From NCBI RefSeq assembly GCF_022045235.1, contig NW_027266286.1:39804001-39868000 (forward strand): 64,000 nucleotides of DNA, written 5' to 3'. Below the pieces are notes generated by a model. The model searched no databases. It saw only the letters and a list, made by a program, of their open reading frames with translations, and was not told where the DNA came from. A program made the position numbers and the translations under genes. Shown here piece by piece: positions 1 to 64,000 of this stretch (the first letter of the stretch is position 1; the number at the start of each line of letters is the position of its first letter). This DNA is from Haliotis cracherodii (taxonomy: Eukaryota).

Positions 1-248
1 TAATTGCACAAAGGCCAGTAGCTGTAAAAATATGATCATCATGATCATCATGATCGTAAAGCACCACCATTATTCAAATTACACTAGGGACCCATCACAC
101 CTTCCTTTTGTTTTAATCCTTTCAGTCAGTAAATTAACACACATAAAATACTAATATATGATGTGTTTACTTTAAATCGGGCTACTAATCACACCATAAC
201 TATGGTGACATGGCAGATCACTATACACAATGTAGTATATTCACTAAC

Positions 249-1463
249 CGAGACAAGGTCCCCTTGAGAATCAGCGAAGAGATGCAGCTCATCGAAGGAT
301 TTAGAGAGCATCTCTGGATCATGTTCCTGAATTATGAAAAGTCGGGTGTCGTTGGGAGATCTGAAAGTATACCACATTGAAACATCAGAGACAAAAAGGT
401 GAACACTCCATGTTCCTGTATCTCATACTAAAAACATGAGGACATAATAACAATTATAACATGCAATTCTAATATACATATGAATTCAGTGAATTTGGCT
501 TAAAGCCGCTTAGAAGAGTCTTTCACTCATATCAGGGCATGTCAGCCTCCTGTGGGAGGAAAGCCCGAGTGATGCAGGTCTTAGATGATGTTTACCACAG
601 CAAACATCATCTGGGCAAATCTGGAATTTGAACCCATGAGCATAGGTTTCTGGAATGCCTAAGGGAAGCAACTCTGCACAGCAAAATGTGATGCCTTAGA
701 TGACTGAGCCACACGTGGAGCTATTATGGATCTGTTAAGTTTAGATATGATCCTCTTTTCAGAACTTATTTTGGGATCTTTCAGTTTTTTGCTAGTACTC
801 AAGAAACAAAGTGTTACTGGTGGACAAAAGGATGGTCCCCCAGAAGAAAGATTTGAACTACAATTTGAATGCACCATCATTAAATTGTCCCCAGCAGTCA
901 TCATGATGTGTATTTGACCAACTGGAATACACTGGCTGACCCACCTGCGGATATGTACAAACTGCTCCAGATCCCGGAGTAATGCCTTGCTGCCACCATT
1001 GTGGAAGTGCAGCGCAGGGTACGTTGTGCCATCCTTCAGGATAAAGATGATATAGGCCCAACCATGATTTGGAGCACTACGTTTGAAACTTTTCAGGTCC
1101 AACACATCAAAACTGATGTTATATTTACGACGGGCGTCCATCTTGGCATTCATGGAGACTAAATTTAATCAGGAAAAAAACCAGTGTAAAGATTGTAACT
1201 TGTAATTATAGACAATATAAATAAAGATGATCTCAGGGTGAGTGAGTTGGGTTTCTTAACCAATATTTCAGTAATATCTGACATGACAATTTAATATTAA
1301 ACCCACAAGCAGAAGATCTTTGAGTTACTAAGGGTAGCAACTCTGCATCATAAGTTTTGATGCCTTGATGACTAAGCCACTGTAGATGACCCAGTTAAGT
1401 AAGTACAGGGCATTACAGGACATAACTCTCTACACCTTCACCTCCTATAACAATCTAACTCAA

Positions 1464-1496
<33 letters not shown>

Positions 1497-4400
1497 CACT
1501 TGAGCCTGTTGGAGATGACACACCAGTACAAATGTCAGGTTAGGATGCACAACATTGCTTCTACAAATTCAAGACCTCTTCAATGCAATTTATATTTTCA
1601 AGACAGACCTAAATAATCAAGACTCTGTCAAGCCGGTGCAAATCTTGACGACATGTGTGAATTGACACACCTGAATCTGCCTCTCGGTCATTCTTGTAAC
1701 TGACACTGCTGACACTGCCCCCAATGACTGCCCAGTCCTGGTCCGACTGACCATCCACAGCCACAAGGTCCTCTGCCCTCCACTCTATGTATGTTCCATC
1801 ATGCTGAAACACACCAGCAGCAACAAGGTGAGACACTTTCCCACGCCACCATCTTAGAGGGGTAAGTTCACAATAACATTGAAACATTAATGATGATTGT
1901 TGTATGTTGTACATATTGTATGTTTATACAATCAATCATTTTGGAAACATGTACCCAGTGAGTGAGTGATTATGGTTTTACACCATATTTAATAGCAATA
2001 TCCCAGCAATGATATGGCAGGGGGCCCCGGAAAATGGGCTTTACACATTGTACCCATATGGAAAATACAACTCGGGTCTTCGGTGTGATGAGCCAACACT
2101 TTAACCACTAGGCTACCCCACCGACCCCCATATACATGATATACCCAAGGCAATCAAGCATTTAATAACAGTAAATAATATGAACAACAAAAAAGTAAAT
2201 GAGTTTTGTAGAACCTGTAACATTCAACTGTTGTGAGTTCACATCATAACTATATCAGAAACAATACATGCTAAAAGGAACATATACAATTTTATCATCC
2301 ATGTCAAAATGATGAGATCTGATTCACATGATCTTGATAAAATACTATGTATCCCGCAGGAGGGAAATAAATTTCTCAGTGAGGGAATAAATCCTTATTC
2401 CACCTCCACAAAGAAAACAGGCAGCACATGGATTTTTGGACAAGATAATAAATCCCTTACACTTTGAAGCAAAAAGCTGCACGCTTTTTCCCAGTCTTTG
2501 AAAGTCATGTGACCTAGCACAAGTTAACCTCAACCCAATCAAACCTGCTGTTCCATCAAATTTGTTTTAATTCTTTTACAATGGCAGATTAAAACATGTT
2601 GGGGAGATAAATGTGTTGTAATGTATACATTATCAGGTCAACACTAACATCAAGCAGTTTGTAAGAGTGTGTTTGGAATGTTGCCCGTCCTCAATAATGT
2701 CAACATGTTTACAACTCTTTAACATCATACATTAACATACATGTGAAGTACACTGTTACCATTGTTACCTGTTTTGTATTGGCACAGCAATTGTTGTGCA
2801 ATATTTTTATCAATGTATTGCATCAGGGCATAGGCATTTGCAATGCTCTGATAGTACTTTGACATTGTGAAAGTGAAGCTATGACTTCTGTTGGGACATT
2901 TTGGTCACCAATCATGCTAATTCAACATTTTAAGCATTATACAAGATGTCTTTTTCAAGCCACAGGGGCTCATTAATGCAGTTGCATCTAGCATCACCAT
3001 GATTACCAATACCTTAATGCTGTACTTCTTACTTCAATTCAAACATGACATCAAAGTCATATGGGGACATACAGTCAAGTCTCGTTAATCTGACACTCAT
3101 TAATCCGACAATCGGCCTTATCCGACACTAATGATGGGGACCGATTAAATCAGTGATATTTAGACCCGTTGATCCGACAGTCTCGCATTCTGACTCCAAC
3201 ACACCTAATTTGCAACGAATTACCGAAAGACTCATTAATCAGTCTCATCACTCCGACACAGTGATCAGCGTACTCCGTGGTCATCTGCCCGCGAGTACAC
3301 AGCCAGTGTTTTGATGTGAGACGAGTCGGCTAGTAGCTGCATATTACAATGGCTGCAGAGATAAGCTTGCTTAACAAAAAAACAAATTATAGATTTAAAT
3401 AAAGAAAACAGAATTAATCACATGCTTAGATTACCTCAATCTCATTAAAATCAGATACAAGTTCTCCCTACGCCGAGGACACACCATTACAGGTCACATC
3501 AGAAAGACCTTTAGCGGACTATGACCGGTCAATGAAATGACTAACAGGAAGTCGACATTAGCAACTTAGAAAGCAGCTTTCTTGAGCCTTGCGGTACCAC
3601 TTTCAAACTCGCGACTTCCATTCCAGACTTTGCTTTTTAAAGTATTTTGAATACGTCATACAGTCTGTAACAGTTGTTTTGTGTTAAGCTTTAGCGGTTG
3701 CATAATTAGAAAACCTATTCCGCTAACAATGTAACATAACAAAATGAATACTTCATTTTTTATTACATGTTTGTATCATTACCTATCGTGAAGTTCTCTG
3801 ATTTTCGATCACAAACGTTGATACTTCTTAATTTCGTATAAGCTTGTGTAAGCAACTCTGTGGTGTATTCTATTATACTGCATCTAAGTATCATACATAG
3901 ATATATCACTGTAAACTTATGTAACATATGTCTGCTTCCATACCTTTTTGATGAGGAAAACTCTCCCCTGGATGTGAGCATCTTTATCCTTAGAATCTTG
4001 GACATTGATGTGAATGAATACACTTTCTTTCTCATAAAGGACCTGTGGAAAAATCGAAAAACATAATATGGTATCAATGATCAGTGATGTAGGGAGCATT
4101 ACCTTGCAGCATTAATACATTATTTATCATGATCATGATTACAAGGATCATATGTTGTTATCGATCACTGTATTTATTGCCTGTCCAGATTCAATATTTA
4201 CAGGCCACCATCATATTATAGCTGAAATATTGCTGAGTGCAGGGTTGACATCATACAAACAAAACCAACATATGTCCTGTCCTACAATCATCATAAATTC
4301 AGATCCAAACACCAAGGTATATGTTGAATTCTTTTAATACTGTACATAACCTTTTTAATCTTACTTGCATCAGGTGTGAAATAATAAACTCTCAAACTTG

Positions 4401-7400
4401 TTAAGGTTATTTGAATTTTGAATGATCTGACATTGTTTCCCAAATGGAGACTGTACCCTGTGTACCTGAGTCACCAGTAAGAAAGCTGGACCATACTGGA
4501 CTGTGCAGCTCCACAAGACATACATCACTTCATACAGTTATCTCCTACATACATTCAGCACCTTTCCACGGCCGGGTGAGCAAATTTCATCTCCAGCAAA
4601 ACAATGACTTTGTGTCCATTAGAGGTATCGCCTGACACCTCGAGATACGATACTTATCACGATACAGACTGACAATACCACTGGTATCATCATACTCCAC
4701 AACAAATACATGCAGTTAGAAATGAAGAAATCACTGAATTACAACTCTAAAACCTCTGCACACGACCTTTTTTCTGTATGAGGACTTATCAAAATCAAAC
4801 TGAAGACTAAATGCAGCAGGCTCGTCCATTGTTACCACCACCTCCCCGTGTTTCGCTATGCTACTTCATTTGTTATACCATCAGTTCCTTTTCTATTTAT
4901 AGCAATGACAAAAACTGACAATTCAAGTATCGTCTGTAACTAAATATCGATGACACTGTAGGTATCGGTGAATCATTAGCCCTATTGCCATGATTGCCAT
5001 GATCACAGGTGTTTATGTATGACAAAAAGAATGCATAAAGGTCAACAATCTCAATAAGTTTTCAACTTTACATATTTCTACTACACATGTTCCACATAGG
5101 TGAAAACAAAAAGACATTGAGTAAATGTAGCCACTCATTAATCACTGGATTGGTTTTAAAAAAATTAAAAACTTTTAGAGGGTTAAAGTTCAGTTCAATT
5201 TCTAGGACATTCAATTTCATGCATATTTTCATACAAAATGTCAAAAAGATATTTTAAAATTGATAATCATACACAAGAAGGTGATACAATAATGAAAGTG
5301 TTCTAATGCCATTCGTCTCTAGCACTGCACTGACGCATTATTGTAATAATTAACACATCAAAACTGATAATCATGATAATATACAAGCAGTAGAAAAAAC
5401 TGACTCAAAGTTTTCAACAAAATCTTATCTTAACATATTTCTGAATTTAAAGGTTATCCAATGTATCCTTCTTCGTGTTCGTGTCACAGTGTACAATACA
5501 TTGACCTACCCTCTTTAATAACTGTGTATACACATCTCGCATTACACGCATGGCAATAGATCAATAATATTCCCTTGCTAGATGCAAGAACCTGCTTTCT
5601 CATTGGTTAATTGGTACATATATATGCAAATTTTGTGCAATCGTAGGGCCTGGCATCCTCTATGATCCAGTGTATAATTTCTCCATTCTATTATGATAAA
5701 CACTCTGGACCCATTCAACACAAAAGCTTTGTTTCGGAAGTGACGTTACCATCTCCCTCTGGCTTATCACTAACAGATATTCTCTCGCTCATGGGCTGGA
5801 ATATATATGTCTCTTCTGAATAAGAGTTTGGCACAACACAAAGCAACATTCATTAAATTGGGGATAAAATACAGTAAGGTCACAATACAATACATATCAT
5901 GATACATGGGTCACGATACGAAATATATCGCAATATGCATATTTACCTCAAATCACATGGAAATTTCTTGACTACAAATACTTCAGAGCAGGTTCAAAAG
6001 GAAAAGCTAGCTTTGGATATTCGTGGAAGCTATTTTTAGTAGTGAATGTTAAATGCACTTTACAACACATTTTGTTATATTCCAGTGTATCATCTTGTAT
6101 TGATACAGCCCTAATTAATACGAGCGAGCCTGTGATACATAAGCATCATATTATTGAATCAGAATACTGTGTAACATTTGATTTTTAGTGGAAAAGATGT
6201 TTTCTTGACTAGTAAGATTGTACTTCAGTTGTATTTGAGGCAGTATGTAACAAGGTGAATCATGTATTGGTGCTATCGCCGCTTGTTTCAACACTCAAAG
6301 AGCTGCACAACGTAACTGGACAGCTATTTTTTTAGTTCTGGCATTAAAACTGGAGTGAGATGAGCTGTGTCGATTGGGTCCAGGGTAATAACGGAGAGAT
6401 AACACACTGGATAGTTGAGGACAGGGGACTGGGCAGTCTTTCATGTGTTGCTTAGTTTTTCTTATTGAGGGCAAGCTGCAAGTAGTTTTCCTGGGCTTTT
6501 GGCATATTTAGTAAAACCATGTTAAAAATGAGAGTACAATATTTGTTTAAATCTGACACTACATTCAGCATGTTCAGTTCCTATTAAATTAAAGTCTACA
6601 CAAAACAAAAGAGCAAATCCTTAGTCAACGCACAGATCATTGGACACAAGTTTTTCAAACTTGAAAATGTAATCACCACTTTATTATGGCTTTTAATTTC
6701 CCCATTCAGTATTCCAATAATAGGACTTTATCCAGACATGTGTTCAGATTTCAGATTTACATGTTAAATGATGAATGGAACCATTTATGTTATCTGAATA
6801 TCACATAAATATTCATATTAGTTAGGTACAGGTACACAATTTCAGTTCTATGCTAAAATCAGTTTGGATTTTTTATCAAGTTTATACAAACACATTGCAA
6901 GAAGTTGGAATGGATTAAACTAAAGGACAAGGTCAGAAACTGTAGCCAAGCATCTATCAGCACATGTTGACATGTTATATATACAGTATAATCTAACCCT
7001 TTAGTCTCATGAAGATAATCAATTGGAGATTTGGCACAGAGCAACAAATTAGACTGTCTGGATGTAAGCTGGATAACACTGCCATGATAATCAAAGTTGG
7101 TTGGTTGTTTAACACCGAACTCAGCAATATTCCACGTCTATGACGGCGGTCTGTAAATAATCAAGTCTGGACCAGACATGATAATCAAAGGACTACATCT
7201 ACAGACGTCATAGTATCCTGATCAGACACCAGTCAGAAGCCCAAGTACAGTTTGTTTGCTTTGTTTAACACAGATACTAATATTAACAGTAAGATATACT
7301 GAAGATGATGCAGAGAGACAAGTTTAAGCAAGTAGTCTGAAAGTGTTTGGGCACAGACTGCATCTAACAAGACTGTAAGCACTGAGTGTTCAACATAATC

Positions 7401-10400
7401 TCACAATAACACTTGCAGAACTAGTGGCATGGGCTAGTTCCATAACATGATAAACTTGATTCTGGACACTCTTAGACCCAACCAGCCTACAAAATGACCA
7501 TGGTGACAAACAAATGGACATCAAAAAGTAACATTGGCCAAAACAAATTAGTCAACACAGCTATGGATTAATTGTGCATAATTTTTCCAAGTGTACTTTA
7601 GACAATATGTGGCATTTCCATTGGATGAGAGGTTGGTCACATGACCACAAACCTAACAGTCATACATTTTTAATGAGACTGTATTCTTGAAAGGATGAAT
7701 ACACTGACAGACTACTTCCACATTCCTGGGGGAATTCCCTGGCCCAAATTAATACAGAAGCATTGTTTCTGATCAAATACAAACTTACATCTCCAACTGA
7801 GCATTTGAAAAAGAGCTTTTGACTGTATGCCTGTGATAATATCCTTGCTACAATCCATCCCTGAACAAAACCCATACTTTACATGCAACAGTAGGCAGTG
7901 TCTGAAATAAGTGTCTGCACACTTGCCCATGGCTGGTAACTTTTCTGTCGGGCTGCATGAAATTTTCCTCCACGTGCCTGACTGACTGTCTGGCAGAAAA
8001 TATTAAGACTACTTAAAGGGGCACTGATCTAACGCAATTCCCCGGACTGGTTGCTGCCTTTGTTATTGTTTTTTTCCCCGTGATTACCCGGATGATACGC
8101 AACACAACTGAGCGTGACCAGAGACTGGGCTACCGTCTGCAAGGACAGCTAAATGAACTTGGCGGCTGGAGGCAATATTTGTTTTACGCATTTTTACATA
8201 AACACTGATTGGTTAACTGTGATCTATAAAGATTTCGACAAAGGGCGCATGTTAATTAATTTCTTCGACCTAAACAAAGAGACAAAAAAACGGCGGAGCT
8301 CATCGGATGTCGTCATTTGGAAATACCCAAGATGGTTATAGTTTAATACTAAAAAAAGTATCCATGCAGTGAAAGAATTTTCGGGTTTTGGATTGCGTCG
8401 ATAATACGATTACTACTCCCTTGTTGTCATCCACGTTTTCTCGTCTAACCCTACACTTGTGTATTTGTCGTCATTCCCTTGATGCTCGGTTAATGAATTT
8501 ATTACAGGTACAATTAGTGGTAGTACCACTTAGATTACCTGACAAAGGTTCCCATTTGGCATTTAATGTGTCTGGGGTAATTATTCAATCTAAATCCAGG
8601 TTTGAAGTGAGGTGAAATGTGTGTTATGTAATATGCACGTGGCAGCCAAGCAAGAGATGAATGATCATTTCATTTACTTTTTTTGTATATCAACGGATCG
8701 TTCCTGGTCATCAAAGGATTAACAGAAAATATGTTGATTGATTAATCACTGTTATCTTGCACAGTGGATATGTCAAAAGTGAGTGTTTACATGTCTAGGT
8801 TTACTAAAACAAAGGGAATACACTCATATCATGGCGTGAAGTGCCGATGTTAAAACAACATACTTTGTTCAAAGGGATAACTGATAATATGTTGATTGAT
8901 TGATCATTGTTATCTGTCACTCAATGGAACCGTGGACGTTATGAAAATAGTTGTCACGTGGGCTTTCTCAGCCGACCCTTGAAGACTTGACACCTATGTG
9001 AAACACCTGAAACAATCCAAGTGATCAGTTGAGAAACGAACACGGTTATAATATCCCGAAACGATATATGTTTTTTAAAATATTTGATTGTTACAGAGAC
9101 ACGTGACATCGAATAAGTTTCTTTGTACAGCTGCAGATGAGTGGGATATTGTTCCTTTGTGTGGATATTCACGGATACATTCCTCGAACAAGGAAGCTGC
9201 CTAAAATTTATACACATAAATTTGGTGGGTTGTAATTATGGTATTTGCATTTTGTTTTCCTTCATTTGAACCAATTCATTCTTGTTTCTCTATGTCTTGG
9301 TTGGGAAATTCTTCAATGCGCGATAGACGTTGTTTTCTCCGTGTATATATTACCGTCAATTTGTAAAATTTGATTCTCTCAGGCAATTTATAAAATGTGT
9401 AAATATTTCAGCCATTTTGACTAAGAAATCTATCCAGATTGATTAAGACGAAAAAAAGGGCCTACAAACATCACAACAGATTATTATGTAGGATTAGAAG
9501 CCAAACAACACAGACATGTACTTTTCAACGAAATATTTTTCAGTCACTTTGTAAAATATTTAGACGTTTAATAAATATGTTACACATTTTGACGGTAAAA
9601 AAATATACACAATATAAAAAAGCAATACTTAGGTGAAATATTTACTTCGTGTTGCAAGTAAAAATCGCAAAATTACCAAGCAAGTGACTTATCAAAACTT
9701 CGTCACCATTACCGATGCTACCCCCAAAGATACCTACATTTCCTTATTATCTCGAAAACTGTATTTCATTTTGTTGATCAATGTGACCATACACCCTTAT
9801 TACTACCGGTATCCATAAACGTGACTAATGCGCTTACGAAAGGCACAGCAGAGGTCGCGAACTAGTCTAGATTTCTGCTATACATCCGGGTACTCACTGG
9901 GAAAAAACAATAACAAAGGCAACAACCAGTCCCGGGGAATTGTGTTAGATCAGTGCCCCTTTAATGACGTATTCAGTTTTATGATAAATCCTTGTAGATT
10001 CTCAAGTAATTGTTTGCATTATTTCAAATGAATCAAGACGTGATTTGTCTCTTATTTTGTTGTTTATATTTTTCAATATTAATATTGTCTGGTTTATTGA
10101 AAGTTTTGGAAATCTCCCCCGCCATGTTGTTCATGTCAGCTCATTCTGTAATCTTGAAGTAAATGTATTACAATGCACTGTTACGGACTTGCTGAGGCAG
10201 TTCTTAACAGACATTTCTCACCTACTACTGATATGACATAAATGTATTTGTTGTAACCAAACCTAAAATGATGTTACTGTAGAGATATTTGAGCATACAT
10301 ACACTCATGTTATCTCTCGTTTTGAGGAAATTATTTTCACACGATACAGCTTGGTGTATGACTGTCAGTGTAAAGATGTCATACATACTAATTTTGTTTC

Positions 10401-13149
10401 CCATAAATACATCTTGTTAACACATGTACACCCAAAGAAACAAGTGAGAAGGCTTGCTGTAAGTGTTTTGAATAAAGATACATACAAACACACAGATTTA
10501 TTTACAATAATAGTAAAATATGGTTTGAATGTGTAAATATTACGTTCGAATAAGAGAATGTCGCCTATGTTGAATGTAAAAATGCATGTTGAACAATTGA
10601 TAAGGTGAATATTGTTACAGCAGCATATATTGTCTGGGGGGAAGAATACATACATATATATTAAGTGATATCGCCACCTGTTTTACACAATATACTGAAT
10701 AATCACAGACATCATATAAACTGTCTCTTGTACATGAGAAGGGTGCGCTGCACTCCGTGGTACTCAGTGAATCGCTTGACACTAATTAATTCAATCAGGA
10801 CAGACCCACTCAAGTGCGACCCCAGCAAGTGTGATTAACATGTCCAATAAATTCATCCAAGCGTAATAGTTATTGTTAATCGAAAATAAAAAGGTTTTCA
10901 ATCAAGGATTGTGCAATTTCTAAGAATGAACCATGTATTTTGAAAACCGTATAGTTTATAGGGGTGACTATTGAGGCATTTTTGACTATTGCGATACTAT
11001 TGTGATAGTTAAAACAACTATTGCGATACTATTGCGATAGTGGCCCTACTATTGCGATACTATTGCGATAGTGGCCCTACTATTGCGATACTATTGCGAT
11101 AGTTTTCACTTGCAATTATAGCAGGCTTTAGCAGCATATATTTCAGCATTTTGACTGACACCATCAAACTAATTATAACTTTCTGATACTATGTGTAAAA
11201 AAAACAACAAATGAAAAGAAAACAAGTTCAAATTGACCTCTCAAAAACATTTTAATACAAAATTTCACTTCATGTAACTGGTAAAGTCTTAGGTTACTGC
11301 AGTGTTTTAGCACCAAAGTGATGAATGTGATAGAATGACTAGTATTTGATCCCCCTTTTTCACGTGGACGAATATCTGAGTGCCGTCTTGTCAAGTGGTC
11401 GGTCAGATTAGTAGTATTTCCTGAATACTTTAGAATTATCCGACAGATTCTACAACTTACTTTTTGCTTGTCTGTCTTGTTTTGCATTTTGACAAACCCA
11501 AAATGGTCCAATACCCACGATTTGCCTGCCTTATTGGCGACAATTTCGAACTGACATGTGGCGTCCGCCAACTTGTCAATGTTGCCTAGCAACGAGTAGC
11601 TAAGGGACGTAACTCTAAATCAAGCAGACAAAGTAGTGCAATCCAAACGAAAGCACGACAGAGGTTAGATGATCATAGGAGTTGTTTCTATGTTTTTTAA
11701 GAAAGTAAATGTACCAAACAAATTAACTATCGAAACTATCAATAGTTAGACAAACTATCGCCAATAGTATCGATTGTTTCAAGTTGCAATCGATAGTGTA
11801 CTATCGTGAGACAAGCAATCGCAATCAATCGATAGTTTGATGTATCGTTACACCACTAATAGTTTATGTTTTAATCTAACACAAGTATGATTACTTGAAT
11901 GATCTTTGGTCGGACAAAATGTAAAACATGCTGCTGATGTTTTCATTTGGCAATTTTGGTGCCATTTTAGCCTGATTCTCATACAACATATACAGGTGAG
12001 GTGAAATGGGGTTTAACGTAGCGTCCAAGATTATTACACTTATATAGCGACGTGCATGCACGTGTGTGTGTGGCTGCTTATACTAGTTTGGACTGATCCG
12101 ATTTATAGTGCTAGCACACTGAGATACCATGCCGCAGTTTAACATGAATACCCAACTCAGACACAGTATACTGACTCCGAGCCGACCAATCCTTGTTTTA
12201 GCCCCTTAATGCCGAGCGCCAGACAGGGTAACAACAAGTACCATCTTTTAACGTCTTTTGGTATGACGCGGCTGGGGATCAAACCCCAGACCTTCCTCTC
12301 TCCGTTCGGACACTCAACCATTAGACCACTGAGTCGGTCTTACAACATATACAAGACAGGCATGTCTATATTTAGTAATCAGGTTATAGTACCATATTCA
12401 AGACTGCTGTTTACTGGGTACAGCTTAGATCTCAAGTGCTAATATTGATTTTTAGGGTTGTGTTAGGGTTAGCCTTGGTCATCCTCATTTCTTTCCATAT
12501 AGCCAATGGATCCTCTTTCCGATCAAGAACCCAACAAGATCCTGAGGTCTGTTGTGTGTTAGAGCAAGCTTTAGCATGGTTAGCTACCTAAAAACTATAT
12601 ATAGATGGAAGAAACGGGCTATATGTAAATAAATATAACTTTTGGATATTAGATTAACTGATTATCCACCAAGCTGAACTACAAGCTGGCTGTGTTCGAT
12701 CCTCTGTGTGGTCCTGATTGAAATCCAAAAAGTTGCAGCTAGTTATACTCTCAGCCAAGCTTACAAACATGATCAATGACTCACATGTACAATGTATATA
12801 ATGAATAATTGTTTAGAGAATGTTTCCATTTCCTGAACATGTTGAAAGATCATAAATTCTGATTTCATATTCTTATAGGTTATCATGTCACCTAAATTGA
12901 GAAGTTTAATTACAATTTTTAGATTGGCTGTATGTGTCAGTTGTTATCTCCTAGTTAATCTCAAGAGAATGTCCTGTGTTGCACTTGAAGTCATGACAGT
13001 TTATAGTTACATGACGAGCAGGTGCTAGGTTAGCAGTTTTTCTCAAATATCCTTCAGTAACTATCCCATTATTATTATTTAACATGTCAGTACAGAGCAT
13101 CAGTATGATATATGTAACTGAATTTTACCTGGTCCTTATGCGAAGCCAT
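249..13149 (-). CDS. TBC1D15: TBC1 domain Rab-GAP (TBC1D15/TBC1D17 family), 5' part; gene continues beyond position 1. Coding exons: 13129-13149, 3944-4042, 1671-1803, 945-1158, 249-360
   Basis: GT-AG exons join in phase (0,0,1,2,0) to give MASHKDQ|VLYEKESVFIH...GRVFLIKK|HDGTYIEW...DWAVI...|...FDVLDLKSFKR...GWAYIIFILKDGTTYPALHFHNGGS...|SPNDTRLF...LSKSFDEL. This matches the TBC1D15/17 N-terminal domain (PALHFH motif). Exon 1 is short and was chosen by phase fit and position at the shared promoter. Confidence 0.88.
1464..1497 (+). repeat. (CTGTGC)n microsatellite in a TBC1D15 intron
   Basis: About 5.5 perfect hexamer copies. Confidence 0.9.
1958..2130 (-). mobile_element. Short tRNA-derived SINE remnant with (ACTC)n tail; related copy at about 40025-40175
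   Basis: Minus strand begins GGGGTCGGTGGGGTAGCCTAGTGGTTAAAG (A-box-like) and ends in actcactcac; the internal acacattgta...atatgg segment is shared with the 40 kb copy. Confidence 0.6.
8017..9960. mobile_element. Non-autonomous Kolobok-type DNA transposon (1944 bp) in TBC1D15 intron 1
   Basis: About 78-bp near-perfect TIRs (AGGGGCACTGATCTAAC...GTTAGATCAGTGCCCCT); TTAA on both sides (8013-8016, 9961-9964); purine-purine 5' terminus favours Kolobok over piggyBac; no transposase seen. Confidence 0.8.
10959..11858 (-). mobile_element. hAT internal-deletion derivative (900 bp) retaining the BED zinc finger
   Basis: Perfect 8-bp TSD ATAGTTTA (10951-10958, 11859-11866); termini TAGGGGTG.../...CACCACTA; subterminal ACTATTGCGAT repeats; ORF 11173-11592 has SWVLDHFGF...CRICRIILKYSGNTTNLTDHLTRRH (zf-BED). 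Confidence 0.88.
11995..12340 (-). mobile_element. Full-length tRNA-derived SINE
   Basis: 13-bp TSD TACAACATATACA (11982-11994, 12341-12353); A/B-box-like motifs on the minus strand (GGTTTGATCCCC); central region resembles a MetaSINE-type core (from memory, unverified). Confidence 0.75.
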
Positions 13150-13607
13150 ATCCTATATTTTCAATGAACGAGCAATTTGTTGACGGTCTTTCGCGTGACG
13201 AGTTGTGTTGTGAATATTGAATGACGTCACCACTTCCACATCCGCCAAGCCCCATGCAGCAAATATTAGAGTTGACGATCGGTACTGTTACAGTAATGCA
13301 TGGCAAATTATGAGTCAAGAGATGGTCAACAGTATACATATTTTCATATCTATGCCACCATAAGAGCTGACAGGTATAATTACAAATTCTTTTGGTCCTA
13401 AGCGATGTCTTTCGTAGTCTCGTGATGGCGTGACGTCATGCTTTGGGAGCCATTTTCCGGAAAATGTCAATAACTTGTCCAGAGTGTTCTGCTTCTACTT
13501 CAAGGAAGCTCTTTACATAAATTTTCTTGTCATCGTGATTCTCTTCTAACCACATGCTGAGAGTGTAAATTATTACATATTATATCTGATAACATCAAAT
13601 TGGTGAT
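13150..13607. promoter_or_regulatory. Bidirectional promoter and 5'UTR region shared by TBC1D15 and RAB21
   Basis: 458 bp between divergent ATGs; CpG-enriched; two perfect CRE palindromes TGACGTCA (13222-13229, 13431-13438); TTTTCCGGAAAA palindrome at about 13453-13464. Confidence 0.75.
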
Positions 13608-16600
13608 ATGGCAGGTGTAAGTGGGGGAGGCAGGGGTTATAACTTCAAAGTTGTCCTTCTGGGAGAGGGATGTGTCGGAAAAACCTCGCTTGTACTGAGA
13701 TATGTGGAAAACAAATTCAATGATAAGCACATCACAACATTACAGGTAACAATTCTTTTTGTTTTAAATACATTAACTGTCTTGTATTTACAGGAGGAAC
13801 CTATTCTCGTTCAATGACAGGATACCGAAGTTGTGTTTTATTACTTTTTTGGTATTATTGACGGCAGTGACGTAGATAGGAGTTACGTAACGTGTTGAGT
13901 TTATTATGGATTCTTGTTTGCTTTAACAAATCTTTATCTTGAAGCAAGATTTATACACTGCACTTAAACGTGATTGATGAGACACAGTTGGACAAGATGA
14001 CACATTCACGAATCATGTGAATAGGCTTTGCCACTCACACTGTTGGGCTGACCCATTGACAATAATAATGGGTAACCTGTACAGAAAATTGCTAACCCTG
14101 TTCACAAATAACCCTAAGGGATTCCAGGTTTGAATTGGTCCCTAACAACCCAGGCTGGTCATAAGAGGTGACTAGATGGAGCTGAAGGAGTCATAGGGAC
14201 TACAAATATCTACTTTTTACTATACAGAAATGTACCAAAATACAGAACGGTACCCAAGGATAAGTCCATTCCGCAGTCTGCTAAACTGGTTTCTTGCGTG
14301 CTTGTGTAAACTAGACTTCCTGTATGCCAAACCATGGTAAAGCCCAGCATGACAGTGCATGTTCGTCTAAATGTCTCTGAACATGGGAGATTTCCGGAAT
14401 CATAATTATCAATCTGTTTAATGTGATGCATTTCAGGGGGTTATATAATATTGATCATACCCTGGTGTTTGATGCACTGTAATTCCAAAATGCACAACAT
14501 ACACTCGTGGTCAGCAAGGCGAAGTGAACTACAACATGAAGCGGTTTTGGTTTCAGGAATATGGACTCGTCCTCCATTTTGAGTCACAGATTCCATTCTT
14601 ATTTTGGCTTGGGTACATTTATGTGTACCAAAAAGTACATGAGGTACACATCTGTAGTACCCATGCCAAAAACTACCCCTTCAGCCCAAATGGATCGGGG
14701 TAGTCAGGCTTGGCTATTTGATTGATGGCTTGTCAACGTAACCCTATGACATGGATCATTGCTCATAATACACAAACACACACACACATGTTCACAATTA
14801 TGGCCTGAATCATACACAATGATAATTTAGAACATTTATTCGCAGGCAGAACCATACACATGCTCATTAGTATCAATTCGCTTTCATACACCAATATTTC
14901 TGAGACATTTCAATAGTATTCTGGCATCTGAATGAATTATCATGATTATAGGTTGAGTATCCACTAGAACATGTATTTTAACAAATTTGAATTCATAGCA
15001 AGATTTGGGGGCACGGGTGGCCCAGTCTAAGGCACCGCGATTCACTGTGCAGAGTTGTGTCCCTTGGGCACACCAGAAACCTATGATTGTGGGTTCGAAT
15101 CCCGGTTCGCCCCGATTATGTTTCTAGGTTTTTCAGCACAATACCCGTGCTCGTTGGTTTCACTGAAGTGGTAAACGTCTGAGACCTGCATCACTTCGGG
15201 CTTTCATCCCACATTAAGCTGACACGCCGTGATATAACTGGAATACTGTTAAAAGTGGCGTTAAACCAAACTCACTCACTCATAGCAAGATTGAATTGTT
15301 GACATGCTATGTAAAATCAATAACTTGAAACTCAAAGAAACAAGTCATCTATAACCAGTACATTCTAAAACTCTAGATAATGAAACTCTGAACTAGTTCT
15401 TTTGTTAAGTGTTAGTTATTTAAGTGTATAGCTGTTTCATTATGAGTTGACATTGTATTTCAGGCATCATTTCTTAACAAGAAGCTCAACATTGGTGGAA
15501 AAAGAGTAAACCTATCAATATGGGTAAGCAATCCTTCATTTTATCTCAGAAGTTAATAATAGGTTATGTCAACTAAAAATATAACATCATTGCTGTGTTA
15601 GAAATTTAATTTAAGATCGGGGCTAGCCCTAAGGGCTAGTGTCTTGGAACTTGAAGCAAAAAATAATAATAAAAAAACAATATTTCAAGTGTAATAATCA
15701 TGATAATGTAATTTAGGCCCATTTAGCACTAACTCACCCCATATTTTTTGCTGGCTGGCTGGCTGTCTGTCTAAAAGCAATCCCACAGTTTGCAACAACA
15801 GCCTCATGATCAGTGAGCCCTGAGAGCAGCTCATCCGACCAGTAACAAATGTCATCAATAAATATTATTGGCGTTGTATTAGTTTGTTATCCTTGTTATT
15901 GTTAGCTATATATTACAAAATTTGAAGCCACGCACAAATTACAATACCACATTCAGATAGTGGTCATTTTGCCTGTCTTAAAAACCTCACAGTACTGCTG
16001 TGGCAGCCATATGATATTGAATGTCTTTTTGGCCTATTACCGTATTCGACCCACTAAGCGCCCAGGGCGCTTAAGAAAAGACAGAAGGGGTGGGCGCTTA
16101 TTGGGACCAATTCAGAGTCAAATTGGCGTAAATTCATCAGTAAGCCTTACCGTATTTTCTTGAGAATAGTGCACACTTTTTTCCAAAAAACACAGCTGTG
16201 TAGAAGGGGGTGCGCATTATACACGAATTAATGAGTTTTGATGTTTTTTCCCCCATGGAAAGACATTACTGTGAGCACGTAACACCGGAAATACCATGTC
16301 AACAAATCCATACTGAAGTTCGCAAATTATTCATGTTATTACACTGTACAAAATTCCTTCTAATATTGTTTTAATTAATTTTGGCGAAATTGTGTGTGAA
16401 GCGATCGGAAGATCGAACAACTCGCCGTTATTAACAGCAACCACGGTCAGATTACCGCTATTGACGCCTTGAAATGAACATAAGTTGACAGAGAATGGAT
16501 ACATATATCATAAATGCCATACTTTGATTCGTTAAAAGTCATATTTGTTTTTGTTGGACGATTCTTTGTCAACACGTAATTCTCGCGATCACGTGCACGG

Positions 16601-19600
16601 GAGCCTTGACGGTGACTGGTCAGACTGGTTCCATGTAAAAAATAATACCCGGCAATAGCGATCAGCTGCTTCGCTTAGGGTTATTATTATTTTAAATATG
16701 TTTAGTAAAAGCTGCATCTAAATTAACAAGATATATTGGAATATATTATTCCTGATAAAAAAATAGTTTCAGATACAACTTTTGCCGATACTTGCATTTA
16801 AAATCCTGTAAAGTTATATCATTGGGTGTGTCTTGATCAAATCACCGGTAGATTCCAAGAAAATGTGTGTACAGCTGATTGCTGTGTCTGGCTTAGTTTA
16901 CGAGAAAATGCTTAAGGTAATCTTAAGCCCTGGATATAAAACAATGCCTAGCTGAACAAAAAATACAACTTAAACGGTAAATCAACATGTCTGGTGATTT
17001 TTTTATCTCAAATTTAGAATTTGTACTGACGAAGTTTCTCATCACCCGTTCATTTGCCGGACTTCGCTGAAGGGGTACGGTGTAATTTTTTTCTGCACAT
17101 AACCTTGGTTCCCGGATGATTTTCTTTTAAAACGAAATAATTACTATATAAATTTTCGGAACCGGGGGGGGGGGGGGGGGCAGGGTGCTTAATGGGTCGA
17201 ATACGGTACTCTGTCATTTCTACATGTATCATTATGACATTTGATATGGGGAAAAGCGTATTGGCCTGTGTTCGGTGACAGGCAACAGCTCATATATATT
17301 TATAGCCAGTAGGGCTTGCAAAAAAAGATCGATAATCAGAATTATCATCGATGGGAAGAAATATTAACGATTATCGATATGAAAATATTTTGATGAAATA
17401 AAGTTTAGGTTTACAAAAACAGACTTGTTATTGTCAATAATGTTAATTGCTGAGGATGGAAAGTAACTGTCTTTGTTATATCTCAAATGTCCACTAAGTA
17501 ATCCCTGAATACATGTGCCACCACTCACCAGTGGAGAGAAATGTGTTGATTTCTTTTGGATTTCTTTTTGCGTATTTCCTTAAAGATACTTCACCAATAT
17601 TTATCAATAATTGATCGATAGTTAGTTAACGATAATCGATCACTTTGATCTGTATCGGTACTCAGCCCTAATAGCCAGGGATTAAAAAGAAATTCAGTAT
17701 TCAAAATAAAGGCATGGACTTACAGTAGGTTTTCTTCTTAAGTCAAAGAGGATTCATTGTGACCTGTTTAACTTCTGCTTGTTTTCATTAGAAGAAACAC
17801 GCTTATTTCAGATTGTGTTAAACAAAACTGCATCCTGTTCTATAATATATATAAAAAACTCCTGATCTGCCCCTTGCTCTAACATGACTTAAGAAAAGAT
17901 GTGGGAATGTCACATGACCATTTCAAGAAAACAAATATCTAACATTTTTTTTATTTATTTTTTTTAATTTTAATCATTTTACATTTATTTGATAAAATGT
18001 GACATTCCAGTACATAGTTGATTAATCATCTAAATAGATGATGGCATGTTGACCAAAATTTATAGAACAGGCCAGTGTCACACTCAATAATCGCTGCACA
18101 TTTAGTAAGGTTGTAGTAGTTTCTTATTTCGTTTTTAAAGACTTGAAATGACGGGAGTCTCTTATTTAACTTACTTTTAAATATAAGGTCTTTTGTTATC
18201 AAGGAGATGATATTTAGAGGGTCATTGTGCTTTTCTGGAAAGCCAATCATCACGTGTTTCTTTGTAATTTCGATTTGGATGTTAGCCTTTTGAAGTAGCC
18301 AAACTTCAAGTTGAGGCCAGATTTGCTGAACCATATTACAGGACCAGAAAAGATAGATTGGGGTCTCGATATCAACTGACTTTCAACATAACCTAATTTA
18401 CACAAGAAAACATTAGTCTATAAACAAATATCTAACATGATGAAACACATTTAGTTGAGACAATTTTTTAAAATCTGTCTCCCATTTCTTACAGAAAACA
18501 AGCTTTCGCAACCAACTAATACACAAAATATCATGATTAATATATAGCTTCCGCTATCTTATGAAAGTTGTTAACTTGGTTCAGTGAAGCTGTTACTATG
18601 ATCATCATAATAGCAGTCGTATAGCTGGAATATTGCTGAGTGTGGCGTTTAAGTATCTGGTTCATTTTTTTATCAACCCCTGTTGATGACATTCTCATGG
18701 GGTTGTATGTATTACACTGATACGATACCTCTCTGCATAAAGAGCTTCATAAGAGGCTGTGCCAGGTGAACTTTCGCATCAGCGAATCAGTGTTGAAGCT
18801 TCCTATTTCTCGTTACGAGTTAGCTAAGCATTCAGACAAGTATATTTGATCACCGTACTTAAAAAAATAATATAAACGAGGAATGTGAAAATATTTGTGA
18901 TTTGTGAGTACAGTCAAAGTTTGCTCAGGATTCACTGGAAACAACCTTCTATGGAGATGATGTCCACATTTGAAACAGACAGTGGAGTATTGGAGTTTTG
19001 GAGACTGTGATGATCTCCAAAACAAATTATGCTGCTCAACTTCCTGGGCCTATTTGCTCATATATTGTATTGTAAGCTTATGTTATAGTAATAATTTTCC
19101 ATAATCTCTTTGCTAAGATGTTATTGTACTGGCACAGCAGCTATTTCTTCTCTTGTCATGGTAACTGGTGTTTGTCTTCCATGTCTTCAGGACACTGCTG
19201 GTCAGGAGAGATTTCATGCCCTGGGACCCATCTACTACAGAGATAGTAATGGAGCAATCCTTGTCTATGACATCACAGATGAAGATTCCTTCCAGAAGGC
19301 TAGTCATAAATTATTTCTTCATTAGTAAGATGAGCTACAGATGATTTGGCAAATTCGGTTTTATCATTAGCCTAGTGTGTCGTACCATAAGCAATTTTTC
19401 CTCTTTTTACGTATGGCGACAACGAAAAAACCTTTGTTTCTGGTAACCTGTCCGCTCCTGCAAACTAGCTCTGACAGAAAAATATTTTGTTTATTTTATT
19501 TATATTTATACACCCTATATGGCTATCAGCATGTCCATCTATACGATAAGTCATTTAATTACCTGAATGAAAAATATCCAACCCAACTGCATGTAATAAT

Positions 19601-21384
19601 GCAGTCACGTTGCCAAAACAGAGGTATGTTTAATGAAGGCTCAGGGGTTATTGGTAAATTCTATGTCTAAAACCAGGTCTAAATTTACAGGACTGGAATA
19701 CTTTGTCTTTGTTCCACTTTGTGGAATATGGTATATATATGTTTAGAAGTGTTTCCCAAGACTCTACAGAGAATTTTGATATAAGAGGTTATATTCTGCA
19801 GGTTAAGAACTGGGTGAAGGAACTGCGCCGAATGCTTGGAAATGATGTATCCCTGTGTATAGCCGGCAACAAAACAGACTTGGAGAAGGAGAGGCATGTT
19901 CCTGTTGCTGATGCTGAGGCGTGAGTTAATCAACTTGATTGTTTTTGCAGCTTGCAGAGTAGAATTGGTCCTACTCATGCTTATGTATGATTGAAGTGGT
20001 TACTCAAATTGTAGTATACTACTCGCAAATTAATACTCACCATGCTTACATTAACTGCTCTCTGTTGCTGGTATTTGGACCGTTTCAATGCAAATGGTGA
20101 ATTTTGTTGTAATATATGTAATATTTTGAGGTGCAAGACATTGATGTGCACCCCAATTCTTTTCATGATGTAATGTGATATATCTATGTTCAACTAGGGC
20201 ACAGAGGCTCAATATTCAAAGTCACATGTTTCTTGCTGTGTAGAGTTACATCCCTTTGTCATGCCTGCTATAATTTTGGTCTGTCTGCACCTTGCCGGTG
20301 CTTGTCGGTCTCACCTGTGGGCACCTCTTTACATGTAATTAATTTTCTATCTCACTAATGTGGACTGGTGGCTTGCTTTAGATTGCCCTCCCATTTTCAT
20401 GCCCAATAGATATGGCACAGGACACGATGTAGTCATGGTAATATATGGTGTTTTGTGTTATTTTGTTCCCATATGTCAGCATGGTCAGTAAACAATATTT
20501 TGTTGTTGAATTTGAATAATAAACTTAAAAGATTTTGATTTTCTCTTTATAGATATGCAGCATCAGTGGGTGCTAGACACTTTCACACATCAGCGAAACT
20601 CAATAAGGGTATTGAAGAGATGTTCTTGGATTTAAGTAAAGGTGAGTACAACCCTGGTGCTTCCAGACTGCTCATTGGAGACATCAAACTAGAGTCTTTT
20701 TGTTTGCATCATGTCCATTAATGTTGTTATATTTTAAGAGCACTACCTCTATTAGAATCATTGTGACTTGCTGTTTTATTATCAAAAACAATTGTAACTA
20801 ACAAAATTTATTAGTAAAACAGAATTATGCTTCTTGTGATATCATCAAAGTAGCCTCATCAGATATTGGTTCATAATTTGTAGTTGGCAATATTGATATT
20901 TTATTAACTTGGGTTGTATCCTCACGGATAAACAATGAATCAGTGAAATAAACATTGTACTAGCAGTCATCAGATTAAGATGCTAAAAGTTGTTTCAAAC
21001 CATAAGGGCTGTTATCTCTGTTCAGTCATGTAAAATTGATACGAAATGTTGGTTCAGGTTATGTTCAGCTTTGAATGGAATATCTTGACTATGTAGCCAG
21101 AGACTAAACCACAATCCTCATTCCTAGTTATTTCCAATTATGATAGACCATCTCAGTCATTTGAAGCACATTTTGATATCTTAAGAAAGATAGCATGGTT
21201 ATGGTGATGTGAAAAAGAAATTGGCAATAGACATCTAATTGATTGTGTGTTTTATGTAGGTATGATTGAGAAATCGGGCACTGACACATTAGGTCGAAGC
21301 AAGACGGGGACAAACACACGGAAGAGTGTTGTTGTGGTAGACGATGAACAGGCAGAGCAGAAATCAGGCAGTGGATGCTGTTGA
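13608..21384 (+). CDS. RAB21: Ras-related protein Rab-21. Coding exons: 13608-13745, 15464-15523, 19191-19298, 19802-19920, 20553-20641, 21260-21384
   Basis: Spliced protein has [41 protein letters not shown] and C-terminal GSGCC prenylation motif; [29 protein letters not shown] is diagnostic of Rab21; phases are consistent; AATAAA at about 22505, 23175 and 24324. Confidence 0.96.
14181..14685. mobile_element. MITE (505 bp) inserted into a SINE in RAB21 intron 1
   Basis: TIR GCTGAAGG...CCTTCAGC; degraded 9-bp TSD CTAGATGGA/CCAAATGGA; flanks rejoin to the SINE core gactaa..ggatcgggtggtcaggct seen intact at about 39570 and 45530. Confidence 0.6.
15007..15280 (+). mobile_element. Full-length tRNA-derived SINE
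   Basis: A-box TGGCCCAGTCTAAGG, B-box GGTTCGAATCCC, ACTCACTCACT tail, TSD CATAGCAAGATT on both sides. Confidence 0.85.
16040..17206. mobile_element. Tc2/pogo-like non-autonomous element, with a second related 5' end nested at about 16150
   Basis: TA|CCGTATTCGACCCACTAAGCGCCC ... GGGTGCTTAATGGGTCGAATACGG|TA; internal TA|CCGTATTTTCTTGAGAATAG. Confidence 0.8.
17310..17670. mobile_element. hAT-type MITE (361 bp)
   Basis: Perfect 8-bp TSD ATAGCCAG; termini TAGGGCT...AGCCCTA; ATCGAT-rich subterminal repeats. Confidence 0.85.
17945..18400 (-). mobile_element. 5'-truncated non-LTR retrotransposon (LINE) 3' end
   Basis: Minus-strand peptide [17 protein letters not shown]...IFKSKL...[11 protein letters not shown] resembles the zf-RVT/C-terminus of L1-clade ORF2; A-rich tail at about 17945-17990. 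Confidence 0.65.
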
Positions 21385-23988
21385 TGTGAAACTGTTCACA
21401 CCCTTGGCATCACACCCAGCAACAGCATGCTCATTGGACGAGGCTGTGCTTGGCATCCAATCATTACTGGTTGTTCATTTGATCTTGGTCTAAACCTTCA
21501 CCTTCATGTTTGACTGCTTTGTGTAGATGTTGAATCTTTTTGATTAACATAAATCATACATTTTTAATTTAACAACTTATTTCCCTTTGGCTTTGTATAT
21601 TTGCCTATGCTTTGGCATTTACTTTAATCTACAAATTTTTAATACTAGAAAGTTGATGGACAAATATGTAATATTTGCTCACGCTATAAGAACATTTTGA
21701 ACAATGATCAGTGCAGTCATAGCCAAAGCAGTCTTCCCTAGAAATGTGCTGAATGTAACCAAATACCTTCCTCGTAATGTCCCCAAACCCTTTCCTACAT
21801 ATAATGTACATAGTTGAATGTAATATATATTTATGCATGTGTGTGTGCTGGCAACCACGGGATGTAGTGAGCATGAGAATACAGTGCCTCTTGGGTACAC
21901 TGATAGTGATTGGTAGACATTGACTTGAAGGGGCTAGTCTATTATGTGGCTAGTCATTCCAGCAATGTTGGCAGAATTGTCAACCTCCTGTGGAGCAGAT
22001 CACTCACCATGTAATGAGTAGCCAAGGAATGTGAAGTAGAATGCTTTGTAAATAGTCTGTGTGCCAGAGAAATGTCAGGTGCTTTGAGTTAAGGTGTACC
22101 CGGTTCATCTGTTCTTGGATGATGCTGGTCAGGTAGGATACATGTCCATATACATTTTGCAGTTCTTTACTCATCAGTTGAACATGCCTAAAGTGTAGTT
22201 GTGTTCACAAAGCACAGCGTTGTTATGAAATATCACTGTTTCCTGCCCTGGTCACATAAGGTTTTTTATTCCAATAGAAGTTGTCTCACTTACATGTTGG
22301 TCTAATAATAGCAGTTGTGTGTTTGTGATTAAACCACACATTTTCTTGTATCCAGTTTCTTATGTAGTAGATACAACCATTTTATGGTTTCTTATTTTAT
22401 TCTTTAAATTTACGACATTAATTATGCCTCCATCTCTCTGAGGTATGTAGTACACACTTGTAATCCAGCAAGTTGCTGTCAGGAGCTTTAAACTGATGTA
22501 AGAAAATAAACAAAAGTATATGAGTAAGACTGGACCAATACTGTTACAGAATTTAGTAGGGTTGTATTGAACATTATAGGGTTGGAGTCAACTGTTGCAT
22601 CAACTGTCTAAAACTGTTGTCAACTGCTTTGCCGCAGACACTATTGTTCATATCGGTTTTACATCACACTATTTGTGTGAATATTTAGACTTGTATATTC
22701 ATTGTAATAATTTATCTGTATATAACCAGGAGAATGGAGCTGTAACCATGGTAACAGTCCATATGATGTGTACAATTCTCGTCTTACCCCCTGATTAAGG
22801 TTAATTCTAGTTTGCAAATACACAGTAATGAAAATTCATGTTCAGCTTTTTACTAATCATGTAAAGTTATGGTTTTTGAAAAGGCATCTCCTTTTATCTT
22901 GACAAGACAACAGACTCACACTCCATGTCATTTGAAAATTGTGTTCAGATAATATCAAAGGTTTGAAGTTTTAGCAGTTGGTCAGAGAAAACACTTCCAC
23001 TTTGCTGTAAATAATCCTGTTGTTTAGTTTCTGGTGTTATGACTACATATGAAGGTATATAATCAAATAGTTACTTCTGCATTTTCCAATATTGTGAATG
23101 TGGTGCCTACATTTGTAGTGGTTCTAGATTATTTAATATGGCTCAATGTTACGTAGGAATTCAAATGTGTTGTTAATAAAACGTTTTCATGTGCTCATCA
23201 AAATCATGATTCCGAGATCTTCGTTCAGTTTATCTGCACCTTTGAAGACAGATGATCCAAAAATTCTTGCAGGTGTCTAGTAACTGATGAATTGTGTTCA
23301 TTTGTCAAAATCAAAAGCTAAGATCACTCATATATGTGTTTGTTATTATGAGCACAGTGTGGGCTGGGATATTGTGGCAAAGTCAGTACACTTGAAGTGT
23401 ATTTCTGTCGGCCACAGTTAAGATGGTAGCTCGGTGCAGCCCAAGTTGTTCACATAGACCAGGATTTCCCTGCACATGCCGTAGTCAGGCTGAGTGGACA
23501 GGGGTGGAAGTTATAGTGCTGTGTCAGTATGGTACTACAGTATCATTTAATGATACGACATATGTTGGAGACATCTATGTACAAATTATTCTTTCATCGT
23601 GCAAGAAATGCAGGAACATGAATTGCAAGTCAGTTTGCCTCTCGCTGAGAGACCAGTAAAATAACTAACAGTCTGCATTTGTGGTTAAAATACAATATGC
23701 TTGTCTAATGACTGTATTGCTCTGTTGTAAGAAATGATGTTTGTCCAGACAGTAGACGATGTATGTATCTCTTGCCCACCGTAATGTCTCACCTCTCATT
23801 GAATTGTCTTGTCACTAATCAAGTTAAGACTCATAGAGGTATAACATTGGCAGTGGTTGATTCAGAACAAAGCCATGTGCTTTCATACTGTATTTATTAT
23901 GTATGTATAGATTAAGTAGCCATGTACAGCCAGGTCTTTTACTCCTAATCAGATATTGTGCATTTCTGTACTAATATCAAAATCATCG

Positions 23989-24212
23989 GAAAATGTTGAC
24001 GCTATTAAATAGTTAAATGGAAAAAGCCAAGTTCCTAAAGCAGGACACTGTGGAAGATGTTTGTTTATCTTTTAAGTATTACATTTTGGAACAGTGTCCT
24101 GAAAATGTTGACGCTATTAAATAGTTAAATGAAGAAAGCCAAGTTCCTAAAGCAGGACACTGTGGAAGATGTTTGTTTGTCTTTAAAGTATTACATTTTG
24201 GAACACAGTCCC
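23989..24212 (+). repeat. 112-bp tandem duplication, probably in the extended RAB21 3'UTR
   Basis: Two copies starting GAAAATGTTGACGCTATTAAATAG at 23989 and 24101 with few mismatches. Confidence 0.9.
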
Positions 24213-24876
24213 TCAAGACATGTAAATGTGTCCAGTGTGTGGACATGTGGCTGGATTATGTGAAAGAAGATGAAGGTTATGTCACAGACAGTGTATATTT
24301 GTAAACCTTGTGATCATGTCATCAATAAATGATTCAACATATACATGTATTGTTTCATTGTCTTTCACCCTGGGGGTAGCCAGGTGGTAAAGCTGCGACG
24401 TGTTAACACCTCAGTAAATTAACTCAACACGCTAATGAGTGATTAACGTTGACTGGGTTTAATAATGGGGAATAAACACAGTGACTTATTCCTAAAATAA
24501 GTCTCCTGAACCATAAAATAGAAGCACATCTCCTGTTTATCAAACTAGTCTTATAGACTAAAGACTCCGTCACTATGACTGGACATGGACATTCTAAACT
24601 TCCGGAGATAGGTACTTGACCTATGGAGCATCTAGACACACAACCATTAAAAATGAGTATTTGACCAAAATAGTTGCATGACTCCCAGGGATTTACCCAT
24701 GTGTGTGGACTTCAGAGTGGACAACTTTTGATCAGCCGTTGGAATTCAATAGCCTGGAGAGCTTAGTGTTTTTCTTAACACAGGGAAGACCCGAATAGCC
24801 AACAAACTACTACCCCAATAAGGAAGATACCAAAATAAAGCGCGGAACATAAGCTATCCAATGGTACCACTAAATA

Positions 24877-26171
24877 CGAGGGGTGTTCATTAAAGATTTC
24901 CCCTGACCCACTTCTGAAGGACCTAGTGGAATGAAACTTGGCATAGGTATTAGTCTTTCTCCACATAGGAACCACCAAAAGTTACACACTTCTCCCATCG
25001 TTTTATGCAACTATGGAGACCTCGCTTGTAAAAGCCCTCATTTTGCGTCTCAAACCAGGACTTGACTTCAGAAATCAGTGTTTCATCATCTGTGAAACGT
25101 TTTCCCTTCAAAATTGACTTCATGGTTGGAAAGAGGTGGAAGTCAGATTGTGCAAGGTCAGGAGAGAAAGGAGGATGTGGAAAGATTTCATAGCCACAGG
25201 ACCGTGCTTCTGTCTGGGCAACATGAGAGTTGTGTACTGGAGCATTGTCTTGCAGGAGACGGACACCCTTGGTCAGCATGCCACGCCTCTTCAGCTTGAT
25301 AGCGTCCCGCAATTTTCGCAGCAGTGAAGCATAATAAGCTCCTGTAATTGTGGTACCCTTTGCCAAGAAATCCATCATCACTACTCCGTGCTGGTCCCAA
25401 AACACCGTGAGCATGACCTTGCCTGCAGAGGGTTGGACACGTGCCTTCTTTGGGGGTGGTGACTCCACATTGCTTCCATTGCATCGACTGAACTTTAGTC
25501 TCAGGATCATAGTGATGGGCCCATATTTCATCTTGTGTGATAAGTCTGTCAAAAAAGTTTGCCTGGTTTTTTTGGCACATGTCCAAAAGATCCTTTGAGC
25601 AATTGACTCGTTCCTGCTTTTGGAAAGGTGTGAGCAACCAGGGAATCCATCGTGCAGACACCTTCTGCATGTCCAAATTGTCATGGATGATTTTTTCCAC
25701 AGACCCTACACTGATCTTGACATCTTGTGCTAACTGGCGAACAGTTATACGTCGGTGTTCCAAAATAGCGGTCTCCACTTGATGGATAGTGTCCTCATCA
25801 ATGGCTGAATGGGGGCGACCAGGAATGGCAGCTGTTTCCACAGATGTCCGACCACACTTGAACTGGCGATGCTAGTGTTTAACAACGTCATATGATGGGG
25901 CATCTTCCCCATAAGTTGCTTTCATTTCATCGAAAGTTTCTTTTGGTGTGCGACCTTTCAAATATAAAAACCTAATCACTGCTCGGGATTCTACTGGCTC
26001 CATTGTCACACCCTACTCGATCATAACACCTGTGAAAGTGGTAAGATTAATAGTTCGGTGCTGCAAATTCAGACCTAACCCATAGATACATGTATCATTA
26101 CACATGTGAAATTTCAACCAAATATGATAACCCTAAGTGGTTTAGGGGAAATCTTTAATGAACACCCCTCG
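24877..26171 (-). mobile_element. Full-length mariner (DD34D) element, 1295 bp
   Basis: 28-bp perfect TIR CGAGGGGTGTTCATTAAAGATTTCCCCT; TA TSD at 24875-24876 and 26172-26173; typical mariner length. Confidence 0.96.
24950..26003 (-). pseudogene. Mariner transposase with an in-frame stop and a frameshift
   Basis: Motifs ARWIP, ITQDEIW, KVMLTVFWD, LLQDNAPVH and HPPFSPDLAQSDFHLF are split between frames (ORFs 25188-25841 and 24950-25684); TAG at about 25873. Confidence 0.9.
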
Positions 26172-27109
26172 TATTTACGACCAGATATGTACAATTATTG
26201 AGGTGGACAAAATGACCATAAATACATGAGAAGTATCTACAAGTTCCAGATAAGCCCGCATGTGTGACAGTCAAAGTCACAAAAACATTTCCAACATATG
26301 AATACGGTAAAAAAAAACATATATCCAAGCAATACATGATAAAAGTGTGTCATTAAATCGCTAGAGAAAAATGTGTTTGGGTCACTATTTCTCTAACAAG
26401 TAACACAAAGACACCTGGCAGCCTTCTACCAAACCAGTCAGCACTGCTTTTAGACATACTTTGCACACATCGTTGACGGACATATAAGTTGATTCATACC
26501 AAAAGTAACCTATGAATAATGAAGAAACCAACAAGATAAATCTGACGCCCTTTTACGATATTTATAAACCTATAGCAGATTTTGCCTGTTGTTTACGATA
26601 CAGCTCATTTTCACATAATGACCCTAGGGCAGGTCTTCCGGTAAGAAAACCTCGTTCTTACCTTGCCGGTACCCTCTTGCGAGGTCTTACTTTCCCGACC
26701 ATAACCTCGGAGTCGTGCTTTATCCTACACATATTCTGTGAAAGCAAAGTTCCTCTAGCGTCTGTCACGAGGCATGTAGGGACAAGAACAATCTCATTAA
26801 AATCAGATCTTAGCTCTCGCTTTGTTTAGCGGCAGCGAGAACTTCGATATGATTTTAATGAGATAGGGACAAGAACAACGAACCTATGTCTACTCACTTA
26901 TCACTTGACCGCTGATGTCACATGAGGGGCATCTTCTCTGATGAGGCATTATTTATTCTAAGGCTGAAACTATCTTACACGGATCGCAATACCATATCAG
27001 TGGCCCTGTCAGACTATAACTTAAATACTGTTAAAAGATGGGTTTAACCCAACTCACTCATTATTCTGATATTTGGCTTTGGAGTCCTAACAATTTCCCA
27101 TTGTTGGTG

Positions 27110-27658
27110 GCTACAATACTTTCCACGATACTCCTTGACACTTGGATGATTATAGCTACAATACTTTCCACAATACTCCTTGACACTTGGATGATTATAG
27201 CTACAATACTTTCAACAATACTCCTTGACACTTGGATGATTATAGCTACAATACTTTCCACAATACTCCTTGACACTTGGATGATTATAGCTACAATACT
27301 TTCCACAATACTCCTTGACACTTGGATGATTATAGCTACAATACTTTCCACAATACTCCTTGACACTTGGATGATTATAGCTACAATACTTTCCACTATA
27401 CTTCTTGACACTTGGATGATTATAGCTACAATACTTTCCACGATACTCCTGGACACTTGGATGATTATAGCTACAATACTTTCCACAATACTCCTTGACA
27501 CTTGGATGATTATAGCTACAATACTTTCCACGATACTCCTTGACACTTGGATGATTATAGCTACAATACTTTCCACAATACTCCTTGACACTTGGATGAT
27601 TATAGTTACAATACTTTCCACAATACTCCTTGACACTTGGATGATTATAGCTACAATA
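27110..27658 (+). repeat. 45-bp minisatellite, about 12 copies
   Basis: Unit CTACAATACTTTCCACAATACTCCTTGACACTTGGATGATTATAG, near-identical copies. Confidence 0.97.
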
Positions 27659-27946
27659 TCAAATGAAACTCAGAAGACCGTCATCAAAAATACAATCACA
27701 GTGTTACAGGGAATGTTAACGTCACTGCTGATTCCTATCTCTAGGTGTGTATTATATGGTAAGCAAAACACACCATTCTGCCAAAACGTAGTTATACTAT
27801 ATACAGTTCATATCATGTCTCATGGATAGTTCAATGGTTTGTATGAGGATCCCATGCTTTTGTCCTCACTTATAACTGATATCAACTGCTACAAGACACA
27901 TAGTCGGTGCACTGTCACGCAGCTCCTGGGGGAGATGATTTCCTTT

Positions 27947-30900
27947 TCACTTCCGTCTCTCTGCCCTGAGTTTGAAGGGAGGGGGCAGCCCCGTGCCTAT
28001 GTCACTGTGTACGGCCTTGAGTGGGTCCGCCCCCGGGGGGAGGCTGAAGCTGAACCTCTGCATAAGGCTGGTTAGGAACATGAAGGTATCCATCTTAGCC
28101 AGAGACTCCCCTGGACACACACGGGCACCTGTCACAACAAAGAAAACGTTACACTATACAAGAATATACTGGTCGTTTGAAAAGAACGTTACACTATACA
28201 AGAATATACTGGTCGTTTGAAAAGGAACACTTCCCCAAAAGAGGGCAACTACACCCATGGAAACCAGCTGCAGTATATCATACTGACCTACCGTGCAGTC
28301 AGGTCATATCCTGGTATATCAACAAGTTATTTCTTAGTACCTTTGTATAGGCTTGTACACACTATGAGGTTGCTGGAACAATTCCATGTACCTTCACGCC
28401 GCGATATAACGGACATACTGTTCAAAGCGGCCTTAAACTTAACTCGCACTCTCCACGTACCTCCACTGAAGGGCATGAATGCTTCAGGTCTGCACACCTG
28501 GCCTTCTGCATCCAGGAAGTGGGTGGGGTCAAATTTGTCCGGATCCGCCCACGTATTGGCGGCGTAGTGGATTGACCACAGGTTGATAAACACGAACGTG
28601 TCTTTGGGGATGTTATAGCCGTTGATGACAACGTCACGCGTCGTTGCGTGAGGGACAGCTGCGGGGGAATACAATGAAATGTGAATACACATTAGTACCT
28701 GTAAAAGAGGTACCTCACGTATGGCCGAGACACGACGTGACGACCTGCAACACTGTCACACTCCTTTCTACATTGTCCGGACCTACTGAATGACGGCGTA
28801 TCACTAGTGCATATGACAGAAAGAGATTTTATCGTGTGTTTTCTATATCATGATCTCCATTGGCATAATTACCTAACGGGGCCACTGTTGAGAAGCGTAG
28901 GATCTCAAGTATCGTTGCCTCTGAAATATGAACAGTCGCCAAGTGATATATTCTCATTAATTATCTAATAACTAACAGTAATATTTAGTTATATGTGACA
29001 ATTTGAACCAAAATATACCTAAATCTCGATAGCTCCTTTCTTCATATTCAGAACTATTTAGTGTGTGTGTGTGTGTGGAGCTAGGGGGGGGGGGGGGGGG
29101 GGGGGGGGAGGAGGAGGAGGCGTGAGTAGAGACACCAAATAGTATCACGAACAGTAAAAGTAACAGTAATAGTAAGTAGTAATTGGCATAACTCATGAAA
29201 CAATCTAGTCAAGTACACAAAAATATTGTTTCATTTGGTTGTTGTTTATCGCCACACTCACACTATTCGAGCATTTAAAAAGTAAAAAAAGGTATCCTTA
29301 TCACACATGAGTCATGAGTAGTAGGGCAATGTCAGCGCAAAAGCACAAGGACTTACACGTTAATTCATTCATTAACGTAAGATATAATCATAAGCATGTT
29401 ATGAACAGGTTCGTACCCATATATGGCATGTTGTGTCGGTCACTCATTTTCGGATTGCGTGCATGGCCAATGACGTCATTGATTTCTGCCTGTAGGCGTT
29501 TGTATACTTCCGGGTGCGCCACCAGTAGTGCCAGAGACCAGACTAGAGTCCGAGTGGTGGTCTCACTTCCGGCAATATACAAGTCTCCCAAGAACCAGTG
29601 GAGCTGGTCATCTGATAACACAGTTATAGTAATATCCTAATGCACGTGCTACAGATTCCCGCTATACGTCTGTTGTCTGATATATGCTGCACTCATAACA
29701 GATGTTGGCAGTTTAATGGAGTACAAAAGGGTATTTGGGGCGACAAATATGATTTTTTAGGACCATTCCCATCCCTGTAATAGATTTTGTTGTTTGTTGT
29801 TTAACGCCGCACTCAGCAATATATTCCAGCTCAATATGGCGGCTCCTATAGTAAATGACGTCTACTGAATGGTGTACAATGTCCTTTATTCTAACAGCCT
29901 CGTCAGACTCATTCAAAATCTGTTTTAATGCACAATGTGTCTGAAATAAACTACTGAATGTCCACAACTCCTTGTTGTTTGACATTGAAAGCCTGTGTTG
30001 CACGCCAGGTGACCGATACAGGCTCTGCTCTACTCAGTATTCAGCGTTGTGGTTTTTTTTATATTTACATAAATATATGGAACTGTACACTCGAACTGCA
30101 TGTACACTCGAATTGTAAATACTTATATATATAAAGAGAATCCCCAAAGAGAATAGGGGATATGTAAATGTTATGATCAGTCTTCAAAATATAATTTTTC
30201 AAAGATGAGAGAGATAAGGAACCTAAGTCACAACACACCCCAAACTTTGGGGAAGTACCCAATATTTTCAATGTGCCTCAGGCTGTGATTTGCAGACTTT
30301 AGAACAGGTTTCTGCTGACACAAAATGTTAATGATCGGCCCTGGCTTTAAGTTAACGAGTCCAAACAACCAATCAAATTGCTGTTCACATAGGCCGGGGC
30401 ACCGAGTTCAAGTCGCTGAAAAGAGGATCAGATTATATGATCGTCTGCAAGCAGTAATCTGCATGCTCGGCTGTCACCATTAACAAATCAGCCTGAAGTC
30501 TCTGCACCAACTCTCCCTCAATTTGTCATTGGCAGACTGATTCGGACCATGTCACGTCGTAGAAACGAATGTTTGACCAAGTCATCTCAAACTTTAATTT
30601 TTGACTGCACACTCCTGTCTTCTTTCCTGGTAGTTTGCACCCTCACAATACACCCTCAACATGTTCTGTCGACTGTCATGTTACACCTAGTCCTTCCAGT
30701 TTTTTAACCATGCATCAGCATTACTCCATAGCTCATTGTATTTCCGTAATCATCTGTTATTTTCTATTTTATTCATATTATATAACTAGTGATACGAATG
30801 TCGGATAACGTATCGAGCGATGTGTTTTGTTTTAAATTGTATAGTTCAAAACACAGAGTATAGTTCAGATTAGGATATAGGACTAATATACATACATACC

Positions 30901-33900
30901 TGTAAAGGATGAGCTGTGATCTCCGCTTTCCCGCGCTTTGTGTTGTTCCAGTAGGAAGGCATCGATGACGTCATAAACCTCGTTCTCCGGTCGGAAATGC
31001 TGCCTGTGTTCGTCTACTATTCCTTGTATTACGTCTAGAAAAGAAATAACCCAGCAGTGAACAGCCACGCCGGATCGTCCCAATTATTCCACACGTACGT
31101 ACACACATACGCACTGTCGTGAACACCCTGCTTGTGGACACACTACCCTAGGAATATTTATATCCTATTATATAGTAACCCTTCCTGGCGCACCTATAAA
31201 CTTTCCACAGGTGTCATAGATCTTGTTCAGCAGCTTCCGGTAGGAGGGGAGGAACCGGAGCCAGGACACGAACTGCACGAGCGCCGCCTTCTTGGTTGGG
31301 TTCTTCTCTTGGTCGAACGTCTGCAGTAGTGTCAGGAAGCGCTCGTCATCATACTCGAACCTGTCGGCAGCCATCAGGTAGGGGAGATGAGTTAGTACAG
31401 TACCGAGTATTTACTGAGTGAGTGTGTGAATGTCGTCCAATGCGTCAGTCAGCATTGTTCCAGCTTATGGGGGTTGCCTGCAAATATTCGAGTCTTGGCC
31501 AGGAAAACCAGTGACTGAACCCATGAGCAACGCCCCAACGCCCATCAGCCATGTCACCGGGACTGACTACACATTCAGTCTTAAGATGTACATGTATTAT
31601 ATGAAAGTTGTGTGTTACAACTAACGCGTGTAGGTATACTTTCCTGCCTCAAGGTTTATAGTGAACATGTGTGCCTGCATGGTAGTCTTTGGCATATGCC
31701 TCAACTCAGATTTGACAATGTCGCAGTATGTGTCATGGTGCCAAAAGACATAGATGTTGGGAGACAGACGACGCTCGGGAATCAATATAGAGTTGTTTGT
31801 TCAAAAATACTAAGGTCTGTTATAGACACACTGAAAGTACCGTGACCCGAAGCAGATGTTACAGATGATGTTGGAGACCCCCTTAAAGATGACAGGATAA
31901 GGCTCGAACGTCTCTCCGATCATCTTGTCGAATGTTGACGACAGCACCTGTCGGTGGAAACGTTCTTTGTACACACATGCACGACCTGAATCACTTTGGA
32001 TCTTCGCCCACAATTAGCTCACACACCGAAATATTGCTGTATAATGTTCAAACTTCCGTCCGACCAAACCCACAACACATTCGCGTCATTGTAGGCAATA
32101 GCTATAATTCAGTATCAGCTGTTCTATCAGCCACGGCTGCGGGCTCCTCGGCGCCCCCGTTACACATCTTCTGTTCGTCCAAACCGAGTTCTAGTCACTT
32201 CGCATTTTATTTTAAACGTAATTACCCCGACCTGTACGTAATTGAGGAGTTCAGTCACTTTATATAAATTATCCCGACCTGTACGTAATTCAGGTGTTCA
32301 ATCACTTTATACATATTACCCCGGCCAGTACGTAATTCAGGTGTTCAGTCATTTTATACATATTACCCAGACCTGTACGTAATTCAGGTGTTCAGTCACT
32401 TTATACATATTACCCCGACCTGTACGTAATTCAGGTGTTCAGTCACTTTATACATATTACCCAGACCTGTACGTAATTCAGGTGTTCAGTCACTTTAAAC
32501 ATATTACCCAGACCTGTACGTAATTCCGGTGTTCAGTCACTTTATACATATTACCCCGACCTGTGCGTAATTCAGGTGTTCAGTCACTTTATACATATTA
32601 CCCCGACCTGTACGTAATTCAGGTGTTCAGTCACTTTATACATATTACCCCGAACCGTATGTAATTCAGGTGTTCAGTCACTTTATACATATTACCCCGA
32701 CCTGTACGTAATTCAGGTGTTCAGTCACTTTATACATATTACCCCGACCTGTACGAAATTCAGGTGTTCAGTCACTTTATACATATTACCCAGACCTGTA
32801 CGTTATTCAGGTGTTCGGTCACTTTATACATATTGCCCCGACCTGTACGTAATTCAGGTGTTCAGTCACTGTATACATATTGCCCAGACCTGTACGTAAT
32901 TCAGGTGTTCAGTCACTTTATACATATTACCCAGACCTGTACGTAATTCAGGTGTTCAGTCACTTTATACATATTACCCAGACCTGTACGTAATTCAGGT
33001 GTTCAGTCACTTTATACATATTACCCAGACCTGTACGTAATTCAGGTGTTCAGTCAGTTTATACATATTACCCAGACCTGTACGTAATTCAGGTGTTCAG
33101 TCACTTTATACATATTACCCAGACCTGTAGGTAATTCGGTGAAAAACATCGGTGATTTTGAACTGAAAAACACCTTATACTTCACCCCTGACAGTATGGT
33201 TTCTGCAGACAAAGGTAGTTCAGAAGGGCACAAGTATTGATAGAAATAGAAGAATCCCACGCGCATAGATTTAAGCTGGACGAAGTGTGCGCGGAAATTT
33301 CCCCCAAGTTCCATACATATACATTTTTTATATCCTTGGTTTATTACCTCAGTGACGCCATACTAGACACTGGTATTTTGACCTTCATCAAGGGATTCAT
33401 CTGGGTACAACCGAAACGACCCTAAACAATTATATATGTTGTCACCCTCGGCTGTCCTAGGATATGCTCCACACACTTATATATGCTATAACGGGTAGCT
33501 GCATACATATCTCACATACTGTAACAGACCAACAATAGCGGCCCATGGTGCCGAGGATGTTCCATAACCTTCTCACCTCCATCTCCTGGACGATCTTCTC
33601 CTCCAGCTCGATCTTCCCCACTCTCCCGATCTCCCGGAGACAGGAGAAGGCAAACTTCCGCTGCTCCTTCAGCCGCCTTCCCCCGTACGGCAATTGAGAC
33701 AGCCCGTTAACCCCCGTCACGGTGTTGTTGATGTAGAGGGAGGGGCGGCCAGCGAAGGCGTCGGCCTCTCCTACCAGAGTCGCTACAAGACAACATCATG
33801 CCACGATCTTCATCAAGAGCATCAGCCACTCATGATCATCGATGCAGGCGATACAAATACGATTAATGACAAAACTCCTTTGGCTAACATAATGTTAAGT

Positions 33901-34187
33901 CTTGAAAATATGTAAATCTTACCTTTTATGACGTCGTATCCATTCAAGACAACCATGAGCCTGTTCGCGAAGTACAGTTTGAACACCGGGCCGTACTGCT
34001 TTGCGAACTTCATGAAGTTAATCTCTGGTCTCAGACCAAAATCTTTGAGATTTCCGAACAGGAAATGGCCGGAGGGGCCGGGCGGAAGATTCCGGGGTCG
34101 AGACTGCCGCCACCACCACGCCAGGGCCAAAACGGCCCCAAACACCAGCCCTGTACTCAAGCCCGGCAGCAAGCAGCACCAAGACAT
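27947..34187 (-). CDS. Cytochrome P450, clan 2-like, 500 aa. Exons: 33923-34187, 33577-33782, 31841-31947, 31194-31360, 30900-31034, 29417-29611, 28873-28920, 28461-28658, 27947-28128
   Basis: Nine GT-AG exons total 1503 nt in consistent phase; N-terminal TM anchor plus PPGP, I-helix AGSETT, K-helix EILR (48-nt exon), haem motif FSGGARVCPG. Confidence 0.93.
28141..28224 (+). repeat. 40-bp tandem duplication next to the last CYP splice acceptor
   Basis: AACGTTACACTATACAAGAATATACTGGTCGTTTGAAAAG x2. Confidence 0.9.
32220..33135 (+). repeat. 47-bp minisatellite, array 1 (about 19 copies), in CYP intron 2
   Basis: Unit ATTACCCAGACCTGTACGTAATTCAGGTGTTCAGTCACTTTATACAT. Confidence 0.97.
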
Positions 34188-34216
34188 CGTGCGCTCTTCC
34201 GAATGCTGATAACATA

Positions 34217-34465
34217 CGAGAGGCGTTCAATACGTTTTGCAACTTTCAATATAATCTCCATTCACCTCAATACACTTATTCCATTTGTCCTTCAAGCTTT
34301 TAATACCATTTTTATAGAAATCCGCAGATTGGCCCTCTAACCACGCCTCTGTGGCAGCCGTTATGTCCTCGTCATCCTGGAAGCGTCTTCCATGTAGGGC
34401 AGATTTCATTTGCCGGAACAAGAAATAGACTCACTGGGGGCTAAGTCTGGGCCGTAGGGTGGGTC
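34217..34465 (-). mobile_element. 3' fragment of a second mariner family
   Basis: TA|CGAGAGGCGTTCAATA terminus; peptide PYGPDLAP...FRQMKSALHGRRF...FYKNGIKSLKDKWNKCIEVNGDYIE is a mariner C-terminus. Confidence 0.88.
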
Positions 34466-34947
34466 ATTTAACTGTACAGTCCAGACTTAGTCACAATGCT
34501 ACAACCATTAGTGTGTCTGGCAAGACAAACCAATGGTTGTATCATTGAGTCTTGGCCAGACACACTAATCAGACATACTTGTCAGCATTTTGTGTTTTCT
34601 TAAACGACTGAATGTGACCTTGACAGTGGGGTGAAAAAGAGCGAATCCTGTTTTACGCCGACGTAATCATATCAGCCATGTCATACTAATATCACGGCGA
34701 GCTGGTAATCGGGCCTGGGCTTGACAGTATGAGTAACTTCCACAACCAGGACAATCTTCCTCCATCAGGGCAACTTTAGCCTCACTACCACAATCATGGG
34801 CTACTGGGGGCATCCCGAAAGCCCTGCCTCTTATAGTCTAATACTGTACGTCCATTTCTAGATGAGTGAGGTTAATCGCGACAGATTGCACTGGATCACT
34901 GGATCACAGCCTTTTAACAGACAAATGAAGTATGATAAAAAGCGCCT

Positions 34948-35270
34948 TGGGATACGTAGCTTAGTGCCAAGGAACACGTAGCTTAGAGCATAGGGATACG
35001 TAGCTTAGTACATAGGGATACGTAGCTTAGTACATAGGGATACGTAGCTTAGAGCATAGGGATACGTAGCTTAGTGCATAGGGATGCTTAGCTTAGTACA
35101 TAGGGATACGTAGCTTAGTACATAGGGATACGTAGCTTAGAGCATAGGGATACGTAGCTTAGTGCATAGGGATACTTAGCTTAGTACATAGGGATACGTA
35201 GCTTAGTACATAGGGATACGTAGCTTAGAGCATAGGGATACGTAGCTTAGTGCATAGGGATACTTAGCTT
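34948..35270 (+). repeat. 22-bp minisatellite with an 88-bp higher-order repeat
   Basis: Unit CATAGGGATACGTAGCTTAGTA; variants recur as TA,TA,AG,TG three times. Confidence 0.93.
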
Positions 35271-36822
35271 TAAAAAATAACACTGACCCATTTATGCTAC
35301 GAGGTCTCGAAGGATACATGTCAATAAGTGTAGTATGTTTGTTTTACAACCATCTGCGCCTGATTGAATGATACAAACTGACAGGAGTTTTTCTGCATAG
35401 AACACATCGTCTGAAACAACACAAATCTTATTGATCTTATGTGCCTACCTGTTTATGTTAGGAATATATACTTCCTTTCCCCGCTATAACGTTGATATAC
35501 ACGCACTAACTAGTCTGCTTCCACGATCACGTTCAGTGAAGTAACGTGTTCTGTTCACTGTGTCCCATGACTTATAGTGCACTGGTGTAGCGTGCTCGTT
35601 GTGGCACATGCGTTGTGCAATCAGTATTACAGATTGACCTACACCCTCTCATACCAGCATACAGATGTTGATAAGGCGGAAGCGAATGGTTTGCTGACTC
35701 GACGATCTCCATGCAGGTGATAAGGAAAATATTGACAAATGTGGCACACAACTGGTAGTACTGTTGGCTTAACTTGCCAGTTTAGTTACATTCATTAGAC
35801 TGGATTAGCTGCTCGTTTCAAACTCCAAAATTAAGCTTACAATTACATAGCTGTACAGTTCACAACACATTCATCAGTGGGCGTTGTTTAGTCCTACAGC
35901 GATTGTCTACCCTTGATTCTTATATACACTCGTGTTAATTACATATACAGAAAACAGCCAAAGTTGTTGTGCTCATTTCAATTTATTGAAATAAAAAACT
36001 GGAAATGTATAATATCTACTGTAAAGTCCTTTTCATAATTCATTTTGCTATCCTCCCCGAGCCCGACAAACCACCCATCACAGCTAGGGTAACGTGTACA
36101 GTCCCCTAACGCAGAACTAATCTAAACTAATCGAAAGAAGGCTAACCTATACAGTCCTTCCACTGGCGTAGAATCTCCCCTTAACTTATCTAAACTAGGC
36201 CAATTTATAACCTACACAGCCATTCCTCTGCGTAGAATCTACCCTAAACTCACCTAAACAAGAATCTACCTTTAGACAGGGTAAACATGTACAGTCCTTC
36301 TTGAGCCGCATAAGCCACCCAACACAGGCTCAGCCTGCATTAGAAGCCTCTAAACAGGGTCAAGCTATCTCAGCTCCGACACTCTTCTCTTATAATCGTG
36401 GGGTGATAACAATTACAGGGAAAATGTGGTTCTATGGGGGACTTACAGGGGTGTATAGCTGGGCATGGCACCAGGGAGATACCTGTTTTCGTGTAGACGA
36501 TCACAGTTCCCAGTATTTATTACTGCCCTGCTTTCCTCACATGCATGGGCCCGACAGCATTTAAATAGATTGTGGCAGAGATCTAGCTCAGTTCTCGCAC
36601 ATGGTAAGTCGGGGAAATTGTGGGATACTGAATCACTTGTTGCACAATGAATTACCCACAGGTGTCAGTTTACCAATATCTACTCATGCTAAAAATGTGC
36701 CATAATGCATGGAGCGTTGGGTCTCCATGCTATAATCCGTCATCTCCGTCATCATTTCACTTGGACAGTCCTCATGAATCCTCCTCCTACGACCTATGCC
36801 GGTAATAGTAACAACTGGATTC

Positions 36823-37530
36823 TTAGCTCACCTGACCTGAAAGGCTTATATTGTCGCATGTCATCGTCCATAAATGTTGTACAGTTTCCGCTTCTCGGGA
36901 AAGATCGATCGACTTGTGGATGGTTGTTACTATAAGGAGGTTCAAGTTTTTTAAGGTTTCAAAATTGTAATTTCAATATGGCCACCATCTTCTTCAAACG
37001 TAAAAACGTATATTGAAATAGCCATATCATTTTTGTTTAAAATGGAATGACATTGGTACATGTGTAGTTAGTAGTTGGGTTCAGCATTTAGGTTCCGCTT
37101 GTTTTTGTTGTGATATTTAAAATTATGACCTTCTTTGACTTTTCACTTGGAAAGCTGAAACTTATGGCCATTACTATATTGGCATGTGGCATTTGGTTAG
37201 TTTGCTGTGTGATCTAACACGCATGTAATGTAGATATACACGTTTTAACCTTGTATTGACCGTGATTGTAAATTCTCTCAAAATGCATAATTGGAATATT
37301 TGAAATTGCCAGACCAAGGGAACTAAACTTTGGCGTTTATGCTTCTGCAAGGATCACATTGTTGAGACCATTGAGTTGAGTGTTGGTATTTCATGTTTTA
37401 GTCCGCAGAAATAATGCAGATAATATTTGAATGAGGACGTTGACAAGCAAAATGTTAAGTGGCTGTCTTTGTTGATATGTTCAATATCTGACTGAATGTC
37501 CAGGTGAGCTACAGAGACGTGGCATTATTT
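36823..37530. mobile_element. Helentron/HINE-like non-autonomous element
   Basis: TTAGCTCACCTG at the 5' end and inverted CAGGTGAGCT near the 3' end before a T-run; resembles mollusc HINE ends (from memory). Confidence 0.55.
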
Positions 37531-37979
37531 TTAACATAATTGTCCATCGTGCATTAATAACATGTGATAATCCTCAATTTCTCGGACCTGTGAAGATCTG
37601 GCCAGTTGCCTTTTACGGCAAGCATGGATTGCTGAAGAACATTTCTAACCCGGATCTTCACGTGCAGACCATGTAGTACCCGTACACACATTCTGAAGGT
37701 AGTGTGCGGTATAGCACACATCACAACACATCTATGTACAAGTCCACTCTTGTTTCGGGCGTAACTACATTTGTCTACACAAGCGGACAAAGGCAACCGT
37801 GCTTCATATACAGTGATATAAATGTTATGTTATGACAACTTAATACATATACAACTGTATATATTTAGCCATTCGTCTTATCCATGTTTTATTACAAACG
37901 ATTCGTTGACAAAACCCATACCTGGTAACAGGAGACGTGTTCTGTGAGGTCTTGAGAAACAGCTGGCCATGGCACTGCA

Positions 37980-38480
37980 ACAATGATATCCTGCCTCATA
38001 AGTGTTACAACACGTGCACCATGTGGGCGGGCATTAGCCTGCTGCAACGTGACTTTACGTCCCTACATTGCACAAAGTGTAGAACATTATCTTGATGTCG
38101 TCCTGGTAGCCTACGCCATTCAAATTGCCATTAACAGTGGTGAGTTGTGTTCTCCCATGAGTTGTGATGCCACACCATACCATTACACTTCCACCCCCAA
38201 ACAAACGACGTTGAGTAACGCAAGCGTCGACGTCTCTAAAACGTTGTCCTGACGCTTGTAGACCTTGCAAGACCTTCAGAGCTATCCAGATGAAAGCTGG
38301 ACTCATCTGTGAACTGTGCTCTGTACCAATCTTGTCTTCAGAACCTCAGATGCTGTCTTCACCAAGCTAGGCGTGCAACATTGGACGTATCGCTGGACGA
38401 CGTGACCGGTTGTTGAGTTCCCTCAACCGGTTGCGCGTTAATCTGCCGCTAGTTGATCTCAAACCAGAAATTGTCCGTGC
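37980..38480 (-). pseudogene. Degenerate Tc1-like transposase fragment
   Basis: FTDES, GGGSVMVWCGITTHGRT and QQANARPH motifs across frames. Confidence 0.75.
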
Positions 38481-39519
38481 TGTTGATGTGACAATACTGT
38501 TTAGTATCGACTGCAGGTCCATGGCAAGTTATGAGGGTCGCCACTTTGTAGATAAGGCTGATTTACGTTGTTTAAACATAAAACAAAAGTGTTTTGTGAG
38601 CTCTCGGTAGCTAACAACCTTTGTGTGCTGTTCACATTTTTTTTTAAAAAACGCGTGTGAGTCCACACATTTACTCCTCTAAAAATAATCTTTACTGGTG
38701 CTGATTTCATGTGGGATAGAGTTAGCTAGAATTGCATTTTTATAATCTAGATTGGTTTTGATTTATTAAATACATATATTCCACATTCGTGATGCAGGAC
38801 TATAATACGGTTAAGGAAGAGAATATATGGATGTCAACTTCTTTATTATGAGGAATACAACGTTACGGTTGCTATGCAGTGTAACAGTGACGCGTAACTT
38901 GATTAAAACCCACCCCACAGCGCAGCAAGTCACGTCGACACGAAACAGGCTCCAGTTGCTTGAAGACAATCATTCTTGATTAACGCAGCCCGAGGGCAGT
39001 AATCTTTTTTGTTATCTAAAATACAGTGATTTTTACTGCTTGCAGCCCCGACGCTTTGGGAAATCCCCTTCTTATGATGCCAGAGTGAAAAGAAAACACA
39101 TGGTTTGACAAATAAGTCCTTATTGAAGAAATAGCTATGCCCAAAATCACAAATAGAGGAAGAATTATTGATTCTTTAAGTATAAACATCTGTGTATGTA
39201 TGCATGACAAAGACGCCGAAACAGCCATCAGCAAAGTTTCTCAATTTAATTAATGAAAATCAAACCCTTTTGCACATGAAAGTAAGATTACGCCTGTTCA
39301 AGTGATATCTGCTTGTCTCGATTTCTTTAACAAATTTCGCCTTTATCGACACGTCTAGTGCATTGGAACGATGCCCAAATGTGGGTAGAAATAAGACGCA
39401 ACGACGCACTAAACAGCACAGTGACGGGAGCCCTTTACTCAGGTCATGAAATGGGACCGTGTGTTACTCATGGAAGTCAAGTGAGCCCTACTTCGTGCAT
39501 GAACTTTGAACATGTAAGG

Positions 39520-39725
39520 ATCCTTTTAGAGAATAGGTCTTCAGCAACCCATGCTTGCCGTTAGAGCCGACTAACGAGATCGGATGGTCAGGGTAGCTGA
39601 CTTGCGTGGATCGATGCTTATGATGTCAATTACTTGATTGTCTGGTCCAGACTCGATTATTTACAGACCGCCGTCAAGAAGTTGGCATTTTCCTGAATGC
39701 GGCGTTAAACAACAAACAACAAACA
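39520..39725 (+). mobile_element. SINE 3' half (core plus ...GCGTTAAACAACAAAC tail); other fragments at about 7100-7175(-), 29785-29850(-) and 45515-45690(+)
   Basis: Shared segment tctggtccagactcgattatttacagaccgccgtca...gcgttaaacaac in several dispersed copies. Confidence 0.7.
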
Positions 39726-40510
39726 GCAAGAAGCATGAAGTTTGTGTAAATCCTACTTTGCCCGACATTAAAGTAATGCATACAGATACAGGCCGCAACG
39801 CTATGGCACAAAGCCAGACAGTGGCTTGACTCGGTGGCGACTGTACAGCGACGCAGTGACGGATGAAGTAGTGTCAACAAACCCGTGAAGTATTGATGGT
39901 GCGTCTCAACATAGTTAAAGATACAACAAACTAACGTTTTGTGAATACGTTTAATCAGAACTGCATGTTTTAGTTTCAGATACACAAAACATGACCACTT
40001 ATACATTACTCTCCGTCGGTATAAAGTGAGTGAGTGAGGGAGTATGTCTTTACACCGCTTCTCGCAAAATTCCAGCAATATCACGACGGTGGAAAACAGA
40101 AATAGGCTTCACACATTGTAACTATATGGGGAATCGAACTCGTGTATTCGGTGTTACGAGTGGACCACTAGGTACACTCCCGTCCGTCGTTATTATTATG
40201 TGCGAAAAGGCTCAACATATATATACAGTCGTCTGTGGTGTGACAACAGCCACGCAACCTGCCCTCCAGGTGTCCATGGGTGTATTTATTGAATTTGACT
40301 TTGTGCATACGACATAGCTCAAATGGCGAACATCATTATGAGATCACAGAAATATGCAGGTCAAATTGAAGGAGGTACAATAATAAATAGTCATTTTAAA
40401 CAACGTGTTTATCATAAATAATACATCAGGTCCTTTATTCGCTTTGCATTCGTCCGATGAGCTATTTATATTCGCACTATTTTGAGTCCCGTACCATAAC
40501 AGAGCATGTA

Positions 40511-42073
40511 TCATACTCTACCCTCTTCTTCGTCTTCATTGACTCCCTCTTCCTCCTCGACACATCCGTCTTCCGCTTCGCCTATTCCTTCATCAACAAG
40601 CTGAGCTTCATCCTGCAACTGAACCTCCTCCCTTTCTTCCCCAGCCTCCTGCACAGCCTTAGCCTCCTTCACCATATCAGCCTCTTGAACCTTCTGTGCA
40701 TTCATGCCCTGCGTTTCCGATTCCCTAGATTTCCCGGATTTTGTCCCCTGGTTGCCGGCCCACGCACAGTCTCCCTCTTCCTCTATAGGTGTGTCCACAT
40801 TGCTTTTCCCACTCTTGTTCCGCCCGGTCTTCTTACTGTTGGCAGAGGCAGCTTTACTGATGGCTGAAGGTGAGCGCACCATGAGGAACTCATCTAAATC
40901 TCTGTGGACAGCCACGTCGGAGTACTTGTCCGGAGACCTAGTCGCACCTGGCCTGTTCATTTCCAGCATCATCCGCAGCAGCACGGTGTCCGTGCAGTGA
41001 GCGGGGAAGCCGGACATCTGGGGGATATGCACAGCCACTGACCGGCCGGGGGTGGGCTGCTGGTAGATCCGATTGAAATGGACGTAACTCGAGACAGAGT
41101 CAAACTGGTATTGGGTGTCAGGCTTTGCGACGGTGCGACGTTCTCTCTTCACCTTTCTGTAAGGATTATTGAAGCACACTTTGGCATCTTTCTTTACGAA
41201 CTGGGTGAAGTGTTTCAGCTTGATAGCCTCGTTCTGGGTTCCCAGGGGAAGGCGAATGCTCTGGTTGACACTAAGACATTGATTGAGCGCCTGAGGATTT
41301 GGGGCTACGAGTGGAGACGGGCTCTCCTTGAAGGCGTTGCGCGTGAACCGGCGAGGTGAACGTAGGGGGGTATCGATACTAGGGTACATCTCACTGTACC
41401 CAGATCTGGATGTCCCGCTATCCACCCCCTTCAGTTTATGCCCAGTAAGTTCAAACCCTTCCCCTTGGGACCGAGATGATCTCTTGGCCATGAAAGTACT
41501 ACCATACGACGGAGACAGCGCTGGACCAAGCATGAAGTACGGGGATGCGAAAGCGGGAAGACTGATGTCGTCCTTTGCTTTAATGTCTCTCATCTCCTTC
41601 TCCAACACGGCGCTATTTGTAGGCTCACTATGCGCCTTCCCAATGTGGACTTGGATTTGACGATCGATGTCTTGAGTGTTGGTAGGCTGCAGAGGCTGAA
41701 TTCTGTCTGGGAGCAATTTTAATGTGTCTGGACCGACGTATTTCCCCAACTTGTCCCGAACTGGTTTCCCACGAAGCACAAACTGAATAGTTGACGGACC
41801 AAAGTTGGTGTCCATGGTCGAGATGCCTTGGTTCGCTGTGCGCATGCGTGTGAGGACTTCCATTCGTCTGGAAGCAGGGTTGGAGCTGTTGTTGAGAAAT
41901 TCTTTACTGCAACTTGGTCGCTGACCGGGCATGTAGAAATTGTCACCGTTAGCTACCCATGCTTTCTCTGTAGGAGGGGGTGGTGGCTTAATTATTTCGC
42001 TGTGAGAACTGAACGAGTTTTCCCGAGACGGGGATACCCCTTGGATACGCAGTCTGTCTATTACTTTCGCCAT
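40511..42073 (-). CDS. Uncharacterised 520-aa protein with one coding exon and a Glu-rich C-terminus
   Basis: 1.56-kb open frame, GC-richer than flanks; upstream in-frame stops fix ATG 42073; acceptor at 42149-42150; 5'UTR donor at 43113-43114; minus-strand AATAAA at 40434-40439. No domain recognised. Confidence 0.8.
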   Translation of the reverse strand: MAKVIDRLRIQGVSPSRENSFSSHSEIIKPPPPPTEKAWVANGDNFYMPGQRPSCSKEFLNNSSNPASRRMEVLTRMRTANQGISTMDTNFGPSTIQFVLRGKPVRDKLGKYVGPDTLKLLPDRIQPLQPTNTQDIDRQIQVHIGKAHSEPTNSAVLEKEMRDIKAKDDISLPAFASPYFMLGPALSPSYGSTFMAKRSSRSQGEGFELTGHKLKGVDSGTSRSGYSEMYPSIDTPLRSPRRFTRNAFKESPSPLVAPNPQALNQCLSVNQSIRLPLGTQNEAIKLKHFTQFVKKDAKVCFNNPYRKVKRERRTVAKPDTQYQFDSVSSYVHFNRIYQQPTPGRSVAVHIPQMSGFPAHCTDTVLLRMMLEMNRPGATRSPDKYSDVAVHRDLDEFLMVRSPSAISKAASANSKKTGRNKSGKSNVDTPIEEEGDCAWAGNQGTKSGKSRESETQGMNAQKVQEADMVKEAKAVQEAGEEREEVQLQDEAQLVDEGIGEAEDGCVEEEEGVNEDEEEGRV

Positions 42074-43462
42074 CACGGGTCGTCAAATGTTCTGGAGGTT
42101 ACGAAGTCAAGGGTTTCTTTAGACACACATCCTTTAAACGACCATATTCTGAAATAAACGAAATTGATTTAATTTATTATTACATGCATACAATATTAAA
42201 ACTAATTTTTAAACAAATTGCCACCTGATCCATGTGTGATTGGTACACTGATTCTTCTCCGGCACAATCTGGCGACTTGAAGTACCAATTTGGTGAAGGT
42301 TGCCGAATAACGTACATTAAAGCGTACATTTGGCTTTTGTAACTTTGTAACAGAAAAACGTTATTGTATCCCCCAAAAGCAATTCATTTTTTATTCTCTC
42401 TCTATTCTCGATTTATTCGTTTCAATGTCTGTAGTTAGTTAATCGTTACACAGATATGTAAGTTGATCATAAAAGAACTGTTTAACAGTTTCAAAACGGT
42501 AACATATAAGGTAAGTTGTGTCTGATCGCGTGAGATTTGTACAGCATACACTGTCTTCACACCATGAACTGATATCTTAACGAACTCTCGTGAGATCTAG
42601 CCGAGAAGACACCCAAGCCCCCATGTCTCAATGGCGGAGTAACCAGACACGGGATCATACCGACACATTCGCCGCAGTTCATCAGACATGTTCTGTTAAC
42701 CTTTGTTTCTCTAAACCTCACTCCCAACCCAACCCTAACCATACATATGAGACCCCTACCTCCACTCCCCGGGCACGTTTCGGACACGCCCAACCCCACC
42801 CGCTCATAAAACCATGAACTTTACCTAATAGTCTGTTGATGAGGCTAATACATGTAGTACATAAAATAATTCATCATGTTTTCGTTAGTATGACAAAAGG
42901 TTACTCGCTCTTGGAAACAGTTTACACGATTTAAAGAAAAGTACAGTAACCATTTAAAGAATGAATCTAATCCGTGGCCTTCAAAGTGAAATGTGTTCCT
43001 TTACAGATCCACACGACTTCAGTCCGCCTCAAGTATACCAGATAATGGTAAAGGTCAAAACCAACAAGAGTGTATGTCAAGTGAATAGTGTCTCTACTGT
43101 ACATCAACACTTACCAATTTAGCACCGCTGACTTGCTAACTCTATATAACTTTCTGGTTATTTTTCACGGACAAACATGACGTCTTCTCACAGGCAACCC
43201 ACCTTCCGAAAATTCTCCTTCCTTTTGCAGCTGTGACTATCGCATAATCGATGAAGTTTTGTAAGTTTTCGAGGAGGATACAGTTATTGACATATGGCCA
43301 TTTTGCTCCAAGTGTTGGCAAGGTGTGCGTGGTTTGCGTGTCGAGGTAAGCTGGGATATTGAAGTATCAGCCCGAGGTCTCTAACACCACTGTGTGGAGC
43401 TAAATCATTATTCCTTCCATTGTATTTTACCAACACCGTATCGCCCTACTAATTTCATGCTG

Positions 43463-43487
43463 TGACGTCACTAAGTCGGTTGGCAAC
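43463..43487 (-). promoter_or_regulatory. CRE plus RFX X-box-like motif upstream of the 520-aa gene
   Basis: TGACGTCA (43463-43470) followed by GTCGGTTGGCAAC. Confidence 0.45.
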
Positions 43488-44889
43488 ATACCTCATCTAA
43501 CAATAGATGCTGTCTTTTTGAAAATATAATATTTTTTATTCTAATTGCTGTTAAACTACCTGCATGATATAAAACAATTTTGCAGCTATGACAAGATTGC
43601 TATGTGGTTGTTTGTTATTTAAGGTGAGTAAACAATACGAGTGTCCAGACAGACCTGTTGAATGTCTTAATTAGTTAAGGCCTCGTTTCATTTACCAAGG
43701 GGGGTAATCGATGTGTGGCCAAATTTGATATTTCTTCGCTCAGTTAAACACATGTAAAACGTGTTGTTACAATAACCACCCAGTAGACATAAAACACGTG
43801 ACAAGGCTTCGTTCGTTACATGTGCCTGAATGCCGTAATGAGAAACCTGTTGAACCGACTGGTAACCAGATGAAGCGATTAGTGAGAATATCAATCGAGC
43901 GCTTAGATGAGATTTATGGAACGGAGCGCGGAAATGGCCAATGCCTTGCCATAAGACACGCAATCGACAGCGGTGTCCGTGTCCAACACCTCGTGTGTCC
44001 AGATGTCCGGCGAATTGACAAATAAACAGATTGACCAGTTCCCGGTTCATTGGACATGACATTGGAATGTGTCCACACAACTGGACCGGGCGAGCAAACA
44101 GGTGCCACAGCAGTTAAGGGACAAACAGGTGAACGCCCGTCTGTCCAATTGCCACATGGTTGAACAGGGCTTGGAGTCGGAAACAGGAGTCTCGGACGTG
44201 TGCCGGGAACAGTCTATTTAATAATTCTACCTTGAAACTGTCCCGACTGCAGCAAAAGGACAAATGTCATCCACGATTAAGACCAGTCATGACAACACAC
44301 AACTAGCGATTTGAATTCATATTTGTGCACAGTTTTCATGATTTTTTTTGGATAGGTTTGAAACCTATTACTCAACAAAACTGTCCCTCTAGAAATGTCA
44401 CTCGCCACAAGAACGAGCGGAGATTATGTTGCGCTTTAAGGCTGAGGAGCTAGGCAAGCTCTTCAAACCCCACTATTTTATATATTATTTATATAGTCTA
44501 ACATTTAATGTCAAAGTTTCGCTCACGTCATCAATTACAACCTGCACGACCTAGACAACTGGCAGCAGACAATGGAGCATAGTACCTCTTCATATGGCTA
44601 TCAGTATCCTGGTCATTAAATGATATCTGATTACTATGGCGACGTACAATGTGATAGGCGTATATATAGCCACTTGTTATGCCTCCTAAGCAAGTGTATG
44701 CGTGTATGCCTGCGGCTCTCTGTATGTACCAGCGGTCCCTGGACATGTTTAATTACTTTATTTATGTGGGTATGATCATTTGACAAATGTAGAGCCACTT
44801 GTTGAGATGACCCACACTCGATATATTTACACATGTAACCTCTTTTATTCATCGACAAGACTCGTAATTCAGGTGTCTAGCCACTTAAA

Positions 44890-45500
44890 TACTCTCAAAA
44901 AAAGTAGGGGTTATTTGAAAATAACAGATGATTACTGAAAAATAAAGAGGTATCGAATAATGGTAATGGGTGGGGAAAAGTACAGAACAGTCTCCCAATG
45001 ACAATTTGAGGGAGTCTTTTCCAGTCGGCTAATGTGCAGGTGACCTTTGACGTCGGCGTACACGTCTCCCGAGCAAGTCCGCGGCGTGCACTGTGGGGTT
45101 TAAGTCAGGACTGATGGCTAGCTATAGCAATCTGATGATGTTTTGCAAGTGGGGGTAGTCAGTTACGATACGCACAAGGACAATAGTGGCGCTCTGGCAG
45201 TAACAGTGATCCCATCCCATATCATTACAGACCCACCGCAACTATTGTCACGTTGCCTTACGATGACGTTCGCGTAGCTTTCGTCAGGAGGATGAGAGAC
45301 ACGTCCACGCCTATCCAAAAAGTCCAGAGTGAATATGGACTCATATGAAAACATTACACAGACCATCGGTCATTCCTCCGTTCTACGATCTAAACACTAT
45401 TGGCGTCTGGCTAGAATGTGTCGTCGGGTTACGGTGCTACAACGCGTGGTCGCTGAGCGTGCAGCATGCAAATTAGCAGCTTGCAGACGATTTTCTAGTC
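44890..45500 (-). pseudogene. Degenerate Tc1-like element fragment
   Basis: FSYESIFTL and GGSVMIWDGIT motifs; TIR-like TACTCTCAAAAAAAGTAGGGG end. Confidence 0.65.
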
Positions 45501-45915
45501 AGTAAATTGGCGTATGCTTGTCGTAGGTGGCGACTAACCGGATCGGGTGGTTAGGCTCGATGACTTGGTTGATGCATGTCTTCGCATTTCAATTGCTTGG
45601 ATCGATGCTCATGGTATCAATTACTGGACTGTCTAGTCCAGACCGCCGTCATATAGCTGGAATACTGCAGTGAGTGCAACAAACAAACCTAAATAAACTC
45701 GGGTTGCCTGGCGCAAATGAACAGCGATTTTGTTGGCTGTTCAGATTCGATTTCTACAAGCCTGGGTTTCTGGATTTGTTTTATTGATCATTAACATTCC
45801 GTGTCTTATGAAACCTGTTCCAAAGTCCAAACCACAGACTGAGACACGTTGAATATATTGGCGACCTCTCGCTGAGTTCTACCAGTTCGAAGCATGCCAA
45901 TAACCCTTAGCCATT

Positions 45916-46462
45916 CATCTTCCCGAGGCAAGAGAGTTAACTGACTATAAAAGTACAGTTTCCATCCTTGCCTAGCTAGGCTGGAATTCCAGGGCTCGAT
46001 CGTAGCGCAACCAGTGGCTAAAACGAGTTATGTCCCTTCTAAGCCTCTCCTATGGGCCAATCAGATTCCACCTCTCGTACCACTTGCATTTGCTTCAAAC
46101 AAAATGGCGGCGCCCAGTTAAGACAATCTGATCAATAATCTAAGATCTATATTGTAATATAAAGGGTTTTACATCGTGCAGTGAATCAGATCAAGTGAGC
46201 ACATTGATTAAAAATATGAAACGATTTGGGAAAATATTTGTTGACAAAGAGTTGGCAGTGCACATGCTTTGCAAATCCTGCAATCGACCGAAATCTGCAC
46301 GACAGTTTACGAACCGGATTTCGATTTCATTGCACGATTTTGATTGGACTGTGCATATACTCGTTAGTTCAACCAAAATGTAACTCCATAATACCAGCCT
46401 AGTTCGGCAAGGGTGGAAACTGGACTTTTAAAGTCAGTTAACGCCCTTGCCTCGGGAAGATG
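45916..46462. mobile_element. MITE family X, copy 1 (547 bp)
   Basis: About 70-bp TIR CATCTTCCCGAGGCAAG.GAGTTAACTGAC...; interior homologous to 59682-60215. Confidence 0.88.
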
Positions 46463-46904
46463 TAAGGCGTTCAACACGTTGAATACGACATATTTCAAAT
46501 CTGATCACAAATACTGCATAAAGTTAGAGTAGAGAGCTTACACGTTACAGTGGATAATGGAAATCAACAATACAAATGGCTCAGGGCGAGTTGATGATCT
46601 ATCGCTGAAGTGTCAAAATCAAGAATGACCTACCCACATGCAGTGTGTCGGATAATGTGGCGTTAGGTTTTGTTTCCGAAACCGTTCTATCTCTTGCAGT
46701 TATTTTCAATTCTGATCTCTCTTTTAAGGACCGTTCATAACTTTTTTTTATTACCTGAGCCCTACTTGTTTGGGAGAGTACATATTACCCAGACTCGAGA
46801 TTCAGATGGCCACTCACCTTAAATAATATATACTAGCAATTTACGTGTCTAGCCACAATAAATATTTTCCAGATTCGTCATTCAAGTGTATAGTTGATTT
46901 GTAT

Positions 46905-47751
46905 ATTACCCAGAAACGTAATTCGGGTGTTCAGTAACTTTAATCATATTACCCAGACCTGTACGTAATTCAGGTGTTCAGTCACTTTATACATATTACC
47001 CAGACCTGTACGTAATTCAGGTGTTCTGTCACTTTATACATATTACCCAGACCTGTACGTAATTCAGGTGTTCTGTCACTTTATACATATTACCCAGACC
47101 TGTACGTAATTCAGGTGTTCAGTCACTTTATACATATTACCCTGACCTGTAAGTAGTTCAGGTGTTCTGTCACTTTATACATATTACCCCGACCTGTACG
47201 TAATTCAGGTGTTCTGTCACTTTATACATATTATCCCGACCTGTACGTAATTCAGGTGTTCTGTCACTTTATACATATTATCCCGACCTGTACGTAATTC
47301 AGGTGTTCAGTCACTTTAAACATATTACCCTGACCTGTACGTAATTCAGGTGTTCAGTCACTTTATACATATTACCCAGACCTGTACGTAATTCCGGTGT
47401 TCTGTCACTGTATACATATTTCCCAGACCTGTAAATAATTCAGGTGTTCAATCACTTTATACATATTACCCAGACCTGTACGTAATTCAGGTGTTCAGTC
47501 ACTTTATACATATTACCCCGACCTGTACGTAATTCAGGTGTTCAGTCACTTTATACATATTACCCCGACCTGTACGTAATTCAGGTGTTCAGTCACTTTA
47601 TACATATTACCCCGACCTGTAAATAATTCAGGTGTTCAGTCACTTTATACATATTACCCCGACCTGTACGTAATTCAGGTGTTCAATCACTTTATACATA
47701 TTACCCCGACCTGTACGTAATTCAGGCGTTCTGTCATTTTATGCATATTAC
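46905..47751 (+). repeat. 47-bp minisatellite, array 2 (about 18 copies)
   Basis: Same unit and orientation as 32220-33135; degenerate units extend back to about 46780. Confidence 0.97.
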
Positions 47752-50090
47752 CCCTTCTCTGTATGTTTATATATCCCCTTCTCTGTATGTTTATATATCC
47801 CCTTATCTGTATGTTTATATATCCCCTTCTCTGTATGTTTATATATCCCCTTCTCTGTATGTTTATATATGCCCTTCTCTGTATGTTTATATTTTCCCAT
47901 CTCCGAGCGTTTGTATATTCCCTTCTCTGTATGTTTAAATATTCCCTTCTCTGTATGTTTTTATATGCACTTCTCTGTATGTTTATATATTCCCTTCTCT
48001 GTATGTTTTTTATATGCACTTCTCTGTATGTTTATATATTCCCTTCTCTGTATGTTTTTATATGCACTTCTCTGTATGTTTATATATGCACTTCTCTGTA
48101 TGTTTTTATATGCACTTCTCTGTATGTTTTTATATGCACTTCTCTGTATGTTTATATATGCACTTCTCTGTATGTTTATATATTCCCTTCTCTGTATGTT
48201 TTTATATGCACTTCTCTGTATGTTTATATATTCCCTTCTCTGTGCGTGTATATTTACCCTTCTCAGTATGTTACATATGCCCTTCTCTGTTTGTTTATAT
48301 ATGCCCTTCGCTTTATGTTTATATATTCCCTTCTCTGTATTTCTTATATGGCCTTCTCTGTATGTTTATGTATTCCCTTCTCTGTATGTTTTTATATTCC
48401 TTTCTTTATATATTTGTATATGTCCTTCGCTGTATGTCTATATATGCCCTTTTTTGTATGTTTATATATTCCCTTCTCTGTGCGTTTATATATGCCCTTC
48501 TCTGTATGTTTATATATGCCCTTCTCTGTATGTTTCATTTATTCCGTTCTCTGTATGTTTATATATGCCCTTCTCTGTATTTTTCATATATGTCCTTCTT
48601 TGTGTGTTTCATTTATTCCCTTCTCTGTATGCTTATATATGCCCTTCTCTGTATGTTTCATATATGTCCTTCTCTGTGCGTTTATATATGCCCTTCTCTG
48701 TATGTTTATATATATGCCCTTCTCTGTATGTTCCATATATTCCCTTCTCTGTATGTTTCATTTATTCCCTTCTCTGTATGTTTCATTTATTCCCTTCTCT
48801 GTATGTTTCATATATGTCCTTTTCTGTGTGTTTCATATAAGCCCTTCTCTGTATGTTTCATATATGTCCTACTCTGTATGTTTCATTCATTCCCTTCTCT
48901 GTATGTTTCATATATGCCCTTCTCTGTATGTTCCAGATATGCCCTTCTCTGTATGTTTCATTTATTCCCTTCCCTGTATGTTTCATATGTGTCCTTTTCT
49001 GTATGTTTCATATATGCCCTTCTCTGTATATTTCATATATGCCCTTCTCTGTATGTTCCATATATGCCCTTCTCTGTATGTTTATATATGCCCTTCTCTG
49101 TATGTTCCATATAAGCCCTTCTCTGTATGTTTCATATATGCCCTTCTTTGTGTGTTCCATATATGCCCTTCTCTGTATGTTCCATATATGCCCTTCTCTG
49201 TATGTTCCATATATGCCCTTCTCTATATGTTCCATGTATGCCCTTCTCTTTATGTTTATATATATGCCCTTCTCTGTATGTTCCATATATTCCCTTCTTT
49301 GTGTGTTTCATTTATTCCCTTCTCTGTATGTTCCATATATGCCCTTCTCTGTATGTTTCATGTATTCCCTTCTCTGTATATTTCATATATGCCCTTCTCT
49401 GTATGTTTCATATATGTCCTTCTCTGTATGTTCCATATATGCCCTTCCCTGTATGTTTCATATATGTCCTTCTCTGTATGTTTCATATATGCCCTTCTCT
49501 GTATGTTCCATATATGCCCTTCTCTGTATGTTTATATATATGCCCTTCTCTGTATGTTCCATATATTCCCTTCTTTGTGTGTTTCATTTATTCCCTTCTC
49601 TGTATGTTCCATATATGCCCTTCTCTGTATGTTCCATATATGCCCTTCTTTGTGTGTTCCATATATGCCCTTCTCTGTATGTTCCATATATGTCCTTCTC
49701 TGTATGTTCCATATATGCCCTTCTCTGTATGTTCCATATATTCCCTTCTTTGTGTGTTTCATTTATTCCCTTCTCTGTATGTTCCATATATGCCCTTCTC
49801 TGTATGTTTCATCTATTCCCTTCTCTGTATGTTCCATATATGTCCTTCTCTGTATGTTCCATATATGCGCTTCTCTGTATGTTCCATATATGTTCTTCTC
49901 TGTATGTTTCATATATGCCCTTCTCTGTATGTTTCATATACGCCCTTCTCTGTATGTTTCATATATTCCCTTCTCTTTATGTTTATATATGCCCTTCTCT
50001 GTATGTTTCATATATGTCCTTCTCTCTATGTTTATATATGCCCTTCTCTGTATGTTTAATAAATGTCTAGTATATGCCCTTCTCTTTATG
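47752..50090 (+). repeat. 24/25-bp pyrimidine-rich minisatellite (about 2.3 kb)
   Basis: Unit CCCTTCTCTGTATGTTTATATATG (24 bp) shifts to CCCTTCTCTGTATGTT(T/C)CATATATG (25 bp) from about 48530. Confidence 0.97.
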
Positions 50091-51938
50091 TGTCTCAACA
50101 TGAGGAGTCATAGCAGCACTTGTCCCTGTTGGTAAGATTAGAATTGTGATTTTATTTCTGACACATGCTTTGAGGGTTTGCCAATATAAGTGTCAAACCC
50201 TCAGATAGCACTTTTCGATTTTTTTATCATCCTATTAATCACCGATAAATAAATATGTAGGCGCGAAATCGAAGCTGTGTGCTGCTCCCCTTTTTTCTGT
50301 CCGACTTCCACTGGTTCTACACATGTTTCAGCGTGACGATATCGCAGCTACATATTCATCTATAAGTGATTGCTTTACAAAACAGTAAATAAAATCAAAT
50401 AAACATTAAATAAATTGTTTAAAAAAAAAATGAACTTACATTTCATTTTTTTTTAATTAAATGGCATCTTCCATCAATCTCAGTTCGTTTTTTGTAACAA
50501 TACATACTTCGTTTCAGAACTAGTTGGGAATTTATAACAACAAGGGCGGGTAACTACAATCGAGAAACGTCAAAGGAAAAGTACACGTCCAACACATAAA
50601 AATGTGAAAACTTCTATAAATAGAAGGTAACTTTGATGTGGCGTTGGTATTTGATTTAAGCATGCATGTGTATATAAAATGATTACCAAGAAGTTTGATG
50701 TCCCCTTTTTCATTTATGTGAAATGATGATTTCCCGAGGTTTCGATAAAAAGAACCACATTCGTCACTGGGCCTGATGATTAACGGGGTTTGCGACTTGC
50801 TAATTACAACGCAGGGAAACCTCTAACAATTATATGTGTAGGGGTAGTACCCAACAATTGTTGACGTCCCTGTCGTTCATCGGACAATACATAGTCATCA
50901 GACCTTATAGGCTATCAGCTGAAAGACCGTTGTACCGTTCAATAGGACGGGGACAAGCTCATGACATAAGTGTATCTATTACTCATTTGGAGTATCGAAA
51001 CTCCTTATTTGCTATATTTCAATTTAACAAATTTTGCATTTTGAAATGACTTTGTATGAAAATATCACATGGTTTTGGTTTAAAGCCACTTTAAACAGTA
51101 CCCTACTGTCCCAATATGAATACTAGAGGGTCATGACCTGTGAGGAGTCATACTCATCGAAAATGACTAACCTGTACCTAATAATCCTGTCTGACCAATA
51201 CGTGGTGTGGAGCATTTGTACTTCATTTGGCTGACTTATACACAAACATTTATATGATCTGTACACAAATTTAGAGAGCCTGCACACTAAGTACCCAATT
51301 ATTTTCATATTTGTTGCATTTGTAACAAGTTGGTATAAAAGCAAGATGTCAAAAATGGGACTGCTTTAATCAGTATATATTTATAATAATTTATTCACAG
51401 CACTTAATTCACATCACACAAACATCTTAACACCACCATATGATGGCATGTATTTATTAGTAGTGGGACAATGCATTGGCTGATCGCGATTGTTTACTTC
51501 TCGATACAAGTATCAATCGCACGCTAAGAAAAAGTATTGATTCATACTTTAAATTTATTTGTTAATTACTATTACACCAAACATGTATTTGTGCCGACAC
51601 TAACATCTCAACGTCACCATATATTTCTTGACTCAGCACATTTCTGGTGTTCCCCACCATCATATTGATGAAATTTTGCTAAAAACAACATGAACATATT
51701 ATGTATTTGGTAGCACATATGTGCATTCCCATGCCATCTCTCATTTATCACATTTATGAAAATATTTGCTTCTTGATATAATCAGAATGTCTCATAGAAT
51801 GGCCAACATTCCTCAGTTATGCCCCATTACTACTTCGCCAATAGATGGCGCCAAACGCTATGGTCCTGCGCGTACTTCCGGTATATTACGCGGTTCATAG
51901 ATATTTGCAGGACCAACAACTACAACAAAGTATTTACA

Positions 51939-54450
51939 ATGCCTTCGACGTGCTGCTGTGTCCCGGGATGCTGCAATCGAGGTGGTTTGTCGTTTCCGAG
52001 AGAACCCATGTTGCTGAAACGATGGTTGATTGCTATTCGGAGGAGCGACGAATCAAACCAAAGCAAGATGTGGAAACCGTCATCTTACAGTGTTGTGTGT
52101 CATTCCCACTTCAGGCAGTCTGATTTCATTGCTGTAACTAGTTATGGTAAGATATTTGGGTAACTTGTTATGTTTCGATTCGTTGGCAGATTTAATTAAC
52201 GTGCATGCCAATTATATTTGTTATATTTTCTTGCATTGAAATTACGAAGAGGGTTTTACGTGACTCAGAAATTTGTATCCATTATGCAGAAATGTGAAGA
52301 ATGGACGCAGTCAAAATAGAATATGTTCCGTCCCACGGGACACACTTATTTTCACAGATAGTTTGATTTTGTCATTGAGTTAAATTGAGTAAAGATTCTT
52401 ACAACTTCGAAGTGTGTGATTTTTTTTATGATAATTTGTGTTCCCTCCTGTCAGAGTAGGCAGGTAAATTGGAGTATTGGCTAATTCTAATGTAATCATG
52501 TTTGTGTGTGTTTGCATGTGAAGCTATGAGTATATTTCATTGTTTTTTAAAACCAAGATAGAAAAAATGTGTCATTTTTGCCTTACTATAGTAGCCATTT
52601 TTTTGCCAGTGATGTTTAGGTTTGACCCTCATATATTTCATGCAAGGGCCTTTGAAATCAATTACTGGGGGTCTAGTGCATACCCAGTTAATTAAGGTAA
52701 AACCCTGTTTACCACTATTATATTCCTGTTTATTAAGTTGTTGATGTTTGACCATAACCCTTCTTAGTTTTCTTCATTAATTTGTTGAATTGATGATTAC
52801 CAGGAATGTCAACACATATTTGACGTTTTTGCCTTTAATGCGTCATGTTACATTTTCCTGCAGGTGCTTGTTTTCCACAGAGATGAGGCACAGATGATTC
52901 AAGAATACAGGTTCATGTTTGTTCACTTTTGATATGTATTTGTCAGAATAGTGTCATGTGTACGTGTTGAACTTCAAGACACTTCTCTGTATCAGGCATT
53001 ATATGTATGTAATGTTGAGACTATATCTACGAAATTGTCAGCTAATTTATATCATAATTTTCCATAATTTAAATGTGTATCACTATTATGTTCATAATGT
53101 TACAAAACATATCTACCCCATAGAAATTTGTTCTTTCCCTGCAAATTAACTTAAATCTAATCATAAAAAGTTATCTCACAACTGGTAGTCAAAAGATTGC
53201 ACAATATCTGTTTGGAAAATAATAATCAACTGCTGTTTTCCCCAGGGTGTACACCTCTGAGGAGACAGAGAAAACCAGATGCTGTACCATCAATCTTTCC
53301 CTGGACTGATTCAGCCAACACACTTGAGGCCGATGGAGGCTTAAGGAAATCCCGCATTGAAAGACGTGAGAGCCAAAAGAGGACATTTAAAGCAATGGAT
53401 ACAGATTGTGATATTGAATGTGACATCAGTGAGGTAGCTGGGGAGGAAATAATTGACAATGTTGAGTTGGATGAAATGAATACCGACCTAAACATTTGTT
53501 CTGCAGATAGTGCAGAGGTTGAATATGAAAGTACATCAGCTCAGACAGACAAATTTCCAATGCTTTCAGTACAAAGTATTATGTTTAATGCTGCAGCAAT
53601 TTTGTTTTATACAGGACTGTCCAGCTATACAGACTTCACCTTTGTACTTGCAAGTTTGGGTCTATGTGCATATCACCTAAATTATCTGTACAGCAAAGTT
53701 GACAGTATGACTATCAGTGTGGAAAATCAATTGCTTTTACACTTATGAAACTGCGCCGACATAAGACTAACTTTGAACTTGGTCTTCATTTTGGAATTTC
53801 AGAGAAAACTGTATTAAATGTATGGATCACCTGGGTAAATTTTATGTATAGACAGTGGAGTGAGCTTGATAACTGGCCAGAAAGAAACTTAGTGCACTAT
53901 TTTTGTCCATGTGATTTCAAATCCAAATTTCCATCCACACGAATTATCATTGATGGTACTGAATGCCCCATCCAGAAACCAAAACGCCCCATAGCTCAGC
54001 AGTCTACCGACTCAACGTATTAAAATCAAAATACTTGTTGGATCCACACCAGGTGGTCTTGTGTCATACGTGTCTCCTGCGTATGGTTGCTCCACAAGTG
54101 ATTGTCAAATAGTAGAGCGTAGTGGTTTGACAGTGATGTGCGACCCAGGAGATAGTATTATGGCCGATAAAGGTTTCAACGTACAAGATATTTTTGCACC
54201 AAAAGATGTTACCATTAATATGCCAACATTCTTCTCAAAGAAAAACCGTATGTCTGGCAAGACTGTTATGCGTGATAGGAAAATATCAAGCAAAAGAGTT
54301 CACAATGAATTTATTATTGATCTGGCAACAACATTCAAAATACTTACTGAACCTCTTAACAGTTCAGAAACCAAATTAGCCACAGAAATAACCACGGTTT
54401 GCTTCATGCTTTGTTCTTTCAAAAAGTGCATTGTTCCCTCTACTTGCTAA
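51939..54450 (+). pseudogene. THAP + HTH + Harbinger-type DDE transposase; exons 51939-52146 and 53246-54450; disrupted
   Basis: THAP C2CH (CCCVPGC...FP...W...VCHSHF, DAVPSIF after splicing); catalytic motifs IIDGTE, MADKGF, RVHNE; frameshift at about 53745 and stop or deletion at about 54021. Confidence 0.88.
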
Positions 54451-56447
54451 TCATATTGGTTAGCAAATCATTAAAAATATCTGTCATTCCAGTCGGACGT
54501 TAGTCGGTCGTAGAGTATGGAGATATGTTTCTAATTTCTTTCAACAAGGCCTGTTATTACGTTTGCTACATGATTAAAGATAATTGTTGCTAAATATTCA
54601 TGAGGATAAAGTTAAATGTAACAGGTTATCGATTATGTATCATGTTCAGACTAGAATGGGAATTTGTGGTCAAAGAGCAAGTTTGAAGCAAATTTACCAT
54701 TTGTGCAGCCACAAACAATCATACTCTTTTGTCAAGGTACAAACATAAATGTGTTAGTATCAGAGCTTATGATAATATAATGCTAAACTTCCTGTTCAAT
54801 GTGGTGTTAAACCCATCTCACTCACTGAATTTGTTTTAAATTTATGACATCAGTAACATGAATTTCAGAATGTTGACAGTGTTTGGTGCATACTGTTACA
54901 TTTTGCGGTAATATGTCATTATCCCCTGCCACAAAGTGGGAGAGAGGTACACATTTTTTGTCCGAGCATAATTCGGAAACTGTTTCATATGTTATTATGA
55001 AACTTTGCACATGTATCAAACACAAGTTGAACTGGTGCCTTTTCCTGTTTCCATGGCAGCAATTTGGATTAAACCCAAATACTGGTTGCTTTTATTTCAC
55101 GAACTTAAAATCTGAATAAGTTGAAGTGTATATTTCTGGATCATATATCCATTATTTTTTCAATGGATACATGTTTACTGAGAAACAAATTGTAATTTAT
55201 TGTCCTAAGTTAGGAGGGCCATGTTTAAATCTGTTACTTTGTGCATTGTGGCTGTAATGAGGACACAGTTCTAATGTGCCCCATGGCTGTGTATTCTTGT
55301 TTCATATGATACCGGCAGCAGCTAGACCGGTCCAGATATCTGGCACGTCTTAGTGCTGTTGCTTCAGCTCTCTCAGATGTTATGAATGGCAATCACGACA
55401 AGCAAGAAGTCAATGACAATGGGTTTTTTATCATTCCCACAAACAGTTCAGCTGCAGAAAATAATCACATGACAGTTGTAATTCCTCAGATACAGAGCTG
55501 AAGGAGTATGCTTCAAGCAGTGATGATATTTATGAGTATGGACACTGAATTGTGATTATGTATTGCACTGTAGCTTCATCTATATTTAAATATTTAGATC
55601 TTCCAACTATTAACTACTGGAGTACTTAACAGATGGTTGTCATCGTCACAAAGTGAGTTAAAAGTTAATGTCACATCAATACTATTTCAGCCATATAGCG
55701 ACGAGACCAAGTTGATATACACAATTTACTCATGAATGCAAAGGTATATTTAAAAACAATTTTTCATACACAATTGGACATAACAGTATCATTTATACTG
55801 TTTTAAAACACGGGTTATAGGCCACCAGTAACCAAAGCTAGGCCACCTCGCAGGGGATCATGGGGACTTACGGTGCCTCTGCTTCCTGCACGATACCCCA
55901 GCAGGATTTATGTCATTAACTAAGCCACTGGTGGTTGTGCTCAATACTAGCCAGTCAGCAATGAGCTGGCTTAAAACACTGGTTGAGGATAGTTACATTG
56001 ATTATGATAGGATTACGTGTCACACGGTTGTGGGGGGGGGGGGGGGGGGGGGGGTGTGATATTATGATATTAAGATTATTATCCAACTATTAACTACTGG
56101 AGTGATTAGAAGATGGTTGCCATTGTCACATAGTACTGTAACAGTAAGTACTAAATGTCTTCATAGACATCTGAGATTGTATTTATTTACACAAGTGAAT
56201 GCATCAATGTATGGGGCCAGAGTTCGACCTGGTTTTGTCTGATGCAATTCTTTTCACGTCAACATGCATCTGGTGAATTATCATCCTTAAATGGAGCCCT
56301 GCAAGTTTTTTCATAACTATTTGTTTGTGAATGTCCATATATGCAGAATATAATATGTTCAGCATTAAACATTGAGACTACAATTCTGTCTTTCTTGTTT
56401 ATAGGGCTGATGACCATTGACACATGAGTATCAGCAGTTACTGAAAT

Positions 56448-59387
56448 TTACCAGGAATACCTGTCATAATCTCTGAAATAGAATTTGTCAAGTAGTGCCT
56501 TTTTGAAAAAGGTGTCATAAAATGCCACAAGTTTTTCAACCATAGATTCAATGAAATGGTCATCTCGGGATACAGTAAAATATTTAAAATCCTTCAGCGT
56601 GTATACAATAAAAATGCACTGTTTTCTACCAGTACAGTAGAGCTGCCCTTGCACTTGAAAGAAATATGGCTTGCTTTTGTCAAGGGTAAGTTTTCCCTCA
56701 GATACCTTCAAATAGGGAACAGTTATCTCAGAGATTAGACAATCTTTAGATGCAAATGGACATTTCACTTCAATGGTAGTATCATCACCGAGAATCTGGT
56801 GAAGCTGCGAGAAATGGATGAACATCTGACTCAAACATGCCACATGGCGAGGTTTTGAAACCACCTTTGCATATTTTCTGCCATGTCTAAGTGGTGGACT
56901 TTGAATGTCCTCGAAAGGCTTAGTCATTGATCTAGCAAGTTTATGAAAATCAGTTTTGTCTGTTGCCAAACAAATTTTCCCAAAATTGGAAGAAGAAATT
57001 CTCTTTGTGTGTTCAGTTTTCCATTCCTCGCTCTTTGACTGTTTACAGGTTATTATTTCAAGGTTGGTTTTGTCCATATCTGATATTTCTGATATATTCT
57101 GGGATTTCAGGTATTGGTCAGCTAAAGATAACTTAAGATAATCATGATCATGATTAACAGCAAATGGATTTGCTGGAGGAAACATTTTAGCAACTGGAAA
57201 TGGATTGACACTAGGGTGGTTCAACCAAACATTGCAGAAAAAGTCAGGGTAATTTGGCACTTTGCGATACTGAACTGGTCGTGGGTCAAATATAACATTC
57301 AGTTCACTGTTGCATAAATCAAGGTCAGTTGCTTTAATTGGACTGCCTTTATATGGTTTACTTTTATGAAATGTTTGCAATCTTTGTGTACATGTTTCTT
57401 CTGTTAAAACATCGCCAGTTGTTGAAAATTTGTGCATAGCATATAACACTGCACAAATATGTTTGCCATGTCCTGATGGACCCTGGCCTGCAGCACACTC
57501 ACACTGCCCCTCCACAACAGAACCATCGTCATCAATTGCAATATTGACTTTGTAAGTCACATGCTTCTTCATTTCAGCACGGCACTCAGACTTCAGGAAA
57601 CACATGTTACTAGGTTTTGAATAACGAAAAAAATTCAAAAACCTACTAGTGTACAGATTCTTTGAACTTGAACCAAGTTTCTTCTGAAAAGGCTGTAAGT
57701 AATAATTTATAGCTTTGTATGCTAAGAAAGGAAGATGACTGTCACCATTTACATCCCTATAAGTTTCAACTAGGGGCAGTGTCATTTCAAACTCAGCTTC
57801 AAGTTCTGTCTCTCTCCCAAAATTGTAGTTTCGGTCATAGCTCTCGAGTCTGAAAAACATTTGAAATAAACAACTGTAAAAGAAAAAACCTGATTGAAAA
57901 AAATAACTGTAAAATATATGGACTATTAAATTATTTTTGGAGTACACAAATGTCTTAGTTTCCATTTTGTCAAAAAGTAACAATTATTTTAAGAACAGAT
58001 CCCTGTAACTCCAAAGTCAACAAATCAGTATTTCTGTCAGTAAGGAAGCTTAAGCCATCTCTGCATTGTTATCAGTACTAAAACTTGACTTTTGTTCAGT
58101 AATAATATCTTTACTTGCACTACAGTAATTGTATATAATTTTGTTTGTTAGAAAAACAACATATGATAATACGGATATTAATATTAACACGAGAATAAGA
58201 CATTGTGTCACAAAATAAAAATACATGCATTGAATAAGGGTTCCTGATGTGTTTGCCTTCGACCGGAATCGAACCAATGTCTAAAGATTACTCTGTTAGA
58301 CTACCATTCAAATGCTTCATTACATCTAATCTTAATATTAGAAATATGAACGCGGTTATACAAGTATGGACCCATCATATTTGTGAAGAAATAATAAATA
58401 TGTGAACCTTTCACACTTGAGGATGAAATAAATGTTCTGGGTGAAGCGGTATAGGAAGGTCACATCACAGTACATAAGGTCACATTTTTATGTCAAATTG
58501 TGTGGAATCTTCTTGACTAAATATTTCAGAGCAGGTTCAAAAGTAAATTTCTAGTAGTGAATTTGAAATGCTAATTACATCATATTTGCAGTATTTGACT
58601 GACACTTGGGTGTCATAAAACAAGTAGTAAGAAACTTAATTTAGCAAGTGTAGCAAGGGGGCATTATGATTATTTAAGCTACATTTTTGGGGACTTGTCA
58701 TTTATTTGGGGGTGGGGGAGATAGGAGAAAATGTTACATGGACTGTGTGGGGGTTGGTGAGTTAAACGCGATGCACTCCTTAGACCGCTTCCAAGATAAT
58801 ATCTCTGCTTAAATTTACTATGTATATTCGTATCGAAGAACAATTTTTTATTGAATAATTGCCCAAATAATTATAGAATCTATAAACCGGAAGTTATCCC
58901 AACCTCATGTAAAAGGGTGTAATATTTTGCACACTGCCAGTGAGTCATTAATTCGAAGAATAAATTATTGTGACTGACATTTACCTTCCGTACAAGATCC
59001 GTGGTCACCGCTCTTTCCCTTGGCAGTGCAACGCAAAGCGTCCTTAGCAACGGGGGCATGTTGTTTACGTGAACGAAAACTGAAGCACTTATGTTGTCGG
59101 CATTATCGCGTCGATGCTTACGTCATTTGTTTAGCAATCTCAGTTGTCTAAACTAAACATATGTTCTACCAATGACCATGATACCAATATTGCACTGTGT
59201 AAAGTGACAAAATGGGGAATAATTACTGTTACAATCTTATAAAATAACTGCTCAGTAAGAAATGCTAAGAAACAGCAATATTAGAAACTTACCGTTCTAT
59301 CAGATCGATTTTTCTTCCTGACACTCTAGCACCTCGTGCTTTGAGCTCAGTCTTCAGTTCGGGCAACTTCCAGCTTCTGTAATTCAT
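56448..59387 (-). CDS. SAP + SWIM + YqaJ/lambda-exonuclease-like protein (element ORF2); exons 59293-59387 and 56448-57849; probably inactivated
   Basis: Exon 1 MNYRSWKLPELKTELKARGARVSGRKIDLIER (SAP) splices in phase 2 to LESYDRN; SWIM CECAAG...HGKHICAVL; YqaJ motifs QSKSEEW...RISSSNF, IEVKCP, YFFQVQGQL. Confidence 0.85.
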
Positions 59388-59681
59388 GATAGAAATAGGC
59401 CTTCAAGTACTACCGGCTGTTTACAGAAAAGCAAGTGGGTCAATGTCGACTGAAGTTTATATATGTTGGACCGTACCTACCGCAGCGCCGCCAAGCGGGC
59501 AAGGGGGCGCAACTCCAGGAATGTTTGCCATTGACCACTAAGACATGAACACAATGACTGTCTTCTGTCCCTTCCTTCATATTGCTTAAGTGGTGTTTCA
59601 ATAAACAATGTCGGCTTGGTAGAGCACAGTACTCCATGATATCGCTGGTAGAGCAACTTTCGAACTTCTTTTGTGGATGCC

Positions 59682-60215
59682 CATCTTCCAGAGGCAAGGG
59701 AGTTAACTGACCTTAATTGTCCAGTTTCAACCTTTGCCGAACTAGGCTGGAATTTCTGAATTGTAGCGCAACCAGTTGCTATTACAGGTTATACCCCTTC
59801 TATGTCCTTTGACAATCAGAATGCACCTCTGATATCACTTGCATTTGCTTCAAAGAAAATGGCGGCGCCCAGTCAAGACAATATGATCGATAATCAAGAT
59901 CTATATTGTAATAAAACATGTCTTACTTCGCGAAGTGCATCCAGTCATGTGAGCACCTTGATTAAAAACATGAAAATATTTGGAAAATATCTGTTGAAGC
60001 TAAGTTGAGGGTACACATTCTATGCAAATCCTGCAATTGTCAGAAGTTTACACATCAGTTCACGAATCTGATTTCAATTTTATTATGCAATTTTGATTGG
60101 GCTCTGCATGGACTCTATAGTCCAGCCAAAACGTAACTCCATAATTCCAGGCTAGTTCGGCAAGGGTGGAAACTTGACTTTTGCAATCAGTTAACTCCCT
60201 TGCCTTAGAAAGATG
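59682..60215. mobile_element. MITE family X, copy 2 (534 bp), 9-bp TSD (MULE-like)
   Basis: TIR CATCTT...GGCAAGGGAGTTAACTGA; flanks GTGGATGCC/GTGGATGCA. Confidence 0.88.
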
Positions 60216-60444
60216 GTGGATGCAAAAAAAGAAAGAGAGATGTGAACTATCACACATTAGTGGGAGGGAGGAAAAATTTTATTAGTTTTAGATGGCCACA
60301 TTGAAAGCTTTGAGCTGAGTGTGTCCATAGGATGTTCAAGATATTGCCATGTCTCCTGAAAAAGTTAATGTGACTTATTATTTGGCAAAATTGTATTAAT
60401 TTGTTTGTGTACCTGTTGTCTTCTAGAATTTCCCCTAACTTGGT

Positions 60445-63400
60445 ATGTGGTTATCCAAGTCTAAGACCAGCTCTAAGGATGACACAAGCAGCAAGCAAAC
60501 TACCCAAGGAATTGGAAGTCAGCAACATGACCTGTTTAACACACGCAAGAGAAGGAGGTGGGAAGTCAGTGATGAGTATCTTGACAACCGTCGCTCAGTG
60601 TCTGAAAAACCCAGTACAGCTAAAAAGACAAAAGCTGCCGCAAGTACTAGTCAGTATGAAGATGAGGTGTCTGATGAGGAGTTTGTCATCATCGACTTGT
60701 TCTCCTCTGATGAACATGAAACTTCAAGTCAGATGCTCAAATCTGATGTTAAGAATGTGTCACACATATCATCCTCCCAAAAGAAAAAGACACCGAATGA
60801 CACCAGGAGTACTGCCTCCAATTCGCAGGTGTCTCCAATCTACAACACCTCATCTATCTTTAAGAAATTCCAAAATCAAAGTGGAGGTCGGGGAGCAAGC
60901 TCATCAAAGCAAGGTTTTGATGATGAGATGATGTTTACACAGGATGCAGGTGACACTGACTTACCTGAGCTCTCCTGGCCAAAGAGAAGGACTGTCAGAC
61001 TGTCTCAGAGACACAGTTCAGCTTCTAGCCAGAGTCAAGCCAGTCAGTCTCCCAAGAGGAACAAAAGCATGTCACAGATTGTCAGTCGAGTCATCTCAGA
61101 TATCAACAGTTCTAGTTCTGACGCTGAGGAAACATTAGCTGAAAAGTTGTTAACCTTAAAGAGGCATGCAAAACAACAGTCTGCTGATTCTAAAAGTAAT
61201 AAAGCTAAGAGTTGTGGTCAGGTTATGAAGTCCCCTGGAGACACACTTACCGCCTTGAAACCAAGACCTAACAAGTTGTCGCTAAACAAAAAAACCCAGA
61301 ACGTTTCTTCTGACAGTTTTTCTGACTTTGTTATACTAGAAACCTCAAATGGAGACTCTTCATCAGATGACATACCTACAAGCAAAGAGAACATTAAAAA
61401 TGAGCAAAGTTTTGTTGCAATTGCAAAAAGGGGGAAAGTCTCAACAACCTGTGCCCCATATCGTGGTGTGTATGAGAAAGACAATAAGTGTGACAGTCAA
61501 ATATGTAAGGGGGAAAGGCATAAAGACATTGGTAATGTGACAAAGTCCAATTCAACATCAGTTTGGCAGTCTAGTGCAATGACAAAGTCTAGTAAGAAGA
61601 ATGCTTCCTCCTCTGCTTCAGACAGTGAGCCACCCCTTTCCAGGGCTAATCTTGATGCTGATAGAAAGAAGGGCCAGGCACCTTACAAATCAAGGACCTC
61701 AACAATAACCAGTAGTCGGAAGGCTAAGATAAAGAGAGACTATGAAAGTTTTTCGGATGATGACATATCGTGCCATTCTGAAGCTTCCTCTGACTCTGAA
61801 GGGGAATACCATTGTCCACCACTTCCACAGAAGGCTTCCAGAAAGTCCAAGGCTATTGTGTCTTCTTCTGATGAGGAGACACAGGAATATCAGTATGAGC
61901 AAGGTGAACACCAAACAAGAACACCTGCCCTCTCCAGTTTCATTGTTTCCCAGACTGCCAAGGAGAAGCTCAAGAAGGTTGTGTCTGCTACTTGCAAGAT
62001 GGAGTGTAGGAGAGGAAGCACACAAGATGGTGATGCCACACAACAGTATGACTTCAAGGTTTATGACAACAGGAACCTTGAGTCCATGAGTTTTCAGACT
62101 GCAGCTGATATTAAACAAACAAAGGAAACAAAATCTGCTCAAGGTGGGGAAACTGTACCTGGATCCAAAACAAAAGATGATGAGATTGACGATGAACTGA
62201 CCCAGCCCCCAGACACATTGTTTGACTCCCAGGAAGGTGACGACAGTGATATCATGGTGATTGGTCTTGATGAGGACGTGACACAACCAATGGAAGAGGA
62301 CGATGAGGAACTGACCCAGGAACCATCACAGACTGTTTATGGGAATCCTCCTGAACTTTCTCTGGTTGATGCAATGCTGCATCAAAAGTGTCCTTCCAAT
62401 ATATCAGATGTTGATCCTCCACTTCTGAGTCAGCAGGTCTTGAATCCAAAAGTCATATCCTGTGTCAAACCTCCCATGGTGGAAACTGCGATTACCGGCA
62501 GATCTTTTACAGAGTCGAAGAAAATTGAAAGTAGATCAGGAGGTAGCACTGACAGCAATGCCAGTGAAAATTGTCTTTTGTTTAAGCCTGTATGTGATAG
62601 TAATCGAAAGGGAGAGGAAATAAATGAAAATAGTGGTGTTTTTGATCATTCAAAGCATTCTGAAATTAGTGTGTCAGGATTTCACGAAAAGTATGTTGCA
62701 GCTTCCAAGCAAGATAGGGCAGAGGACACAAGGAAAGAGTTCACTGATATTCCAGATGATTTTGAAAGTATAAAGGTGAAAAAGGAAGGAGTCAAGATTA
62801 AACAGGAGAAACTAGAGCTCCCTATAAAGCTGCCTTGTTACACACAGGAGGAGGATGTCATCTTTGTGTATGATTCAAGTGATGATGAAGCCCTTATTGA
62901 TCTCTCACAGACCAATGTTCGCTCAGAACACATCTCGGACACAGACAGCATGTTTGACGTGTTTGACCACTCTGACACAGAACTGTTTGACCTTGACTTT
63001 GGTGAGGAGGATGTGACCCTGGTTAATGATTCTGATCAAGACAAATCCCTTGAAGAGATAGCTGAGGAGGATAGAAATCCCTTTGATCATCTAGGAGAGT
63101 CTGATGAATCTGATCAAGAACAGATTCAAGGGACAACCACCACTAAGAAAAAAGGAACATTTGACTTTGAAAGTGTTTCTGATAACAGTAAACATGCTAA
63201 TTGTCAGATGTCTTCAAAGCCTGGAAAGAGAAGAAGCATTTGGGAGATCAGCTCAGATTCAGACGAAGAGGAAATTTTCCATCCCGAGCATGGGTCTCCA
63301 CATTCAATGTCTGTCAGTAAAGTACTGGAAACAAATCAGGTTGAGGATATTTACCTGGCAGAAACACAAGTAGATGACGTGGAGGACAATGGTGAGATGC

Positions 63401-64000
63401 TGGAAGCATGGGATGATAAACCTCCAGGCTTACACATTGTACCAAACTACAAGCAGTATCCTCTTACCAGTGACAACAGTGTGTTTAATGTGTTGACTGA
63501 AGTTGATGACTCCCTTGATGATAAGAGCAAGGACAACTATGTGATAAAATCCAAGTGTGATTTAGGAGACAACAATCAATGTCATAAGGAAAGTGAAATC
63601 CAGGCTGGCAGCAGTGTTGCTATACAGCTGTCCAGGAAGGTATCAAGAGGTAAAAGTGTGTCCTTTAACTTGCAGCAGGAATCTTCAACAGATGATTCAT
63701 TTCTGTCTGATGAAGACATCTATATGGCTGCAACGCAAATGGATGCAAGTGTATCTGAAGCTTTGCAAAATAAAGCCAACAATTTATCAAAAGATAAAGC
63801 TATTGTTAGCTCAGATAATACCCAAGTTGTTGTAGCAAGGAAAACAGAACTATGCCAGGATCAACATGTGTGTAGCCAAGAAAAGAAAATGCGAAAGACT
63901 GCTTCAGTTAAGTCAGTTGTATGGTCGTCTCCCAATGTAGAAATGAGGCCTCCAGTATTTAAACCTTCTAAGTCATCCATGGGGAGGAAAAGCACTATTA
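60445..64000 (+). CDS. Large Ser/Asp/Glu-rich, probably disordered nuclear protein (>=1185 aa, runs off the window)
   Basis: Acceptor ttgtcttctag at 60426; in-frame TAA then ATG 60445 (MWLSKSK...); no stop found in this frame to 64000, so it is absent from the ORF track; RKRRR NLS, SIM-like and SQ/TQ motifs. Confidence 0.85.
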   Translation, partial: MWLSKSKTSSKDDTSSKQTTQGIGSQQHDLFNTRKRRRWEVSDEYLDNRRSVSEKPSTAKKTKAAASTSQYEDEVSDEEFVIIDLFSSDEHETSSQMLKSDVKNVSHISSSQKKKTPNDTRSTASNSQVSPIYNTSSIFKKFQNQSGGRGASSSKQGFDDEMMFTQDAGDTDLPELSWPKRRTVRLSQRHSSASSQSQASQSPKRNKSMSQIVSRVISDINSSSSDAEETLAEKLLTLKRHAKQQSADSKSNKAKSCGQVMKSPGDTLTALKPRPNKLSLNKKTQNVSSDSFSDFVILETSNGDSSSDDIPTSKENIKNEQSFVAIAKRGKVSTTCAPYRGVYEKDNKCDSQICKGERHKDIGNVTKSNSTSVWQSSAMTKSSKKNASSSASDSEPPLSRANLDADRKKGQAPYKSRTSTITSSRKAKIKRDYESFSDDDISCHSEASSDSEGEYHCPPLPQKASRKSKAIVSSSDEETQEYQYEQGEHQTRTPALSSFIVSQTAKEKLKKVVSATCKMECRRGSTQDGDATQQYDFKVYDNRNLESMSFQTAADIKQTKETKSAQGGETVPGSKTKDDEIDDELTQPPDTLFDSQEGDDSDIMVIGLDEDVTQPMEEDDEELTQEPSQTVYGNPPELSLVDAMLHQKCPSNISDVDPPLLSQQVLNPKVISCVKPPMVETAITGRSFTESKKIESRSGGSTDSNASENCLLFKPVCDSNRKGEEINENSGVFDHSKHSEISVSGFHEKYVAASKQDRAEDTRKEFTDIPDDFESIKVKKEGVKIKQEKLELPIKLPCYTQEEDVIFVYDSSDDEALIDLSQTNVRSEHISDTDSMFDVFDHSDTELFDLDFGEEDVTLVNDSDQDKSLEEIAEEDRNPFDHLGESDESDQEQIQGTTTTKKKGTFDFESVSDNSKHANCQMSSKPGKRRSIWEISSDSDEEEIFHPEHGSPHSMSVSKVLETNQVEDIYLAETQVDDVEDNGEMLEAWDDKPPGLHIVPNYKQYPLTSDNSVFNVLTEVDDSLDDKSKDNYVIKSKCDLGDNNQCHKESEIQAGSSVAIQLSRKVSRGKSVSFNLQQESSTDDSFLSDEDIYMAATQMDASVSEALQNKANNLSKDKAIVSSDNTQVVVARKTELCQDQHVCSQEKKMRKTASVKSVVWSSPNVEMRPPVFKPSKSSMGRKSTI

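Follow-up and report, generated by a model that had tools for sequence, protein, structure and literature searches.

A dead ISL2EU transposon copy in Haliotis cracherodii, from a family with a stop-bearing exon that may keep its transposase message off and a partner nuclease that probably resects excision breaks

The 64,000-nucleotide stretch of Haliotis cracherodii DNA analysed here (the window) holds a transposon at 51801..59529 (the window copy) with two convergent intron-containing genes: a transposase on the forward strand and a second gene, ORF2, on the reverse strand (Table 1). The terminal inverted repeats, 13 bp long and starting with GG, are identical at 12 of 13 positions between the two ends and are within the range of ISL2EU elements (6–259 bp, GG start). 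The AT on either side is a target-site duplication between A and T (an AATT site), also as in ISL2EU. The transposase combines THAP (Pfam E 4e-11), HTH_Tnp_4 and DDE_Tnp_4 domains, as expected of ISL2EU ORF1, and has an R(3)E motif at 424–428; these are intact in a sister copy, L021, and broken in the window copy. A first-pass annotation had proposed these boundaries, the AT duplication and the two genes, one of them with a SAP domain (E 1.6e-10), and had assigned the element to ISL2EU; all of this stands, and the assignment agrees with the family features of Han et al. 2015. The annotation missed a third transposase exon (52864–52910) and the death of the window copy.

Table 1 Features of the element in the window
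Feature	Position	Strand	Basis or remark
Left AT target-site duplication copy	51799..51800		A directly before
Left terminal inverted repeat, 13 bp, GG start	51801..51813	+	Same end in other copies
Transposase exon 1, coding part; 5' THAP with C2CH ligands, phase-1 donor	51939..52146	+	Pfam THAP; donor used in contigs
E2, 47-nt stop-bearing cassette exon, candidate poison exon	52864..52910	+	Joints in contigs of presumed-RNA runs
Transposase exon 3; THAP C-terminal box, HTH_Tnp_4, DDE_Tnp_4, broken here	53246..54450	+	Pfam, copy alignment
ORF2 exon 2; SWIM, [DE]HxY block, lambda-exonuclease-like (YqaJ) domain	56448..57849	-	Frame open, catalytically dead here
YqaJ / lambda-exonuclease-like domain	56625..57026	-	P0001 residues 307–451, hand-mapped
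ORF2 stretch read out of frame between compensating deletions, PD lost	56792..56860	-	Copy comparison
[DE]HxY motif, near-invariant, HCF-1-binding-motif (HBM) pattern	57138..57149	-	Residues 266–269
SWIM zinc finger	57438..57554	-	Residues 131–169, hand-mapped; third Cys substituted here
ORF2 exon 1, 95 nt, SAP domain	59293..59387	-	Pfam SAP; model P0001
Right terminal inverted repeat	59517..59529	-	Pair also recovered by repeat finder
Right AT target-site duplication copy	59530..59531		T directly after

The full-length element occurs at seven places in the genome searched (G000), the window included, and the same boundaries recur at both ends at the six others. Two of these copies (L025 and L026) have common flanks and differ by 0.01%, so we count six independent insertions, the window copy among them. 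Genome-wide, AAT precedes 9 of the 10 left ends examined and AT follows 9 of 9 right ends (eight ATT, one ATA), as the annotation had anticipated, and the 13-bp ends are precise in all seven full copies. The duplicate pair excepted, the young copies are 0.3–1.3% apart and about 5% from the window copy; they measure 8423–8544 bp, some 700–800 bp more than the window copy. A search for paralogous empty sites yielded none: the window flanks are unique at the junction and four loci lack a clean empty site; the alignment to candidates covered the L021 flank, and L021 sits inside a diverged, internally repetitive repeat. The proposal that both genes are mobilised together is borne out by full copies that carry both and by the correlation of transposase and nuclease distances across 17 loci (rho 0.66, equalled in 0 of 2000 permutations).

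The element is almost certainly an ISL2EU transposon, and the window copy is almost certainly dead. Whereas L021 retains a 431-codon transposase frame and a 509-aa spliced ORF2, the window transposase is broken by a 1-bp deletion after 53738 and an 11-bp deletion after 54024. In the window ORF2, deletions of 5 bp after 56791 and 28 bp after 56860 leave the frame open, but about 23 codons between them are scrambled and the catalytic PD motif is lost with these; substitutions also affect one SWIM cysteine and the residue that corresponds to Glu85 of lambda exonuclease. Among the domains that the annotation had named, THAP, DDE_Tnp_4 and SAP were recovered by profile, SWIM fell just below the Pfam cut-off in the intact copy (18.9 against 19.6 bits), and YqaJ was below cut-off in the window (20.9 bits) and present in L021 (58.6 bits). 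With its shortened length and with deletions in both genes, the window copy is neither the complete transposon first described nor an autonomous element. The class itself is ordinary: this is a textbook ISL2EU, and the window copy is a fossil.

A whole THAP domain is encoded only by transposase exon 1 joined to exon 3, in a product of 474 aa. In this form the spacing from CxxHF to AVPS is 23, as in 14 of 18 THAP-bearing homologue models, and the split THAP with its phase-1 intron is kept across distant elements. At 200–355 aa, none of the eight database models that cluster with this transposase is long enough for THAP plus the core; one of them, P0110, starts at Met120 (53395, in exon 3). Between L021 and the window copy dN/dS of the transposase is 0.42 (p 0.02); for the THAP exon, counts within the family are too small to demonstrate selection.

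The most unusual feature of the element is the exon between these two, E2, which has a stop at its nucleotides 21–23, shifts the frame and begins with the letters GT. It is spliced into the transposase message in contigs of seven of eight runs presumed to be RNA (six studies); these runs are guessed to be RNA, none is on record as RNA or with a tissue, and contigs drop rare forms. The joint of exon 1 to exon 2 occurs in X1, X2, X6, X11 and X17, and that of exon 2 to exon 3 in X1, X2, X5, X6, X14 and X17, always with GT–AG, and a single contig from X17 holds all three exons. For part of the runs joints come from 15 of 42 rows; in four others, with a complete joint table, these two are the only joints. 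The joint of exon 1 to exon 3, which skips E2, is absent from the four complete tables and from the joints listed for the remaining runs. That the gene is alternatively spliced is our inference from the need for a whole THAP; the productive message is absent among the listed joints. Contigs that retain introns are also present (X11 and X14). With E2 included, the frame ends at 76 aa, inside THAP and without its C-terminal box. Junction-dependent decay follows a 50–55-nt rule, and the message that includes E2 would escape it because the stop lies only 24 nt upstream of the last junction.

E2 is identical in the window and in five of five other young copies aligned or searched, and has one change in the old copy L030. 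In comparisons that all share the L021 branch, E2 and its flanks differ at 2 of 107 sites from L030 (introns, 9.4%; p 0.002) and at 1 of 107 in the window copy (introns, 5.4%; p 0.02). E2 is not alone in this, as a second stretch of intron 1 shows the same degree of conservation in L030 (4 of 141 sites differ). Related old copies on C6 (65–75% identical) keep both E2 splice sites around an exon of 46 nt that still shifts the frame, whereas the donor of exon 1 and the acceptor of exon 3 are no longer intact in them; these copies are duplicates of one old copy (differences in E2, 6 of 46; in coding exon 1, 21 of 140). The E2 sequence gave nothing above shuffle level in 11 same-position introns of distant elements, nor in 10 slices that represent further families of this genome, and P0246, the model for a sister family within the genus, includes THAP and lacks an E2-like exon. 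E2 as a general feature of ISL2EU is thus not supported. In family L038, intron 1 contains a somewhat conserved exon-like island that the database model skips. Two further origins for E2 were rejected: homologues leave no room at the junction for the extra residues of a decayed coding exon, and the length of E2 changes from 47 to 46 nt; and a search for some other high-copy repeat from which E2 might derive gave only 16 places, all in its own family or in old C6 relatives.

We lean slightly towards a reading in which the window holds a dead ISL2EU copy, the ORF2 of its sisters probably resects excision breaks and the transposase message is probably off by default through E2. In the first step of this scheme, which we judge to be evenly balanced, E2 would be a selected off-switch in transposase splicing, by analogy with the control of the P element. 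Inclusion would give a 76-aa THAP stub that is likely to be unfolded and inert, and the 474-aa transposase would be made when E2 is skipped, probably either in germ cells or infrequently. The leading GT of E2 suggests recursive re-splicing as one way in which skipping could come about. We suggest only tentatively a fuller version, in which the family has evolved the THAP poison exon as its own switch, included by default and skipped, perhaps recursively, in the germline only where transposition pays, and ORF2 also recruits HCF-1 through [DE]HxY.

The main rival, which we consider somewhat unlikely, is that E2 is a cryptic exon without function, acquired in this abalone lineage, with lower transposase output a tolerated accident in an ordinary ISL2EU element. 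Its donor is indeed non-consensus (6 of 9), the exon was undetected in distant ISL2EU introns and is missing from the sister-family model, and the second conserved intron stretch in L030 matches it. An accident of this kind is harder to reconcile with the E2 form being the sole spliced form listed in four of four fully displayed runs and recurring across six studies overall, with the persistence of both splice sites in the 65–75% identical copies and the slower change of E2 relative to introns, and with the recent spread of a family that carries E2.

ORF2 begins with a 95-nt SAP exon that the annotation had proposed to be spliced from 59293 to 57849. That splice holds: its donor and acceptor are GT/AG in seven of seven copies, the frame is open in four of seven, and database model P0001 (509 aa) is the SAP-spliced form. 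The SAP joint is absent among the 15 of 42 joint rows listed. One X2 contig stops at L021 position 658, the expected cut of the SAP joint, with 97 letters beyond, which is a hint only. SAP is not special to this element: 20 of 109 ORF2 homologues have it annotated, and other families, too, encode it in an exon of its own. SWIM ligands are conserved in 75 of 77 aligned rows.

The nuclease domain is recognized by Pfam YqaJ in L021 and P0001 (E 1e-15). Across the 77 rows, E359 (75), D393 (77), E403 (75), K405 (77) and W308 (77) are almost invariant, and the conserved residues align to Glu85, Asp119, Lys131 and Trp24 of lambda exonuclease, the roles of which are described in PMC7496540. The catalytic Glu, PD, ExK and fold of lambda exonuclease are found together in intact copies and are incomplete in the window copy. 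In the 5'-phosphate pocket the Trp is found in 77 of 77 rows and the counterpart of lambda Arg28 is Arg in 73 of 77, but His in this family, a change that may lower the activity or processivity of ORF2. The structural model of ORF2 (pLDDT 89) has LHK-Exo and lambda exonuclease as its best fold matches (E 1e-10 to 2e-9), and dN/dS between L021 and the window copy is 0.14 (p 2e-10), which indicates purifying selection. From this selection and the lambda-exonuclease-like fold, ORF2 is predicted to resect DNA ends. The proposal in the annotation that ORF2 may process ends or steer repair is compatible with this selection and with the conserved catalytic residues. In the second step of our scheme, which falls just short of evenly balanced, ORF2 would be an active 5'-to-3' exonuclease at the break made by the transposase, brought there by SAP (DNA) and SWIM (protein contact). 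Resection of the donor-site ends would lead to sister-chromatid repair that restores the element, raising copy number.

Alternatively, ORF2 could act on the transposon ends, trimming the non-transferred 5' strand or flank for integration, and be strictly required for each jump. The catalytic conservation, purifying selection and co-inheritance with the transposase are equally expected from such a role, which we nevertheless regard as unlikely: the 13-bp ends, precise in all full copies, would be put at risk by a processive exonuclease of the lambda type, and the related Spy elements are described as mostly single-ORF (PMC4122938). It is less probable still that ORF2 is mainly an adaptor, in which SAP binds DNA, SWIM binds the transposase and [DE]HxY recruits HCF-1 chromatin complexes to influence target choice or expression, with the nuclease secondary. 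The motif occurs in 95 of 109 ORF2 homologues (8.5 expected in shuffles) and in 0 of 120 transposase homologues; in the distant family L048 such a motif is located upstream, on the transposase strand; and it fits the HBM consensus of THAP proteins as given in PMC13631171. However, not every canonical HBM binds HCF-1, according to the same source, the motif lies within an ordered conserved block (pLDDT about 88) and may be structural, and the near-invariant catalytic residues argue that catalysis matters.

Quite improbable is a productive three-exon message, in which re-initiation or leaky scanning from Met120 yields a 355-aa THAP-less transposase that is dominant-negative, or is given DNA binding by the SAP of ORF2 much as Harbinger requires a second protein for this (PMC9179366): database models start at Met120 and the E2 stop is close to the last junction, but 12 ATGs lie upstream, counting from the left end of the element, the models are automatic predictions, and even distant elements preserve a THAP split by a phase-1 intron.

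What is new here is the stop-bearing E2 in the transposase message; the class of element is known. If E2 is a regulated switch, self-restraint through splicing, for which the P element is the best-known case, would have evolved again, independently and by a different route, in another superfamily and phylum. There is also a practical consequence, as transposases cloned from cDNA or from database models would be THAP-less or stop-bearing and could be miscalled inactive. The role of ISL2EU ORF2 is now testable, because L021 is a natural member of the family that is intact, was copied recently and has exon structures that are defined.

Among known systems, the element most resembles ISL2EU (PHIS superfamily), as characterized in PMC4482050: it shares the AT duplication between A and T, GG termini, short terminal repeats, a THAP–HTH–DDE transposase, a YqaJ ORF of about 500 aa and an animal host, and differs in size (8.4–8.5 kb, against an ISL2EU average of about 4.8 kb). 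The role of ISL2EU ORF2 is stated to be unknown in passages of Han et al. 2015 (PMC4482050), Han et al. 2014 (PMC4122938) and PMC9179366, and a 2022 paper found no previous demonstration that the group is active. SAP and SWIM occur nowhere in the main texts of these three papers, and supplement 1 of PMC4482050 has no such domains. In the literature covered we found no description of SAP or SWIM in ISL2EU or of an HCF-1 motif in transposon proteins, although Repbase reports or supplements may have SAP; likewise, we found none of a poison exon or of control through splicing, whether for ISL2EU or for the transposases of other DNA elements, and Repbase reports may cover exon structure.

ORF2 is similar to lambda exonuclease and LHK-Exo (PDB 3sm4, 1avq and 3syy; PMC7496540) in fold, in the catalytic Glu, Asp, Glu and Lys and in the 5'-phosphate-pocket Trp, and differs in its added N-terminal SAP, SWIM and [DE]HxY block, in the pocket Arg that has become His and in belonging to an element without an annealase partner. 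KolobokE and KolobokD are likewise described as DDE transposons with an accessory exonuclease, lambda-like or DEDDh (PMC9587614); they belong to another superfamily with a TTAA target, and the KolobokE nuclease lies downstream of the transposase domain. PIF/Harbinger elements have a related DDE transposase and two ORFs, but their second ORF is Myb/SANT and their duplication a 3-bp TWA (PMC9179366), neither of which is found here.

The P element (IVS3 and the KP repressor), as presented in PMC12393704, offers the closest parallel for E2, with a THAP transposase, a default message made unproductive by splicing and self-restraint; here, too, the default message is unproductive through splicing in contigs of the presumed-RNA runs. 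In the P element the retained intron lies downstream of a DNA-binding domain that stays intact, and the product is a repressor (PMC12393704), whereas the 76-aa product predicted here lacks the THAP C-terminal box, which in THAP1 holds an invariant Pro required for DNA binding (PMC3479173). In this different superfamily a cassette exon is instead included and cuts THAP itself, with a product that is probably inert.

The element's terminal repeats are 13 bp long and identical at 12 positions, bearing out the first-pass annotation, which had described a transposon enclosed by terminal inverted repeats and an AT target-site duplication. A search of the 1.18-Gb genome with each end gave 16 matches per end, and six of the 13 stretches retrieved (L021–L026) carry both ends. 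Because L025 and L026 have common flanks and differ by 0.01%, the seven places, window included, represent six insertions. AAT directly precedes the left end in 9 of 10 cases (the exception is L030, an old copy) and AT directly follows the right end in 9 of 9, the same A|AT|T target as that published for ISL2EU (PMC4482050). The proposed ISL2EU assignment fits every feature with a clear outcome. Searches with the flanks of element copies yielded no empty target site; named proteins of H. cracherodii and H. rufescens match at 99–100% identity, pointing to an abalone as the likely host.

The window copy is dead, and the earlier word 'complete' does not apply to it. The young copies diverge from one another by 0.3–1.3%, and the window copy is about 5% away from them. 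Its transposase gene is frameshifted by 1-bp and 11-bp deletions. Its ORF2, the SAP–SWIM–YqaJ partner gene, has mutually compensating 5-bp and 28-bp deletions; the 511-codon frame appears open, with about 23 codons scrambled, including the catalytic PD motif, and with substitutions at the Glu85 equivalent and one SWIM cysteine. In the sister copy L021, both genes are open and every motif is present. Both are also open in L023, which has Arg where 74 of 77 aligned rows have Gly, and at least one gene is broken in each of L022, L024, L025 and L026.

Features of the element and its surroundings (window coordinates unless a locus is named; G000, the H. cracherodii genome; C6, one of its contigs)
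Feature	Location	Strand	Remarks
ISL2EU element, 7729 bp	51801-59529		AT on each side
E2, 47-nt middle exon	52864-52910		two GT-AG joints in contigs of putative RNA runs
[DE]HxY motif	57138-57149	-	P0001 residues 266-269; near-invariant
At least seven duplicated fragments of one old copy	G000:C6:38.30-38.70 Mb (L034-L036)		E2 splice sites kept
Contigs continuing past transposase stop toward ORF2 3' end	L021 3783-6220
Host exon	659-1168	-	Rab-binding PH_RBD domain (E 7e-10)
Mariner-type transposase, frameshifted	24950-25871	-	Pfam Transposase_1, E 6e-20
Two arrays of one 47-bp unit, 14 kb apart	32221-33141, 46916-47754, 47752-50065		second array adjoins 25-bp array of 94 copies
523-codon open frame	40511-42082	-	no Pfam match
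MITE-like repeat, ~535 bp	59681-60216		150 bp from element right end; 74-nt inverted arms (82%); 2244 candidate genomic matches
Open frame, ≥1187 codons, Ser/Asp/Glu/Lys-rich	60439-63999	+	~900 bp from element; continues beyond window edge; likely a large host exon

Between its coding exons 1 and 3, the transposase gene has a stop-bearing middle exon, E2. Among 23 sequencing runs listed, none is recorded as RNA and 18 were guessed to be; eight were aligned as contigs to L021. The exon 2–exon 3 joint is seen in X1, X2, X5, X6, X14 and X17 and the exon 1–exon 2 joint in X1, X2, X6, X11 and X17, that is, E2 joints occur in seven of eight putative RNA runs from six studies and five organisms; for X9, neither appears among the 15 of 42 joint rows listed. 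The complete joint table, covering contigs of four putative RNA runs, contains only the two E2 joints and no exon 1–exon 3 joint. A single X17 contig holds all three exons, and X11 and X14 have retained-intron contigs besides. All 12 gap letters of the X1 exon-3 contig fall outside the coding part, which rules out its origin from a window-like frameshifted copy. The two convergent transcripts of L021 may overlap, but the contigs give no strand information.

With E2 included, translation ends after 76 residues, 24 nt upstream of the last junction (junction-dependent decay follows a 50–55-nt rule), leaving a THAP domain without its C-terminal box. The proline of this box is required for DNA binding by THAP1 (PMC3479173). 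With E2 skipped, a 474-aa frame results, whose motif spacing is shared by 14 of the 18 homologue models that have THAP. We give even chances to a default inclusion of E2 that would limit transposase supply.

Across E2 plus 40 nt on its 5' side and 20 nt on its 3' side (107 sites), L030 has 2 changes versus 9.4% in the remaining introns (binomial p = 0.002) and the window copy 1 versus 5.4% (p = 0.02), comparisons that are not mutually independent. The old C6 copies retain both E2 splice sites and a 46-nt, still frame-shifting exon, whereas decay has removed the donor of exon 1 and the acceptor of exon 3; 6 of 46 E2 sites are changed, as against 25–34% in alignable introns, 15% in exon 1 and about 22% in exon 3. 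Against selection on E2, another intron stretch in L030 equals it in conservation, and E2 was undetected in distant elements (11 introns at this position) and in other families of this genome (10 slices). That E2 is a cryptic exon is the less likely reading, and a THAP-less transposase product is less probable still. Database models in the window transposase's cluster are 200–355 aa (8 of 8), whereas the sister-family model includes THAP. Because E2 begins with GT, its joining to exon 1 re-creates a weak donor (4/9 consensus) that might compete with E2's own (6/9). This layout is that of recursive-splicing exons (PMC6224609), making recursive splicing at E2 a possibility. Separately, transposase intron 1 of L038, from another family, has an exon-like island with a strong acceptor, located 240–340 nt or so before exon 3. 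Its conservation is somewhat higher across L039, L040, L042 and L052, and it does not resemble E2 in sequence; it could be a second poison exon.

The ORF2 alignment (77 of the 109 homologues) conserves catalytic residues in 75–77 rows and SWIM ligands in 75. The conserved catalytic positions align with lambda exonuclease, for which Glu85, Asp119, Lys131, Trp24 and Arg28 have been described (PMC7496540); the pocket Arg28 is Arg in 73 rows, whereas the window element's family has His. The best structural matches of the predicted structure (pLDDT 89, pTM 0.59) are LHK-Exo and lambda exonuclease, and a BFVD search matched YqaJ and alkaline exonucleases of viruses. Comparison of L021 with the window copy gives a dN/dS of 0.14 (ORF2) and 0.42 (transposase); against older decayed copies, it is 0.39–0.53. 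Across 17 non-redundant loci, 8 of the 25 with both cores having been removed as >90% identical, distances between transposases track those between nucleases (rho 0.66; nearest neighbour identical in 9 of 17), which demonstrates co-inheritance rather than interaction. The element most likely moves by THAP-guided cut-and-paste into AATT. Tentatively, at slightly under even odds, ORF2 would resect the broken donor ends 5'-to-3', allowing homologous gap repair, which leads to transposon copy gain, to restore the element. Trimming of element ends by ORF2 is less likely.

The proposed SAP exon (E 1.6e-10) and its 59293-to-57849 splice are corroborated: donor and acceptor are retained in 7 of 7 copies, and the 509-aa database model P0001 carries the spliced form. 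SAP was found in 20 of 109 ORF2 homologues, many SAP-less ones coming from contig collections with the N-terminal region missing. Other families of the genome also encode it on an exon of its own (L037, L038–L041, L051 and L052; weak in L045–L047), as do two of the 73 metagenome loci, L080 and L097. The genome has many further ISL2EU-like families; in one (L043 and L044, at least eight places of near-equal score), the YqaJ gene is divergent from the transposase, and SAP, SWIM-region and THAP were not matched within the fetched stretch. SAP and SWIM usually serve DNA binding and protein contact, respectively. A [DE]HxY motif occurs in 95 of 109 ORF2 homologues versus 8.5 expected; for two sets of transposase homologues the counts are 0 of 120 and 1 of 79. 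Although it matches the HCF-1-binding consensus of THAP proteins (PMC13631171), it may be structural, and a role for ORF2 as an adaptor is improbable.

This is a real element of a known kind, whose intact copy makes ORF2 testable. The main texts of three papers that name both ISL2EU and YqaJ, PMC4482050 among them, have no mention of SAP or SWIM, and Table S2 of PMC4482050 gives YqaJ as the only ORF2 domain; databases already annotate SAP and SWIM on ORF2 homologues. In the open literature searched, we came across no account of a transposase gene with a poison exon; the dominant stop-bearing exon is what this family adds. The closest analogue of such control is the P element. Splicing removes its third intron in the germline but leaves it in place in the soma, and truncated proteins that keep the DNA-binding domain whole act as repressors (PMC12393704). 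The E2 form, by contrast, is cut inside THAP, and its product is therefore more likely null than a repressor.
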